From contig JADLBD010000221.1 in assembly GCA_020847975.1 (NCBI GenBank), positions 1,930 through 65,929 of the forward strand: DNA of 64,000 nt, given 5' to 3'. This stretch comes from Bryobacterales bacterium (GTDB lineage Bacteria > Acidobacteriota > Terriglobia > Bryobacterales > Bryobacteraceae). This document shows positions 1 through 64,000 of the stretch, one piece after another. The first letter of the stretch is position 1. Every line of letters begins with the position of its first letter. The position numbers and the translations under genes were made by a program. The notes beneath the pieces are model-generated. The model was not told the DNA's origin and did not search any database. It saw only the letters and a list, made by a program, of their open reading frames with translations.

Positions 1-655
1 GCGAATGGGCCGCATTGGTGGTAGCGGCGGAGATGGCTTCCTCGACGGTCATCTTCAACTGAAGGCAGGCGAGGGCGATGGCAGCCTGCATACTGCAGCT
101 TCGAATCGAGTCCGCGTCGAAGCCGGTGGCGAGCGCCAGCGGATGACCGGCGTCGATGTGTTCGCGGGCGTGGGCAGGGGTTGCGCCGGCGAGGAGGCTG
201 GCAAACGGCTTGACGAGGGGGATGGATTGAGGGTCATCGGAAGGCTCCAGCCTTACGATATCGACGGAGGCGGCGCGCGCTTTTTCGACAAAATGGCGGT
301 ACTTTCGCACGGCGGTGATGCAGCCGATGGATGTCGTTCCGTGCTCGAGCAGGAGAGATGTCCTGCGCTCGATGCCGAGGAGCGTGGGTGTGTGCCCCAG
401 CAAGTCCATGCGCGGATCATTGAATCCGGGAAGCACGACGCAACCCGAGGCGTCGATCACGCTTGCCTCGCGCGCCTTGGCCAGATTGACTACGCGCCGC
501 GTGGGCCCGGCTTCGACGATCGTTTCGCCAATAATGAGCAGGCTGCCTTCGTCGATGACGCCAAGTTCCTGCATACGGGAACCGCGGCGCGGTTCCGCTG
601 AGTCGCGCAGTGTAAGCAACTGGCGCGCTCCCCTCACCAGAAGGGGCGCCGTCAT
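1..655 (-). CDS. Amidohydrolase-superfamily protein (imidazolonepropionase/dihydroorotase-like). The C-terminus runs off the window start.
   Basis: Not in the ORF track because no stop lies in the window. Manual reverse-complement translation from ATG (complement of 653-655) gives MTAPLLVRGARQLLTLRDS...GSLLIIGETIVEAGP...VIDASGCVVLPGFNDPRMDLLGH...HGTTS, the typical N-terminal beta-sandwich plus start of the TIM barrel of amidohydrolases. The usual H-x-H after PGF(I/V)D is replaced by P-R-M. The + strand ORF 5..601 is its antisense shadow. Confidence 0.5.
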   Translation of the reverse strand, partial: MTAPLLVRGARQLLTLRDSAEPRRGSRMQELGVIDEGSLLIIGETIVEAGPTRRVVNLAKAREASVIDASGCVVLPGFNDPRMDLLGHTPTLLGIERRTSLLLEHGTTSIGCITAVRKYRHFVEKARAASVDIVRLEPSDDPQSIPLVKPFASLLAGATPAHAREHIDAGHPLALATGFDADSIRSCSMQAAIALACLQLKMTVEEAISAATTNAAHS

Positions 656-703
656 GGCCTTACTCTACATGGAAGGGGGCGCGGCGTTCAAGGGAATGGG
701 AAT

Positions 704-1522
704 TCAATTCATTCCCGCCACCCAGCGGCGGAGGGATTTGAGGCGCTTTTCGACGTCTTCTTTGTCGCGAGCATCCGGGGCGAGGCTGAGATATTTCTCC
801 AGATCGCGGACGGCGTCGTGGAAGTTGCGCATCTGGAGGTGGAGATAACCGCGCTGGCGGTATTCGGTGGGTTCGCCGGGAGCGGCGTCGACAAGCAAAT
901 CCTGAACCTCGAGAGCCTTTGCCCATGCGCCCCGGCGCAAGTAGGCGGCCCGTAGATTATTCAACATGCGCAAGGCCATCTGCCGCTTGCTCACCGGGGC
1001 GAGCGCATGCCAGTTCTCCGAGAGATCCATCCCCGTGACCTTGCTGGCCAAGGCAAGGCACTCCTCTCCGCCGAGGACTCTGCCCGCATGGAAGGGGTCG
1101 ATATAGCGCTGTGTTTCGCCGTCGTTGTATTCCACCAGAAAGTGCCCCGGCATCCCGATCCCGGCAATGGGCCGGCCGAGGCGGCGGCTGATCTCGATGT
1201 AGACGAGGGAGAGGGTGATGGGAAGTCCGGTGCGCTCCACCAGCACCTGGTTCAGGCAACTGTTGAGCGGGCTGTAATAATCACCCTCGTTGCCGCGAAA
1301 ACCCAGTTCCTCGAACAGAAAGTGATTGGCTTTCTCGATATATTCCAAGCCGCCGTCTTCCTGGGAGACGCGCTCGGAAAGTTCATTGGCGTAGGAATCG
1401 AGGAGTTCGAGCCAGGGATCCGCTTCGAGGTCGGGGAACTCGATGCCGGCAATGTCGAGCGCGGCGATATCGAGAGCGATATCTTCGTCATGACACACGA
1501 GCAATCGCAGCAGATCCTTCAC
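704..1522 (-). CDS. SirB1-like protein (transglutaminase-like N-terminal domain plus C-terminal TPR)
   Basis: 272-aa ORF. The pattern ...FLFEELGFRGNEGDYYSPLNSCLNQVLVERTGLPITLSLVYIEISRRLGRPIAGIGMPGHFLV... followed by a TPR-like C-terminus (RQRGYLHLQMRNFHDAVRDLEKYL) matches the SirB1/YchA (UPF0162) family as I recall it. Confidence 0.7.
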   Translation of the reverse strand: MKDLLRLLVCHDEDIALDIAALDIAGIEFPDLEADPWLELLDSYANELSERVSQEDGGLEYIEKANHFLFEELGFRGNEGDYYSPLNSCLNQVLVERTGLPITLSLVYIEISRRLGRPIAGIGMPGHFLVEYNDGETQRYIDPFHAGRVLGGEECLALASKVTGMDLSENWHALAPVSKRQMALRMLNNLRAAYLRRGAWAKALEVQDLLVDAAPGEPTEYRQRGYLHLQMRNFHDAVRDLEKYLSLAPDARDKEDVEKRLKSLRRWVAGMN

Positions 1523-1571
1523 TCGCTGGCTAGAATAGCATAACAGCCGGGGCTAACCTCGCGGAAACCGG

Positions 1572-2047
1572 ATGGTGGAGGGAATGGGATACCAGCCGAT
1601 GATTTGCTTGTTGATGCTGATGCTCGCGGCTGCTGAAAGCCCGGTGCGCGAGGAGATTGTCCGGAAGGCGCGGACGCCACACGTCCCCCCATACACCGTG
1701 GGCGCGGCATTGGATGGCGGCGGGGTTCTCACGTGGGGCGAAGGGCTGTGGCGCGTCTCCCTGGCCCGGAGACGGCCGGTACGGCTTTCCACATCACGCT
1801 TCAGCGCGGCAGGCTGCCTCTACGACATCAACGCGGATGGGCAACCAGACTTGCTGCTGAACCGGGCGATGGGGTTCTGGTCTGGCTTCCCGGTCCGGCG
1901 TTCCAGCGGGAGGCTGTGGGCCTCCCACTCCATCACGCTTCGCATGCGGCGCACACGGTGATGGTTTACCAAGGGCGAAGGGGCCGGGATCTGATCGCCG
2001 CCGGGTCCCGCGAGGGAATGGTTTACAGGTACAAGTCGATACAATAG
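1572..2047 (+). pseudogene. Possible frameshifted small secreted FG-GAP/VCBS-repeat protein (two ORFs, 1572..1961 and 1733..2047)
   Basis: ORF 1572..1961 starts with a hydrophobic signal-like segment (MICLLMLMLAAAE) and contains CLYDINADGQPDLLL (FG-GAP-like Ca-binding loop). After about 1860 its translation becomes implausible, whereas the frame of ORF 1733..2047 continues sensibly (PGDGVLVWLPGPAFQREAVG...GRDLIAAGSREGMVYRY). Confidence 0.25.
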
Positions 2048-2051
2048 ACCC

Positions 2052-3596
2052 ATGCCTACCTGGCTTCGATCTCCGGTTGTGCTGCTGGCGGCTTGCATCC
2101 TCTTGCCCCCGCTGGGACTGGTTCTGTTGTGGATGCGCCCGGTCGCTATCTTGAAGAAACTGTTAGGGACGGGAGCCATCGGGGTCATCGTCCTGGCGGA
2201 GTTGGTATTCGTTTTCGGCATGCGGATGGAGCGCAAAGGAGACGGGCTTACCCCTATGCTCTCTTTCGAAGGAAAAGAGAAGCACTTCGAGGAACTCGAG
2301 CGAAACCGGTCGGCGCAGACGGGCCAGGTGAAGGAACCGGCGAATGAGAAGGCTTCCGCCATTGCGTCCCCGGTGGCGGCGAAGCCTGAAGCGCCGGCTT
2401 CCGCGGACGCGTCTCCTGCCACTATGGTGACCGCGGTTCCGGCGGTGTGGACCAGTTTCCGGGGTCCGGACCTGGACGGCGTCTACCGCCAAGGCGAAAT
2501 CCTCACCAAATGGCCGGAAAAGGGATTGCCATTGGTGTGGAAACAGCCCATCGGACTCGGCTATTCGTCGTTTGTGGCGGGCGAGGGGCGTGCCTACACC
2601 ATTGAGCAGCGCCGCGACAAGGAGGTGGTGGCCGCGTATGACCTCCAGACCGGAAAAGAGCTTTGGACCCATGCCTATGCCGCTTTTTTTCAGGAATCGA
2701 TGGGTGGCGACGGTCCGCGCGCCACGCCTACCTATCACGGAGGGTACGTGTTCTCGCTGGGCGCTACGGGGCAGCTTTGTGTTCTGAACGCCAAGACCGG
2801 CGAGGTACGCTGGGCCAGGAATATCCTCGATGAGAACCAGGCGAGCAATCTTCCCTGGGGGATGTCCGCTTCTCCGTTGATTGTCGATGACAAGGTGGTG
2901 GTGCAGCCTGGCGGCAATCACGGGAATTCCGTCGCGGCGTACAACAAACACACGGGGGAAGCGATCTGGAAGTCACTCGATGACACGCAGGCGTATACTT
3001 CGCCGATGCTGGTGACACTTGCCGGAAGGCGGCAAATCCTTACAGTCACCAAGACGCGGGTAGTGGGTCTCGACCCGGAATCGGGGCGCCTGCTGTGGGA
3101 CTATCCCTGGGAAACAGAGTACGGGGTGAACAGCGCCCAGCCGATCGTTGTGGACCCGCACCGTTTCCTGATCTCGGCGGGTTACGGGCACGGGACGGCA
3201 CTGGTGGAGGTGACGGATTCCGGGGATTCGCTTCGAGCGAAAAAAGTGTGGGAGAGCAAGCGGATGAAGAACCGGTTCAACAGCTCAGTGGTTTACAAAG
3301 GGTACATGTACGGGCTGGACGAGGGGATTCTCTCCTGTCTCCGGGTGAGCGATGGGGCGCAGATGTGGAAGGGAGGCAGGTACGGTTACGGACAGTTGTT
3401 GCTGGCCAGCGGGCATCTGGTAGTTCTCAGCGAAGAAGGGGATCTGGTGCTGGTTGAGGCGAACCCCGAAAAGCTGGTTGAGGTGGCGAAGTTTCCGGCC
3501 ATCGAGGGGAAGACATGGAATGTGCCTGCGATCGAGAACGGGCTGTTGCTGGTGAGGAACGGCAACCAGATGGCATGCTTTCGCATTGGGGCGTGA
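2052..3596 (+). CDS. PQQ-like (BamB-type) beta-propeller repeat protein with N-terminal membrane anchor
   Basis: 514 aa. Two N-terminal hydrophobic helices and a low-complexity linker, then WTSFRGPDLDGVY...PLVWKQPIGLGYSSFVAGEGRAYT...LWTH and repeated ...G.l.alda.tG...W motifs typical of PQQ-binding-like beta-propellers. Confidence 0.8.
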   Translation: MPTWLRSPVVLLAACILLPPLGLVLLWMRPVAILKKLLGTGAIGVIVLAELVFVFGMRMERKGDGLTPMLSFEGKEKHFEELERNRSAQTGQVKEPANEKASAIASPVAAKPEAPASADASPATMVTAVPAVWTSFRGPDLDGVYRQGEILTKWPEKGLPLVWKQPIGLGYSSFVAGEGRAYTIEQRRDKEVVAAYDLQTGKELWTHAYAAFFQESMGGDGPRATPTYHGGYVFSLGATGQLCVLNAKTGEVRWARNILDENQASNLPWGMSASPLIVDDKVVVQPGGNHGNSVAAYNKHTGEAIWKSLDDTQAYTSPMLVTLAGRRQILTVTKTRVVGLDPESGRLLWDYPWETEYGVNSAQPIVVDPHRFLISAGYGHGTALVEVTDSGDSLRAKKVWESKRMKNRFNSSVVYKGYMYGLDEGILSCLRVSDGAQMWKGGRYGYGQLLLASGHLVVLSEEGDLVLVEANPEKLVEVAKFPAIEGKTWNVPAIENGLLLVRNGNQMACFRIGA

Positions 3597-3630
3597 GCGA
3601 CAGGGGACTAGGCGCGGGCCAGGCGATGGG

Positions 3631-4392
3631 CTAGGCGCGGAGTTGGGGAGCGGGAAGATGTTCGGGATCCTCACTGGAATGGTCCGACTCTGAGCGCTGT
3701 AACTGCTCGCTGTCGACGCCGGGAACCCTATCTTTCCCGATCTGAGGGGTGTTCGCCGCCGGTACTGTACTGGGGCATAATGCCCGCCAAATGATGTAGA
3801 GCCGGAGCAGGTAAGTGAGTACCAGGATTACGTTGCCGCCGGTAATGAGACTACGTGACATCTGCCGCAAGGAGTGGCCGATGGCATCTCCGGCGAGTTG
3901 GATACCCAGACCCGCCGTCACCAGCAACCGCTGACGCTCCATGCGCCGGATGAGCAAGGTCCACAGGGTCAGATTGACGAACATGGACCCGAAGCTGAAG
4001 TTGCGCGCCATCTGGGTCATCCATCGATTGAAGGCAGGATCGTAGGCTTGCCAGGTGGCCAATCCCATGAAGAGGATGGCCCCAACAATGAGATAGGACA
4101 GACGTCCCGTGCGTTTTTCTTCGCCGATCGACTGGTAAAGCATGTGGACTTGCGAAAGGAACAACGCCGAAAATGTGATGCCCTCGCCGGCCCAATAAAA
4201 GATCATGGTGTCCCGCGTATAGTGGTGGAAGTCCATGATGGCGGCGAGATTGACGATGGTGCTGAGGAATTCCGAAACCAGCAGCAGGAGAAGGAAGGGA
4301 TACCGCTTATAGGCGCCACGAACCAGTGCGGTGATAATCAAGACCTGGAACAACAGGCTGAGCGGTACGGAAATCCAGTAGATTCTCTCCAT
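3631..4392 (-). CDS. Multi-pass integral membrane protein, function unknown
   Basis: 253-aa ORF with about 7 hydrophobic segments (e.g. YWISVPLSLLFQVLIITALV, FLLLLLVSEFLSTIVNLAAI, LIVGAILFMGLATW). I recognise no family motif. Confidence 0.55.
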   Translation of the reverse strand: MERIYWISVPLSLLFQVLIITALVRGAYKRYPFLLLLLVSEFLSTIVNLAAIMDFHHYTRDTMIFYWAGEGITFSALFLSQVHMLYQSIGEEKRTGRLSYLIVGAILFMGLATWQAYDPAFNRWMTQMARNFSFGSMFVNLTLWTLLIRRMERQRLLVTAGLGIQLAGDAIGHSLRQMSRSLITGGNVILVLTYLLRLYIIWRALCPSTVPAANTPQIGKDRVPGVDSEQLQRSESDHSSEDPEHLPAPQLRA

Positions 4393-4467
4393 TTATCCAC
4401 GGGGCGCCTTGCGTCACCCAATTTCATTATCGGCACGGCAGGCGGGGATTACGATGAGGGAAATTGA

Positions 4468-6372
4468 TTAGTTCCTGGACGAATCTAGTACTGCACGCAC
4501 TGTCGAGGTCAAGGAGTTGAGGGTAAAGGGCTTCTGGAGAAAACCCGCATCAGGGGGTTGCAGGCCAGATGCAAGTGAGGGGTCATCCGTGAACCCGGAC
4601 ATATAGAGGACTTTCATTTCAGGCTGTATCTCGCGGAGGCGGGCAACCAACTGTGGACCGCGCAGCTGAGGCAGTGCAATTTCCGTTACTATGATGTGGA
4701 TCCGCCGGGCGGGTTCCGCGGCAATCCGTAGAGCCTCCTCGGGGGTTGCCGTAGTGATCACCTCGTAGCCTTGGCGGCCGAGGACGCGCGAGATGAGCGA
4801 GAGGATACTCTCTTCGCTGTCCACCACGAGGACGGTTTCCAACTTCGCCACCGGGGGCGGTTCTTCCGTGCGGCGGAACGTGGGCTCGGGAACCGGTTCG
4901 ACTGCGGGTTCGGGAGCGGGAGCAAGGGGGAACCGAAGGACAAAATCGGCCGCTTGCCCGGTGCGGCGCTCGAGGCGAACCTGGATGCCCATGGCGCGCA
5001 GTTGCGAGTCCACGGGAGCAAGCCCGATGCCCGTAGCTTTCTCGACATCGCTGAAATAGGGCTCACACCAGTGTTCCATCCTCTTGTCGGAGACGCCTTG
5101 TAGCGGCCCGATGCGCAGGGTAACGAACTGCCCCTTCCAGTCTCCGTACCCAAAATCCGAGATGCGGGTTTCCCGGCCTGTCTCCACCTCCAGGCGCCAA
5201 CCCTCAGGCTGCCCTTCAGCCGCGCTCTCGATCAAATCGCGCACGGCGCGCTCGAGTCTGACCGGATCGGCGGAAACGGGAACGGGCAGGGAAGTGAGTT
5301 GGAAAGAGGCCCTCGGAACAATGCGGCGCATCAACTGGTTGAGGTCCACGACAGCCATTGTGCCGGCAGAGGGGCGGCCGAACTGGAGAAGTTGCTGTGT
5401 TGCCCCCACTCCGCGGTCGACGGCCTTGCGGATTTCGTCCATGGCGGACAGCGCTTCCGAATCCGACTCGGGAATACGATCCGCCAGCATTTCCGTGTAG
5501 CCTGTGAGGATCATCCAGAGGTTGTTGAATTCGTGGGCGACATGGCGGGAGAGGCGCATGGCGGCGTCCACTTCGCGCTCCTGAACATGCTGGACGTGCT
5601 GGATGCGCCGCTCTGTTTCCCCGGTAGTTACGATGCGCAGGGAGCGAACGCGCCCGCCGGAGCTTTGCGGCTGGATACGATCGGCGAGCCAGATGATTGC
5701 GCCGCCGGCGCGGATCGCGCGGTACTCGACCGCGGCTTCCGCTCCCGATTCGAGGGCCGCCTCATAGACCCAGGCCACTCGCGCATGATCTTCCGGATGC
5801 ACGCGGTTGATCCAGGCGGCAACTCCTTCCCGGCCAAGCAGCCGCGCCGCGCCGCGATTGGCGAACTGGAGGTCTCCGGACTCGATATCGATCAGCCAGA
5901 CGGCGACTCGCAATTCCTCGAGCAGCCGCGCCGCGGGAGGCGCTGCATGGATTGGCTCTTCGACGACCACCAGGACTTCCCCCTCCAGATCGGCCTCGAG
6001 GCCGGGCAGAGGGATCACGGACAGGCGGTAAGGCCGCCCCACTCCGGCTGCATCGAGCGCGGTGAACTCGATGCCGGAGTCCGGAAGGTTGGTCTCGAAG
6101 GCGTGCTCGACATGGGACTTCACCACCGCGGCTGGAATAAATTCGTCGAGGCGGCGCCGGCCGGCCTCCTCATGCTTCAACTGAAAGCTGCGGCGGAAGG
6201 CGCGATTGACCGAGGTGAGACGAAGCTGCCGCGACACGACGGCCAGAGGAACGGGAACCAGCGCCAGGATTTCCTGGTAGTAGCGAGTCTCGTTCTCGAC
6301 GAGGGTCAGAATCCTGGCGACTTCCTTGGCGGTCCAGATGTCGAACTCGGCGCGATCCAAACAGTGCTCCAA
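4468..6372 (-). CDS. Hybrid sensor histidine kinase (PAS - HisKA - HATPase-like - receiver)
   Basis: 634 aa. PAS-like regions, H-box RHVAHEFNNLWMILTGYTEML, and a G2-like ATGIGLA. The C-terminal receiver reads VLVVDSEESILSLISRVLGRQGYEVITTATPEEAL...IIVTEIALPQLRG...KVLYMSGF...FLQKPF. The N and G1 boxes look degenerate. Confidence 0.85.
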   Translation of the reverse strand: MEHCLDRAEFDIWTAKEVARILTLVENETRYYQEILALVPVPLAVVSRQLRLTSVNRAFRRSFQLKHEEAGRRRLDEFIPAAVVKSHVEHAFETNLPDSGIEFTALDAAGVGRPYRLSVIPLPGLEADLEGEVLVVVEEPIHAAPPAARLLEELRVAVWLIDIESGDLQFANRGAARLLGREGVAAWINRVHPEDHARVAWVYEAALESGAEAAVEYRAIRAGGAIIWLADRIQPQSSGGRVRSLRIVTTGETERRIQHVQHVQEREVDAAMRLSRHVAHEFNNLWMILTGYTEMLADRIPESDSEALSAMDEIRKAVDRGVGATQQLLQFGRPSAGTMAVVDLNQLMRRIVPRASFQLTSLPVPVSADPVRLERAVRDLIESAAEGQPEGWRLEVETGRETRISDFGYGDWKGQFVTLRIGPLQGVSDKRMEHWCEPYFSDVEKATGIGLAPVDSQLRAMGIQVRLERRTGQAADFVLRFPLAPAPEPAVEPVPEPTFRRTEEPPPVAKLETVLVVDSEESILSLISRVLGRQGYEVITTATPEEALRIAAEPARRIHIIVTEIALPQLRGPQLVARLREIQPEMKVLYMSGFTDDPSLASGLQPPDAGFLQKPFTLNSLTSTVRAVLDSSRN

Positions 6373-6612
6373 TCAGAGGAACGGGAATATCCCATCCAAG
6401 TGGCCAGTTTGGGCCCACAACCAGAAGCAAACAAGAGAACAGAGTCCTGGAACGTTGTAGTACTACTCAGTTGACATTCGAGGGTGCAAGGAGACATCTG
6501 GCGGGGGATGGTACCATGCGGGGCAACGGGATCTCCCGGATCAGACCTCGTTCGAAAGTGCGGATCAGGTTCTGGATGGGCTCATGAGCTGAGGAACTGC
6601 AACCTTAGCGCC

Positions 6613-7989
6613 TTAGCCAAGTTTCAAAACGGTGGGCAGGTGATCGATCAAGCGGCGCAATTCGGCCTCTTCCCGCGCACCAAACTCGCCATCCTCGAGG
6701 TAGGCGGCGACGAGACGGCCGCTCTCGGCTATCTCCTCGATGGCCAGGGTTCCCGCGGCGCTCCTGATGCGCAGCGAGGCGGGAGCCCCCATCCGGCGAA
6801 GCGAGGCGCATTGCCGGGCCTGGTCAAAGAGGCCGCGCAAGAGAGCCGCGTCAAACCCGGGGCGCTCGCTTTCCGGCGTGCAGGTTTCCACCTCCGGCCG
6901 GCCGGCGGCAATCACCGCAACAGCGGCGAATACGGACTCGGTAACCAGGATGAAGCCAGTTTCCTTCGCTTCCGGAACTTGGGGAACGGAAAACTCCTCC
7001 TCGCCGTCGAATCCGAACATCATTTCGACCGGTTCCTCGAAGAAGTCTCCGCTTGCGGAGGCCGAAGTGTCCCTCGCGGAAAATGTTTCCGGCAACTCCA
7101 CCGTTGCCATGAATTCGGGCATCATGAGGGGCTCTTCGATATCGCCCATCCGGCCGGCATCAACGGGGCCTGAGAATCCGTCCACGTAGGAAGCGAGGCT
7201 GGGGAAATCGAGTGGTTCTTCGATGGCCGCTTCCATCATGGAGGGGGAAGGCGCTGCCGCCGGAGCGCTCTGATACTGAAGTGAATTTCCGCCTGCAAGC
7301 TCGCTCAGACTCTCGAGGGAATGGTCCATGTTCTTGCTGAGGAAGGCCGGCAGTTCCCGGCATTCGAAGCGGCAATCGTTCCAGGACAGGATTTTGGCGG
7401 CTGCTTTCGGGCCGGAGAGGCGCTCGACTTCGCAGTAGACAATCCGGCCCGCGCGGATGCAGAGGTCGCCGGATTCCTCCTTGTCATTAGTGACGCGGAG
7501 CCACACTTCGTCTGGAAATCCCGCCGCCGATTCGAGCACTTCGTACGCGCTGACTGCCCTCGGAACGGAGTCATCCTCAAACTGCCCGGCTGCGGCCAGA
7601 ACGAGATTCTTGAGCAGAGTGGGGTCCGTGCGCGCGCCCGCGGTACGGATCCGGCTGTGGGGGGAGGGCGCCGCGGCAGGTTTCCCGGTAAGGATGAGGA
7701 AGAGGGGCGGTTTCTGCTTGGCAAGGGCCTCGATCATGAACTCGACGCTGCCAGGCTCGCTCGGATGGCCCTCCAGGACGACAACCGCTATGCTGCCCCG
7801 GCGCACCAGGCGGAGGCTATCGCTGATGGAATCCATGCACACAACCTCGCATGGCGGGTTGCCGCGACGCAGGGACGAGAGCGGTTCAAGGTAGTCCGCC
7901 GAAGGGGGGGCGACGATGAGCACATTCGATCGGTCACTGGCGGGACGCCAGGTGTGAAGGGGGTCGGACGGTGTGCCAGGCGGGTGCAT
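6613..7989 (-). CDS. DUF4388 (PATAN-type) domain protein with N-terminal receiver-like domain
   Basis: 458 aa. An N-terminal CheY-like alpha/beta pattern (VLIVAPPSADY...AVVVLEG...LFLILTGKP) is followed by ...WLRVTNDKEESGDLCIRAGRIVYCEVERLSGPKAAAKILSWNDCRFECRE, the G.i.f..G.iv.A...G.eA...il.w..g.F.f signature of DUF4388. It is divergent from the chemosensory operon. Confidence 0.6.
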   Translation of the reverse strand: MHPPGTPSDPLHTWRPASDRSNVLIVAPPSADYLEPLSSLRRGNPPCEVVCMDSISDSLRLVRRGSIAVVVLEGHPSEPGSVEFMIEALAKQKPPLFLILTGKPAAAPSPHSRIRTAGARTDPTLLKNLVLAAAGQFEDDSVPRAVSAYEVLESAAGFPDEVWLRVTNDKEESGDLCIRAGRIVYCEVERLSGPKAAAKILSWNDCRFECRELPAFLSKNMDHSLESLSELAGGNSLQYQSAPAAAPSPSMMEAAIEEPLDFPSLASYVDGFSGPVDAGRMGDIEEPLMMPEFMATVELPETFSARDTSASASGDFFEEPVEMMFGFDGEEEFSVPQVPEAKETGFILVTESVFAAVAVIAAGRPEVETCTPESERPGFDAALLRGLFDQARQCASLRRMGAPASLRIRSAAGTLAIEEIAESGRLVAAYLEDGEFGAREEAELRRLIDHLPTVLKLG

Positions 7990-8219
7990 GGGTCGTATGC
8001 GGAAACAGCCGCTCCCTAATATACGGATCTTTTGAGCAGGTCCGTTATACCTGATGTGAACTTAGAAGCGCAAAGGGCACGTCCCGCGCCCCCAAAGTAC
8101 GAGGAACACCGCGATGATTCGCGGCGCGGGCGGGCTCCGTTTTGCGCGTGTTCCTTAGAAGAATTACCCGAGGTAGGGGTCCCCCGTAGGAGGGGAAGCG
8201 GCGTTAAGGTATTTTACCT

Positions 8220-9659
8220 ATGCAAGAGGGCAGTGAAGACGCCGTTATTAGGAATGTAAGCGATCAGACCGCAAAATCTGCTCGTCGCGGATTCTCATTA
8301 AGGGAAGTTATGCCCCAAACCCAGGATGCTCTACTGTTGCGCGAAGCAGTAACGGCCGCAAAAGGCGGCAACAAAGCAGCCGCCCGGCAGTTGCTTCGTC
8401 AGGCCAGCGTTCACAATCCCAACAACGAATTGGTGTGGCTGTGGCGCGCCTCCCTTTCCGAGTCGCCGAAAGAGGCAATTTTTTATCTCGGGGAAGTGTT
8501 ACGGATCAACCCTCAAAATCAGAAGGCGGCGGCATGGCTGGAGAAATGCAAAGGGGTGACGGGGGCAGCCGCCCAGACGCCGGAAGGTCCTAAGCCTGTG
8601 GGGCAGAACTTATCCCAGCCGCCGGCGCCGGGATCCAATCATTCGGCAAGTGCGCCACCGGCAGCGCCGCGCCAGGCCGTTCCTGGCCCCGGCGCGTATG
8701 CGGCTGCGCAGGTGCACACACCGCAGACGTACACACCGCAGACGTCGCACACACATGGTGTGCTGAAGACAGCGGAGGGCGTGGGTACTAGCACTATCCG
8801 GCCAACAGAACCGGCGTCCGTTGGAAGCATGGCCACGGGGCGCTCGGCGGAGCCCGTGGTGATCCCCAAACCCGCGGATACGGCGACGCGGCCGCGCCCG
8901 GCCGTGATCCCCTTCGCCACGGCAAGCAAAGGCTCTCCCGCGCTGGCCCTCGAACCGGAGCCGCACTCGCGCTGGCGCTGTCCGTTCTGCCAGGCGCCTT
9001 CGGATTCCGCCTTGCGGCGCTGTCCCAACTGCCGCGCCGTGACGGTTCTGGAAGATCTCAAAGAAATCGAAAAGAACGAGGGGGTGCATGAGAAACTGGT
9101 ACGCGACTCGCTCGCGCGGTATGAAGCCACACCGGCGGACAAACGCAGCTTCGAGCAGAATGTGAGCCTCGCGCTGGGACATCTGAACCTGCGGGAGGCG
9201 ACTGCCGCCCTGCCCCACCTGAAGGCCGCCTCCGCGCAAAAGCGCAATGATTGGGCGCTCAACGGAGTTCTCGATCAGATCCAGTGGCGGAAGGTGATCC
9301 TGGTGGTGGACGACAGCCTCACCATCCGCAAGGCCCTGTCGAGCATTCTCGAAAAGAACGACTATCGCGTAGTGACTGCCGAGGACGGCTCGCACGCGCT
9401 GGCCAAGTTGAATGAAGCGGTGCCCGATCTTGTGCTCCTCGACATCACCATGCCCTGGATGGACGGCTACGAGGTCTGCAAAGCGATCAAGCAGAAAGCG
9501 CTGACGCGAAAAGTGCCGGTGATCATGCTCTCGGGCAAGGACGGGCTTTTCGACAAGGTTCGCGGAAAGCTGGCCGGTTGCAATGATTACGTGACCAAGC
9601 CGTTTGATCCCGATGCCTTGCTGAAGACCATCAAGAAGTATCTTTCCGGAGGCGCGTAG
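8220..9659 (+). CDS. Response regulator: N-terminal TPR-like region, Pro/Ala-rich linker, CxxC...CxxC zinc-ribbon, C-terminal receiver (PilG-position gene of a Chp/Frz-like operon)
   Basis: 479 aa. Zinc-ribbon WRCPFCQAPSDSALRRCPNCRAV. Receiver KVILVVDDSLTIRKALSSILEKNDYRVVTAEDGSHAL...DLVLLDITMPWMDGYEVC...VPVIMLSGKDG...DYVTKPF. The start codon is uncertain; an internal Met (MPQTQD) is possible. Confidence 0.8.
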   Translation: MQEGSEDAVIRNVSDQTAKSARRGFSLREVMPQTQDALLLREAVTAAKGGNKAAARQLLRQASVHNPNNELVWLWRASLSESPKEAIFYLGEVLRINPQNQKAAAWLEKCKGVTGAAAQTPEGPKPVGQNLSQPPAPGSNHSASAPPAAPRQAVPGPGAYAAAQVHTPQTYTPQTSHTHGVLKTAEGVGTSTIRPTEPASVGSMATGRSAEPVVIPKPADTATRPRPAVIPFATASKGSPALALEPEPHSRWRCPFCQAPSDSALRRCPNCRAVTVLEDLKEIEKNEGVHEKLVRDSLARYEATPADKRSFEQNVSLALGHLNLREATAALPHLKAASAQKRNDWALNGVLDQIQWRKVILVVDDSLTIRKALSSILEKNDYRVVTAEDGSHALAKLNEAVPDLVLLDITMPWMDGYEVCKAIKQKALTRKVPVIMLSGKDGLFDKVRGKLAGCNDYVTKPFDPDALLKTIKKYLSGGA

Positions 9660-9680
9660 GAAGCGAGGAGAAAGAAACCG

Positions 9681-10046
9681 ATGAATGGGAAGTCCATCCT
9701 GGTCGTGGAAGACAGCCCGACCGAATTGCATGTCGTGACCACCGTCCTGCAAAACAACGGCTACCGCTTCACCGTCGCTACGGACGGCGAGGAGGCGCTG
9801 ACAAAGGCGGTATCGCAGAAACCGGACTTGATGTTGTTGGACGTGGTTTTGCCGAAAAAGAGCGGATTCCAGGTGTGCCGGCAATTGAAGAGCGCCCCGG
9901 AAACCAGCGGAATCAAGATCATCGTGCTGAGTAGTAAGAACCAGGAATCCGACAAATACTGGGGACTCAAACAGGGTGCGGACCTGTACCTGACCAAGCC
10001 GTTCAAGACGGACGAATTGCTGGCGGCAATCTCCAGATTCATCTGA
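9681..10046 (+). CDS. cheY: Single-domain CheY-like response regulator (PilH position)
   Basis: 121 aa. ILVVEDSPTELHVV...DLMLLDVVLPKKSGFQVCRQLK...KIIVLSSKNQESD...GADLYLTKPF. RBS GAGGAG lies about 10 nt upstream. Confidence 0.9.
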   Translation: MNGKSILVVEDSPTELHVVTTVLQNNGYRFTVATDGEEALTKAVSQKPDLMLLDVVLPKKSGFQVCRQLKSAPETSGIKIIVLSSKNQESDKYWGLKQGADLYLTKPFKTDELLAAISRFI

Positions 10047-10093
10047 GCCGTTGCCTATGGACGACGAAGCCACACGGAGGAGGGAAACAAGGA

Positions 10094-12211
10094 ATGGACG
10101 ACCCCAACAGGCCGGATGAACTGAAAGAGATGACCTTCGAGGAGGACACGGAGTGGGCGTCCACTCGGCGCGAACCTGTCGCGGCGGCGCCGGGTGGCTC
10201 CGAAGTAGAGGCCTCGCCGGTGCCGACGGCGGCTGCGGAGGAGACGGGAGAAATAGCGGCCGGCCAACCAGCGCCCGGGGACCCGGTCCCGCGCGTGGAA
10301 TCGGAGGGAATGGTGGACGCCGGAGCGATGCCGGAAGCCTCGCCGGAAGAGGATCATGCGGGGGCCTTCGAGCCGGCGCCGGGGTTGTGGCGCAAGCCGG
10401 TGGTCAAGTCGCTGAACGAACTGCGCGCGGCGGCAGCGGCGGAAGCGCAAGCCGCGAAGTTTGAACCGGTGCCAAGCCGCGAGCCAGTACTCGAATCGAC
10501 GCACGAAGCGCCTGCCGAATCAGAGGGAGAGACGCCGAGGTTTGAACCGGCGCCAAGCTTGGAGCCGGTGCTCGAATCGACACACGAAACGCTTGCCGAA
10601 CCGCAGGCAGAGACACCGAGGTTTGAACCGACCCCCGGCCTATGGCGCGAGCCGGCGCTCGAATCGACACACAAAGCGCCTGCCGAACCAGAGGAAGAGA
10701 CGCCGAGGTTTGAACCAACCCCCGGCTTGTGGCGCGAGCCGACGCTCGAATCGACACAGGAAGCGCCTGCCGAATCAGAGGAAGAGACGCCGAGGCTTGA
10801 ACCGACGCCCGGCCTGTGGCGCGAACCAGTGCTCGAATCGATGCACGAAGCGCCTGCCGAGCCAGACGGAGAGACGCCGAGGTTCGAACCGACCCCCGGC
10901 CTGTGGCGCGAGCCGGTGCTCGAATCGATACACGAAGCAGCCCAGCGAGAGGAAGAGACACCGAGGTTCGAACCGACGCCTGGCCTGTGGCGCGAGCCGG
11001 TGCTCGAATCGATGCACGAAGCGCCTGCCGGGCCGGAATGGTCGCCCACGGCGTGGGAAGCGCCCGCTGAGCCATCGCTGGAGGCGATCCCGCAGTTCTC
11101 CTACGACGGGCAAGCAGGGAATGGCGGAGAAGCGGAGGAACCGCTGCCCGAACCACTGCTCGATCCCGAACTGTTGGGGGCTCTTGGAGAGACGGACGAC
11201 GTCGAGCCGATGCACGAGTTGCTCGAGGAGTTGCTGGCGCTCGACAGCGGGATGGAAGCGGACCAGCCTGCCTCCAGCGCCGATCCGGCATTAGCGCAAG
11301 AAGCCGTTGCCGAAGCGCCTCTGGTGGAACTTGCGTCCGAACCGCTGCCCGAGTTCGCCGCGGATGACCTTCTGGATGACCTGCCCGGAGAGCCGGACAT
11401 GATCGAGGCGCTGGCGGCGCAATTTCTGGAACAGGAAATGTCCGCCTCGCCGGCGCCGCCTGCCTTCGAACCGCTGCCGGCGCCTACGGCGCATGATCCC
11501 TTTATCCTTGCGCCCCTCGATGCGGAGGAACCGGAGGAAGAGCCGGTCTCCGAGCCGGTGATGGAAGAGCCGGCGGCGATGTTCGCAGCCGGGGAGCCCG
11601 CGGCAGAGGCAGCCGCGGTTCCCGAGCCGGAGATGCCGGCGCCGCCCCAACCGGCCCTCGAGGAACTGGTGGCGGGCATCGATCATGCCCTGGAATCGGC
11701 GCCCGCTATTGCAGCGGCGGCCGAGCCGGCGGCTCCCACGGTTCACAAACAATACAGCCAGCTCGACGACTACGTGGTGTTCAGCCTGGCGGGGTCAGAC
11801 TACGCCGTGCCCGTGCGAGACGTGGCGGAAATCAGCCGTGTGCCAAGCATCACGCGCGTACCGAACGTGCCGGATTTCATGCGCGGCATCACCAACCTGC
11901 GCGGCGAAGTGGTTCCGGTGATTAACCTGCCTGGGCTGCTCGGGTTGCAGGACAGCGCGCCCTCGGCGCGGGGGCGCGTGCTTTTCCTTCAGGCGCGGGA
12001 ACGGGTATCCCCCACCGGCCTGATCGTGGACGAAGTCAAAGGAATCCAGCGGATCCAATCGCAGCAATTGGAACAAGTGACGGGTCTGGTGGACGACAAG
12101 GTCACCTCGGTACTGCGCGGAGTGCATGGACGCGGGGACCGGTTATTGAACGTGCTGGATCTCGAGCAGCTCTTCGGATTACAGGAATTTGAGCAGCTCG
12201 CCGGCAGGTGA
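10094..12211 (+). CDS. cheW: CheW-domain coupling protein with a very long acidic, repeat-containing N-terminal extension (PilI position)
   Basis: 705 aa. The C-terminal about 150 aa reads [59 protein letters not shown]...[13 protein letters not shown]..., a canonical CheW fold signature. The preceding about 540 aa are E/P/A-rich. Confidence 0.8.
10460..11035 (+). repeat. Seven in-frame tandem repeats (81-87 nt each, 27-29 aa) inside the CheW-like gene
   Basis: Unit starts (TT[TC]GAACC) are at 10460, 10541, 10622, 10709, 10796, 10883 and 10967. Peptide consensus: [15 protein letters not shown](M/T)[13 protein letters not shown]. Confidence 0.9.
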
Positions 12212-12306
12212 GGGAACGATTTAAGACTCGCGGCGTAATGTGCCGCGGCCTAGGAGACACGGATAGAACGCGCGGGAATCGCGAAAAACATTCGAGGGAG
12301 AGTCAA

Positions 12307-14508
12307 ATGCCAAATTCGGGCGCCGCGGGCGCATTAGCCAATCTGCCTATTTCACGCAAGCTGGGACTTGTGCTCGGTTTGATGGCCTTGCCGGTCGTTA
12401 TTCTGGCCATGCTTCTGGTTCAGGCCAGAAACGAGAGAATCGACCTGGCTATCAATGAAAGTAACGGCGTCGAATACATCGGCGCATTGCGCGGCGTGCT
12501 CGAAGCCATTCCGCAGCACCGCAACATGGTGAACTCCGTACTCAACGGGGATCCGTCGGAGCGGAGCCGCGCCGAGCAGGTGGAGGGAGCCATCGACCGC
12601 TCGATGTCCTCGCTCGAGTCCGTGAACGCGAAGTATCCGCAGTTCGGCGTCGGCGACCGCGTGGGACAGCTCAAGCGCAACTGGCAGGATGTCAAGCTGG
12701 GGGCAATGAAGATGCCCGTGCGGGAGAGCCTGGACGCGCACAACCGGCTCATGGCGGACCTGACGGAACTGGTGCGGCAGATCGGCGAGAAGTCGGGTCT
12801 CATCAACGACACCGACATGGACAGCTACTACCTGATGGATGCCCTGGTGAACCAGTTGCCGGTGATCACCGACCGCATGAGCCGGCTGGCGTATCTGACA
12901 GGGAACGCGATCGCGCGCAAGAGCCCGGAGGACCGGCTGCAGGCGCAGGTGCTCGCCGACAACGTGGACTCGATGATTCAGAACATGCAGCGCAACTTCG
13001 GCGTGGCGTTCGGCTACAATCCGTCGATCGAGCCGCGGGTGAATCCGGCCGTGGTGAGCGCCGTCCGCGGGGCGGATTCGTGGCTCCGGCCTTTGCACGA
13101 AGGGAACGTGGAGCGGTTCGGAACACTCTCGGGAGCCAATCAGGCCGCGATGGCGGCGGTGAGTCCGTTCTTCGCCCTCTATGACGCCTCCCTGCCGGCG
13201 ATGAAATCGCTGCTCGATGCGCGGATCGGCGATCTGCAGCGGAAGAAGAATACGCAGTTGGCCATCGCCATCGCCGTGCTGCTGCTGGCGGCGGCGCTTG
13301 TGGTTACCATCAACCGCTCCATCACCGGCCAGATCAAGCAGATCAGCGATTCGTTCGCCCTCATCGGGGCTGGAAATTTCGATGTTCGCGTTCCCGTGCA
13401 CAGCAAGGACGAACTGGGCGTAATGGCGGAATCGATGAACACCGTGCTGGACAACACGCTCAGCCTCATCCAGTCGCGCGATGAACGCAACCGCATCCAG
13501 TCGAGCATCCAGAAACTCCTGGACGATATCAGCGGCGTGGCGAGCGGCGACCTGACGCAGGAAGCGGAAGTAAACGCCGAGGTGACCGGCGCGATCGCGG
13601 ATTCGTTCAACTACATGATCAGCGAACTGCGGCAGATCGTGCGCAGCGTCAACGCGACGACATCGAACGTCGGTGCTTCGGCGAAGGACGTCTTGAAAAC
13701 GGCCGAAACGCTGGCAGAGGGCAGCGTAGGACAGGCCCGGCAGATCTCGGAGGCATCCTCCTCGATCGAACAGATGGTGAAGTCGATTCGCGAAGTCTCC
13801 TCCACGGCCGGGCAGGCGGCGTCGGTGGCCGACCAGACGTTCCAGAAAGCCAAGCAGGGATCGGAGGCGGTCCAGAAGACCATACAGGGCATGGGCGGCA
13901 TCCGGAACCAGGTGCAGGAAACTTCGAAGCGGCTCAAAGGCCTTGGAGAGCGCTCCCAGGAAATTGGATCGATCGTGCAGCTCATCGGCGACATCGCGGA
14001 CCGGACGTCGATCCTCGCCCTGAACGCTTCGATTCAGGCCGCGATGGCGGGCGAAGCCGGGCGCGGATTCGCCGTGGTCGCGGAAGAAGTGGAACGGCTC
14101 GCGGAACGCGCGGCGGAAGCAACAAAGAAGGTGAGCACGCTGATCAAGTCGATTCAGGCGGATACCACCGAGGCCATCACGGCGATGGAAGAGACGACGC
14201 GCGAAGTGGTCGACGGCAGCAACCTCGCCAACGCAGCCGGGCGCACGCTGAGCGAGATCGAATCGGTCACCGCGCAGTTGACCAATCTGATTCAGAGCAT
14301 CTCCTCGGCCTCCGAAGAGCAGGCGCTCGGATCGGAGTACATTTCCAAGTCGATGCACGACATCTCACAGCACACGCAAGAGACGGCGGAAGGCGCAAAG
14401 ATGGCGGCCCACTCGGTGCAGCAGCTCGCGGGTCTGACCGAGGAACTGCGGCGCTCGATGCAGCGCTTCCGTCTTCCCGCCGACGAGATGCACTACTCCA
14501 TCCGGTAG
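12307..14508 (+). CDS. Methyl-accepting chemotaxis protein (PilJ-like: large periplasmic/N-terminal domain, TM, HAMP, signalling domain)
   Basis: The ORF track gives 12208..14508 with a GTG start. ATG at 12307 preceded by GAGGGAG is the more likely start (MPNSGAAG...[19 protein letters not shown] is TM1). HAMP: [36 protein letters not shown]. Highly conserved hairpin: [41 protein letters not shown]. Confidence 0.88.
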
Positions 14509-14598
14509 CTGTTTCCTCTGACCTCAACAGGCGGGTTCCCGGCGATGCCTTCCGGGAGCCCCCGGCAATAGCGGCTGCATCCCGTAGGGAGGAGAGCA

Positions 14599-17500
14599 AT
14601 GAATTTCAAAGTGGATCCCGAGATCATCAGCGGGTTCGTGAAGGAAGTCGAGAGCTACCTTCCCAAGCTGGTGCAGAGCCTCGAAGAATTCCGCGCCAAC
14701 CCCGAGAATTTCGACAGCCTCGAAGAGGCTTACCGCATGGTCCATTGCATTCGCGGCGCCGGCTCGACGATCGGCCTGATGGCGCTGAGCCAGTTGGCGC
14801 AGTACCAGGAGGATACGCTCGACCAGATTCTTACAGGCCAACTGCGGTGGAGCGACGAAGTGGCCGCGGTGCTCACTTCGGCCACCCTGCGCATCGGCGA
14901 ATACCTGCACGGCATCACCTCGGGCGGCTTAGAGGAGCGCGCCATTGTCGCCGAACTGGTGAAGGCATTCCGCAGAATGCGAGATCTTCCGGAGAGCGGA
15001 GACGCGGAGGAGATCCGCGCGCTCCTCGGAGAAAGCACGGAGCCGGAACAGATTGCGGAGGAGTCTGTTCCGGATTTCGCGCCGATGGAACCCGAGATTT
15101 TCAGCTTCGAGACGATCGAGGACCAGATGCCGGTGGAAGAACCGGTCCTGACGGAGGCGCCGCCTCCGGAAGCGGCGCCGGAGCCGGAGATGGTCATCCA
15201 GACCCTCGACGAGTTCCAGGTGGACGATGATCTGTGGAACGCTTTTCAGGAAGAGGCGGCGGAGCATTTCGAGAAGCTGGCCTCGAGCCTGGCGGCGCTC
15301 GAAACAAGCGGCGGACTGGACGAACTGAAGACCATCCGCCGGTCCGTCCATCAACTGAAGGGGGCTTCCGGCGTGGTGGGGATGCGGGCCACCAGCAAGA
15401 TCAATGCTTCGATGCAGAAGGTGCTGGACCGGATCTTCGAGGGAGAAGCCAAATACACTCGAGATCTGCTTCCCTTGTTCCAGCGGGCGTTTGAAGTGGT
15501 GCTCGAATCAATCGGCGGCAAAGGGACAGGCGCGAATCTGGCGGACCGGGCCAGGGAAATCCAGGCGGAATTCGACGAAATTCTCTCCTTGCCTCCGCTG
15601 CCTTCGGCTCCGCCTGCGGTTCCGCCCGCTCCCTCGCCCGTACCGAACGGGCCGAAAGATCAGATGGATGTTGGCGACGATCTGCTCGAGGCCTTCCACC
15701 AGGAAGCCGAAGAACACCTGCATGTCATTGGCGAGTTGTTCCGCAACATGGAGCGCGAATCTCCGAATCCGGAGCAGATCCAGGCGATGCGGCGCGCGGT
15801 GCACACCTTCAAGGGCGCCTGCGGCGTGGTGGGATTGCGGCTTACCAGCAGCGTGGCCCACCGCATGGAAGACCTGCTCGATGCGATGTACGAGGGGCGT
15901 CTGGCATACCGGGCGGAACTGGCGCCGCTCCTGTTTTCCACGTACGACATCATGACCGATGCCGTGGCCAACCGCGGAATATCCGCCGCGCAGAGCGGCA
16001 GGCTGGACACCCTGTTTGCCGGCTACGAGGCAGCGCTCGCCGGAGCCAGGCCGCAGGCGTCCGCGGAGCAACCGGGCTTCGCAGCGCCGGAAACGCCAAA
16101 GCCCGCCTTGGTCCCGGCTCCCCTCGAGCCGCGCGAACCAGCCCTTCCATCAGCCGGCCCCACACCGCAACAGCAGCGCAAGAGCGCGCAGTTTGTCCGC
16201 GCTCCTTTGGAACGGGTGGACGAACTGGTGCGCCTGGTCTCGGAACTGGTGATTCATCGTTCGCGTTTCGAACAGCACCTGTCGGGATATGTGCACGAAG
16301 TCAACGAACTCCAGCTCAGCATCGAGCGGCTGTCCCGCATCTCCCGCAAATTCCAGAGCGACTACGAGGCGACGGCATTGCAGGAGGCCAACCGGCGCGC
16401 CTTCACGGCCATTGGACGCGGGTTCTCACCGGCCGGATCGGCCGCCGCGGATGATTTTGACGCCCTCGAGTTTGACCGCTACACGGAATTCCACCTGCTT
16501 TCCCGCGACCTCGCGGAAACCACGGGCGACGTTTCCAACGCCGGCTCGCGGCTCAATGATCTCATCGCCGATTTCGACAGCTATCTCAACCGGCTCAGCA
16601 CCCTCACCGGGGAAGTGGAAGACCGCCTGATGCGGCTGCGCATGTTGCCGCTGCGTCACCTCTCGTCCCGGCTGCACCGCACCGTGCGTGTGACCGCCGA
16701 GCGGCGCAACAAACTCGTGGACCTGGTGGTGGATGGCGAGGCGGTGGAACTGGACAAGACCGTACTCGAGGAGATGGCGGGGCCGCTCGACCACATTCTG
16801 CGCAATGCCGTGGATCATGGCATCGAGCCGGCCGCGCTGCGCCGTGCCGCGGGCAAGCCCGAGCGCGGCGCCATCTACCTGCGCGCCTACCACGAAGGAA
16901 CCCAGGTGGTGCTTCAAATTCGCGATGACGGCGGCGGGTTGGACGCCCGGCGGTTGCGCGAAGCCGCCGTGAGCATGGGCTACGTCTCGCCGGAAGACGC
17001 TCCGAATCTTTCCGACCAGGAACTGTACGGCATCATTTTCCTGCCCGGTTTCTCGACGGCCAGCGAAGTGAGCGAAGTATCGGGACGCGGCGTTGGCCTC
17101 GACGTGGTTAAGGCCACAGTGAACAAAATGAAGGGCACGCTCTCGATCCAGTCGGAGCGCGGGAAGGGAACCGCGTTCACCATCCGGCTGCCGATGACGC
17201 TCGCCCTCACGCGCGTCGTTCTGGTCCGCTCGGGGCTCGAGACCTATGCGGTGCCCCTGGCCGCCATCTCACAGATCCTCCGCATCGAACCCGAGCAGTT
17301 GGAACGCGTGGGCCGCAAACCCGTGCTGCGCCTCGGCGGCAGGATCCTGCCGACGCTGCATCTGGCCGAAGTAGTGGGCCAGCAGCTCCCTCCCGACGCC
17401 AACCTCACACGGCTCAAGGCGATTGTGTTGAACATCGGGGATCAGCGCTTGGCGCTGATGGTGGATACGGTTCTCGAAGCGCGCGAAGTGGTGGTAAAGA

Positions 17501-18057
17501 CTCTCGGCTCTCTGCTCGGGCGCGTGCACGCGGTCACCGGAGCCACCATTATGGGCGATGGCAGCGTCGTGCTCATTCTCAATCCCAACGACATGCTGCA
17601 CACGCAGCACACGGTAACGCCTCAAGTGCGGCTGCGCGCGTTGCCGCAAACGAAACCCGCCAGCGAAGACCTCGAAGTGTTGATTGTGGACGATTCGCCG
17701 AGCGTGCGCCGCGTATTGACCAATCTGGTTCGCAATGCGGGGTGGAAGCCGCATTCGGCCAAGGACGGGTTGGAAGCCCTCGAGATGTTGCACTCCGGCG
17801 TCACCCGGCCCGATATCCTCCTGCTCGACATCGAGATGCCGCGCATGGACGGCTACGAACTGACGGCGGCGCTGCGCGGCATGCCGAACTTCAAGCACAC
17901 GCCCATCGTGATGCTCACCTCGCGCGCCGGAGAGAAGCACCGCAAGCGGGCTTTCGAACTCGGAGCCAGCGATTACATGGTGAAGCCGTATCAGGATGAG
18001 GAATTGCTGAGCGTCGTGCGCCGCGCGGTTCACCAGGCGCGTGGAGTGGTGCGCTGA
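14599..18057 (+). CDS. cheA: CheA-type hybrid histidine kinase with three Hpt domains, dimerisation/HATPase, CheW-like domain and C-terminal receiver (ChpA/PilL-like)
   Basis: 1152 aa. Hpt motifs: MVHCIRGAGSTIG, SVHQLKGASGVVG and AVHTFKGACGVVG. ATPase: LDHILRNAVDHGIE, IRDDGGGLD, GRGVGLDVV. CheW-like: VLVRSGLETYAVPLAAISQILRI. Receiver: VLIVDDSPSVRRVL...ILLLDIEMPRMDGYEL...IVMLTSRAGEKH...DYMVKPY. Confidence 0.92.
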   Translation: MNFKVDPEIISGFVKEVESYLPKLVQSLEEFRANPENFDSLEEAYRMVHCIRGAGSTIGLMALSQLAQYQEDTLDQILTGQLRWSDEVAAVLTSATLRIGEYLHGITSGGLEERAIVAELVKAFRRMRDLPESGDAEEIRALLGESTEPEQIAEESVPDFAPMEPEIFSFETIEDQMPVEEPVLTEAPPPEAAPEPEMVIQTLDEFQVDDDLWNAFQEEAAEHFEKLASSLAALETSGGLDELKTIRRSVHQLKGASGVVGMRATSKINASMQKVLDRIFEGEAKYTRDLLPLFQRAFEVVLESIGGKGTGANLADRAREIQAEFDEILSLPPLPSAPPAVPPAPSPVPNGPKDQMDVGDDLLEAFHQEAEEHLHVIGELFRNMERESPNPEQIQAMRRAVHTFKGACGVVGLRLTSSVAHRMEDLLDAMYEGRLAYRAELAPLLFSTYDIMTDAVANRGISAAQSGRLDTLFAGYEAALAGARPQASAEQPGFAAPETPKPALVPAPLEPREPALPSAGPTPQQQRKSAQFVRAPLERVDELVRLVSELVIHRSRFEQHLSGYVHEVNELQLSIERLSRISRKFQSDYEATALQEANRRAFTAIGRGFSPAGSAAADDFDALEFDRYTEFHLLSRDLAETTGDVSNAGSRLNDLIADFDSYLNRLSTLTGEVEDRLMRLRMLPLRHLSSRLHRTVRVTAERRNKLVDLVVDGEAVELDKTVLEEMAGPLDHILRNAVDHGIEPAALRRAAGKPERGAIYLRAYHEGTQVVLQIRDDGGGLDARRLREAAVSMGYVSPEDAPNLSDQELYGIIFLPGFSTASEVSEVSGRGVGLDVVKATVNKMKGTLSIQSERGKGTAFTIRLPMTLALTRVVLVRSGLETYAVPLAAISQILRIEPEQLERVGRKPVLRLGGRILPTLHLAEVVGQQLPPDANLTRLKAIVLNIGDQRLALMVDTVLEAREVVVKTLGSLLGRVHAVTGATIMGDGSVVLILNPNDMLHTQHTVTPQVRLRALPQTKPASEDLEVLIVDDSPSVRRVLTNLVRNAGWKPHSAKDGLEALEMLHSGVTRPDILLLDIEMPRMDGYELTAALRGMPNFKHTPIVMLTSRAGEKHRKRAFELGASDYMVKPYQDEELLSVVRRAVHQARGVVR

Positions 18058-19076
18058 TGAGCACGCAGGCAAAATCCGGAACGCGCCGCCTCGTCCGCTG
18101 CGTCGTAGGCAATGAAACGTACTGTATCGACAATGACTGGCTCGATAGCATCCAGGTGGTGGAGAATCTCTATCCCAGCCGCAGCGCCGACGGCTCCATC
18201 GGCTGGATCCGGCGTTTTGATGAAAAGGTGCCCGTGTTCCGCCTCGCCGACCAGATCTACTCGGGTCATTCGCGGGGGCCTTCCAGGCAAGGGGTGATCG
18301 TGGTGCTGCGCAAAGGGGAGAAGCTGTGGGCCTTGCTGGTGGACAAAGTGGCGGCGGCGACCGAAGTGCCGCTCGATCAGATGTGCCCTCTGCCCGCGGT
18401 GGCAGGGGACACCCTTCGCGGGCACTTCCGCGGAGTGGTCGTGGAGGAGGAGGGCATCATGCTCTATCTGGCTCCCGACCGCGTGGTTCCGCCGGAGGTT
18501 TCCGGGGTTAAGAATCCGGCGCCGCAAGCCGTTCCCGCGCGGCCATCGCATGTTCGCGTGGCGCCGCGGAGAATCCAGGTTGGTTTGCGGCGGGCGGCGC
18601 AGCAGATTATTACCTTCAGCCTCGTGCACGAGAATCCCATGCCCTCGCCGGTCCGCTTCGGAGTCACGGCCGGGCAGGCGGTCGAGATTGTCAGCGAGCT
18701 GCCCATGATTGCCGTTCCACAGGCGCCGCCCTTCGTCGTCGGCCTGGCAAAGTGGCGCTCCCTCCCCATCCCCGTGGTGGATCTGGGAGCATGGCTTGGG
18801 ATGACTCCCGCGCCATACACTCCCGGTTGCCGGCTGCTGCTCTGCCGGGGAACCATCGGAGGAAGCGGCCAGGACGCCGGCCTGTTGGCCGTCCCCGCCG
18901 TGGACGACATACGAAAGCTGGATCTGCCGATTGAATACCGCCCCTGGCCGGAGCCGGTGAAGTGGAACGGCGCGCTCGCTCTCGGCATATACCGCGCCGA
19001 ACGCATGATGCTCGTGATTCCGGACCTCGACGCGATTCTCAGCTTCCAGACCGCCGCCTCTTCCTACCGGATGTAA
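18057..19076 (+). CDS. Protein with two CheW-like domains (ChpC-like adaptor)
   Basis: 339 aa. The start ATG overlaps the cheA stop (TGATG). Domain 1: LVRCVVGNETYCIDNDWLDSIQ...VPVFRLADQI...GVIVVLRKGEKLWALLVDKV. Domain 2: ITFSLVHEN...RFGVTAGQAVEIVSELPMIAVPQAPPFVVGLAKWRSLPIPVVDLGAWLG. Confidence 0.7.
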   Translation: MSTQAKSGTRRLVRCVVGNETYCIDNDWLDSIQVVENLYPSRSADGSIGWIRRFDEKVPVFRLADQIYSGHSRGPSRQGVIVVLRKGEKLWALLVDKVAAATEVPLDQMCPLPAVAGDTLRGHFRGVVVEEEGIMLYLAPDRVVPPEVSGVKNPAPQAVPARPSHVRVAPRRIQVGLRRAAQQIITFSLVHENPMPSPVRFGVTAGQAVEIVSELPMIAVPQAPPFVVGLAKWRSLPIPVVDLGAWLGMTPAPYTPGCRLLLCRGTIGGSGQDAGLLAVPAVDDIRKLDLPIEYRPWPEPVKWNGALALGIYRAERMMLVIPDLDAILSFQTAASSYRM

Positions 19077-19096
19077 CGCCTCCGGGGCAGCCTTCC

Positions 19097-20227
19097 CTAG
19101 CGCTTCGGCCCGAAGTAGGCCACAAATCCGATCAGTACCGTGCTTTGAGCTTTGGCGGCGGCCAGTTCGTTGCCGCGGTCAAAAAAGGGCTTGTCCGACC
19201 AGTCCCTGCGGTACTCCATCCTTGTGAGGAAGCCTTCGGCCATCTTCCACTCCGCCGTCATGGTGAACTCCTTCAAAGTTTGCGCCGTGCCCGTAATGAA
19301 GCCCTTCGCATCCTTATAAACCTCAAACCGGGGGGTCAGGGAGAACCAGCTATTGAGCGCGTAGTGGTGGGCGAAGGCGATGCCGTAGAAATCGTTGTCC
19401 TGTCCATCTCTCACCTTGTCGACGCCGTAATCAAAATTGATATAGAAGCTGGCCTTGCTGGTGGGAGTCAGAGTAACAACCGTATCCCAGAAATGCCGGT
19501 ATCCTTCGTTGGTATTAGTCTTTTCAGGACCAACGTAGTAAGCGTTCGTCCAGGAGACCTTCTTACCGGTCATGGCCGTGGTGAAGCCCAGCGTCTTACC
19601 GCTGTTGTTATCTTCCACATTATTCCAGCCGTTGACCACCTGGAGCCCGGCGGTGAACCAACTGGTAAGCGGTCTGGAGACGCGGGCGCCGAAATGATAG
19701 TAAGGTCCGTTGGTGTAGAGATAGGCGCGTGAGTAATTCCAGTTCAGATAGGTTTCAGTCAACTCCGCTCCGGCGCTGGTGTAGAACTTACCGAAATCGA
19801 ACTGGAAGCCGCCCCAATCCTTCGGCTTCACGCTGACATAGGCCTGCGCGAGATGATCAAAGATGTCCTGGCCCCGGGCGAGGGGTTCGGTGGCGTGCAT
19901 GATATCGAAGGCGCGGCCGAATCCTATGTCAATGCGGAACCCGACAGGATCGGGATCGTGCTTCAAAGTCAATTCGGCCATGTTGAGGCTGAAGGAATTG
20001 GCGCGAACATCGAAATTCCGGAGGTTGTTCGTGCGCGAGTCCGGATGGTTGAAATTGAGAGAGTAGTACCCATCGATTGTTCCGCTGAAATCGATGGGGC
20101 CAACTGACCAGGCCGGCGGCGAGGGCGGCGGAGCCTGTTGGCTAGGAGAGTCCGGCGGCGTTTGCGTCTGGGCAGACGCCAGCGACACGGTAAACAGGAC
20201 GGCGAAGAGGTCTCTCTTGAGAGCCAT
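19097..20227 (-). CDS. Outer-membrane beta-barrel porin-like protein, divergent from amtB
   Basis: The ORF track gives 19097..20359. An internal ATG (complement of 20225-20227) gives a clean signal peptide, MALKRDLFAVLFTVSLASAQT. The rest has an alternating aromatic/hydrophilic beta-strand pattern with many Y/W/F-G-N motifs and a near-C-terminal aromatic (VAYF). Confidence 0.6.
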   Translation of the reverse strand: MALKRDLFAVLFTVSLASAQTQTPPDSPSQQAPPPSPPAWSVGPIDFSGTIDGYYSLNFNHPDSRTNNLRNFDVRANSFSLNMAELTLKHDPDPVGFRIDIGFGRAFDIMHATEPLARGQDIFDHLAQAYVSVKPKDWGGFQFDFGKFYTSAGAELTETYLNWNYSRAYLYTNGPYYHFGARVSRPLTSWFTAGLQVVNGWNNVEDNNSGKTLGFTTAMTGKKVSWTNAYYVGPEKTNTNEGYRHFWDTVVTLTPTSKASFYINFDYGVDKVRDGQDNDFYGIAFAHHYALNSWFSLTPRFEVYKDAKGFITGTAQTLKEFTMTAEWKMAEGFLTRMEYRRDWSDKPFFDRGNELAAAKAQSTVLIGFVAYFGPKR

Positions 20228-20506
20228 TGATTTGTCAACTCCAGGTTTCTTTTTTGAACTACTCGAGATGAAACGGGGCTGAAACCCAACTGTAGGCGTG
20301 GTATCGCCGCGGAAACCAATCAAAATATTCGATAGGGGTGATAGAGAAGCCGCGCACAAACTGGAAGACGCGAAGAATCAGCGATTTACTCATCGTCCAT
20401 AGAAATTCGTAATCCACCCGATAGAAAGGATTTTCTTGTTCGGCGGCGCGGAGCAAGGCATCCTGGGACTGTTTCATCCCTATCCACCGGCTTCGAGGAT
20501 TCCCGA

Positions 20507-21880
<1,374 letters not shown>

Positions 21881-21897
21881 GAGGAGCATTGAAGCGA

Positions 21898-22236
21898 ATG
21901 AAAAAAGTGGAAGCCATTATTCAGCCCTTCAAACTCGAAGAGGTGAAGGAAGCGTTGAAGGCACTCGGTGTGGACGGCATGACCGTCACCGAGGTCCGGG
22001 GACACGGCCGCCAGAAGGGCCACAAAGAGGTCTACAGGGGGAAGGAATACACGGTCGACCTGCTGCCGAAGGTGAAAGTGGAACTCGTGGTTCCCGCGGC
22101 GCGGGCGGACGAGGTGATCAAAACGCTTGCCGGAGCCGCCAGAACCGGCAAGATCGGGGATGGGAAGATTTTTGTATACGATGTCGCAGAAGCCATCCGA
22201 ATTCGAAATGACGACCGCGGCGAAGCCGCGCTCTGA
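21898..22236 (+). CDS. glnK: P-II nitrogen regulatory protein
   Basis: Starting at ATG 21898 (RBS GAGGAG at 21881-21886) gives the canonical 112 aa: [20 protein letters not shown]...[23 protein letters not shown] (T-loop)...[11 protein letters not shown]. It lies directly downstream of amtB. The ORF track has a TTG start at 21889. Confidence 0.95.
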
Positions 22237-24715
22237 GTCTATCCTGCCGCTCGAAACTATCCGTCAGGAGTTCGAGAGGAGTGGAGATGCCGCGGCGGTG
22301 CTCGCGGCGCGCGCCGCTCTCGTGGAAAGCCAGGTGAGAGAATCGTTTTCCGCGCACCTGGCTCCGGCGTTTCCGAAAGGGCTTGCCGTCCTGGCCGTCG
22401 GCGGTTTCGGGCGCCGTGAATTGTTCCCTCATTCCGACGTGGATGTCTGTCTGCTGGTGGAAAACGAAAGAATCGCCGCCGAAGGCCGGACCTCGATTTC
22501 GTCGTTCCTGCAATCACTCTGGGACGGAAACTTGAGGGCCAGCCATTCCGTCCATACTGTGACTGAATGCTGTGAGGTCCACCACCACAACATCGAGTTG
22601 AATATCAGCCTGCTCGACCAGCGTTTTCTCGCCGGGGACGAATCCCTGCACGCGCTGCTCGATCCGCGCCTGTCGAAGTTTTTCGACTCGCAGCGAATGA
22701 GCCTGGCCCGCCATTTGTGCCGGCTGACGCGGCAGCGCCACGCACCGTTTCACGACACAATCTACCACCTCGAACCGAACATCAAAGAATCCCCAGGCGG
22801 GTTGCGAGACCTCCATCTCATCGGCTGGCTGCGCAAACTGGAGGCCTGCGGAGTGTCGGAATTCTGCCGTCCGGAGGAGTTGGAGCCCGCCCGCGGCTTC
22901 GTATTCGCCCTGCGCTGTTTTCTCCACTACCGCGCTCACCGCGACAGTAACATGCTGGACTTCGACGCGCAGGAGGAGTTGCCCGAGCAGGCCTACTCGC
23001 TCTATTCCGAACCCGAATCCTGGATGCGCCAATACTACCGGCATGCTCGATCCGTGTATGGCGTCTCCTCGAGGGCCATGGACGCGGTCGAGTCGAAGAA
23101 CAATTCCTTGCTGACGGGCTTCCGCGAATGGCGATCGCGCCTGTCGAACTCCGACTTCACGGTGGCGCGCGACCGCGTCTATTTCAAGGCCCCGCACGCC
23201 ATGGAGAAGGACCCGGAACTCGCATTGCGCCTGTTTCAATTCGTGGCCCGGCATGGCATCCGGTTGTCCGTCGAAGCGGAGCGCCGCATCATGGAAAACT
23301 ATCCTCACCTGGAGCGGTATTTCGAGACGCCGCGTCCCCTTTGGCCGGCGGTACGCGAACTGCTCGCGCAACCCCATGCCGCGTTGGGCCTTCGCGCGGC
23401 GCAGGATTGCGGCGTCCTGCGGCTGATCTTCCCGGAATGGAAGGACATCGAGTGCTGTGTGGTGCGCGACTACTATCACCGCTATACGGTAGACGAACAC
23501 ACCATCGTAACCATTGAATGCCTGCAGGCGCTGGCGCGCTCGGCCGAACCGGGGCGCCAGCGTTTCTCGACCCTGCTGGCCGAGATTGAGGAGCCGGCCG
23601 TGCTTCGTTTTGCGCTGCTGTTTCACGACGCCGGCAAAGGACTGCGCACCGGCAATCACAGCGCGGAATCCGTACGCTTGGCCGCGGGTGCGATGGAGCG
23701 AATCGGAATGCCGGAGAAACACCGGCGCATGGCGCTGTTTCTCATTGATCAGCACCTGTCGCTGTCCGCGGCGATGACCTCGCGCGACCTCGACGATCCG
23801 GCTACCGCGCGGTTGCTCGCCGGGAAGGTGGGCGCCATCGAGGCTCTCAAGTATCTGACCCTTCTCACCTATGCCGACATTGCCGCGGTCAATCCCACGG
23901 CGCTCTCGCCCTGGCGCATCGAGCAATTGTGGCGTGTGTATATCACCACCTATCAGGAACTCACGCGCGAGTTGCAGACGGACCGCATTGCCAGCCCCCA
24001 AAAGGAAGCGGATGAGCGCGCCAGTTTCCTCAAAGGTCTCCCCGTGCGCTATCTGCGTACACACACCGAGGAGGAGATCTGCTTACACCTCGAATTGGAG
24101 ACCCGGCGCCGCTATGCCGAAGTCGCCATCGACATCCGCAAGATGGAAGGCGGCTACCTCGTGACAGTGCTCGCCAAGGACCGGCTGAACCTCTTTGCAT
24201 CCGTCGCCGGAGCCCTTGCCGGCTTCGGCATGAACATCCTCAAGGCGGAGGCGTTCGCCAACCAGCAGGGAACCATTCTCGATACCTTCGTTTTCGAGGA
24301 CCCGCGCCGGACCCTCGAACTGAATCCAACCGAGATGGACCGGCTCGAACTCACGCTGGAGCGCGTTCTGCTGGGACGCGTCCACGTGCGCGAACTGCTG
24401 CGCTACCGCCCGAAACCCACGCTGCCGAGCAAGCGCAGCGGGATTGCGCCGAAAGTGGCCTTTGACAACGAAGCTTCCGATACCGCAACGCTCATCGAAA
24501 TCACAGCCGAGGATCGCCCCGGACTGCTGTACGATATCGCGGCGGCCCTCTCCGGCGCGGGCTGCAACATCGAGTTGGTGCTGGTGGACACGGAAGTGCA
24601 CAAGGCGATCGACGTGTTCTACGTGAGCGCCGGCGGCAAGAAACTCGATATGACGGCGATGCCGGAACTGCGCGAATCGCTCGAAACCGCCTGCCGCGCG
24701 GAGATGAGAGGTTAA
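22208..24715 (+). CDS. glnD: [Protein-PII] uridylyltransferase/uridylyl-removing enzyme GlnD (NT domain, HD domain, two ACT domains)
   Basis: The ORF track gives 22127..24715. ATG 22208 is a plausible start, but this is uncertain and it overlaps the glnK end. NT: [27 protein letters not shown]: [13 protein letters not shown]-terminal ACT-like: [32 protein letters not shown] and [33 protein letters not shown]. Confidence 0.88.
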
Positions 24716-24767
24716 GCGGGACTTGCCACGAGCGGATTGATCTGGAATACTTGGACTTGACCCGCGA

Positions 24768-24802
<35 letters not shown>

Positions 24803-24990
24803 GTCTAGGTCTTTATCTCCCAATCATTTAGAGAACTTGGTGTCCACCTTGGTGGCCGCTCACAATCGGGCCACGAGGTGGGATCTGTGTTCTCAGCCCG
24901 GCATCCACGACCGACCCAAACCCACATCGCCCTGAGACATTGGAACCCTACCCTCGTGCCCGCTCATACTGAGCCCACGAGGTGGAACCC

Positions 24991-26238
24991 ATGTCGCGCG
25001 TCAACATTGTCAAGAAGATCAAAACCGACGGAAACTGGAAGCTCCTTTCCATTCCCCGCAATGCGAAGGGCAACTACGACTGGAATGCCTTACCCGACGG
25101 GCTGTACCTCATCGAGTGGCGCGCCGGCGGCAAACGCCGCCGCGAGTCTGCCGGCGCCACGGCCGCCCAGGCGCTCGAGGCGCAGCGGCGCAAGCGGCAT
25201 GAACTCGAGGGGCGCAAACTCGGGGTGCCGGGTTTCGAACTCGCAGGCGAGGAGCCGAAGAAACCGGCCCTGCACATCGCCGTGCGCGACTACCTGGCTC
25301 AAATCGAGGCGCTGAAAAAACCGAACACCCATCGCAAGTACGAAGCAGTGCTCAAGCGGTTCCTCGAGTTCTTCCAGGACCGCGAATCGACCGACCAGAT
25401 CACCAGGGACGACCTCACGCGGTATGTGATCGCTCTGAAAAAGGATCACAACCTGGGGGCCAACACGGTACTGCACAATGCGATTATTGTGGCCCAATTC
25501 TTCAAGCGAGCCGGACGGTCCGGCATCACGCGCGGGCTCCAATTGCCGGAGCGGATCACGCCCTTGCCGCGTGAATACCGCGAAGCCGATCTCAGCAAGT
25601 TCTTCAAAGCCTCTTATGACAGCGAAAAGGCGCTCTTCTCGACGTTCCTGTTGACCGGTTTTCGGGAAATGGAAGTCGTGCATCTGTTCTGGACTGATAT
25701 CAGCTTTGAGCTACAGACGGCGCGGGTCACGGCCAAACCGGACCTGGGGTTCTACCCCAAGCGCTGGGAGGAGCGAGAGGTGCCGATCCCGGTCAAGCTC
25801 ATCGAACTCCTCAAGGCACATACGCGTCGCCCTGGTTGTGATCTGGTGTTTCCGTCGCCGGCCGGCAATCGTGAGTACCACATGCTCGACCACTGCAAGG
25901 CCGTCGCTCAGCGCGCAGGTCTCGATTCGACTCGGTTCGATCTCAAGACATTCCGATCGACCTACGCCACGCGCACGCTTCGCGCGGGCTTCGATGTCCG
26001 CACGGTGCAACACTGGATGGGCCACAAGTCACTCGAAACCACGATGCGATACCTGGTCCCCTCAAAGGAGGTACATGCGCGTCTAGATCAGATGACGGTC
26101 CCGGGACTGACCGAGTCTCAGGCGCCACCGCGAAAACCCGTGGTGATGGAGGGTGACGCGAAGCGCCGCCGAAAGCGAAGCAAGACAGAACATCCTTCCG
26201 CAGAGAATCCGTCGCAGGCCACCTCGATCGCGTCATAG
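24991..26238 (+). CDS. int: Tyrosine site-specific integrase
   Basis: ATG 24991 (the ORF track has GTG 24982). SAM-like core-binding region (DYLAQIEALKKPNTHRKYEAVLKRF), then the catalytic domain: LLTGFREMEVVHLFWTDI...LKTFRSTYATRTLRAGFDVRTVQHWMGHKSLETTMRYL (R...HxxR...Y pattern). Confidence 0.9.
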   Translation: MSRVNIVKKIKTDGNWKLLSIPRNAKGNYDWNALPDGLYLIEWRAGGKRRRESAGATAAQALEAQRRKRHELEGRKLGVPGFELAGEEPKKPALHIAVRDYLAQIEALKKPNTHRKYEAVLKRFLEFFQDRESTDQITRDDLTRYVIALKKDHNLGANTVLHNAIIVAQFFKRAGRSGITRGLQLPERITPLPREYREADLSKFFKASYDSEKALFSTFLLTGFREMEVVHLFWTDISFELQTARVTAKPDLGFYPKRWEEREVPIPVKLIELLKAHTRRPGCDLVFPSPAGNREYHMLDHCKAVAQRAGLDSTRFDLKTFRSTYATRTLRAGFDVRTVQHWMGHKSLETTMRYLVPSKEVHARLDQMTVPGLTESQAPPRKPVVMEGDAKRRRKRSKTEHPSAENPSQATSIAS

Positions 26239-26304
26239 GGCAGGCCGCAGGGGACCGAACGCGCTCTTCTCTTGAATCCCGACCGGAGGCCCGAGTTTAT
26301 TTCG

Positions 26305-26359
26305 TTAACCTATTGGGTTAATCACTACATTGACAGTGGTTCACCCAAAACGTTAATAT
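26305..26359 (+). promoter_or_regulatory. Candidate sigma70-type promoter with an upstream palindromic operator for the higB-like operon
   Basis: TTAACC-tattg-GGTTAA is a perfect 6-bp-arm palindrome (26305-26321). TTGACA (26330-26335), an 18-nt spacer, then TAATAT (26354-26359). The higB-like ATG at 26372 would give a near-leaderless transcript. Confidence 0.35.
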
Positions 26360-26371
26360 CTAGTTGACGAG

Positions 26372-26707
26372 ATGGAAATACTGTTTCCAACCGACGCTGA
26401 CCCGCGGGACTGGAACGACTCCAAACGTCTCGTGCGGAGGCACAATTCCCAGCGCGCGAAACTGATACGGCGCCGCCTGGACGACCTCAAGGCCGCGCTA
26501 ACGCTGGAGGTGATGCGGAACTTGCCAGGGAGGTGCCACGAACTGAAGGGTGATCGCGCCGGTCAGCTCTCGATCGATCTCGACGGGCCTTACCGTCTGC
26601 TCTTTGTGCCGGCACACAATCCGGTTCCGAAGAAGCCGGATGGAGGGCTTGACTGGACCCAGGTCACGGCGGTGATTCTCGTCGGGGTGGTAGACACTCA
26701 TGAATGA
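26372..26707 (+). CDS. higB: HigB-type (plasmid maintenance system killer, RelE/ParE superfamily) toxin
   Basis: 111 aa. ...AKLIRRRLDDLKAALTLEVMRNLPGRCHELKGDRAGQLSIDLDGPYRLLF...VILVGVVDTH matches the HigB pattern (L..L.aa..l.dl...pg...e.LkGdr.G.ysirin..wRi.F....v.iv.Y.dyH). Confidence 0.8.
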   Translation: MEILFPTDADPRDWNDSKRLVRRHNSQRAKLIRRRLDDLKAALTLEVMRNLPGRCHELKGDRAGQLSIDLDGPYRLLFVPAHNPVPKKPDGGLDWTQVTAVILVGVVDTHE

Positions 26708-27797
26708 AGTGCTTCGAAATCAATATATTCCGGATACGGTGTCGGCGCCGGGTGAAACGCTTGAAGAGATACTCATCGAGCGCGGGATGTCTCAGACAGA
26801 GTTGGCGGAACGCACCGGCAGGCCGAAGAAGACGATCAACGAGATCGTCAAGGGGAAAGCCGCCATTACCCCGGAAACGGCTCTGCAGTTGGAGCGGGTG
26901 CTCGGAACCCCAGCCAGTTTCTGGATCGCGAGGGAACAGAATTATCGGGAGTCCCTCGCGCGAGCCAAGGAGGCGGCCGAGTTTGAGAAGCAAGTCGACT
27001 GGCTGAATCAAATCCCTTACCGCGCGATGGTGAAGCTCGGCTGGATCCCGGAGCATCGCGAAAAGGCTAGACAACTGGAGGAGGTGCTTCGGTTCTTTGC
27101 GGTCGCATCGCCCAGCAGCTGGCACGGATTCTGGGGCGCGGAGAGTGCGGCATTTCGGCGTTCGGCAGCGTTTGAAGGCGAGCCGGGGGCGGTAGCGGCA
27201 TGGCTGAGAAAAGGAGAACTGGAGGCCGGTCACCAGCAGCCCGCCGAATATGATGCGGACGCGTTCAAGAGGGCTCTGGAGCGAGTGCGTTCCCTGACGC
27301 GCCAATTGACGAACAGCTTTACGTCAGCTGTAACGCGGGAATGTAATGAAGCGGGCGTGTGCATCGCCTTCGTCCCGGAACTTCCCGGTACGAGGGTATG
27401 GGGCGCGACCAGGTGGCTGACACCCTCGCGGCCATTGATCCAACTAAGCCTGCGCTACAAGACGGATGACCACCTCTGGTTCACGTTCTTTCATGAGGCT
27501 GGACATATCCTCCTCCACGGCCGACGAGATGTGTTCCTCGAAGGTGACGAGCGCGAGCAGGATGCAAAGGAATCCGAAGCCGATGCGTTCGCACAAGAAT
27601 GGTTGATTCCCCAGGCCAAGTACCGAGTCTTCCGCCGATTGGGCGCCTTTTCTTGCGCTGCTGTCGGCAGATTCGCATTCGAGCTGGGTATCGCACCAGG
27701 GATCGTCGTTGGACGTCTACAGCACGACGGTCACCTGGAACGGACCCAGTGCAACGACCTGAAGAAGAAAGTCGATTGGGTCTTTGATCAGCAATAG
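26700..27797 (+). CDS. Fusion of a HigA-like XRE-family HTH antitoxin domain with an ImmA/IrrE-type (COG2856) zinc metallopeptidase domain
   Basis: 365 aa, overlapping higB by 8 nt. HTH: APGETLEEILIERGMSQTELAERTGRPKKTINEIVKGKAAITPETALQLERVLGTPASFW. C-terminal peptidase: LWFTFFHEAGHILLHGRRDVFLE (HExxH) ...ESEADAFAQEWLIP. Confidence 0.8.
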   Translation: MNEVLRNQYIPDTVSAPGETLEEILIERGMSQTELAERTGRPKKTINEIVKGKAAITPETALQLERVLGTPASFWIAREQNYRESLARAKEAAEFEKQVDWLNQIPYRAMVKLGWIPEHREKARQLEEVLRFFAVASPSSWHGFWGAESAAFRRSAAFEGEPGAVAAWLRKGELEAGHQQPAEYDADAFKRALERVRSLTRQLTNSFTSAVTRECNEAGVCIAFVPELPGTRVWGATRWLTPSRPLIQLSLRYKTDDHLWFTFFHEAGHILLHGRRDVFLEGDEREQDAKESEADAFAQEWLIPQAKYRVFRRLGAFSCAAVGRFAFELGIAPGIVVGRLQHDGHLERTQCNDLKKKVDWVFDQQ

Positions 27798-27808
27798 GAT
27801 CCCTTGAA

Positions 27809-28900
27809 ATGTTCGGCCGCGAGCATTACGTCCCCATATTGAAAGGTCGGGAGGGCGAGTATGGCGCCCTTCAGACGCTGGCTCTGTCGACGCGCCAGGC
27901 GCTTACACCTTTGATCGAAATACCGCCGATCCCGTGGGATTTCGTGGAGGAACGACCTGCCAAGACCGTCGATCAGCATCTGAAGAAGGTAGGACAAAGG
28001 ATCGATCGCGCCTGGGGAACTGGCAGGCGCCTGTTTTTGGACCTGCTGTGGATACCAGACGGCGAACATATGGCCGACGGATCTCATCCGCTGTCCCACG
28101 TCTTTGAATCTTTGCGGACACGCTATGTTGAGGCTGTTCCCGTGGTCGGCCTGCTCCGGGGAGACGAATACCTGCAGGCATGCCGTACCATCGTCGATCA
28201 GGACGACCGCGGTGTCTGTGTCCGCATTCAGCGCGAAGACTTCGCTGATTTCGGCGACGTCGATGACACCGTCGGAGGCATCCTGGATGCCGTTGGCGCC
28301 ACGGCACAGAATTCTGATCTGATCTTCGACCTGCGCGCGCTTCCGCAGGATGGACCCAACCTCGGTGTCAACGCGGTGATCGACTTTGTGAATCGTTTGC
28401 CTCGTCTGCGCGAGTGGCGCACCTTCACACTTGCGGCGACCTCTTTCCCGCCGAATCTGACGGGGCTGCCGGCATCCGACGTCTCGTGCCTTCCGCGGCA
28501 GGATTGGATTCTCTGGACGGAGCTCTCGCGACAGAATCGAAGTATTCCCCGTCTTCCTACCTTCGGGGACTATGCGATTTCACATCCGGAACCCGCTGAG
28601 GTAGATCCTCGCATCATGCGCCCGTCTGCCAGTATCCGCTACACGTGCGATGCCGCCTGGCTCATTCTTAAGGCGAGAAACCTCAGAGACCACGGATACG
28701 AACAGTTCCATGACGTGTGCCGGGTGCTAGTCCAGCGGCCGGAGTACTGCGGCCGGCAGTTCAGTTGGGGCGATCAGTATATCGATGACTGCGCGGCAGA
28801 ACGCGTCGGTACTGGGAACCTGACGACGTGGCGCAAGGTTGGGACGTCTCACCATCTTGCGTTCGCGGTGCATCAAGTCGCCAACGAGACCGGCTCCTGA
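27809..28900 (+). CDS. Beta_protein / sce7725-like family protein (uncharacterised)
   Basis: 363 aa, 12 nt after the previous stop. The N-terminus HYVPILKGREGEYGALQTLA...LTPLIEIPPIPWDF matches my recollection of the Beta_protein (PF14350-like) N-terminal signature YvPilK.k.gE..AL....PLiE. The family assignment is from memory and needs an HMM check. Confidence 0.5.
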   Translation: MFGREHYVPILKGREGEYGALQTLALSTRQALTPLIEIPPIPWDFVEERPAKTVDQHLKKVGQRIDRAWGTGRRLFLDLLWIPDGEHMADGSHPLSHVFESLRTRYVEAVPVVGLLRGDEYLQACRTIVDQDDRGVCVRIQREDFADFGDVDDTVGGILDAVGATAQNSDLIFDLRALPQDGPNLGVNAVIDFVNRLPRLREWRTFTLAATSFPPNLTGLPASDVSCLPRQDWILWTELSRQNRSIPRLPTFGDYAISHPEPAEVDPRIMRPSASIRYTCDAAWLILKARNLRDHGYEQFHDVCRVLVQRPEYCGRQFSWGDQYIDDCAAERVGTGNLTTWRKVGTSHHLAFAVHQVANETGS

Positions 28901-29441
28901 GGCGTGCGCAAACCATAGCCTTCAGTTCGGGCAACGGCATCGCGGTCGCAAGAGTCTCCCAGAGCACGCGTCGCGGCTTGCTCTTGAGAGCTACGGCGGG
29001 TTGGATCTGGCCTAAGAGTTCGAGCACTTCATCGCGCCACAGCAACTGAACGAGCGACCCGGGGTCCACGTTCGGGTTCGTCGATTCGCCGCGCAGATGC
29101 TCGATCTTCAGATGCGCCGATGAATCGCCAGCTCTGGCAACCTGGATCGCCCACCAGGAAGGAATCAGTCTCTCAGCCGCGCGGAGGTGGCGCTCGGCGA
29201 CGACAACGGTCATCGTGTCGAAAATCCGATTGTACGTTGCAGCCTGCGACGATAATCGCAGAAGCGTGTCCTGGTCGCTCTTGATTTCATACCCTTTTAG
29301 GACGCCGTTTACGACGGCGATGTCCACGCGCACGGTGCCACGGCAGAGGCCCAGTTCCTCGATGATCATGGTCGTGCCGTCGCCATTGAAGGTGCCCTCG
29401 AGGTGCTGACGAAGAACCCGGCGAATGTCCGCATCTCGCAT
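28761..29441 (-). CDS. sce7726-like protein with a PD-(D/E)xK nuclease-type motif
   Basis: The ORF track gives 28761..29579. ATG (complement of 29439-29441) gives MRDADIRRVLRQHLEG...MIIEELGLCRGTVRVDIAVVNGVLKGYEIKSDQDTLLRLSSQAATYNRIFD. The E...D-x11-E-x-K arrangement is a restriction-endonuclease-fold signature. Its 3' end overlaps the convergent Beta-protein gene by 140 nt. Confidence 0.55.
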   Translation of the reverse strand: MRDADIRRVLRQHLEGTFNGDGTTMIIEELGLCRGTVRVDIAVVNGVLKGYEIKSDQDTLLRLSSQAATYNRIFDTMTVVVAERHLRAAERLIPSWWAIQVARAGDSSAHLKIEHLRGESTNPNVDPGSLVQLLWRDEVLELLGQIQPAVALKSKPRRVLWETLATAMPLPELKAMVCARLRSRSRWRLDAPRTQDGETSQPCATSSGSQYRRVLPRSHRYTDRPN

Positions 29442-29763
29442 ACCCTGTAACGATAACAGATCGTGCGCGAGGGCGAAAATGTCTTGCTCATCAGGATGCC
29501 GCAACTGGCGCCAAACGGCAGGGCGGTGTCGGCGTGAACAGTGCGCCGACCGGCGCCAGAGCAGAGTCCAGCGACGCACAATCCCTCAGTGTCGCTCCTG
29601 ATGCCGGTCGCTTTGGCGGACGTCGAGGAACACAAAGCGCCTCTTTTGACAAAGGGAGCCATTCGCCCTTACAACGTACCCATGGAGTTGGACCACGGGG
29701 CATCCACCATGCCTTTCTGCGGTGGTTTCAGGGCCTCTGACCCGACTCCGGAATTGAGATGGT

Positions 29764-30051
29764 ATGTCAGCCTCCCCCGCTCATTCGATATCCGTTGTCG
29801 GCCATGCAGGCGACGTGTTTGAACGCCTCGCACGATGTGATCGTCTACTGACCGCCAGGGAACTCGCGGACATTCTGGCGATCAGCCCAAAAACGCTGTA
29901 CAGCTACGTGGCTCGCGGAATGATCCCATACTTCAAAATCGAGTCGAACGTGCGTTTTCGCGCCCGCGACGTGGCCGAGTGGCTGCGACAGCATTCGGGC
30001 CGACCGGCGGTCTCGTGGACGGAACCAGCCCGCAGAACGGCCCCGAGATGA
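29764..30051 (+). CDS. xis: Excisionase / AlpA-MerR-type helix-turn-helix DNA-binding protein
   Basis: 95 aa. LLTARELADILAISPKTLYSYVARGMIPYFKIESNVRFRARDVAEWL is the typical excisionase-family HTH (llt..E.A..L.vs..TlY..v..G.iP..kig...rF....v..Wl). Confidence 0.7.
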   Translation: MSASPAHSISVVGHAGDVFERLARCDRLLTARELADILAISPKTLYSYVARGMIPYFKIESNVRFRARDVAEWLRQHSGRPAVSWTEPARRTAPR

Positions 30052-30064
30052 TTGGTCGAGGTGA

Positions 30065-31089
<1,025 letters not shown>

Positions 31090-31090
<1 letters not shown>

Positions 31091-32079
31091 TGACACTGGA
31101 TCGGCGGCGAGCGGTTCTCAGTGGTGCCGGGCTAACCATCGGAGGATTGGCGACGGTACGCTTGCTCCCGGAAGAGATGCTCCTCCAGGACCGTCGGCCT
31201 CAGCGGTCGCGCGTAGCGATAATCCCGGCAAGAGAATACTCAGAACGCCTCGGGGCGATTCTTCTCTCCGCGCTTCGGCTATTCCACCTCAAAATGCAGG
31301 ACAAGTCCGTGTTGCTAAAACCAAATCTCGTGGAGTACCTCGCTGGCGTGGAGGTCAACACGAATCCCCAGCTTGTGGTCGCAGCAGCCGGAGCTTTTCT
31401 TGAGCTCGGCGCGAAGAGGGTACTCGTTGGAGAAGGACCAGGACATCAGCGGGACACATATCTGGTGCTCGTCGAAAGCGGGCTCGAGGCACAACTGCGC
31501 GATCGGAAGATCAGATTCGTGGACCTGAACCGCGACGAGTTGTTCAGGGTGCCGACTAAAGCCACCTTTACCGGGCTCGATCACTTCTGGCTCCCCCGGA
31601 CTGTGCTCGCGTCCGATTTCGTTGTATCGATGCCTAAGATCAAGACCCACCATTGGGCCGGCGTGACTCTCAGCATGAAGAACATGTTCGGCGTGATCCC
31701 TGGCACGAAGTACGGTTGGCCGAAGAACGTCCTGCATTGGAAGGGAATCCACCGGAGCATCCTCGATATCTGTGCGACAGTACCGGTGCACTTTGTCATC
31801 GCGGACGGCATCGTTGCAATGGAAGGAAACGGGCCCCTGCACGGAACTCATCGGCATCTCGGAAAGATCGTCCTGGCCGACGATCCCGTGGCCGCAGACT
31901 TCACCTCTGCGCGCTTGATGGGCCTCGACCCCAATCGCGTGTGGCATCTCAACCGGGCCGCGCATTTTCTTGGGAACGGCTCGAATCACCGGATCGACTT
32001 AGTCGCGGAAGCGCTGCCAGCACGGGCGATTCCCTTCAATGTGCTGCCAGAGTTTAACTATCTTCAAACCCACGTGTGA
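31090..32079 (+). CDS. DUF362-domain protein with twin-arginine (Tat) signal
   Basis: The GTG start overlaps the upstream stop (TAGTG). Tat signal: MTLDRRRAVLSGAGLTIGGLATV. DUF362 motifs: VLLKPNLVE...NTNPQLVVAAAGAFLELGAKRVLVGEGPG, IKTHHWAGVTLSMKNMFGVIPG and ADGIVAMEGNGPLHG. Confidence 0.65.
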
Positions 32080-32273
32080 AGACTCTGCAAGCTTCGCTCC
32101 TTGCGTCGGGCAGTTCTGGACTAGATCCCGTGAACGTTTCTGGGTTGATTGCAGCATCTACCGCGAAGACGCAAGCGCCGACATGTTCAAGAACATTCTT
32201 CGGGTCCTCGCTGCGCCACATATGCGGACCAAAACTAGAACGGCTTCCGCCGACGGTGACCGGTATCGCGCTG

Positions 32274-32615
32274 ATTAGGTCGAACAACATTATTTACAGC
32301 AGTGCCGGCGCTCCCGAGGGCGACATAAGTCCAGCAACATTTCTTACGCGTCGAAAGGCGACGTGAAAAAGAATAGGTCCAGCAACGTTTTTTGCAGCCG
32401 TCCGGCACGACCGAAGGTGAGATAGGTCCAGAAACAGTTTTGACAGCGGCACTGGAGCAATCGAGGGCGAAATAGGTCCAGCAACATTTCCTACAACAGT
32501 CGCGGGCGCACCCGGGCGCCGCGTGAAAGGGAATAGGTCCTAGAACATTTTTTACAGTGGCAGTGGGCGGCCGAGGGAGAAGGGTAAAACAGGTCCAGCA
32601 ACACTGTTTATACCA
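32274..32615 (+). repeat. Seven degenerate direct repeats (period 48-61 bp), core ATAGGTCCAGCAACATTTTTTAC(AGC); iteron/centromere-like array
   Basis: Cores start at about 32274 (ATTAGGTCGAACAACATTATTTACAGC), 32325, 32373, 32422, 32472, 32533 and 32589. The inter-core segments also resemble each other (..CGAGGGCGAAATA / GAAAGGCGACGTG.. / CCGAAGGTGAGATA). Confidence 0.85.
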
Positions 32616-32808
32616 CGGTGACTCAACGCCTGTATGAACCAAACGAGGGGGACGCACGTCGTTTGAGGGCGAAGACCGAACGGTGCCGGGAGGCTAAACG
32701 AAAGTATGCTTCGGCGCGCGGGAAGAATGCCCCAGGTGTGCTTGCCAGAAGTGACCCAGGCAATCCATAGCTGAGTGTCCGAACCCCACATGGTGACGAT
32801 GGATCACC

Positions 32809-33312
32809 ATGCCAAAGTCCCGGTGGAAACCGTGCACGATCTGCCGCCGGTGGTTCCTGCCCGACCCGCGAGTGGGAGCCAGGCAGCGGGCCTGCGGCAA
32901 GCCCGAATGTCAGACCGCGCGACGGCAGAAGACGCAAGCCGGTTGGCGCCGTCTGAACCCGGACTACGCCACCGCCTACCGCATTCAGAAGCGCAAGGCA
33001 AAGACAGACCCGCCAGCCGAGCCTCTGCGTCTGCCCCCTCCGTTGAACCAACTTCCCTGGGACTTGGCGAAAGATCAGTTCGGGCCTCAAGGTGCTGATT
33101 TCATTGGGGTTGCGTGCCGACTAATCCTCACCTCCGCGAAAGACCAGTTCCTCGCCTATCTCATTGATCCGCAAAGGCTTTCCGCCACACTTCCCCCTTT
33201 ACCGGAAAAGACCAGTTCCGGCTTGCCCCATACTGGACCTCGAACAGGCGGCAACGATGCAACTGGAGTTTCACCAACTCGACCGGCGCTGGGAACATCT
33301 GCGAGTCCGTGA
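32809..33312 (+). CDS. Hypothetical protein with an N-terminal Cys4 zinc-ribbon-like motif
   Basis: 167 aa. MPKSRWKPCTICRRWFLPDPRVGARQRACGKPECQTARR (CxxC...CxxxxC), then a basic region and a low-complexity tail. The 3' end overlaps the ParB-like gene. Confidence 0.4.
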   Translation: MPKSRWKPCTICRRWFLPDPRVGARQRACGKPECQTARRQKTQAGWRRLNPDYATAYRIQKRKAKTDPPAEPLRLPPPLNQLPWDLAKDQFGPQGADFIGVACRLILTSAKDQFLAYLIDPQRLSATLPPLPEKTSSGLPHTGPRTGGNDATGVSPTRPALGTSASP

Positions 33313-34390
33313 GCCGCAACGGCACCGGCGGCTGCTGGCCTCGTTGGCCGAATCGGGCCAGCAGGCACCCATCGTCGTGGTCGTATCGGAAGCCAACAGC
33401 GCCGAGCCCACCAACCAGCGTTACCTGGTGATCGACGGCTACAAGCGCATCGCCGCGCTCCAGCAACTGGGCCGCGACACCGTCGAGGCAACCATCTGGG
33501 CGATGAATGAAGCCGAAGCACTGCTGCTGGACCGCACGCTGCGTTTGAGCCAGCAGGAAACGGCACTGGAGCAAGGCTGGCTGTTACGAGAGATGGAGCA
33601 ACGCTACGGCTACTTGCTCGCGGATTTGGCGCGGCGCTTGGACCGCAGCGTGAGTTGGGTGTCGCGACGACTCGCTCTAGTCGAGTTTCTGCCAGAAGGC
33701 GTCCAGCAGCAAGTCCGCGAGGGAACCATCGCGGCACAACTGGCAATGAAGTATCTGGTCCCGGTGGCGCGCGTCAATGTCGAGGACTGCGAGCGGATGG
33801 CCGCCGCTTTTGCCACGCATCACTGGAACACGCGCGAAGCCGGACAACTGTACACAGCTTGGCGCGGCGGCTCGCGCGTGGTGCGCGCGCGGATTCTCGC
33901 CGCGCCGGAACTGTTTCTGAAAACGCAACGGCAACCACTGGCGCCGGTCGCGGCCCTGCCGCCCGCCACGCAGGCCGCGGCGTTGGAGCGCGATTTGGAG
34001 ATGGCGGCGGTTATCGTCGAACGCGCCAGCCGGCGGCTCTCGGAAGCCTTGGCAGAGATGAACGGCAAGCAACGCGATCAGGTGCAGCATCAGATCGGGC
34101 ACGCGCGGAGCCAACTGGAGCGGATGGCACAACGAATGAAAGAGGAGCAGGAAGAAACGCATGCTGAGCCAGGAACAACGAACAGCGATTCTGGAAATGC
34201 ATCGCCAGGGAGTGAGCAAACACGAGATCGCGCGGGTGTTGAAACTGTCGCGGCAGAGCGTACGCAAGGTGCTGCGCTCCAACTCCAGCACGGTTCCACC
34301 CGTTCCCCGGCAGGAGAAGGCCGAACCGTACCGGCAACAGATTCTCGACCTGCTGAATCAGTGCAAGGGGAATCTCGTGCGGGTCCATGA
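33257..34390 (+). CDS. ParB/Srx N-terminal-domain protein (ParB-like nuclease/partition family). Its C-terminal about 75 codons overlap istA in another frame.
   Basis: ATG 33257 (the ORF track has 33164). RLLASLAESGQQAPIVVV...RYLVIDGYKRIAALQQLGRDTVEATIW is the ParB-N signature (l..si...G...Pi.v......y.liDG.hR..A...lG...v.a.v), followed by an HTH-like LADLARRLDRSVSWVSRRLALV. Confidence 0.6.
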   Translation: MQLEFHQLDRRWEHLRVREPQRHRRLLASLAESGQQAPIVVVVSEANSAEPTNQRYLVIDGYKRIAALQQLGRDTVEATIWAMNEAEALLLDRTLRLSQQETALEQGWLLREMEQRYGYLLADLARRLDRSVSWVSRRLALVEFLPEGVQQQVREGTIAAQLAMKYLVPVARVNVEDCERMAAAFATHHWNTREAGQLYTAWRGGSRVVRARILAAPELFLKTQRQPLAPVAALPPATQAAALERDLEMAAVIVERASRRLSEALAEMNGKQRDQVQHQIGHARSQLERMAQRMKEEQEETHAEPGTTNSDSGNASPGSEQTRDRAGVETVAAERTQGAALQLQHGSTRSPAGEGRTVPATDSRPAESVQGESRAGP

Positions 34391-35564
34391 AGAACTGATC
34401 GCCGACGGGGCGGTGCTGTCGTATGCGGCACTGACCGCCTTCTGCCGTAGGCAGGGAATCGGGCAGAAGCCCATCGTGGCTGCGGGCCGCTATCCCTTTG
34501 ATCCCGGTGTGGAAATGCAACATGACACTTCGCCGCACACCGTCGGGATCGGCGGTCACAAACACAAAGCGCAGACTGCCTCGGCGGTGCTGTGCTATTC
34601 GCGCCTGCTGTTTTTTCAGATCAGCCCCACGTTCCAGCGCTTCGACTGCAAGCTCTTTCTCACCGAAGCGCTACGCTACTTCGGCGGCGCCACACAGCGG
34701 GTGATGATCGACAACACGCACGTGGTGGTGTTGCGCGGTACAGGCAGCGAGATGATCCCCGTACCCGAGATGGAGGCCTTTGGAGAACGGTTCGGATTCC
34801 GCTTTGTGGCGCACGAGAAAGGCGACGCGAATCGTTCGGCACGCGTGGAACGCCCGTTCCATTTCATTGAAAACAATTTTCTCGCCGGGCGCACCTTCGC
34901 CACCTGGGACGATCTCAATCAACAGGCGCGGCAGTGGTGCGACCGTGTGAATGCGACGTATAAGAAACACATCCGCGCCGTGCCGCGGGAACTGTTCGCC
35001 GTCGAGCGGTTGCATCTGAGACCGCTTCCTGCATGGATTCCGGAAGTGTACCGGCTGCATTCACGCACTGTGGATATAGAAGGATACGTCGCGCTGCACT
35101 CCAACCGCTATTCGGTTCCGGTCTCCTGGATCGGACGGCGCGTCGAGGTGCGTGAAACCCAGAACAAGGTCGTGATCGAACTCGATGCGCGGCACATCGT
35201 CACGCACGGCCGCGCGGTCACTGTACAGCCCCGGCGCATCACCCTGGCCGAGCATAAGCCACCACGCGGGGAAGGCGTCAGGCGCGGTGATCCACATCCG
35301 GAAGAACAGGCGATTGTCGCTCTTGCGCCGGAGTTGGCCGAGTATGTGACGGCATTGAAGCAGAAAGGGCGCAAGGTGGTAGCTCTTGCCTTGCGGCAAC
35401 TGCTGCGGCTGGTCAAAGAGTATCCGCGCCCGCCGTTGCTGGCCGCCGTAGAGCAAGCCGCCCGCTACGGACTCTACGATCTCGACCGGCTGGAACGGAT
35501 GATCTTGCACCGCGTGGCGCGTGATTACTTCTTATTGGAAACGGAACCTCACAACGATGACTGA
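34161..35564 (+). CDS. istA: IS21-family transposase IstA
   Basis: 467 aa. N-terminal HTH (ILEMHRQGVSKHEIARVLKLSRQSVRKVL), then a DDE core: EMQHDTS...VLCYSRLLFFQISPTFQRFD...VMIDNTHVVV...GFRFVAHEKGDANRSARVERPFHFIENNF. Confidence 0.9.
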   Translation: MLSQEQRTAILEMHRQGVSKHEIARVLKLSRQSVRKVLRSNSSTVPPVPRQEKAEPYRQQILDLLNQCKGNLVRVHEELIADGAVLSYAALTAFCRRQGIGQKPIVAAGRYPFDPGVEMQHDTSPHTVGIGGHKHKAQTASAVLCYSRLLFFQISPTFQRFDCKLFLTEALRYFGGATQRVMIDNTHVVVLRGTGSEMIPVPEMEAFGERFGFRFVAHEKGDANRSARVERPFHFIENNFLAGRTFATWDDLNQQARQWCDRVNATYKKHIRAVPRELFAVERLHLRPLPAWIPEVYRLHSRTVDIEGYVALHSNRYSVPVSWIGRRVEVRETQNKVVIELDARHIVTHGRAVTVQPRRITLAEHKPPRGEGVRRGDPHPEEQAIVALAPELAEYVTALKQKGRKVVALALRQLLRLVKEYPRPPLLAAVEQAARYGLYDLDRLERMILHRVARDYFLLETEPHNDD

Positions 35565-36282
35565 AGAACTGGAACAACTGTTGAAGAATCTCAAACTGCG
35601 GCACATGCTGGGCGTTTATGACGAGCAGTTGCGCGCCGCCGAGAAGGCACAATCCTCCTACTCGGAATTCGTTGCCGGATTGCTGCGCGCGCAGTGGCAT
35701 CACCGTCAGGATAGTGCGGTGGAATGGCGCATCAAGAGGGCAAACCTGCCGGAGCGCTGGTCTTTGGAGACGTTTCCTTACGCGCGCCAGCCAGGCGTGA
35801 ACCGCAAGCAGATCCGCGCCTTCGCGGAACTCGACTTCGTCGCCAAGCACGAGAATCTCGTGTTCGTGGGTCCGACCGGCGTGGGCAAGACAGGCTTGGC
35901 CTGCGGGCTGTTGCTGAAGGCGATCGAGAACGGGCACCGCTGCCAGTTTATCCGCGCCCAGGATCTGTTGGACGAGATGTATGCCTCGATCGCCGACCGT
36001 TCCTCGCGCCAGTTGCTGAACCGGCTGGCGCGCCTGGACGTTTTGTTGATTGACGAATTTGGCTATTTAAATCTTAAGCCCGAACAATCGAACATCTTTT
36101 TCAAGCTCATGGAGGAGCGCTATCACCGGCACTCCACCATGATTACAACGAACCTCGTCTATGATGAATGGCACAACTTCCTTGGCAACAAGCTGATGGT
36201 GGATGCGCTGCTGGGCCGCGTGCGGCACTACTGCCACACGGTGACGATTCAGGGTCCATCATTGCGCGAGCCACAAGGCTGA
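35557..36282 (+). CDS. istB: IS21-family helper ATPase IstB
   Basis: MTEELEQLLKNLKLRHM... Walker A is LVFVGPTGVGKTGLA and Walker B is LLIDEFGY. Also ...FFKLMEERYHRHSTMITTNL. Confidence 0.9.
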   Translation: MTEELEQLLKNLKLRHMLGVYDEQLRAAEKAQSSYSEFVAGLLRAQWHHRQDSAVEWRIKRANLPERWSLETFPYARQPGVNRKQIRAFAELDFVAKHENLVFVGPTGVGKTGLACGLLLKAIENGHRCQFIRAQDLLDEMYASIADRSSRQLLNRLARLDVLLIDEFGYLNLKPEQSNIFFKLMEERYHRHSTMITTNLVYDEWHNFLGNKLMVDALLGRVRHYCHTVTIQGPSLREPQG

Positions 36283-36286
36283 GCGC

Positions 36287-36610
36287 ATGCAACAGCGGGA
36301 GTATGTCCGCCGGCTGCTGGAAGCCTATCGCTCGACTCCGGGCACATGCGGCGCGGTGCGCCATGCGGATCGCTTGCTGGCGGCACAACTGCATGAACGA
36401 GGTGTGCCGCTCGAGACGGTGGAGAATGCGTTGCTGCTTGCCGCCGCCCGGCGGCTCCTGCGGCCCGAAGACTCGCCGCCTCTCGGCACGGTCCGCTCGT
36501 TGGCGTACTTCGCGCCAGTCATTGAGGAAGTGCTGCAAATGCGGGCCGGCCCAGAATACTTCCGCTACCTGCGCAGTAAACTCCACCGCTTCACAACAAA
36601 TCCACGTTAA
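36287..36610 (+). CDS. Hypothetical protein (107 aa) starting 4 nt after istB
   Basis: MQQREYVRRLLEAYRSTPGTCGAVRHADRLLAAQLHERGVPLETVENALLLAAARR... Helical with plausible coding composition. I recognise no family. Confidence 0.4.
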   Translation: MQQREYVRRLLEAYRSTPGTCGAVRHADRLLAAQLHERGVPLETVENALLLAAARRLLRPEDSPPLGTVRSLAYFAPVIEEVLQMRAGPEYFRYLRSKLHRFTTNPR

Positions 36611-36706
36611 GAAACTCCCCTTCGCCCAACCGACGCGCGCCTTCCGGCGCGGATGATACTGCCACAGCTATCCCCATCTTCCGCACGCCTCCGGCGTGGA
36701 TGATGA

Positions 36707-37798
<1,092 letters not shown>

Positions 37799-37815
37799 TG
37801 GGAGCAGGTTCGGCA

Positions 37816-38331
37816 ATGGGAAAGCGGGCAAGATTTATTTGTCTATTCGTGGCGAGTGCGGCTGTGTGCACCGCACACGAGGACCCACGCGCGGTCGCCA
37901 TGGAATGGGCAGATCATTATGCGGCCGTTTATCAGGTGCCAAACGAGCTCGTCCATTCGATCATCGAGGTCGAGTCGGCCTGGAATCCAGGTGCCGTGTC
38001 GACCAAAGGGGCTGTGGGGCTGATGCAGCTCATGCCCGCGACGGCCGTGACATTTGGGATCACGAACCGCTTCGACACCGAGCAGAATATTCGAGGCGGA
38101 GTGGCTTGCCTGGCCCGATTGCTGAAGTTGTTCGATGGGGACCTGCGCTTGGTCGCCGCGGCCTACCTGACGGGGGAGAACCGAATACTACCAGTCGGGC
38201 TCGCGTACTCGGATGCTGAGGTTTACCGGTATGTGAGCAAGGTAGCGCGACTGTACCGAGAGAAGCGTTCGAAGCGCCTTCAGGGAAAGGCTTTCGCGAA
38301 AAACAGACCGGAAGGAGGTAGTCAGCCATGA
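37816..38331 (+). CDS. Lytic transglycosylase (SLT domain; VirB1-like)
   Basis: Signal peptide MGKRARFICLFVASAAVCTA. SLT motifs: LVHSIIEVESAWNPGAVSTKGAVGLMQLMPATA and AAYLTGENR. Confidence 0.85.
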   Translation: MGKRARFICLFVASAAVCTAHEDPRAVAMEWADHYAAVYQVPNELVHSIIEVESAWNPGAVSTKGAVGLMQLMPATAVTFGITNRFDTEQNIRGGVACLARLLKLFDGDLRLVAAAYLTGENRILPVGLAYSDAEVYRYVSKVARLYREKRSKRLQGKAFAKNRPEGGSQP

Positions 38332-39434
38332 CGGTGAAACAGTGGATCTTCTGGACTCTGCCTTGGATCCTCTCGTTGCTGGATTTTGGGGGAACAGCGC
38401 GAGGCCAGACGGCGGTCCAGCCGCAAATACAACCTCAGGTCGTCGGCCGACCGATTCGAGACGGCCAGGTGACGACCGTGTTTCTGGCACCGCGTTACGT
38501 GACGGCGATCCGGATGCCGGAGCCGATCAATTCGGTGGTAGTCGGCGACCCAGCTTCGTTCTCGGCGGAGCATTCGGATCGAGAGCCGAACCTGGTGTTC
38601 GTAAAGCCAATCACGGCAAAGGCGGCGCAGACCAACCTACTCATATCGTCTGCTCGCGGCCTGCAGGCAAGCTTGCTCCTGATCAGCCGTGGCGAACCGA
38701 AGGAGGAGGAGCAACGCGGCGTGGATTTCCTGATGCGTTATAAGCCCGCCGGCCAATTCATGATCCAACCCTCCGACTCTCCCTCGGTGGTGATCCCACA
38801 AACAGTAACGGTCGGCAGCACGGCAACTACGTCTTCCGCCTTGGGTCTATCAGTTCCCATTGTGCCGGCCTCGGCGACCGCTCGCGGCGGCTCGAAGGAA
38901 CGACCAGCTTCGCTGCCGCCGGTTGCCGCAAATTCAGCGAAGGAGGACCGGGCTGCTCTCGACGATCTTCTGGACCGTCAACGGCGTGCGCCATTGCCCG
39001 TCCTATATGGGCAGAAGCCCGGTGTCTCGCCACCGGGGAAGGAACTGATTAAAACCGGGGTCAGCGAGGTGATCGATCAAGGCAGCGAGGTGGTGGTCTT
39101 GTTCTCCGCCGTGAATGTTCAGGACCATGCGGTCGAATTGATGCCCCCGCAGGTTCAGCTGGGCGGCATGAAGAAAAGCGGGAAGGTCATCCGCAAGTCA
39201 CGCTGGTCGACGGCCGAGCAGTTGCCCGTCACGGACTTCCGGATGAGCCGCCGCCGGCTCGGCCCCGGTGAGCGAACCGATGGCGTGGTGGTTTTCCAGC
39301 GGCCGTCTTTCAAGCAGTCGACCGAGACACTGTTTCTTCAGATGGCTGAGTCGGGCGCGGTGGATCGCCCGGCTCTGGCTCCGATTGGTTTTGGAATTAG
39401 CAGTCTCCGTGAGGTGACCTATGACGCCCGATGA
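38328..39434 (+). CDS. VirB9/TrbG/TraN-like secretion-channel protein (paralog 1)
   Basis: ATGA overlap with the SLT stop; RBS GGAAGGAGG. Signal peptide, then VTTVFLAPRYVTAIRMPEPINSVVVGDPASFSAEHSD.EPNLVFVKP....AQTNLLISSARGLQASLLLI (VirB9-type N-domain pattern). C-terminal beta-rich domain: VVVLFSAVNVQDHAVELMPPQVQL. Confidence 0.55.
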   Translation: MTVKQWIFWTLPWILSLLDFGGTARGQTAVQPQIQPQVVGRPIRDGQVTTVFLAPRYVTAIRMPEPINSVVVGDPASFSAEHSDREPNLVFVKPITAKAAQTNLLISSARGLQASLLLISRGEPKEEEQRGVDFLMRYKPAGQFMIQPSDSPSVVIPQTVTVGSTATTSSALGLSVPIVPASATARGGSKERPASLPPVAANSAKEDRAALDDLLDRQRRAPLPVLYGQKPGVSPPGKELIKTGVSEVIDQGSEVVVLFSAVNVQDHAVELMPPQVQLGGMKKSGKVIRKSRWSTAEQLPVTDFRMSRRRLGPGERTDGVVVFQRPSFKQSTETLFLQMAESGAVDRPALAPIGFGISSLREVTYDAR

Positions 39435-40962
39435 CCGCGTTCACGATGAGAAGCTCGAGCGAGAGCTGAGCGAGCAGGACGATCCCACGTTGACCACACG
39501 AGTGAGCCGAACTGGCAGCACTGAGGAGGAATCGAAGCCGGTGGAGACCAGCCCGGCCGACGCGCCGGCAGCATCAAGCGGCATAGTGCAACAGATCTGG
39601 TGTCGAATCAAGGAGGAGCGCGGCAGACCCAAACGAGTTGAGATCAACACCCGTGGCCAGAACAATATGGATCGGAGTAAGGCGTTTCTGGTTCTTGCCA
39701 CGGCCGTCGTGTTGTGCGGCTTTGCGTTTCTTGCACTGTTCTCTACTTCAAGCTCGGAAAAACGGGCACAGGACCGGCGGACGAAGCCCAGCTTGGGCAG
39801 GCCGGAAAGCGCAACGACGCAACAGGCTGGACCTTCTGGGTCCACAATCCCGCTGCTCAGTGCCGACCAGGGCGCCGGCGAGCAGAATGCCGAGCAACTG
39901 AGCCCGGACGACATCCTGGCGACGTCGCGCCGCGCACAGACCGGAAACCAGCAGCCGCCGGCGAAAGCGCCCAACGAGTATGCGCTGAATCAAGTGCCTC
40001 CCGTCAATGATCCGGCCCTTGAAGCGTACCGGCGACAAAACAATTACGCCTACACTCCACCGCCGCCTCCGCCGCCACCCACTGCGGTCGCAGCAGTTCC
40101 ACAACCAGTGAATGAGTCGGAGGGCCTGAAGAAATCCTCCCTTGTATTTGTGCGAAACACACCTTCGACGACCGTGATGAACGCCAGCCAGTCGACGGCT
40201 CGGCCCGCTATAGAGCGTAAGGGGGTCTCGACGTTACTGCCGACCGGAAGCCGATTGGTGGCACGACTACAGACGGCTGTCAGTAGCGCGGTGAAGACAC
40301 CGGCTATTGCGGTGATCGAGTATAACTACGAACGGAATGGGGAGATCGTTATTCCGGCAGGCACGAAGGCTGTCGGGCAGTTGGCGCAAGCCAATCAAAA
40401 TGGTCAGGTGGGCCTTCGCTTCACAGCGCTCGAAATGCCCGACGGCACTACCGAGAGCATCGAAGGCAGCGGCGTCAGCCTGGACTACGGTCCACTGAAG
40501 GGTGTCGTGAGTGGACGGAATGGGGTGAAGCGCGCCCTGGTCCGATCGATCACCGGCGTTGGGACGATGGCGGCCTACCTGGTCGGCGGCCGCGGTTACG
40601 GCGGGCTGACAGGCCCGATCGATCAAAGCGTTCTGCTGCGGGAACGGGTCGCTTCAAACATCGGCCTCGCGGGTGAGCAGGAATTGATGGCATTGGCATA
40701 CACCCAAAACGTGGTCGTCATGCTTCCGGGCAACACCCGGTTCTACATCGTCCTTCAGGAGCCGGTCACGGCGCCAAATGGGCCCGATCGGACGCCGGCC
40801 GGGGTGACGGGCGCCCGGAGCAACATCGCCAGTGTAGAAGGACAAGCGTTGCCGACGGCGGCTGAGCTCCGGGAACTGGTGGCGCTGAAGAACGAACTCA
40901 CCCGGATGTATCGCGAAGTGGCTGCCACGCGGGCACCAGAACCACCGGCGCCGCAGCAGTGA
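39421..40962 (+). CDS. VirB10/TrbI-like protein
   Basis: 513 aa. Cytoplasmic N-terminus, one TM (AFLVLATAVVLCGFAFLALF) and a Pro-rich stretch (TPPPPPPPPT). C-terminal TrbI-like barrel: LLPTGSRLVARLQTAVSS...AIAVIEYNYERNGEIVIPAGTKAVGQ...GLRFTALEMPDGT...NVVVMLPGNTRFYIVL. Confidence 0.75.
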   Translation: MTPDDRVHDEKLERELSEQDDPTLTTRVSRTGSTEEESKPVETSPADAPAASSGIVQQIWCRIKEERGRPKRVEINTRGQNNMDRSKAFLVLATAVVLCGFAFLALFSTSSSEKRAQDRRTKPSLGRPESATTQQAGPSGSTIPLLSADQGAGEQNAEQLSPDDILATSRRAQTGNQQPPAKAPNEYALNQVPPVNDPALEAYRRQNNYAYTPPPPPPPPTAVAAVPQPVNESEGLKKSSLVFVRNTPSTTVMNASQSTARPAIERKGVSTLLPTGSRLVARLQTAVSSAVKTPAIAVIEYNYERNGEIVIPAGTKAVGQLAQANQNGQVGLRFTALEMPDGTTESIEGSGVSLDYGPLKGVVSGRNGVKRALVRSITGVGTMAAYLVGGRGYGGLTGPIDQSVLLRERVASNIGLAGEQELMALAYTQNVVVMLPGNTRFYIVLQEPVTAPNGPDRTPAGVTGARSNIASVEGQALPTAAELRELVALKNELTRMYREVAATRAPEPPAPQQ

Positions 40963-40970
40963 GGAGGCCC

Positions 40971-41321
40971 ATGGGCGCGAACTGGAAACCCCTCGAAGAG
41001 AAGCTCGGCGCGCTCCGGTGCGTCGGCTTCATGTTCATGGGTCGATTGAATGGGATTTATCAGTACAAACACGGAATCAGCCGGCGCTACTTGTTCCTCG
41101 ACTACGAGGGGCGGGCCTACGAATCTGCGGGCAGGAATCAGTTTCGAGAGATCGCCTTCGAGGAGGCTCTGGAGCGGGTGGAAGAACCACTGGGAGCGCT
41201 GGGCGCAACGCTCGAAACCCCTTACGATGCCGCTTTCATCAGGCGGAAAGCGGACGCGTTGAAAAAGGCCGGAATCGAGACGTTACGTATCGTCATCGAA
41301 CCGGAAAACAGAACCGTCTGA
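40971..41321 (+). CDS. Hypothetical protein
   Basis: ATG 40971 follows GAGGAGG. 116 aa and soluble-looking (GANWKPLEEKLG...YQYKHGISRRYLFLDYEGRAY). No recognised motif. Confidence 0.4.
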   Translation: MGANWKPLEEKLGALRCVGFMFMGRLNGIYQYKHGISRRYLFLDYEGRAYESAGRNQFREIAFEEALERVEEPLGALGATLETPYDAAFIRRKADALKKAGIETLRIVIEPENRTV

Positions 41322-41374
41322 AGTCCTGTGGTGAGAGCATTCCAGATGAGGTAAAGTAGCCCAAGGAGTCGGTT

Positions 41375-43414
41375 GTGCGGCGTGATTACCAAGCGACCAG
41401 TCCGCTCCTCTGGGTAGCGACGCAGTTCGGGCGATTTCTGGGCGACGGATACAGGGAAATCCGCGGGCTCATCACTTCAAACGCGCCGGACAATCTCAAG
41501 AAGGCGTTCACGGGCAGCATGGCTGCGTTGATTTTAGCCCTGCTGACTGTGATCGTGATCGCCTCCCAGCTCCATCCTGCCGCTGTGATCCTCGCCGTTG
41601 TCTGTGTCCTGCTCATCGTGTATGGGAGGAGTCTCTTCCGACGGCTGGCGCTGTTTGCCGGCTACTTTCTGTGTGGTTTTGTGCTGTTCATTGGGGCCGG
41701 GCTGATCACGACGGTTCCGCTTGAGAAGAGCTATCCACTCCTGGCCAAGGCAGTCGCTGTTGGGTTGTTTGTCGTGTTGTGCCTCGTGATTCCAGCCCTG
41801 CTGTCCATGAGACCGAGGCAGCAGATCGTTTCGGGTGGTGGAAGATGGGCCTCAAGTGGCGACCAGTTGACGAAACCCGCTCTTACCTTTGCCGACGTCG
41901 GAGGCCTGGAAGAGGCTAAGAAGCAGATCCGCGATTTGGTGCTGGCGAACCTGAACGGGAAGAAGTTCGGCCAGTATGGCGTGTTCAGGAACGGCATTTT
42001 GCTCCATGGTCCGCGAGGAACGGGGAAAACGTTCCTGGCGGAAGCAACTGCGGGCGAGTTTGGATTGAAGTACTTGTATGTTTCGGCAGCGAGCTTAGTT
42101 GGCCGGTACGTTGGGACTACAGAAGGTAATATCGAAGAAGCTTTTGCGCGGGCTAAGGCAGAGCGTCCCGTAATTTTATTCGTCGACGAAATCGATGCTG
42201 TTGGGACGAAGAGACAACAGCTTGGCGAAGCTGATGACACAGGTGGGGCGGCGCGAATGTACAACTCGACCACGAATCGGTTGATGGGATGCATCGATGA
42301 AGCCCGTAAGACTGCTGGCGTCGTGCTCATGGCGGCGACGAACTTCTACGATGGCTTAGATCGAGCTCTGATCCGGGAGGGACGTTTCGATCTTCATGTT
42401 CGGCTCGATCTGCCCAACGAAGAAGAGAGGACTCGGATCTTTGAGGCCCAGTTGGCCAAACGGCCATCGGCCCGGTTTGATGTCCGAGCGCTCGCGAAAA
42501 AAACGCCGGGATGGAGCGCCGCCAAGATTGGCACCTTGGTGGATCGGGCGGCGTTCTTCGCGGCCGAAGGGCAAAGGAAGATCGAAGAGCGGGATCTAGC
42601 ACGAGCCTTAGCAGACACTGGGGGCAAGGACCGCGCCGCCTTCAAAGAAGTCGAATGGGCGGACGTCGTTCTGTCCCCTGATACCGAGGCGGACCTCCGG
42701 AACCTGGTTCGGTTGATGGATCCGATCTACGGAGCAAGGCTCAATCTGGCCGCCCCGGCCGGGCTGCTGCTGATCGGCCCTCCGGGAACCGGAAAGACCA
42801 TGATCGCGCGCCTGATCGCGACGCAGACGAACCGGAGCTTCTACCCGATCACGGCCGCTGATATCCTCGGCGGGGCAACCGGCGCATCCGTAAAGAAGCT
42901 CGCCGAACTCTTTGCCCGGGCGAAAGAGAACAGTCCGTCGATCATCTTCATCGACGAGATGGATGGCCTGTTGCCCCGCAACAATGGTTTTCAGTCTCAG
43001 CACGACATCCAACTGGTCGAGCAGGCGAGGAGTCTCATCAGTGAGCTTGAGCCACAGCACAATGTATTCCTGATCGGTACGACGAACCACCTCGACAGCA
43101 TCGACGCAGCCATCCTTCGTGGAGGCCGTTTTTCCGAAAAGATCGAAATCGGCACACCCCACGAGAGCGGCTACCAGCGGCTGCTGAGAAAGCACCTGGA
43201 CGGCGTCCGGTTGGTTGACGGGCTGTCGGTAGAACTGCTGGTTGAAAGGCTGAAGGGCATTTCACCGGCCGATCTGGAAGCCATCTGCCATAGCGCCAAG
43301 CGCATGGCGATGAGGCGAATGGCGGAGGACGCCGAGGAGTTGCCTCCGCTCATCTGGAACGACTTCACCGAGGCGATGAAGCGGGTTCAAGTTCAGTTTT
43401 CTAAGAGATCCTAA
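41375..43414 (+). CDS. Membrane-anchored tandem AAA+ ATPase (two classic-clade AAA modules, CDC48/FtsH-like, no protease domain)
   Basis: GTG 41375 follows AAGGAG. About 4 N-terminal TM helices. D1: GILLHGPRGTGKTFLAEA...VILFVDEIDAVG...VLMAATNFYDGLDRALIREGRFD. D2: GLLLIGPPGTGKTMIARL...IIFIDEMDGLLP...VFLIGTTNHLDSIDAAILRGGRFS. Confidence 0.85.
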   Translation: MRRDYQATSPLLWVATQFGRFLGDGYREIRGLITSNAPDNLKKAFTGSMAALILALLTVIVIASQLHPAAVILAVVCVLLIVYGRSLFRRLALFAGYFLCGFVLFIGAGLITTVPLEKSYPLLAKAVAVGLFVVLCLVIPALLSMRPRQQIVSGGGRWASSGDQLTKPALTFADVGGLEEAKKQIRDLVLANLNGKKFGQYGVFRNGILLHGPRGTGKTFLAEATAGEFGLKYLYVSAASLVGRYVGTTEGNIEEAFARAKAERPVILFVDEIDAVGTKRQQLGEADDTGGAARMYNSTTNRLMGCIDEARKTAGVVLMAATNFYDGLDRALIREGRFDLHVRLDLPNEEERTRIFEAQLAKRPSARFDVRALAKKTPGWSAAKIGTLVDRAAFFAAEGQRKIEERDLARALADTGGKDRAAFKEVEWADVVLSPDTEADLRNLVRLMDPIYGARLNLAAPAGLLLIGPPGTGKTMIARLIATQTNRSFYPITAADILGGATGASVKKLAELFARAKENSPSIIFIDEMDGLLPRNNGFQSQHDIQLVEQARSLISELEPQHNVFLIGTTNHLDSIDAAILRGGRFSEKIEIGTPHESGYQRLLRKHLDGVRLVDGLSVELLVERLKGISPADLEAICHSAKRMAMRRMAEDAEELPPLIWNDFTEAMKRVQVQFSKRS

Positions 43415-43618
43415 CGATCGCCTCGTCTCCTTTTCCCCAGATCTGCTTCTCCCTTTTGACCTCGTCAAGAGCCCATTAGGAGACTTTTGAAAACAACGGG
43501 CGGTTTGCTCTATTCTGCCTCCACGATCTGGTAGCCGCTTTCGGGCCCGGGCTTTTCCGCCGGGTCTTCGGTGCGGAGACCAGCGCTGAATGCCAGTCAC
43601 ATGGAGGTTAACCGCACC

Positions 43619-43966
43619 ATGAATCAATTCGCAAAACGGGTTGTCGTCGCGCTTGCACTCTGCCTCGTCATCGTGCAAAGCGTGGCCATCGCCCAGAATC
43701 TTGGGGCAGCCCCGCAGGTGAACGTCGCCGTGCAGGGCCAAACCGGAGCGCAGCCGGAAGGCGCGTTCCTCAATTTCGTCAACTGGATCGGCAACGTGAT
43801 TGCCCCGGTCGGCGCGGGCGTCGCGGTGTTGGGGGCGATCGGTAGCTACGCCACCGGAAGAGGCACATTCCGGTGGATGGTGACGGCAGCCGGACTACTC
43901 GCAATCTCGGGTGTCACCCGGTTGATCGAGTTCTGGATCGCCCAGGGCGGCGGCGGAGTCTCTTGA
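43619..43966 (+). CDS. VirB2/TrbC-like pilin candidate (paralog 1)
   Basis: ATG 43619 follows GGAGG. Signal peptide MNQFAKRVVVALALCLVIVQSVAIA, then two hydrophobic helices (IGNVIAPVGAGVAVLGAIGSY / MVTAAGLLAISGV) and a C-terminal RLIEFWIAQGGGGVS. Confidence 0.5.
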   Translation: MNQFAKRVVVALALCLVIVQSVAIAQNLGAAPQVNVAVQGQTGAQPEGAFLNFVNWIGNVIAPVGAGVAVLGAIGSYATGRGTFRWMVTAAGLLAISGVTRLIEFWIAQGGGGVS

Positions 43967-44053
43967 AGCCTGGTCGCCACGATTTAGCAACCAGATAGGT
44001 GGGCCGGTTTCCAATGAAGCCGGCCTGCCGGATCCCAAATAGGGGAAAGCGAC

Positions 44054-44716
44054 ATGGCAGTTCCACAGCTCGTACTCGACGCAATCCGATTTCTGCTGGC
44101 GTTAGCTGCTCCAGCCTCTCTTGTCGCCCTCGTCCTGGCTGGAATTGCATTGCGACGCGAGGGAACGACATCGTTTTCGGTGGGCGGAGGCGGATTCTCG
44201 AAGTGGATGTTCTGGGCCATCGTGATGATCACCCTCCCGCAGGTTTTCGGTTGGTTCGCTTTTTGGGGTGTCGGCGCGCCACTCCCCGGTGGAGGCATCG
44301 GCAACGGATGGATGTCCGGGTTCGCGAATGACACTGTGATCTTCGTGAACACCTTCGTGATCGGCCGTTTGGTGCCGGTCCTCGCGGCGTGGATGGTTCT
44401 TCGGTCGGTGATCGACTGGAGTGAGGGCTATACTCCGTTGGCCTCGATCCTTGGTGCCATGTTCCTACTCGCTATCCCCGCGAGCGCTGCTCTTCTCCAA
44501 GGTTGGAATGACGGCACGCGGTTCGGTACGGCAGCGGTCCTCGAAGGTGCTTGGACGTATACCGCCAGCCGAATCATGCCCATTGCGGCTGGACTAGCTG
44601 TCATTGGAGCGGTTGTGAACTTCGCGTTCGGCCGGCCAGCTATCCGGCTCATCGGCTCAGCCGCAGCGTTCCTGACCGTCTCCGCTCTGTGGCGCTTGGT
44701 CGTTTCGATGATGTAG
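44054..44716 (+). CDS. Polytopic membrane protein related in pattern to the flanking pilin-like proteins
   Basis: 220 aa with about 6 hydrophobic segments and Gly-rich loops (SVGGGGFSKW, PLPGGGIGNGW). The C-terminus AAAFLTVSALWRLVVSMM resembles the C-terminal helices of the neighbours. Confidence 0.45.
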   Translation: MAVPQLVLDAIRFLLALAAPASLVALVLAGIALRREGTTSFSVGGGGFSKWMFWAIVMITLPQVFGWFAFWGVGAPLPGGGIGNGWMSGFANDTVIFVNTFVIGRLVPVLAAWMVLRSVIDWSEGYTPLASILGAMFLLAIPASAALLQGWNDGTRFGTAAVLEGAWTYTASRIMPIAAGLAVIGAVVNFAFGRPAIRLIGSAAAFLTVSALWRLVVSMM

Positions 44717-44729
44717 CACCCGAGGCCGC

Positions 44730-45185
44730 ATGAACTTCCTAACGGGCATTACAAACCTGACGAATTGGACGGGCAACGTCATCATGCCGACGCTAGCCGC
44801 GTTGTTCTTCGCGCTCGGCGTCCTCCGCTACGCGCACGGGCAGGCGCACACCTACGCGCCGTGGGCGGGCTTTCTCTGCTTGATGGTTTCGGGTGTCTTG
44901 CGTGGCATCGAGAAATTCGCAGCCCAGGCCGCATGGAACAACCCGGACTTGGTATGGATCACGCTTCGGGGGCTGGTGAATTGGACCTGTAACGTCTTTC
45001 TCCCCGTGTACGCGGTGCTCCAGCTTCTGCATGGATTCATGTTGTACGCGGGCATCGGTCATCGCATCTATGCCGGCAGTGCCTGGATGCGGCACTTCAG
45101 CGCCGCGGCACTGTGCCTGGCTCTATCCGGCTTGCTGCGTCTGGCGGAATGGTTCATCGCGCAAGGACTGGGCGGCATTAGCTGA
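44730..45185 (+). CDS. VirB2/TrbC-like pilin candidate (paralog 2, internally duplicated)
   Basis: 151 aa. Two copies of (W/N)TGNV..P......helix-loop-helix (NWTGNVIMPTLAALFFALGVL... / NWTCNVFLPVYAVLQLLHGF...). The C-terminus LRLAEWFIAQGLGGIS is nearly identical in pattern to that of 43619..43966. Confidence 0.5.
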   Translation: MNFLTGITNLTNWTGNVIMPTLAALFFALGVLRYAHGQAHTYAPWAGFLCLMVSGVLRGIEKFAAQAAWNNPDLVWITLRGLVNWTCNVFLPVYAVLQLLHGFMLYAGIGHRIYAGSAWMRHFSAAALCLALSGLLRLAEWFIAQGLGGIS

Positions 45186-45203
45186 AAGGAGATAAGAGAG
45201 GCA

Positions 45204-45566
45204 ATGGCATTAAACATCACCCCAGTTCACCGAAATCTCCACACAAGAGTGAGCTTCCTCTATCTGGAATTCGAAGACTGGTTCGTCGTCATCGGCCTGG
45301 CAGCTCTCACCAACATCTTTGGTCGTTGGATTGATCGCCACGTATTCGGAATTCCGATGAACGTGTTTCTGCAATATATCGTTCCCGTCCTGAGCATCCC
45401 ATTTCTCATGCTGTTCAAATACGGAAAACCGCGAGGCTATCTGAAGGACTTTCTGATCTGGCACACCAAGCCTCGGATCTACTGCGGACTTGAGCCGGAT
45501 TCGGTAATGAAGCTCGACTACTTCAAAGAGGAGAGGATCGATGCCAACGACTATCGAACAGCATAA
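45204..45566 (+). CDS. VirB3/TraL-like small membrane protein
   Basis: 120 aa with two TM helices (FVVIGLAALTNIFG / FLQYIVPVLSIPFLMLF). It sits immediately upstream of VirB4 and overlaps it by 26 nt, the canonical VirB3 position. Confidence 0.45.
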   Translation: MALNITPVHRNLHTRVSFLYLEFEDWFVVIGLAALTNIFGRWIDRHVFGIPMNVFLQYIVPVLSIPFLMLFKYGKPRGYLKDFLIWHTKPRIYCGLEPDSVMKLDYFKEERIDANDYRTA

Positions 45567-48198
45567 CGCGTCCCTTCACCAGCCAGCGTTTTCCGAGTTG
45601 CTGCCGGTGCGCGACATCTTGCACGACGTGATCATCCGAACGACCGGTGCTCTAGTCGCGGGCTATGAACTCACTGGCATCAACTCGTATTACCACAGCG
45701 ACGATGGACGGAACCGGACAAAACTGGCGCTCGAGGCGCTGATCCGGTCACTGCCCGAACGATCCATGCGAATGCAAGTGCGCTTCGAGATTGCCGAAGG
45801 GCTTGGCGATCTGCGAGAGCGATATCAGCAGCAACTCCGGAATCAGAATCCGACATTGTTGGCGCTCGATCGCGTCAGGATGGACGCCTGGAGGAAGAAG
45901 GAGCAAGAAGGCTACTATCTGCTGCCGCTCCTGCATGCCTACTTCCACTGGAATCCTACAATTCATCACGAGCTTCCCGGTGCGGCTTTCGGCAAGGCAG
46001 TGACGAAGCGCTTCAACCTCGACGCCTTTAGCCTTTCTGCGAACAGATGCATCCAGCGAACAGCGCGCGAGCACGAGGATGCTTTGGCCGAGTTCGGTTC
46101 CATCCTCTCCGGTGTCGAGCAGACGTTGAGAGCGACGGGCATGGGAGTTCGGCGGCTTACGGACGCAGAGATCTTCCTCGAAATGAAGCGTGCCCTGAAT
46201 CCGCTGTTGTCAGATCGCGCCCCGCTTCGGCGGCCGGAGGCCTCACTGCAACATCGTAGCGCGCGGGACCAGATCGTCAATACGAACATCGAACACGAGG
46301 AAGAGACCTACATTCGAATCGGTGGCCTCCTATACTCGTTCATCAGTTTGAAGGACCTGCCCGATGCCACCTTTCCAGGGATACTGCGCGATCTTGTGGG
46401 CCTCGACTTTCCGATCACGGTCAACACCGATGTCATGATTCCGGACCAGGCGGCGATGATCAAACACTACAAGGGTCGCTTAAAGAAGATGCAGGCCGCC
46501 CAACGGGACTCGCATGGCGGGTACCGCATCGACATCGATGCGCAGGTGGCACAGCGCCAGCTAATCGAAACACTCGAGAATCTAATCGCGAGTTCGCTCA
46601 AGACGTGTCGCACCAGCATGGTGATCGGTATCCGTACGTCGCAACCCGTGCAGAGCCACCGGGACCTCGCCGAACAGGAGCGGGTCTTGTCCGACAGGCG
46701 ACAGAAGGTTCTGTACACGGTCATGCAGATGAACGGAAGCCGGGGGCTTCCTGAGGATTTGGCAAAGCGGCGGTTGTTCATCGGGGGTCTTCCCGGTATG
46801 AGCGAAGAGAATCAGAGGGAGAATGACTGCCTGACCGTGCATGCGGCCGACCTGCTGCCAATGGAGACTTCCTGGCGCGGCACGCCGCAGTCGCCGCTGA
46901 TTTTGCTCGACACCCCTCAGCGTCAACTCGTGCCTTTCTCTCCGTGGGATTCATCGCTCGCGGACGCGAACCTGCTAATCATAGCGGCATCAGGCGGGGG
47001 CAAAACCTTCATGGCGATGTTGTTCTTGCTGATGATGGCTCGACTGAAACCGTTGATCTCGATTCTTGAGCGTGGCGACTCGTACCGTCCCCTGGTGGAG
47101 TTGATGGGTGGGCGTTCGATCGAGGTGGACCTCGAAGGAAGCGTAACCCTCAATCCCTGGGACCTGGCTCCGGGTGTGACGACTCCCGGAAAGGATAAGA
47201 TCGCCTTCCTAAAGAATCTTACCCGCCACATGATCGGGGACAGCCCGAATTCTGACACGGCCCTACTCGACAACCTGCTCAGCGAGGCGATTAGCCGCAC
47301 CTATAAACGTTGCGCAATCCGGCACAGCAACCCGACGCCGACGTTCAATGATCTGCGAGAAGAGCTCCAACAATGGCGTGATGAAGAGCGCATCGAGCGG
47401 ACCGTGGAGGAAGCAAAACTGGCGGCTCTCAAACTCCGCGAGTGGACTGGCGAGAAGGGCGTTTACTCGAAGTTGTTCGACCAGCACACCACGCTGAAGA
47501 CGGACGCCGACTGGCTGTTCTTCAACGTGGAAAGGCTGAGTGACGACCCAAAGCTCGAAACTGCGATGAGCATGATGATTGCCCATGCAATGCAGGAGCG
47601 GGCCTCCGGCAGAACGGGCCAACACAGCATTACGGTTCTCGACGAGTGCTGGTCATTGCTGGACTCCAACGTCCTGGCTCCCGAAGTGGTGCAGCTATTC
47701 CGCACGGCGCGCAAACGCGGCGGTAGCGTCTGGGGCATTTCGCAGACCCTCGAAGACTTCGTCGGAACAGACACGCAGCCGCGTATTCACGGTCCCGGCA
47801 TTGTCCGTAACGTTTCGACGAAAATCATCGGCCGACAGCCGGGAGACGTGAGCCCGCTTGCGACTCATCTCGCGCTGAACCAAGTGGCGTTGGACGAGAT
47901 CAAGCACTTTGGAGCGCCCCGGAAGGGACGGAGCGCAGACGTGCTGCTGGTAATTGGCGAGAAGGCGGAGACCACGCAAACGATTCGTCTCGTGCCAACG
48001 CCAGTCGAGTATTGGGTCTGTACGACGTTCCCGCGAGAACGCGCCTACCGAGCCTATTGCTTTGCCAATCACCCGACTCGACCTCCGTTGGACGTGTACC
48101 AGGAACTCGCTCAAAGGTTTCCAAACGGACTCGCGGACGTGCCGGCGCTTGCCGAAGAGCTATCGGGTGCAGTGACCGGTGTGGCCGCGCAGAGGTAA
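45541..48198 (+). CDS. virB4: VirB4/TraC/TrbE-family T4SS ATPase
   Basis: 885 aa. Walker A: LLIIAASGGGKTFMAM. Walker B: ITVLDECWSLLD. Also ...FRTARKRGGSVWGISQTLEDF. The N-terminal domain pattern LPVRDIL.D.VIRT..GALVAGYEL.GIN is typical of VirB4 family proteins. Confidence 0.88.
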   Translation: MPTTIEQHNASLHQPAFSELLPVRDILHDVIIRTTGALVAGYELTGINSYYHSDDGRNRTKLALEALIRSLPERSMRMQVRFEIAEGLGDLRERYQQQLRNQNPTLLALDRVRMDAWRKKEQEGYYLLPLLHAYFHWNPTIHHELPGAAFGKAVTKRFNLDAFSLSANRCIQRTAREHEDALAEFGSILSGVEQTLRATGMGVRRLTDAEIFLEMKRALNPLLSDRAPLRRPEASLQHRSARDQIVNTNIEHEEETYIRIGGLLYSFISLKDLPDATFPGILRDLVGLDFPITVNTDVMIPDQAAMIKHYKGRLKKMQAAQRDSHGGYRIDIDAQVAQRQLIETLENLIASSLKTCRTSMVIGIRTSQPVQSHRDLAEQERVLSDRRQKVLYTVMQMNGSRGLPEDLAKRRLFIGGLPGMSEENQRENDCLTVHAADLLPMETSWRGTPQSPLILLDTPQRQLVPFSPWDSSLADANLLIIAASGGGKTFMAMLFLLMMARLKPLISILERGDSYRPLVELMGGRSIEVDLEGSVTLNPWDLAPGVTTPGKDKIAFLKNLTRHMIGDSPNSDTALLDNLLSEAISRTYKRCAIRHSNPTPTFNDLREELQQWRDEERIERTVEEAKLAALKLREWTGEKGVYSKLFDQHTTLKTDADWLFFNVERLSDDPKLETAMSMMIAHAMQERASGRTGQHSITVLDECWSLLDSNVLAPEVVQLFRTARKRGGSVWGISQTLEDFVGTDTQPRIHGPGIVRNVSTKIIGRQPGDVSPLATHLALNQVALDEIKHFGAPRKGRSADVLLVIGEKAETTQTIRLVPTPVEYWVCTTFPRERAYRAYCFANHPTRPPLDVYQELAQRFPNGLADVPALAEELSGAVTGVAAQR

Positions 48199-48202
48199 GG
48201 AG

Positions 48203-49051
48203 ATGCCTATGAAGCTCCTATCGCTCATGTTTACGAGCCTGCTGGCGTTCTTCCTGGTGACTCGAGTGCGACGGGTTGTGGCTGTGACCTTGGTCGGGGC
48301 GATCGCGTTTACGGTCGTCGCGCCGCCGGCAAGGGCGCAACTCGGCATTCCGGCCGTGATCGCAGCGGCAGCGCAGGTAGTGAGCACGATCAATAACGTC
48401 ATTAGGCCTCTGCTAAGCGCCATTCAGGGCACGATTGGGGCGATCAACGGAGTGCTCAATCAGTTCCGCAATCTCTGGGAACAGGTCGTGTACCCACTTC
48501 AGCTAATCAATCGAGCGCGGGCGCTGGTGAATTCGATGATCGCCCAATTTCGCGGTCTCCTCACCGCTCTGATGCGGCTGAACGTGTCAAGCGCGCAGTT
48601 GCCGAACCCCGTTTCCCTCGAAAGTATCATTCGCAATCGCGGCACTGGAGACTTCGCTCAACTGACTAACGCCTTTGGCCAAACCTACCGCGCAATTCCC
48701 CAACCGGCGGACGCGCACCCCATAGAACGGGATCTTGCGGACATCGATGACGCGATGGCCGTGGCTAATCTCAAGACGCTAAAGGCGTCGGACGCGATGG
48801 TGGACCAAATGATGGGAGCTGCGGACGCGATTGAAGACCAGGGCGTGAATATGGCTCCTGGCTCCGCGCCGTTCCTGGCGGCGGCGGGGATCATCGCCTC
48901 AGTGAAGAGCCAGGCGATGATGCAGCGAATGATCGCAGCGGCCATCCGCCAGGAAGCAGCGCGTGTGGCGCACGACAACACCGTGAGGAAGCGGAACGCG
49001 ATGTTTGGCGCGCAGTTTCGGGATGACGTGCGAACGATCTTCAAGAAGTAA
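48203..49051 (+). CDS. Secreted alpha-helical T4SS protein in the VirB5/TrbJ position (paralog 1)
   Basis: ATG 48203 follows AAGGAG. The signal/TM segment is MPMKLLSLMFTSLLAFFLV...AFTVVAPPARA, followed by helical heptad-like sequence. Assignment is by position and composition only. Confidence 0.4.
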   Translation: MPMKLLSLMFTSLLAFFLVTRVRRVVAVTLVGAIAFTVVAPPARAQLGIPAVIAAAAQVVSTINNVIRPLLSAIQGTIGAINGVLNQFRNLWEQVVYPLQLINRARALVNSMIAQFRGLLTALMRLNVSSAQLPNPVSLESIIRNRGTGDFAQLTNAFGQTYRAIPQPADAHPIERDLADIDDAMAVANLKTLKASDAMVDQMMGAADAIEDQGVNMAPGSAPFLAAAGIIASVKSQAMMQRMIAAAIRQEAARVAHDNTVRKRNAMFGAQFRDDVRTIFKK

Positions 49052-49064
49052 GGAGAGAAACACG

Positions 49065-49901
49065 ATGCCGCAGATTCTTCGATCCATCAGTCTCCTGAGG
49101 GGTTGGGTGAGGGCACAGCGCACCAAGCTTCTGGTGCTGCTCCTGGTGGTGACTCTAGTCGCCCCACAGCCTACCAAGGGCCAGTTCCTCCCTATCGATA
49201 TGGCCGCTATCGTGTCGGCGATCGGTGCGATCAACACGGCGATCACGAACGTTATCGGCGCCGGCTTGCGCGACATTAGTGGTGCGCTGAACGCGGTTAA
49301 CGGGGTATTGAACGCTATTCAGAGCTTCTTCTAGAACACCGTCTACCCGCTTGACGCAATTAACCGTGCTCGCGGCGTGGTTGGCACAGTGCAGGGTTTC
49401 TACAACGCGATCCGCGGACTGGCAAATCTCAACGTGGCCAGCGCAACGCTCGCAAATCCCCGTCAGCTCGAAGCAGTCCTCTTGTCACGAAATGCGGGAA
49501 GCATCGCTCAGGTGGCCAACCGGTTCACTACCGTCTATCAGGCCATACCTCCTGCGACGGATGCCCCCGCGCCGGTGAGGGATCTGATCGACATGACGGA
49601 CGCAACTGCGCAGGCGGCGTTGAAGAAGGCGATTGCTACGGACGCAGCCTCGGACCAGTTGATGGATGCATCCGACCAACTGGCTGCTGAACTCGCCGTG
49701 GCGGCGCCGGGAACGGCTCCGATGATTGAGGCACAAGCGGCGGCCATGTTGGTGAAGGCCCACGCGCTGACACAGTCTGCGATGGCGGAGCTGTTCCGCA
49801 TCAGGGCGATCGACATGGCGAACACCGGAGCGAGTCTGAAATTCAACGCGAATCACGCGAGCGATACGCGGCGAGACGTAACAAACATGTTCAAGAAGTA
49901 A
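49065..49901 (+). pseudogene. Paralog of 48203..49051 interrupted by an in-frame TAG at 49332-49334
   Basis: ORFs 49005..49334 (real ATG 49065 after AAGGAGAG) and 49377..49901 are in the same frame. Across the stop, ..VNGVLNAIQSFF*NTVYPLDAINRARGVV.. aligns with paralog 1 ..INGVLNQFRNLWEQVVYPLQLINRARALV.., with the stop opposite Glu. Both paralogs end ..D(V/R)..(I/M)FKK. Confidence 0.6.
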
Positions 49902-49912
49902 AGGGGCAGGCG

Positions 49913-50767
49913 ATGTTCTTCTTCGAGCAGACATTCCAAACAGTACTGAATGGCATCGACGCCCCTGGCGGTCCAATGGGAGCAATCACAAATATAGCCA
50001 ATGCGATCCTCCTGCTCTGCGCGCTCTTTGCCGTCTACGAGGCCTACGCGCGAGGGGGAGACGCGCGCATGATCGGCATCGCCCCGGCGAAGTTCCTCCT
50101 CCTAGGTTTGATCGTCTCCAACTACAGCACAATCTTTCGTAACGTCAACGGCGCCTTCAATCAGGTGGCGGCGACGATCTCTCCCAATGATTGGGCCAAC
50201 AACTGGATGCTTCAGGTCAATCAATACTTCAATGGCCTCGGGAACGCGAACTGGTTCAATTTGGTTGTCAGCAGCATCGTGGCTTTAGTCAGCGTGCTCG
50301 TGCAGTTGGTCGCCGCTATCGTCTTTCCGATCGCACTGCTGATTTTCACCATCCTTTACTGCTTGTACGGCGCCGTCTTGTATGCGGTCGGGCCGATGGT
50401 GCTCGCGCTTTATCCAGCCTTTGGTGTTGGCCAACTGGCGCGTAGTTATCTGGTGAACTTGTTCGTATTTCACGCCTGGGGCATTGTCTACGCCTTATTC
50501 AGCGTGCTCCTCACGGCTATCAATGCTCAGAGCTTAGGCGCCATGTTGGCAGCCAACAGTCTGGGTGGGTGGTTCCAAGGCGCGAGTGGAGCGCTGCTGA
50601 TGTCGCTGGCGAGCATTCTGTTCGCTGTGATGGTAGCGCTGATCCCGTTTCTCGCGCGCCGCATTGTGACTGGGGAACTCGGCAGCTCGATGATGACGGT
50701 GGTCCACACGGTTGGCACAGCGTTAGGAGCATTCAAGTTCAAACCAGGACGGGGTGACGGTAACTAG
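49913..50767 (+). CDS. VirB6/TrbL-like polytopic membrane protein
   Basis: 284 aa with about 6 TM helices. The N-terminus FFEQTFQTVLNGID...ITNIANAILLLCALFAVYEAY resembles TrbL/VirB6 proteins, and the position after VirB5-like genes fits. Confidence 0.55.
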   Translation: MFFFEQTFQTVLNGIDAPGGPMGAITNIANAILLLCALFAVYEAYARGGDARMIGIAPAKFLLLGLIVSNYSTIFRNVNGAFNQVAATISPNDWANNWMLQVNQYFNGLGNANWFNLVVSSIVALVSVLVQLVAAIVFPIALLIFTILYCLYGAVLYAVGPMVLALYPAFGVGQLARSYLVNLFVFHAWGIVYALFSVLLTAINAQSLGAMLAANSLGGWFQGASGALLMSLASILFAVMVALIPFLARRIVTGELGSSMMTVVHTVGTALGAFKFKPGRGDGN

Positions 50768-50818
50768 CGAACCAAGGCCTAGCGAATAGCGGCCGCATCA
50801 AGGAGGCGTGTCAATCAT

Positions 50819-51589
50819 ATGCTCTCAAGAAAACGACAGACTGACGGTAACCAAGAAATCCCCGACAAGGCTCGGTACACGAAGTACTACGAGCACGATG
50901 GCCAGCTTCGAGCCTATGCGAACCGGTCGATGCTGATGGCCGGACTGTTCGGGGTGATCGCTTTGGTCTCCCTCGGGTTTGCAATCTATGTGAGGCTGCA
51001 GCCAGCGACCGTCATTCGCGTCTCTGCGGACGGCGAAGCGACGGTAGTCGGCGCCAGACCTGCGAGCACTGGACCAGAGACGAGGAGCAGCTTGCTGAGC
51101 GTTCTGGCTGCCATGCCGGCGGGTGAGGCGGCGCCGACTGATATTGAAGGCCGTGCCGTCGTCAGGAAGTTTCTCGAAAGCTATATGCGGTACACCCCCA
51201 CGTCGGTCGACAAGAACCTGGCCGACGCGCTCAACATGATGACCGCCAACCTGCGGATGTACAGTCTCAATCTACTGCGGGACCAGGACTTGATCGGCAA
51301 GATCAAAGAAGAGCAAATCACCTCCTCGTTCAAGATTCGGTCCATCGAGCCGGTCCCTGGTCAGGCGTGGACGTTTCAGGCTTTTGGCGTAAAGGAAGTT
51401 CATCGAATCAGGAATAGGAGCGAATTCACGGATCGAATCGTTGGCAAGTATCACGTCCGGCTGATTCAGGAACGGCGAACGGAACGTGTGCCGAGCGGAC
51501 TGCTGGTCGCCGAGTACAGGGAAGAACAGATGGTCGGTGAAAAGGATACCGGACTTTTGCAGGAGTCAAGCCTCCTGGGGAGCCGGTGA
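50819..51589 (+). CDS. VirB8/TrbF-like bitopic protein
   Basis: 256 aa. Short cytoplasmic N-terminus, one TM (LMAGLFGVIALVSLGFAIYV), then an approximately 190-aa periplasmic domain (VVRKFLESYMRYTPTSVDKNLADALNMMT...). Topology, size and position fit VirB8; the sequence similarity was not verifiable by eye. Confidence 0.45.
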   Translation: MLSRKRQTDGNQEIPDKARYTKYYEHDGQLRAYANRSMLMAGLFGVIALVSLGFAIYVRLQPATVIRVSADGEATVVGARPASTGPETRSSLLSVLAAMPAGEAAPTDIEGRAVVRKFLESYMRYTPTSVDKNLADALNMMTANLRMYSLNLLRDQDLIGKIKEEQITSSFKIRSIEPVPGQAWTFQAFGVKEVHRIRNRSEFTDRIVGKYHVRLIQERRTERVPSGLLVAEYREEQMVGEKDTGLLQESSLLGSR

Positions 51590-52074
51590 TGGATTCTGCC
51601 GTCCCCGGTTTCAGCGAGAGGGCATCTCCGGATCGGGGGCCGGTGGGAGCGAAGCCAGCGCAATCTGGCGAAACAGCGTACCTGAGAGAGGACGCGACGC
51701 GGCCCGCAACTCGCAAGGGTGCGCGGGCCGCGAATGAGTTGAAAGGAGGCGATTCGATGGGGGCAGCAACGGAACCAACAACAAGCGGCCTTGCTGAGCC
51801 GAAGGCCCCGGCTGGCAAGAAGGAGCGCAGTCCCCAGCGCCGGCGACGGACCAAAACAGCGGAGCTTTCGACGGCCCGCTACTTTCTGATCAAGGCCTCG
51901 GGTAGCGACGGGCTCCAGCTCGGTCAGGAGGTCGCGTCGGAAAATGAAGCGCTCACCGCATCATTCCGAGCGAGCGGCAGCTACGCCGTGGTGACGGAGT
52001 GGAAGGCCAACGTCGATGTGAGCACGGGCGCGCCAGTGATCAAGAAGGAGGGAGTTCAGCACGAAAAGAAATAA
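51586..52074 (+). CDS. Hypothetical protein (start uncertain; alternative ATG at about 51757)
   Basis: 162-aa ORF with a disordered, basic N-terminal half and a compact C-terminal region (ARYFLIKASGSDGLQLGQEVASENEALTASFRASGSYAVVTEWKANV). Confidence 0.3.
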   Translation: MMDSAVPGFSERASPDRGPVGAKPAQSGETAYLREDATRPATRKGARAANELKGGDSMGAATEPTTSGLAEPKAPAGKKERSPQRRRRTKTAELSTARYFLIKASGSDGLQLGQEVASENEALTASFRASGSYAVVTEWKANVDVSTGAPVIKKEGVQHEKK

Positions 52075-52271
52075 CGTATTCATAACGGGCAGCACTGGCT
52101 TCATGCACGTAGGTGTGTAAGCGACCCGTAGCTCTGATACGGGAAAGTGCTGGTCGGGTTTCCACGCGAATCCTGGCCAGAGTTCTCACAAACCCTGGCC
52201 GCGGATAGCGAAGAGACCAATTCCAGCGGGCTCCTTGCTGTTCTGCCAACAGACGGAAAAGGAGAGTATCC

Positions 52272-52484
52272 ATGTTGAAGAACAAAATGGCGACACTACT
52301 CACAGTCGTTTCGGCAATGCTCATCAGCGCGGGCATGACCTGGCAACAGCGTCTGCTCTTCGTTGGCGGCATAGCGTTCGGTGTGGTGGTGGAAGCGCTC
52401 CCCAGTCTTGTGGATGAGCTGAAGGAACGCGTCGCCGAATGGCGGCGAATCCGGCAGTTCACCGTAAAGACCAAGGCGGCGTAG
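52272..52484 (+). CDS. Small membrane protein (70 aa)
   Basis: RBS AAAGGAGAG lies upstream. Two hydrophobic segments (ATLLTVVSAMLISAGM / LLFVGGIAFGVVV) and an amphipathic tail. Confidence 0.35.
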   Translation: MLKNKMATLLTVVSAMLISAGMTWQQRLLFVGGIAFGVVVEALPSLVDELKERVAEWRRIRQFTVKTKAA

Positions 52485-52585
52485 GTAGTAAAACAACCCG
52501 GTGACGGCTCTCCGAGCCTGGCACCCGGGAACTTGATTCAAGTTCACGGCAACAGGCGAAGGGAGGGCACCGGAGACGGCGCTCC

Positions 52586-52622
52586 TGTCTGTCTGTTGCT
52601 CACATTCAACAGAAAACAGACA
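52586..52622 (+). promoter_or_regulatory. Imperfect inverted repeat abutting the RBS of the polymerase-like gene
   Basis: TGTCTGTCTGTTG (52586-52598), an 8-nt loop, then CAACAGAAAACAGACA (52607-52622). The right arm runs into AAGGAG (52622-52627). Confidence 0.3.
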
Positions 52623-52634
52623 AGGAGATGCCCA

Positions 52635-55265
52635 ATGAAAACCATAGTTACGTCCCAATTGCCAGTTTTGGCGTTGGAGATCGATCAGGAAGGAACGGTA
52701 GCTCAAAAGAGCATGCAGCTCACGAGGCAGGGACAACTCGACAACACGTTGCTCGATGCCCTCTATCCGGGGATTCGAGTCGCGACCGTTGAGATTCCTG
52801 GCAGCGAGCTGGATGACTATGGGCGTGCCAAGGTGGAACAGGCTCTGGCGAAGTTCACTGTGGGTGGAGTGGAGTATCGCCTCATCGGCGCATCGGGCTC
52901 CGCGAAGAATGGCAAATACTACGCCGTGAGCAAGGAGTTCGAGAAGCCGATCGCCGAGCGGTTCCAGCAGTGGCCGGAAGCTGCGATCACCTACTTCGGG
53001 ATCTTGATCTCGCCCTGCAAAGTGCGGATCGAGGAACCGGACGTGCGGGTGCTCGTCGTGGAAGACCACACCGTCGGTACGAATGACTGCCGCGGCTGGA
53101 TTCGGCGTTCTCTGTTTGAAAAGCTGGGTCTCCCCGCGGGTCACTTCTACCAGTTCCGTCTCGCATTCAACCGGACTCAGGCCAAAGGCAGCTTCAAGGT
53201 AATGGAGAATGACGTCGCGGATCAGATCAGCGCCGACATCATCCTGCCTAAGAGCTCCATGAAGCCTGCGCTGCCGGAGAAGTCATCGTGGGTGAAACTC
53301 TGTTTCGGCGATGCGCAGATGTTTCGGGGCCCGATCGTTTTGGGTATCCGGGAGGTCTCGCGCGAGCTAGAGTACGAATCGAGCTACACGTTGTTGACGC
53401 ATGCTCCGGAGTCCACTATCGACCTGGAAGTCTTGCCGCACGCGCTCCAGCAAGTGCAAACACTCAAGACGACAGTCGAGGAGAACAACTTCGATGAGCT
53501 TTTTCGCCTTCTCGGGACCTCGAAAACCTCACGCCCGGTACGCGGAGACGAGGATGCGACGGAAGACGGAGAGTACACGTCCGCGGAGCGAACGGTTGTG
53601 GAGGCGGTGCTCAAGGCTGACGGCTCCGGCCAGTTGGTCAAGTTCCCCTTCATCAACAACCAGCTCCAGCGGATCCTGTGCCGGTGGGCGTACAAGCTGG
53701 CGACGGCGGGAGGGTTCAAACTTCCGGCCTTCGCGCTAGCTGACGACGGCTACCTGGTGCTCGACAACGGACGGGTCTACTCGGGTTCCGACTGGATGCC
53801 GGAGGGGCACGCCATCACGAGTCTCGGCTCGCGGCGCCTTCTCGAAGTGCGGTATCCCATTCGGGCGAAGGACGACCTGCTCCCTTTGAACAAGCTGGAT
53901 GGTCCGGCTACGGTGGCGTGGTTGATGAACGACCTGGCGCGGCAAGGGTGCTCGATGTCCGAGCCAGACGCCGTGGAGCGGATCGTCATCGGCCAGCTCC
54001 GCCTGGAACATACCATCACCCTTCACTCGACGACGGCGGCGAAAAACGGGGGCGACTACGACTTTGACACCGTCTGCGTGGTGGAGGAGAGCCGGTTTCC
54101 ACGGTGGGTCGAAGATCGCTTCAACCATCGCGAAACCTTCTCGAACGAGAAGGACAAGCGGAAGAAGAAGCGGTCGGCCTGGTGGAACCTGGCCCAGGTC
54201 GCGGTCTCGGCGAAGGGCAACGAAATCGGGATCATCACTGACCTGATGTCGTCGTGCCTGGCTTCCGGGCGCCCCGATCTGGCGGAACTGCTGGCGAAGG
54301 AACTCCAGGCAGCACTTGATGCCCTCAAGCACGGGACGATGCCGAACCAGGACGTGATTGTCGGTGTTCGCAAGCAGGTGATCACGGCGCCATGGTTGCG
54401 GTTGAAAGACGAGAAACGCGTTGGCGCCTTGCCAGTGCACCTGACCGTGCCCCCCACGGACAAGATTGGCAAGCTGTACAACGTGATTCGAAAAGAACTC
54501 GATGACTTCTTCAGCGATGTCCGGCCTCTGGCGGACTTCCGCGGCCTGATTGTGAACGGACAATTCGACCGCGAAATGTACAAGGAGGCGGGGCAGATCG
54601 CGACTGTCTACGGGGTCAACATCGGGTTGATCATGAAGAAGCGCGAGAAGTACCAGCAGGAAGTCGCGGACGCCCAAGCCGCCCTCAACGCGTGCGATCT
54701 GGACAACGTTGTGGAGCGGCGGAAGGCATTCAAGCGGCGCAACACGGCGAAAGCGGCGTTGCACTGGTATGAGGAACGCTCCCGCCAGGAGATGCGCAAC
54801 ATGATCCACCTGGTGCGGAAGTGGGCCGAACGGAAGTCGGCGAACGCGTTCGACTGGCTCGCCGCTCTCTATGCAATCACCTGCAAGGGGAGCAAGAGTA
54901 CAGGAAGTATCGTGTTCTACGCCTTTCCGCAGGAACTCGTCAACATGATCGCGGAGCGCACGGGTGGCCGTCCGGTCACCGTCGCAATTCCTGATCTGGT
55001 TGATGGGGACGTGTGCATCGACGACGACGGCAACGTGTATCTCGTCGAGCAGGTCGGCGACGGCCAAGGACAGATTCTAGAGAGGGAAACCTTTCTCATG
55101 CAAGTCACGAGGGATGGCGACCTAATTTACGATCACGGTCGGCCTCAACGAATCCATGCAATTGAGTTTGAGGCTGGACGGGCTGAAGTGCGGGATGGGA
55201 GGCTTGAGCTTCCTGGTTCCAGGCTGAAGCCGAAGGTTCAAAAGCCGAAGCTGGACAACAAGTAG
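52635..55265 (+). CDS. Large protein with a double-psi-beta-barrel-polymerase-like catalytic motif (cellular RdRP / YonO-like candidate)
   Basis: ATG 52635 lies 7 nt after AAGGAG (the ORF track has 52533). ...RRLLEVRYPIRAKDDLLPL... is followed by ...TAAKNGGDYDFDTVCVVEE (D-x-D-x-D). Compare the DbDGD signature of cellular RdRPs and NADFDGD of the RNAP beta-prime subunit. Then ...VAVSAKGNEIGIITDL.... No Walker, HNH or relaxase motifs were seen. Confidence 0.45.
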   Translation: MKTIVTSQLPVLALEIDQEGTVAQKSMQLTRQGQLDNTLLDALYPGIRVATVEIPGSELDDYGRAKVEQALAKFTVGGVEYRLIGASGSAKNGKYYAVSKEFEKPIAERFQQWPEAAITYFGILISPCKVRIEEPDVRVLVVEDHTVGTNDCRGWIRRSLFEKLGLPAGHFYQFRLAFNRTQAKGSFKVMENDVADQISADIILPKSSMKPALPEKSSWVKLCFGDAQMFRGPIVLGIREVSRELEYESSYTLLTHAPESTIDLEVLPHALQQVQTLKTTVEENNFDELFRLLGTSKTSRPVRGDEDATEDGEYTSAERTVVEAVLKADGSGQLVKFPFINNQLQRILCRWAYKLATAGGFKLPAFALADDGYLVLDNGRVYSGSDWMPEGHAITSLGSRRLLEVRYPIRAKDDLLPLNKLDGPATVAWLMNDLARQGCSMSEPDAVERIVIGQLRLEHTITLHSTTAAKNGGDYDFDTVCVVEESRFPRWVEDRFNHRETFSNEKDKRKKKRSAWWNLAQVAVSAKGNEIGIITDLMSSCLASGRPDLAELLAKELQAALDALKHGTMPNQDVIVGVRKQVITAPWLRLKDEKRVGALPVHLTVPPTDKIGKLYNVIRKELDDFFSDVRPLADFRGLIVNGQFDREMYKEAGQIATVYGVNIGLIMKKREKYQQEVADAQAALNACDLDNVVERRKAFKRRNTAKAALHWYEERSRQEMRNMIHLVRKWAERKSANAFDWLAALYAITCKGSKSTGSIVFYAFPQELVNMIAERTGGRPVTVAIPDLVDGDVCIDDDGNVYLVEQVGDGQGQILERETFLMQVTRDGDLIYDHGRPQRIHAIEFEAGRAEVRDGRLELPGSRLKPKVQKPKLDNK

Positions 55266-55346
55266 TATGCCTTCGGGGAGGTTTGGGCAACCGGACCTCC
55301 TCGGGTTTTGGCAGACGCAGGGAAAGTGACCGAAGGAGTACAGCCC

Positions 55347-56192
55347 ATGCAACGTACCGTGACCCTTATCCTAATCGCGACTCTGGCCGCATTCGGTCAG
55401 AAGATCGAAACACAGAAGCCGGATCGCAACAAGATCACGCGGCTGGGCACGACGCCTAATCATCTGAGCGTGATCGAACTCGGCGAGCCGGTCACCCGAG
55501 TAGCCGCCGGCAGTTCGTCATTCAAGATCGAATGGCGCGAAAACACGGTGTTCGTCCAGCCGCTCGAACCGGATGCGACGACCAACCTCTTCATATGGAC
55601 CGCTTCCGGCCGCCTCAGCTACGAACTGGTGCCGGCTGGCTCGGTCGAGCAGATGCACTTCGCAATTGACCAGGACCCGACAACGGTTCAGGCCAGGAAG
55701 ACAGAACCGGTCGAACAGGCGCCCGTTTCTCAACGACCGAAGGTACCCGCGGCCATGTTAATGGAAAGCACGCCCGTTAAGCTGGTTGGACCCTCGAGAA
55801 ACCACCAGAAAGTGGAGATCGTTCTACAGGACGTTTACCAGAAGGACGGCCGTGTCTACCTTCGGTATGCCATCGTGAACGGAGGGCGAACGGTCTACCT
55901 GCCCGCGACTCCGGAAGTGTTCAGACTGAACTCCCCTCGCGCACCGCAGTCGCTGATTCCACTGGCGAACAGCCAGCTTGCCAGCGGCTACCAACTCAAG
56001 TGGAACGGCGAGGCTCGGGTTCCCATCGTTCATACGGAGCTCCAGGTCCCAGTCGTTCGGCCTGGCCAAACCGCCCTTGGCCTTATCGCGTTCGACCTGC
56101 CACACTCCGGCCAACCGGAATTGCGAACGGTTGTGAAATTGGCGTTCCCGGCGGACGCGACCGGTAGCGTCAGTGCGGTATTGGTTCTGTAG
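55347..56192 (+). CDS. VirB9/TrbG/TraN-like protein (paralog 2)
   Basis: ATG 55347 follows AAGGAG. Signal peptide MQRTVTLILIATLAAFG. N-domain: ITRLGTTPNHLSVIELGEPVTRVAAGSSSFKIEWRENTVFVQPLEPDATTNLFIWTASGRLSYELV, the same pattern as 38328..39434. C-domain: VYLRYAIVNGGRTVYLPATPEVFRL. Confidence 0.5.
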   Translation: MQRTVTLILIATLAAFGQKIETQKPDRNKITRLGTTPNHLSVIELGEPVTRVAAGSSSFKIEWRENTVFVQPLEPDATTNLFIWTASGRLSYELVPAGSVEQMHFAIDQDPTTVQARKTEPVEQAPVSQRPKVPAAMLMESTPVKLVGPSRNHQKVEIVLQDVYQKDGRVYLRYAIVNGGRTVYLPATPEVFRLNSPRAPQSLIPLANSQLASGYQLKWNGEARVPIVHTELQVPVVRPGQTALGLIAFDLPHSGQPELRTVVKLAFPADATGSVSAVLVL

Positions 56193-56194
56193 CC

Positions 56195-56521
56195 ATGACT
56201 AACGACAGACAAATCACGCCGCAAGATGTTCTGGAGGCGATCGTGAGCCGGCAACCACTCTGTGAAGGAGTGGTAGTGGACCATTCGGTGACGACCGATG
56301 ACGTGCTCGCTGCGTTCGAAGTCAGCATGAAACGGCGGTCGGACCTCGGTGTGTCAAACCGGGCGCTGAATGTCTTCCTTCAACCTCGGAACCCATTCGA
56401 ACCCGACAGAACACGCAAGCCAAAAATGGAAACCGTGATTTTCGGACTGCTCTTTGCCATTGTGGTTGCGGCCTTCCTGTTCTTCAATCTCGCGGCGCCG
56501 CGGCTGGAGGTGCGTCCATGA
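56195..56521 (+). CDS. Hypothetical protein with a C-terminal TM helix
   Basis: 108 aa. ...METVIFGLLFAIVVAAFLFFNL. It starts 2 nt after the previous stop. Confidence 0.4.
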   Translation: MTNDRQITPQDVLEAIVSRQPLCEGVVVDHSVTTDDVLAAFEVSMKRRSDLGVSNRALNVFLQPRNPFEPDRTRKPKMETVIFGLLFAIVVAAFLFFNLAAPRLEVRP

Positions 56522-56919
56522 GCGACACCTGGAGGGTACGACTCGATGGAGTGTTGCGGGAGGGGGAAGTTGTTGGGCTGCACTTTACGACCGCGATGCT
56601 CATCGTTATCGAATTCTGCTTCGTGTATTGGCTGAACCGGATCCAGATCCCGGAAGCATCAAGTAAGGCGGCCTCCGGCTTCATTGTGATGCCGCCGTGG
56701 TACCAAAGGCCGAGGTTCGAAGTGACCCTGCTACTCACAATCCTGGCGGGTCTGTTGTTTTCGGTGTGCTGGGGGCTCTGGAATCTGTGGCGCAAGAGGA
56801 CCGACACCGGGTCATGGGAGACCGCCGTTCAATCGGTCAAACAACGAGTGTGGGCGACCACGTCAGTGGCGGCGCTGACGGGCGTAGAGTTGGCCCTGGT
56901 CACCTGGCTTCGCGGCTGA
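56518..56919 (+). CDS. Hypothetical membrane protein (3-4 TM)
   Basis: 133 aa, with ATGA overlap with the upstream gene. TM segments: LHFTTAMLIVIEFCFVYWL, LLLTILAGLLFSVCWGLWNL and SVAALTGVELALVTWL. Confidence 0.4.
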   Translation: MSDTWRVRLDGVLREGEVVGLHFTTAMLIVIEFCFVYWLNRIQIPEASSKAASGFIVMPPWYQRPRFEVTLLLTILAGLLFSVCWGLWNLWRKRTDTGSWETAVQSVKQRVWATTSVAALTGVELALVTWLRG

Positions 56920-56978
56920 ATCCCTCCACACACCGCGCCCCAGTTCCCCCCAAGCCGCCAGCTTAGAAAGGCACAATC

Positions 56979-58775
56979 ATGATTCGCGATTCTTATCCGG
57001 ATAGTTCCTACCGCGACCGCTCGTCGCTGTCGGCATCTCCAATCTTTGTGTGCACGGCATTGGCAGGGCTGGTTCTGTTCACGCTCTGGTTCCTCGGCAC
57101 GAAAGCCTACCATTTCACCAACCTTCAGATGGCTGAATGCCTCGTCTACTTTCTGCTTGGGATCGGCGTGCCGGGGATCACGATCTGGGTCTTAATAAAG
57201 CGGCGAGAGTGGAAGGAGAACCAGAGACGGTATCCGCCTCTGGTGATAAGCGCATCTGCGGACGCCAAGCATGTCAAGAAGGCATGGGACGAAAATGCCG
57301 TCGTGCTCGGCTACGACGTGCACGGGGCGCCTTGGCTGTGGCCGGATAAGGTGCGCGTCATGCAGGGGATCGTTCTGGGCATGACGGGCAGTGGAAAGAC
57401 GACGCTCCTCAAGAACATCATCACCCAGGATCTGGCACGGAGGATGGGACCGGCCGGAGATCGGCACAAAATCCCCATGGTGATCTTCGACGGAAAGGGC
57501 GACCTCGATTTCTTCTACGAGCTGCTGCCACACATCGCTCGCGCCGGCCGGCTCGACGACCTACGTCTCATCAACCCCGCACGGCCCGACCTCTCCTGCT
57601 TGTATAACCCCTTCCACACGACGGACGAGAACTATATGGCGCAAGTGAACATGGTGTTCGGGTCGTTCAACCTGCACGATGAGTTCTTCGCCAAGCACCA
57701 ATTGAACTACCTGGCCGATATCGTCCGGATTCTCCACTACACCGGTGTTCCCTTCAATTTCTACGACGTCATCGTGATGGCACTGGATGAGGAGGTGCTG
57801 AAAGGCCAGATCGAGAAAGCGCGCAAGCACATGCAGTCGGACCGGAACATCTCCATGCAGCGCGGCTTGAACTTTGAGATGTCGGTCCGGAACCTGGTCG
57901 AGTCGTTCAACGACCGCGAACGGGTGCCGAAGATTCAGGGTTTGCTGAACGAGTGCATGACATTTCTCGACGACGAGTTGTCGGTGATCACCGGCCCTTA
58001 CGAGGATCTGTTGTCGATCGATGACGTAATCGACCAGGAGCTGATCTTGTTTGTCACGCTGAACATCAACAAGAACACCGAGCCGGTTAGGGCACTCGGA
58101 AAGATGCTGCTCCAGAATCTGCAGCTCGTCGTCGGCAAGAGATATGAAAGTGAAGAGGAGCGGAAGCGCCAAAACCGACCGATTCTGAGCGTCGTACTCG
58201 ATGAGTTCGCGCCGTTCGGGTACCGGAATTTCGCCCAGATCTTGCAGACGGCGCGCGGCACCAACACCGCCTTCCTGTTCTCGATGCAAAGCCTGCCGCA
58301 ACTCCTTCAGGTCGGCAAGGGCTTCAAGGATGACGTTACGAGCGCTCCAAACACGAAGATCGCGATGCGCACGCAGGACGAGGAGACGTCCAGGTTCTTC
58401 ATCCGGGCTTCTGCCGAGCACACGGTGACCAAGCGGACGGTGTCGGTAGTGCGCGAACAGGTATTCGGCTGGGAGCGATTTCAGAAAGGTACGAGCGGCT
58501 CGGAGCGAGAAGAACGCGAGTACCGGGCCGAGGACGAACGGATCAAGAACCTGCCGAAAGGCCAGATGCAAATCCTCATGACGGACGACACGGAAGGAAC
58601 CTTGCACCGTCACCTACACGTGCGCACACCCCCAGACGTGGGACTTCAAGGACTTGACATGGAGTTGGCGCCACGGCTGCGGCAGTCCAGAGCGGACGCG
58701 CCGGGAGCGAATCTCCGGTTCAAGAACCCGGAGCTTGCGGCTTCGATTGGCCGACGGATGCAAGGACGGAGGTAG
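56979..58775 (+). CDS. virD4: Type IV coupling protein (VirD4/TraG/TraD family)
   Basis: 598 aa with two N-terminal TM helices. Walker A: GIVLGMTGSGKTTLL. Walker B: SVVLDEFAPFG. Also ...ARGTNTAFLFSMQSLPQL...NTKIAMRTQD, typical of the TraD/TraG coupling protein family. Confidence 0.8.
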   Translation: MIRDSYPDSSYRDRSSLSASPIFVCTALAGLVLFTLWFLGTKAYHFTNLQMAECLVYFLLGIGVPGITIWVLIKRREWKENQRRYPPLVISASADAKHVKKAWDENAVVLGYDVHGAPWLWPDKVRVMQGIVLGMTGSGKTTLLKNIITQDLARRMGPAGDRHKIPMVIFDGKGDLDFFYELLPHIARAGRLDDLRLINPARPDLSCLYNPFHTTDENYMAQVNMVFGSFNLHDEFFAKHQLNYLADIVRILHYTGVPFNFYDVIVMALDEEVLKGQIEKARKHMQSDRNISMQRGLNFEMSVRNLVESFNDRERVPKIQGLLNECMTFLDDELSVITGPYEDLLSIDDVIDQELILFVTLNINKNTEPVRALGKMLLQNLQLVVGKRYESEEERKRQNRPILSVVLDEFAPFGYRNFAQILQTARGTNTAFLFSMQSLPQLLQVGKGFKDDVTSAPNTKIAMRTQDEETSRFFIRASAEHTVTKRTVSVVREQVFGWERFQKGTSGSEREEREYRAEDERIKNLPKGQMQILMTDDTEGTLHRHLHVRTPPDVGLQGLDMELAPRLRQSRADAPGANLRFKNPELAASIGRRMQGRR

Positions 58776-58779
58776 ATGA

Positions 58780-59670
58780 ATGCGACACGGGCTCAACAGC
58801 ATCCTCTTTACGGGCGTGGTGACCGCGTTGATCAGTCTCGCACCAGCGTACTGTCAACAGCAGCAGGCGGCTCCACAGGCGCCCCCGCAACAACCCGGAC
58901 AACCGAACTTGGGGAACCGCAAGCCGGCACCGACTGGCTCTGCTCCCCGCACCGTGGCGCCGTCGCCGGCGGCGCAGTACTCACCGCTCGCAGCACAGGG
59001 CGGCTACCGCAGACATGGAATGACGTGGTACGACGCGCTGTTTCATTCGCTCAATCCGAAGAACATCGACTGGGGAATGAGCTGGGAACAGCGGCGGAGC
59101 ATGTTCCTGGAGAACTCGGTCGGCAACAAATACTTCATGTATACAGCGGCGCTGTCCCTGCTGCTGGTCTACTCCGTCGTGGTCATCATCTGGCAGCGGT
59201 GGAACCACACGGAGAGACTGAAGCAGTTGGCGCAGAGAACGGCGGACGCCATGAATTACGCGAAGTACTGGAAGGAGCGAGCCGGCGAAGCGATTCGGAA
59301 ACATAACGCCCACATCGAACGGTGCAACCGGGTGATCGAAAGCGGCGAAACCGGCGTGCCGACAGGCGACGCGGCGGAGGCGGCCGATTGGCGAATAGAG
59401 ATGGAACGGATGCGCACGGAGCTGTCCAATTCGCAGTCGGATAAAAAGAGGCTCGAAGCCGAACTTGAACAGAAGAAGGTCATGGTAGCCGACATGTCCG
59501 CACGTGTGGATGAGGCAACTCAAAGAGTCAGCAGCGGCAGCGGTCGCGGCAATGGTAGTGGAATGGGTCTGAAAGCTGACGATAAGGCGGCTCTGGTCGA
59601 CCGTATCAACCGGCTGGAGACTGCGCTGGCGGCGGCGAAGGACGAAAACCGGCGACTGAAAGGCGCGTGA
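58780..59670 (+). CDS. Secreted/membrane coiled-coil protein, function unknown
   Basis: 296 aa. Signal peptide (ILFTGVVTALISLAPAYC), a Q/P-rich region, a TM (FMYTAALSLLLVYSVVVIIW), then a coiled coil (ELSNSQSDKKRLEAELEQKKVMVADM...RLETALAAAKDENRRLK). Confidence 0.45.
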   Translation: MRHGLNSILFTGVVTALISLAPAYCQQQQAAPQAPPQQPGQPNLGNRKPAPTGSAPRTVAPSPAAQYSPLAAQGGYRRHGMTWYDALFHSLNPKNIDWGMSWEQRRSMFLENSVGNKYFMYTAALSLLLVYSVVVIIWQRWNHTERLKQLAQRTADAMNYAKYWKERAGEAIRKHNAHIERCNRVIESGETGVPTGDAAEAADWRIEMERMRTELSNSQSDKKRLEAELEQKKVMVADMSARVDEATQRVSSGSGRGNGSGMGLKADDKAALVDRINRLETALAAAKDENRRLKGA

Positions 59671-59680
59671 GGCAACGGAT

Positions 59681-60220
59681 ATGCTGATCTCCGTACTGGG
59701 GTTTGGAAGCATCTGGTCACGGCGCGTGGCAAGAGATCCGCGAAATCCAGGGCGCTTCAGCGGCTTGGATGCGGCGTACTACAACACCACCGGCGTTCCG
59801 GTTGGGCAGAAGATTCGGAACCGGCCGCGCGTGTTCGGCGTCGCGCGGTTCAATGGCAACAGTGGACTGCGCCCCGATTGCACATACCGGATGATCTACA
59901 AGGTATTCGACGCGGAGGCGCCGTGCGTCAGGGATGGGCACAACAGAGTGTTCTTCCGCGCCATTCTTCCGCGACCAGCGAAGCCGGACGCGTACCTCGT
60001 TACGGTCACGAATGAGCAGACTGGCGGCATCGATAAGGATGAGGCCGGGGAGTGGCTGCATCCGCAAGCGTACTTGATCTCTTTCAGCGAGTGCGGCCAT
60101 GACCAGGAATTGATGCTGGTGATGCCAGCATTCAGTTGGCTGCGCGGGCGGCTGGGTGCGTTCTTTCTCGAACCGGTCGCGCAAAAACCGTGGGAAGCGC
60201 ATCTGATGTTGTCTGCATGA
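59681..60220 (+). CDS. Hypothetical protein
   Basis: 179-aa ORF with coding-like composition. No recognised motif. Confidence 0.35.
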   Translation: MLISVLGFGSIWSRRVARDPRNPGRFSGLDAAYYNTTGVPVGQKIRNRPRVFGVARFNGNSGLRPDCTYRMIYKVFDAEAPCVRDGHNRVFFRAILPRPAKPDAYLVTVTNEQTGGIDKDEAGEWLHPQAYLISFSECGHDQELMLVMPAFSWLRGRLGAFFLEPVAQKPWEAHLMLSA

Positions 60221-60233
60221 GAGGCGGCCGCTT

Positions 60234-61010
60234 ATGCGCTATGTGAAGGGAAGCATCGCTCTCAATGCCGTTAACGATCACGCCGTTCTGCGCCACGTCC
60301 TCAGGTGCCGGCACGTCTCACACGAGCAGTTGTGGCAGTTTCTTCAGCTCAACGGACACCTATGGCCGAGACGGACGCTCAACTGGCGCATACAGCGCCT
60401 GGTGGAACACGGACTCGTGGTCAGGTCCGACCTGAGCTTTGTGTCCGGAGTGCGCGTGTATACGATCTCGGATCTCGGCGCATCGTATCTGATCGGGACA
60501 GGGGAATCCGCTGCCCTGATGATCGGGAGCAAAGCGAATAACGTGGATGAGAACGCCGTACAGCATTCGCTCGACCTCAATGATATCCACTTGGCGATGC
60601 TTCGGACGAGGCAACTTGTGTCATGGAAGTGTGAACTTGAGATTCGGTCGCAGAACGAGTTTACGGGAGTGGGTTTCGCGAAGGACTACGACGCGATCGT
60701 TACCGTGAACACGACGGGTCAGGATTCGCAATTTGCCCTCGAGTACGAGCGCAAGCCGAAACAGCCGAAACGCTACTGGCAAATCCGTGAGCTGATCGAG
60801 AAGGAGACGCACGTAGATTGCGTGTTGTACTTGACGTCGACCTTTCACTTGCTGAGTTATGTCTCGCGCTTCTTCGAACGTAGCGGAAAGGCCGTGTACT
60901 TCGGAGTCCTCGATGAGTTTCGATTGCACACGCTGCAAACGAAAGTGATGGACAGTCGCCGCACGGTGACGTTCCCGCTTAGCACTGTGCTGCAAGCGAA
61001 CACGCGATAG
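60234..61010 (+). CDS. Replication-relaxation (Replic_Relax) family protein: winged-helix plus nuclease-like domain
   Basis: 258 aa. N-terminal wHTH-like: LRHVLRCRHVSHEQLWQFL...RRTLNWRIQRLVEHGLV. Then ...HSLDLNDIHLAM...DYDAIVTV...FALEYERKPK.. resembles my recollection of the PF13814-type pattern (H..........D....e.E....). It is the only relaxase candidate seen in the window. Confidence 0.55.
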   Translation: MRYVKGSIALNAVNDHAVLRHVLRCRHVSHEQLWQFLQLNGHLWPRRTLNWRIQRLVEHGLVVRSDLSFVSGVRVYTISDLGASYLIGTGESAALMIGSKANNVDENAVQHSLDLNDIHLAMLRTRQLVSWKCELEIRSQNEFTGVGFAKDYDAIVTVNTTGQDSQFALEYERKPKQPKRYWQIRELIEKETHVDCVLYLTSTFHLLSYVSRFFERSGKAVYFGVLDEFRLHTLQTKVMDSRRTVTFPLSTVLQANTR

Positions 61011-62879
61011 ACCTGGTGCTTTGTTCTCCTATTGCATGCCCATTGCCACACCCTTTGCCATACCTTTTGCCCGCCGCACGATCGCGGAAGCGGCTGGGCG
61101 TTCAATCACATAGCAATCTACTACCCGTGGTTTGGCATGTGTTGGGGTAGGCAAAGTAGTTGGCGGGTGCCTGCCAGGTTGTGGTGGCGAAGCCAGGACT
61201 GTGGAATGGCTGGGTTGAATGGTGGTCGCAGAGTGCGGCGCCGGTCTGTCCCGGTGAGCGGGAGTAGGACGAGTGTAGTGGCGCCGGCCGTGTTTGGGGA
61301 TGCGGGCGAGGGAGGTTACGGTGCGGGATTGGCGGTATGGGAGCGCGTGGTCGTAAGCCTGAGGGGGACTGCGAACTGCTCGTAAAGCAGAGACAAGTGG
61401 AAATAGACGGGGAGCAGATGGTTGATGAGCGCCGGTTCTTGGCTGAGGATAGTGACCAATGTCGCTTCGCGAATGGGGGCAGCCGAGTAGCGCGGTATTG
61501 TGCGATGTGCACGGCACGAGTTCCCGTAGCGAACGGGAGGGACTCGGCGCAGAGCGAGGTGAGAAGATGAGCGGATGTTGACCTTCAGGATGTTCTTCGG
61601 GCGCTCACGCTCCCTCCTGGAGAGTCCGCGCCGGTGTCTGAAGGGCGAAGTGGATCGGCGTGATATGGCGCCGCCGTAGGCTTCTTGACTGATTTCCTAC
61701 TGACTTCCCGCGTAGCACCCCGCCTGACTGACCTACTTCGAACAGCGAATTGCGACCCGAAACTTGGTGGCACCCCGTCGGCAAGGCAGCAACTTCCAGC
61801 CGTGTGCCGTCATGTCCTGCGACGGAGAGATCGACGGCGGTTGTCTGAAACGGGGAGAAACGAGACGAAGGACTCGGCGGTGTCTGGTCCGAGACGACGG
61901 CGGCGAAACCGGGATGAAGCGGATCTGGACAGAGGAAGTACGTGGAATCCGAATGCAATTGACGACCCTGGTGACAAGGCGGAGGGTATGCGGGTACGCA
62001 GTTGTGCGCGCGCCGCTGAACTGGCTGGCTCGGAGAAGGTGTGGACTGAGAGCGAAGTCAGGGGGACGGATCGCGCCAGTGACGGGACCGTAGTGCTCAG
62101 GTTCGGTAAGTAGCAACGCTGCAGTTCGTAGCAGGAGGTCGACTACACGCGCGAATGGCGTTCGAACTGGGGAGAGAGCGACGTCTTTCGAAACTGACAG
62201 GACACCGTTGTGATGCGGTTTTAGCGGATGGTGAGTGTGGTCCAAAGGGTAGCAGCGAGCGGATCAGCCTGGGGAGATCGGCGGCGGCGCGCCGGCAGTC
62301 GCGAACGCGCGTGAACAGGAACCGGAGGGAAGTGATGTCGTCTGTGCGCGGAACTGCGCCGTCAGATCCGATGGGAAGGCGCACTGGCCGAGCGATTCCC
62401 GCTATGACGCCGAGGGTCAATGCATCCACATCCCGCGGAGCGGGTAGCGCCAATTTGAGTGGTCCGACGGTCTGAGCGTGGTGACGGGCGGGCTTCGTGC
62501 GCCGTGTCGCTGCACATTCTTTCGTAAGAGCCCTGAGTGGGTAGTTCGTCCTCAATTGCCAGAGGCCGAGGCGGGTTGGACTCCCGCACGAAGGAACACA
62601 AATCCCGCTGGTGGATTTGGTGACGTTGGCAAGCGGTAGGGAATGGCGCGCCCGTCCCACAGGTGTTCTGGCACGACGAGTAGAAAGCGGTGACCGCGTA
62701 GTGAGGCGTGCGGTGCGGACTCAGGTGCATGAACTTGATGGGACGGCCGTGGAAGTCCGGACCGCGGTCGGGTGCAGAAGTGGTTGGATCGGTTAGCAAG
62801 AAGGCCCCGCAAGCTCAGAGCATGCGCGTCGGGCGGGTAGGAAATGCCAATTTGAGCAATTCAATGAAGGGAGCGAGGT
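61011..62879. other. 1.87 kb region without convincing ORFs and with a strong G>C skew on the + strand; candidate oriT/oriV or long non-coding RNA locus
   Basis: All six frames are broken by frequent stops, and the listed ORFs (60-187 aa) have Arg/Gly/Ser/Pro-rich nonsense-like translations. A hand count of 62221-62280 gives G 26 and C 10 of 60 nt, and similar G excess is visible along most of the region. Confidence 0.55.
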
Positions 62880-64000
62880 ATGCAAGATACAGCGACAACG
62901 AATGGAACACCGTCTCTGCCGGTGGCTCCGACCAATGGACAGTGGAGCGGCGGCGGCGTTCCGACGTTTGAGCCGGAACGGGTTCAGGCGTTTCTGGCAG
63001 CGCTCGAGCAGCCATTCGACCTATCCGAGATCAAATGGCGGGTGACCAACACGACCCAGGTTGGCAGCAGAAACGGACCCCGATACCGAGGTCAGATGTT
63101 GGCGTACGCCGATCCGCGCGCGTACACCGACCGGCTCAACGAACTATTCACGCCGTCGGGCTGGACACGGGACTACAACGTTCAAATGGTCCAGAACTTC
63201 GAGCGGAGGGAGCGCGGCGCGACAGAACGGACGATCACGGCAAAGATCGTGGTGACATGCAGGGTCACGGTCTATGGCTTAGGTACTCACACAGGACTCG
63301 GCGAGGAGTGGGCGGAGAACGACAACGCGGGCACGGCAGCGGAAGCTCAAGCGTTCAAGCGGGCGTGTTCGTGCTTCGGGCTTGGCCGCTATCTGTACGA
63401 TCTGGAAGGCCAGTGGATGGACCTCGATGAGAAGAAGCGCCCATTGGAGACGCCCAAGCTTCCCGAGTGGGCTCGCCCGCAGCGGCGTCAGAGCAGTGGC
63501 CAGAAGACTGAAAATGGCAACCACCGCGGCAACGGTCAACCGCAAGCTGGGAACAGTGGCGCCGCGAGAAGCGGCAGGGGCGGCTTGTACCGCGGGGAAG
63601 TGCTGGAGCACGTGAAGGTTCTCTGCGACAAGGTGGGCTTCAGTCTCTCGAAGAGCGTGCTGCGCGCCGTGGCCAAGGTCGAGGATCCTGACAAAATCTC
63701 TGACATGGTGAAACTCACGGCTCTGTTCGAGAAATTGCAGGACACAGACCGGGGCGTGGAGCGATTGCGGGCGGCTGTGGCAAAGGCTGGCGATCATCGG
63801 TACACGGCGTTGTGCCAGGAAATGAATCTGGCGAGCGACGCGATCGATGACATTCCGGACCGGGTGGTGCTTCGTCGGCTGGTGGAAACACTGGAGGGCG
63901 AAACGAACCGCGCCCAAACATCGAACGGTGGGGACAACGCCGCCGGGAGTGAAGCGCAGCCCGATGGTGCGGCGGTCCTGAGTGATCTGCGCGGCCGACT
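62880..64000 (+). CDS. Rad52/Rad22-family single-strand annealing protein (partial; continues past the window end)
   Basis: Not in the ORF track because no stop lies in the window. Manual translation from ATG 62880 (RBS AAGGGAG) gives ...FDLSEIKWRVTNT...GQMLAYADPRAYTDRLNELFTPSGWTRDY...AKIVVTCRVTVYGLGTHTGLGEE...NAGTAAEAQAFKRACSCFGLGRYLYDL. This is the Rad52/22 annealing-domain signature, followed by a G/N/Q-rich linker and a helical C-terminal region. Confidence 0.7.
   Translation, partial: MQDTATTNGTPSLPVAPTNGQWSGGGVPTFEPERVQAFLAALEQPFDLSEIKWRVTNTTQVGSRNGPRYRGQMLAYADPRAYTDRLNELFTPSGWTRDYNVQMVQNFERRERGATERTITAKIVVTCRVTVYGLGTHTGLGEEWAENDNAGTAAEAQAFKRACSCFGLGRYLYDLEGQWMDLDEKKRPLETPKLPEWARPQRRQSSGQKTENGNHRGNGQPQAGNSGAARSGRGGLYRGEVLEHVKVLCDKVGFSLSKSVLRAVAKVEDPDKISDMVKLTALFEKLQDTDRGVERLRAAVAKAGDHRYTALCQEMNLASDAIDDIPDRVVLRRLVETLEGETNRAQTSNGGDNAAGSEAQPDGAAVLSDLRGR

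Follow-up and report, generated by a model that had tools for sequence, protein, structure and literature searches.

A predicted single-chain two-barrel RNA polymerase encoded in the mating-apparatus operon of an integrative element family of Acidobacteria

First gene expression and second-strand synthesis in a new host are an active question for conjugative elements. The current answers are leading-region ssDNA promoters and transferred primases, and to our knowledge all known answers depend on either the host RNA polymerase or primases of the Toprim or AEP type. The locus described here, which lies in a window of 64,000 nucleotides (the whole stretch of DNA that was analysed) from a Bryobacterales bacterium, raises the question of what a polymerase-like gene does in the middle of a conjugation operon. 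A sequence-only reading had proposed that the gene, lying among genes of a type IV secretion system (T4SS), encodes a single-subunit double-psi-beta-barrel (DPBB) polymerase similar to RdRP and YonO, and this claim is supported by the fold search, the residue conservation and the synteny presented below.

The host element is an integrase-bearing mobile element of soil Acidobacteria, with the polymerase gene midway through its T4SS operon. The polymerase gene was found in at least 501 loci among GTDB species-representative genomes, and the synteny counts given here refer to the best 80 of these, which are themselves related loci carrying the gene and nearly all belong to Acidobacteriota. The features of the element in the window are as follows.

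24982-26238, + strand: tyrosine integrase, likely the left end of the integrative element, with chromosomal glnD just upstream
45541-48198, + strand: VirB4/TraC-type T4SS ATPase (P-loop_TraG, E 1.5e-16)
50819-51589, + strand: VirB8-like gene (E 4e-4, under the Pfam cut-off; syntenic in 64/80 loci)
52272-52484, + strand: 70-aa hydrophobic ORF, probably membrane, just 5' of the polymerase gene and kept only in the closest relatives
52485-52634, + strand: structured 150-nt leader of the polymerase gene (MFE -69.8 kcal/mol, z -6.8)
52635-55265, + strand: gene for a single-chain two-barrel (DPBB) RNA polymerase homolog (translation, predicted structure, alignment and profile match)
55308-56192, + strand: second VirB9/CagX-like gene, directly 3' of the polymerase gene (E 3.9e-6, under the cut-off; syntenic in 74/80 loci)
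56979-58775, + strand: type IV coupling protein, T4CP (VirD4/TraG; above the Pfam cut-off; syntenic in 71/80 loci)
60234-61010, + strand: Replic_Relax-like protein, last gene of the operon (BLASTP E 2e-21 to locus L085, 17387-18220)
62805-64000, + strand: Rad52/Rad22-family single-strand annealing protein, running off the window end (tblastn 66% to locus L008, 11184-12560)

Genes for SLT, a first VirB9-like protein and TrbI/VirB10 lie upstream in the T4SS region. The 876-aa frame is indeed located between the VirB8-like and second VirB9-like genes, and two small ORFs (51586-52074 and 52272-52484) separate it from the former. The L085 counterpart of the Replic_Relax-like protein passes Pfam PF13814 (27.5 bits, cut-off 25.3), and the protein itself, which combines a helix-turn-helix-like region at its N terminus with the conserved motif DYDA...ALEYE..K, is a candidate for the element's DNA-processing protein. 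The L008 counterpart of the Rad52-like protein matches Pfam Rad52_Rad22 (E 6e-14). In the element portion inside the window no primase of the Toprim or AEP type was found, in line with the earlier claim, but the accompanying picture of an element devoid of DNA-processing enzymes is rejected. The argument from a missing primase is weak because of the Replic_Relax-like and Rad52-like genes and because at least 24 of the 80 sister elements, and locus L086 too, have an AEP primase gene a few kb further downstream, at a position that the window does not reach. A G-rich stretch at 61010-62800, once put forward as a locus that the polymerase might serve, was likewise dropped as an unlikely dedicated template, because it is not conserved in related elements. 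Rfam gave no match over 51.5-64 kb. The window's last ORF is spurious.

Translation of 52635-55265 on the + strand gives an uninterrupted, previously unannotated reading frame of 876 aa. A Shine-Dalgarno sequence, AAGGAGA, lies 7 nt ahead of ATG 52635, and this start is preferred over the upstream TTG 52533 because the homologs are 866-877 aa long. Its parts are listed below with reference to three alignments, namely A1 (23 close homologs), A2 (23 distant homologs) and A4 (34 sequences from two clades).

53022-53384, + strand: first (beta-like) barrel, aa ~130-250 (model secondary structure, invariant columns and motif equivalence to RdRP)
53712-54089, + strand: second (beta-prime-like) barrel, aa ~360-485 (model secondary structure and HMM alignment to QDE-1)
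54054-54068, + strand: D474-Y-D476-F-D478, predicted Mg-binding triad (invariant in A1, A2 and A4)
54216-54242, + strand: GNEIGIITD, aa 528-536, conserved helix past the catalytic loop (alignments; G532 invariant)
55137-55262, + strand: disordered basic C-terminal tail, aa 835-876 (pLDDT <50)

The beta-like barrel holds D151 (in GTNDCRGW), Q173 and R175 (YQFR) and K184 (AKG), and the beta-prime-like barrel holds R406-Y-P408 together with the metal-binding loop. The former triplet belongs to VRYP within LLEVRYPIRAKDDLLPL (aa 401-417), and the loop, GGDYDFD (aa 472-478), begins GGDYDFDTVCVVEE (aa 472-485). GNEIGIITD, which is the later G-x-E-I-G-I-I segment that had been singled out from the letters, falls inside a weak Pfam RdRP match (aa 472-572). 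The last 30 residues carry a net charge of +2 to +7 in 23/23 close homologs, and this basic tail may possibly be a T4SS recognition signal; as a family-wide trait it was rejected, being confined to the close clade and absent from distant members. Neither a signal peptide nor a membrane segment is found in the 876-aa sequence, and none is apparent in its model.

A single D-x-D-x-D is insignificant alone, since 0.27 occurrences are expected per protein (59 Asp in 876 residues), and the motif is taken as real because of its conservation and the fold in which it lies. The AlphaFold model of the protein (pLDDT 76.5) was compared with the PDB by Foldseek, and its top match is the QDE-1 RdRP (E 2.8e-12), followed by P74-26 gp62, a Thermus phage RNAP (E 1e-7), and then by isolated DPBB domains; among viral structures it matches a P23-45 protein and crAss-like proteins. 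A relative from a cyanobacterial plasmid gives a better model (pLDDT 85.8), which matches RDR2 (9.5e-15), QDE-1 (5e-14), P23-45 gp64 (1.8e-10) and crAss gp66 (1.6e-6), and then Pol IV, Pol II (Rpb1), vaccinia and bacterial beta-prime subunits. Profile comparison by hhalign shows the acidobacterial clade to be homologous to the cyanobacterial one (probability 100%, E 5e-70). The expected kinship with QDE-1 and with the phage two-barrel RNAPs was thus recovered at the level of fold.

Sequence comparison reaches the same enzymes at greater depth only. PDB chains yielded no match in a direct search with the 876-aa protein or with the close-family profiles A1 and A2, and QDE-1 and gp96 were reached only by the broader profiles A3 and A4, the broad profile matching the catalytic loop of P23-45 gp96 with E 0.008. 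Against Pfam RdRP (PF05183) the protein scores 12.4 bits (E 0.063), below the gathering cut-off of 23.8; the best score among 23 family members is E 8.8e-4, a Pseudanabaena homolog reaches 22.1 bits against the same cut-off, and a precomputed PF05183 match is on record for two relatives. These weak matches fall on the catalytic site. Nothing relevant was matched in NCBIfam, PHROGs or PADLOC, and no confident match to an unrelated family appeared in these or in Pfam; in particular, Pfam and NCBIfam revealed neither the VirB1-11, Tra and Trb families of T4SS nor a Toprim or AEP catalytic domain in the protein. A tblastn search of 50,697 phage records found no polymerase homolog.

Eight residues are reported to be invariant in all two-barrel RNAPs (PMC2919709). 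Seven of them (D151, R175, K184, P408, D474, D476 and D478) show no variation within A4, which covers both clades, at identities down to 17%, and the eighth, R406, is invariant in the acidobacterial set only (A1 and A2). The predicted invariance of the Asp triad and of R-x-P therefore holds throughout for P408, which is invariant in A1, A2 and A4, and for the three Asp, which never vary in any of these alignments, whereas for R406 it holds within the acidobacterial family. By motif, the QDE-1 counterparts of D151, R175 and K184 are D709, R738 and K743, an equivalence that rests on motifs and not on residue-level superposition, with NDCRG, YQFR and AKG mirroring the RdRP motifs SDGxG, FQxR and KG. 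The profile lines up VRYP...GGDxDxD with ARSP...GGDYDGD of QDE-1, so that R406 and P408 correspond to R962 and P964 and the triad to D1007, D1009 and D1011. The DPBB metal signature that had been proposed is accordingly sound in its alignment to QDE-1, but its loop is DYDFD and not the canonical DbDGD; F477 is invariant in the close homologs, and the cyanobacterial clade has DFDGD. Phe thus occupies a fourth catalytic-loop position at which Gly is near-universal.

The 876-aa protein is, as judged from its residues and its model, a predicted catalytically intact single-chain two-barrel nucleotide polymerase. Its predicted fold, D-x-D-x-D, R-x-P, and Asp with two basic residues all place it in the two-barrel superfamily, where it falls in a branch with QDE-1, RDR2, SPbeta YonO, P23-45 gp64 and gp96, and crAss gp66.

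In the loci that carry it, the polymerase gene behaves as a constant core member of the mating-apparatus operon of a large Acidobacteriota ICE family. The order VirB4...VirB8-polymerase-VirB9-T4CP...Replic_Relax is kept in the 80 loci wherever the contig is long enough, VirB4, VirB9 and T4CP being present in every locus that is long enough to show its neighbours, so that the anticipated recurrence beside VirB4-like and VirB9-like genes is observed; even a homolog of 33% identity has the same gene order. Polymerase identity co-varies with that of VirB4 (r 0.97), VirB9 (0.94) and T4CP (0.89). Distant relatives sit on cyanobacterial conjugative plasmids. Members of the cyanobacterial-type clade adjoin ArdC, SSB and UvrD genes or lie near T4CP or TrbI, and a PriCT_2 protein is encoded near one of them.

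Upstream of the gene, gaps of 197 bp (52075-52271) and 150 bp (52485-52634) bracket the 70-aa ORF. They are among the largest of the operon, but they are not the only sizeable ones, as had been stated, since 156 bp separate genes at 43415-43570 also. The second gap is the structured leader, whose 3' hairpin pairs with the Shine-Dalgarno sequence; its sequence is kept in 12 close loci, among which hardly any covariation is seen, and its palindrome, GAACTTGATTCAAGTTC, has one copy in the window and is found only in the closest 12 loci. Scans for sigma-70 promoters and terminators around the polymerase gene gave nothing above expectation, and no convincing promoter-like motif shared across the element emerged from a repeat search.

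QDE-1 starts synthesis de novo on short templates of ssDNA (PMC9508822), the phage relatives are transcriptases, some of which are injected with the DNA (PMC10770324), and conjugative elements transfer primases along with their DNA (PMC5512222). By analogy with these systems, it is proposed with moderate confidence that a polymerase made together with the T4SS, and retaining an intact two-barrel core, makes RNA on the transferred single-stranded DNA of the element. The enzyme would be produced in the donor with the T4SS and would begin RNA synthesis de novo on DNA of the element itself during single-stranded transfer. The element would thereby have a means of making RNA that is independent of the host while it becomes established in the recipient, and the enzyme might be handed over through the T4SS along with the DNA. 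The product would be early transcripts of element genes rather than primers, because many sister elements carry a separate AEP primase. It is a tentative and rather doubtful extension, again by analogy, that the polymerase is itself a T4SS substrate. Loaded in the donor, it would travel through the mating channel alongside the transferred strand or directly after it, and would transcribe the genes for establishment from the incoming ssDNA, as a conjugative counterpart of the virion RNAPs of N4, crAss-like and P23-45 phages. F-like plasmids use ssDNA promoters that depend on host RNAP, to which such an enzyme would be an alternative. Bearing on delivery are the location of the gene among delivery-apparatus genes and the basic C-terminal tail of the close clade. 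Injected polymerases are typically encoded among delivery-apparatus genes, and the precedent of SPbeta YonO would suit a donor-side role equally well.

Such a donor-side role, in which a YonO-like, element-specific transcriptase would, once induced, read the long transfer operon or further genes of the element and free T4SS expression from host sigma factors, has some appeal, as the characterised prokaryotic and viral relatives are all DNA-dependent transcriptases of their own element's genes and the gene, preceded by a conserved structured leader, is placed within the operon between two of its widest gaps; it is nevertheless rather unlikely, given that no repeated motif usable as a dedicated promoter was found in the element and that ArdC, SSB and UvrD beside the distant relatives point to the stage of entry and establishment. 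The transferred strand would be the template if the enzyme were a conjugative primase laying down short RNA primers for the recipient DNA polymerase, like RP4 TraC1 or ColIb Sog. Priming is the role proposed by Iyer and Aravind for selfish-element RdRP-like enzymes, as reported in PMC3417536, and it would fit both the de novo start of QDE-1 on ssDNA and the lack of a Toprim or AEP primase inside the window, but it is decidedly unlikely in view of the bona fide AEP primases of the sister elements and L086, the PriCT_2 protein near the cyanobacterial-clade relative, and the fact that no characterised member of the polymerase's clade is a replicative primase. Still less probable is a different chemistry or template, that is, an RNA-templated maker of dsRNA, of regulatory RNA or of anti-defence RNA, or a PolD-like enzyme using dNTPs: the nearest structural neighbours are RNA-dependent RNA polymerases, PolD is described as having a two-barrel core able to make DNA (PMC7708050), and Phe in place of Gly is an unusual feature of the catalytic loop; yet the operon has no RNAi-like, CRISPR or defence partners (no PADLOC match), and conjugation supplies ssDNA, not RNA. 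That the gene sits among structural T4SS genes would also suit a catalytically dead structural or adaptor subunit that merely keeps the two-barrel fold, an explanation that is hardly credible for a protein in which the Asp triad, a fourth Asp, both basic residues and the Pro stay invariant between such distant relatives and which lacks the signal peptide or membrane segment sought in sequence and model.

The place of such a gene in the operon suggests that elements of this family supply conjugation with an RNA-making enzyme of their own. With a predicted two-barrel RNAP fixed in the mating operons of hundreds of elements from soil Acidobacteria, a third answer to the question of establishment comes into view, and the relatives on cyanobacterial conjugative plasmids carry the pattern to a second phylum. 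The family also forms a large, well-sampled bacterial branch beside the eukaryotic RNAi polymerases, which bears on the origin of those enzymes, and is a source of new small RNA polymerases of one chain that might be developed as tools.

Bacterial mobile elements with RdRP-like polymerases were already known, and the T4SS-embedded clade is apparently new: as the sequence-only reading had supposed, no report of a two-barrel polymerase tied to T4SS or conjugation was found in the literature searched, a reach outside which Iyer and Aravind (2012) lay. [quoted passage not shown] Those parts make no mention of Acidobacteria or of a fixed T4SS-operon position, and the role that they propose is priming; the Replic_Relax-like gene, judged by its sequence, may parallel the nuclease genes said there to accompany selfish-element polymerases.

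Transferred primases, namely RP4 TraC1, R64 Sog (Toprim) and the PrimPol/AEP enzymes of Gram-positive elements, are likewise element-encoded, T4SS-tied RNA makers on the incoming single strand, but their fold is unrelated to that of the polymerase, and in the acidobacterial elements the polymerase is often accompanied by an AEP primase. The QDE-1-type RNAi polymerases are the best structural matches of the acidobacterial protein and have both barrels in one chain, as it does; it possesses their eight active-site residues, and its GGDYD is the same as in QDE-1 up to the fourth loop position. The use of ssDNA templates with a de novo start is a property of QDE-1. In contrast to these enzymes, the acidobacterial protein is bacterial, is encoded in a conjugation operon without RNAi partners, shares 11-14% identity with them, stays under the Pfam cut-off and has DYDFD for DbDGD. 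SPbeta YonO, P23-45 gp64 and gp96, and gp66 of the crAss-like phage phi14:2 share its fold branch and, like it, come from mobile elements that encode the enzyme to serve themselves. P23-45 gp64 is a non-virion enzyme, whereas gp96, which is fused to the tape-measure protein, and phi14:2 gp66 are virion enzymes delivered with the DNA by an injection apparatus; in the acidobacterial elements the corresponding machine is the T4SS, and delivery of the polymerase by it is putative.

The open reading frame at 52635-55265 (+) is uninterrupted over 876 codons when translated, as had been claimed from the sequence alone, and its ATG at 52635 is preceded, at 7 nt, by a strong Shine-Dalgarno sequence (AAGGAGA). 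Homolog lengths of 866-877 aa show this ATG to be the true start, not the upstream TTG at 52533. The motifs quoted in the sequence-only reading, LLEVRYPIRAKDDLLPL (aa 401-417), GGDYDFDTVCVVEE (aa 472-485) and GNEIGIITD (aa 528-536), are all present. A D-x-D-x-D motif by itself is no proof of a polymerase, because 0.27 occurrences are expected by chance in a protein of such composition; the case is made by conservation and fold.

Eight residues are invariant in all RNA polymerases of the two-barrel (double-psi beta-barrel, DPBB) type, and in QDE-1 these are D709, R738, K743, R962, P964, D1007, D1009 and D1011 (Ruprich-Robert and Thuriaux, PMC2919709). The window protein has the following counterparts:

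D151 in GTNDCRGW, first barrel, equivalence by motif
R175 in YQFR, first barrel, equivalence by motif
K184 in AKG, first barrel, equivalence by motif
R406 and P408 in VRYP, aligned to QDE-1 ARSP
D474, D476 and D478, catalytic loop, aligned to QDE-1 GGDYDGD

All eight are invariant among 23 distant acidobacterial representatives, and seven remain so in a 34-sequence alignment (A4) of the acidobacterial and cyanobacterial-type clades, whose members are 17-48% identical to the window protein; R406 is the sole counterpart that varies there. Thus the three aspartates of the proposed metal-binding signature are invariant in both sets, whereas the upstream R-x-P motif holds throughout for its proline and in the acidobacterial set for its arginine. 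The catalytic loop, DYDFD, differs from that of most relatives, including the cyanobacterial clade (DFDGD), in that position four is Phe, where almost all relatives have Gly.

The predicted structure is the decisive line of evidence for polymerase identity. Alone, the window protein has no relevant match in PDB, NCBIfam, PHROGs or PADLOC, and its single-sequence match to Pfam RdRP (aa 472-572, E 0.063) is below threshold. An AlphaFold2 model with 23 homologs as input (pLDDT 76.5, pTM 0.68) has QDE-1 as its top PDB match (E 2.8e-12, probability 1.0, TM 0.45/0.43), followed by the non-virion RNAP of Thermus phage P74-26 (E 1e-7) and then by isolated DPBB domains, which bears out the core of the earlier reading; its matches in the set of viral models are the P23-45 homolog and proteins of crAss-like phages. 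As an independent replicate, a distantly related protein encoded on a Pseudanabaena plasmid gave a better model (pLDDT 85.8, pTM 0.77), which matches RDR2 (E 9.5e-15), QDE-1 (about 5e-14), P23-45 gp64 (1.8e-10) and crAss phi14:2 gp66 (1.6e-6), with Pol IV, Pol II, vaccinia and bacterial beta-prime subunits at lower ranks. The Pseudanabaena protein scores 22.1 bits against Pfam RdRP (cut-off 23.8), and a precomputed PF05183 match is on record for two relatives. Sequence profiles of the two clades align over 644 columns (hhalign probability 100%, E 5e-70), so that the clades are clearly homologous. Profiles of the wider family match two-barrel RNAPs only, at the catalytic loop; the A4 profile matches P23-45 gp96 (E 0.008) and QDE-1 (E 0.021), family 'vRyP...GGDfDgD' being aligned to QDE-1 'ARSP...GGDYDGD'. 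On conservation and fold, the protein is almost certainly a two-barrel polymerase, and fold and active-site residues predict that it is intact.

The gene lies in an element with the following layout:

22127-24715, glnD, the last ordinary chromosomal gene
24982-26238, tyrosine integrase, after glnD
26700-28900, HTH and ImmA/IrrE-type metalloprotease gene, then 'Beta protein' (PF14350) gene, near the integrase
34161-36282, IS21-family copy (IstA-like transposase and IstB ATPase), separating the cargo region from the T4SS operon
36710-37798, MoxR-like AAA ATPase, T4SS operon
41375-43414, CDC48/VCP-like ATPase with two AAA domains, T4SS operon; SLT, VirB9-like and TrbI/VirB10 genes lie between it and the MoxR-like gene
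45541-48198, VirB4/TraC, T4SS operon
50819-51589, VirB8-like, T4SS operon; two small ORFs lie between it and the polymerase gene
52485-52634, 150-nt leader of the polymerase gene
55308-56192, second VirB9/CagX-like gene, after the polymerase gene
56979-58775, coupling protein (T4CP), T4SS operon
60234-61010, Replic_Relax-like protein (conserved motif DYDA...ALEYE..K), last operon gene
61010-62800, G-rich stretch of 1.8 kb, 3′ of the operon
62805-64000 (+), Rad52/Rad22-family single-strand annealing protein gene, running past the window end

Integrase and T4SS gene content together identify an integrative conjugative element. The HTH-ImmA/IrrE and 'Beta protein' genes form a typical mobile-element regulatory or immunity module. 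Two 45-nt direct repeats at 24846-24994 (73% identical, 104 nt apart), 5′ of and overlapping the integrase start, could be integrase-binding or attachment-site sequences; the 64-kb window contains no tRNA gene. Imperfect direct repeats of ~30 nt, four to five in number and spaced roughly 50-100 nt, occur at 32274-32610; the region around them (minus-strand ORFs, 32235-33746) has low GC at third codon positions and may be of foreign origin or encode a repetitive protein. The operon is long, with all genes in the same direction, and ends in three further conserved genes after that for the coupling protein. The CDC48/VCP-like and MoxR-like ATPases are unusual T4SS companions, and no VirB11-type ATPase was found among the ORFs scanned. 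The last product matches a homolog (BLASTP E 2e-21) that is above the Pfam Replic_Relax cut-off, and is a candidate for the DNA-processing enzyme of the element, in whose part within the window no classical MOB relaxase is in view. The ORF at 63279-63917 (-), on the strand opposite the Rad52/Rad22-family gene, is spurious.

In the protein collection, close relatives number at least 1377 and the family forms 851 clusters at 50% identity, all unnamed or 'hypothetical'; a scan in which each species was represented by a single genome gave at least 501 loci. Of the best 80 loci, nearly all belong to Acidobacteriota (Bryobacterales, Terriglobales, Acidiferrales and others), and one bears a Nitrospiraceae label. 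The recurrence beside VirB4/VirB9-like genes that had been proposed as a check is seen in these 80, where every contig of sufficient length shows the order VirB4 ... VirB8 - polymerase - VirB9 - T4CP - x - x - Replic_Relax, and the order is identical around a 33%-identical homolog. Homolog identity of the polymerase is correlated with the values for VirB4 (r 0.97), VirB9 (0.94), VirB8 (0.92) and T4CP (0.89), which indicates joint divergence with the apparatus and no recent insertion. The polymerase is co-inherited, and presumably co-expressed, with the conjugative T4SS.

Outside Acidobacteriota, tblastn found 14 cyanobacterial plasmids that carry a homolog at 20-25% identity, of which seven are typed conjugative, and no homolog in 50,697 phage records. 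A TrbI-like gene lies downstream of the Oscillatoria relative, and MobC, relaxase and other plasmid genes lie near the Nostoc relative; neighbours of three metagenomic cyanobacterial-type relatives are ArdC, SSB and UvrD in one, SSB and UvrD in another, and T4CP in the third. Giant proteins (1400-1600 aa) with no Pfam match accompany cyanobacterial-type relatives at three loci in other genomes:

L087:12415-16704, just downstream of the polymerase relative
L088:12785-17551, just downstream of the polymerase relative
L081:1251-6140, ~1.7 kb upstream of the polymerase relative

The leader has a very stable predicted RNA fold (-69.8 kcal/mol, z -6.8), in which a 3′ hairpin base-pairs with the Shine-Dalgarno sequence, and includes a 17-nt near-palindrome, GAACTTGATTCAAGTTC. 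The leader sequence is nearly identical across 12 close loci and missing from more divergent loci; it may act as a switch of translation or, on single-stranded DNA, as a hairpin signal. The G-rich stretch (GC skew up to +0.47) has neither a convincing gene nor a match in Rfam, and related elements conserve its flanking genes but not the stretch itself; the suggested link between it and the polymerase is therefore not upheld.

Conjugation delivers single-stranded DNA, and polymerases delivered with DNA are characteristically encoded amid the genes of the machine that delivers them. De novo initiation of RNA chains on short ssDNA is known for QDE-1, one of the closest structural relatives of the polymerase (PMC9508822); phage two-barrel members of this branch transcribe their own genomes, and two of them, crAss gp66 and P23-45 gp96, are carried along with DNA; primases are already known to be sent across by conjugative elements (PMC5512222). 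On these grounds, we propose that the polymerase would make RNA on the transferred DNA while the element establishes, a role to which we give about even chances. That it is itself delivered through the T4SS is doubtful; its disordered, basic C-terminal tail (+2 to +7 in 23 of 23 close homologs) is compatible with a T4SS recognition signal, which stays a hint because the tail is not kept in distant family members.

The main rival is expression of transfer genes on the donor side, in the manner of YonO. A pure primase role is less likely. The sequence-only reading had argued that the element lacks a primase or relaxase, but the operon has its Replic_Relax-like gene, and at least 24 of the 80 best sister loci (of at least 501) encode a separate AEP-TOTE-type primase 2-4 kb beyond that gene, after the Rad52-like gene (for example L047:19968-20927). 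Because of these genes, of another AEP gene at the locus of a 31%-identical relative (L086:6132-7247), and of the window stopping short of the equivalent position, transcription is favoured over priming. Less likely again is a different template or chemistry, and least likely an inactive scaffold.

Bacterial RdRP/YonO-like proteins were already known, about 50 having been reported from firmicutes, cyanobacteria and two CFB-group members (Ruprich-Robert and Thuriaux 2010, PMC2919709). As summarized in PMC3417536, Iyer and Aravind (2012) placed homologs in 'novel selfish elements', often beside REase or URI nuclease genes, noted RNase H fusions in cyanobacteria and suggested a primase role for the selfish-element homologs. 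T4SS gene-set surveys do not have a polymerase among the components, and full-text literature searches found nothing that links two-barrel polymerases with conjugation. Neither the acidobacterial clade nor a constant position within a T4SS operon was found mentioned in the literature, Iyer and Aravind (2012) being represented by its summary and possibly already listing a member of the clade. Within the known two-barrel family, the acidobacterial clade and its fixed T4SS-operon position thus appear to be new.
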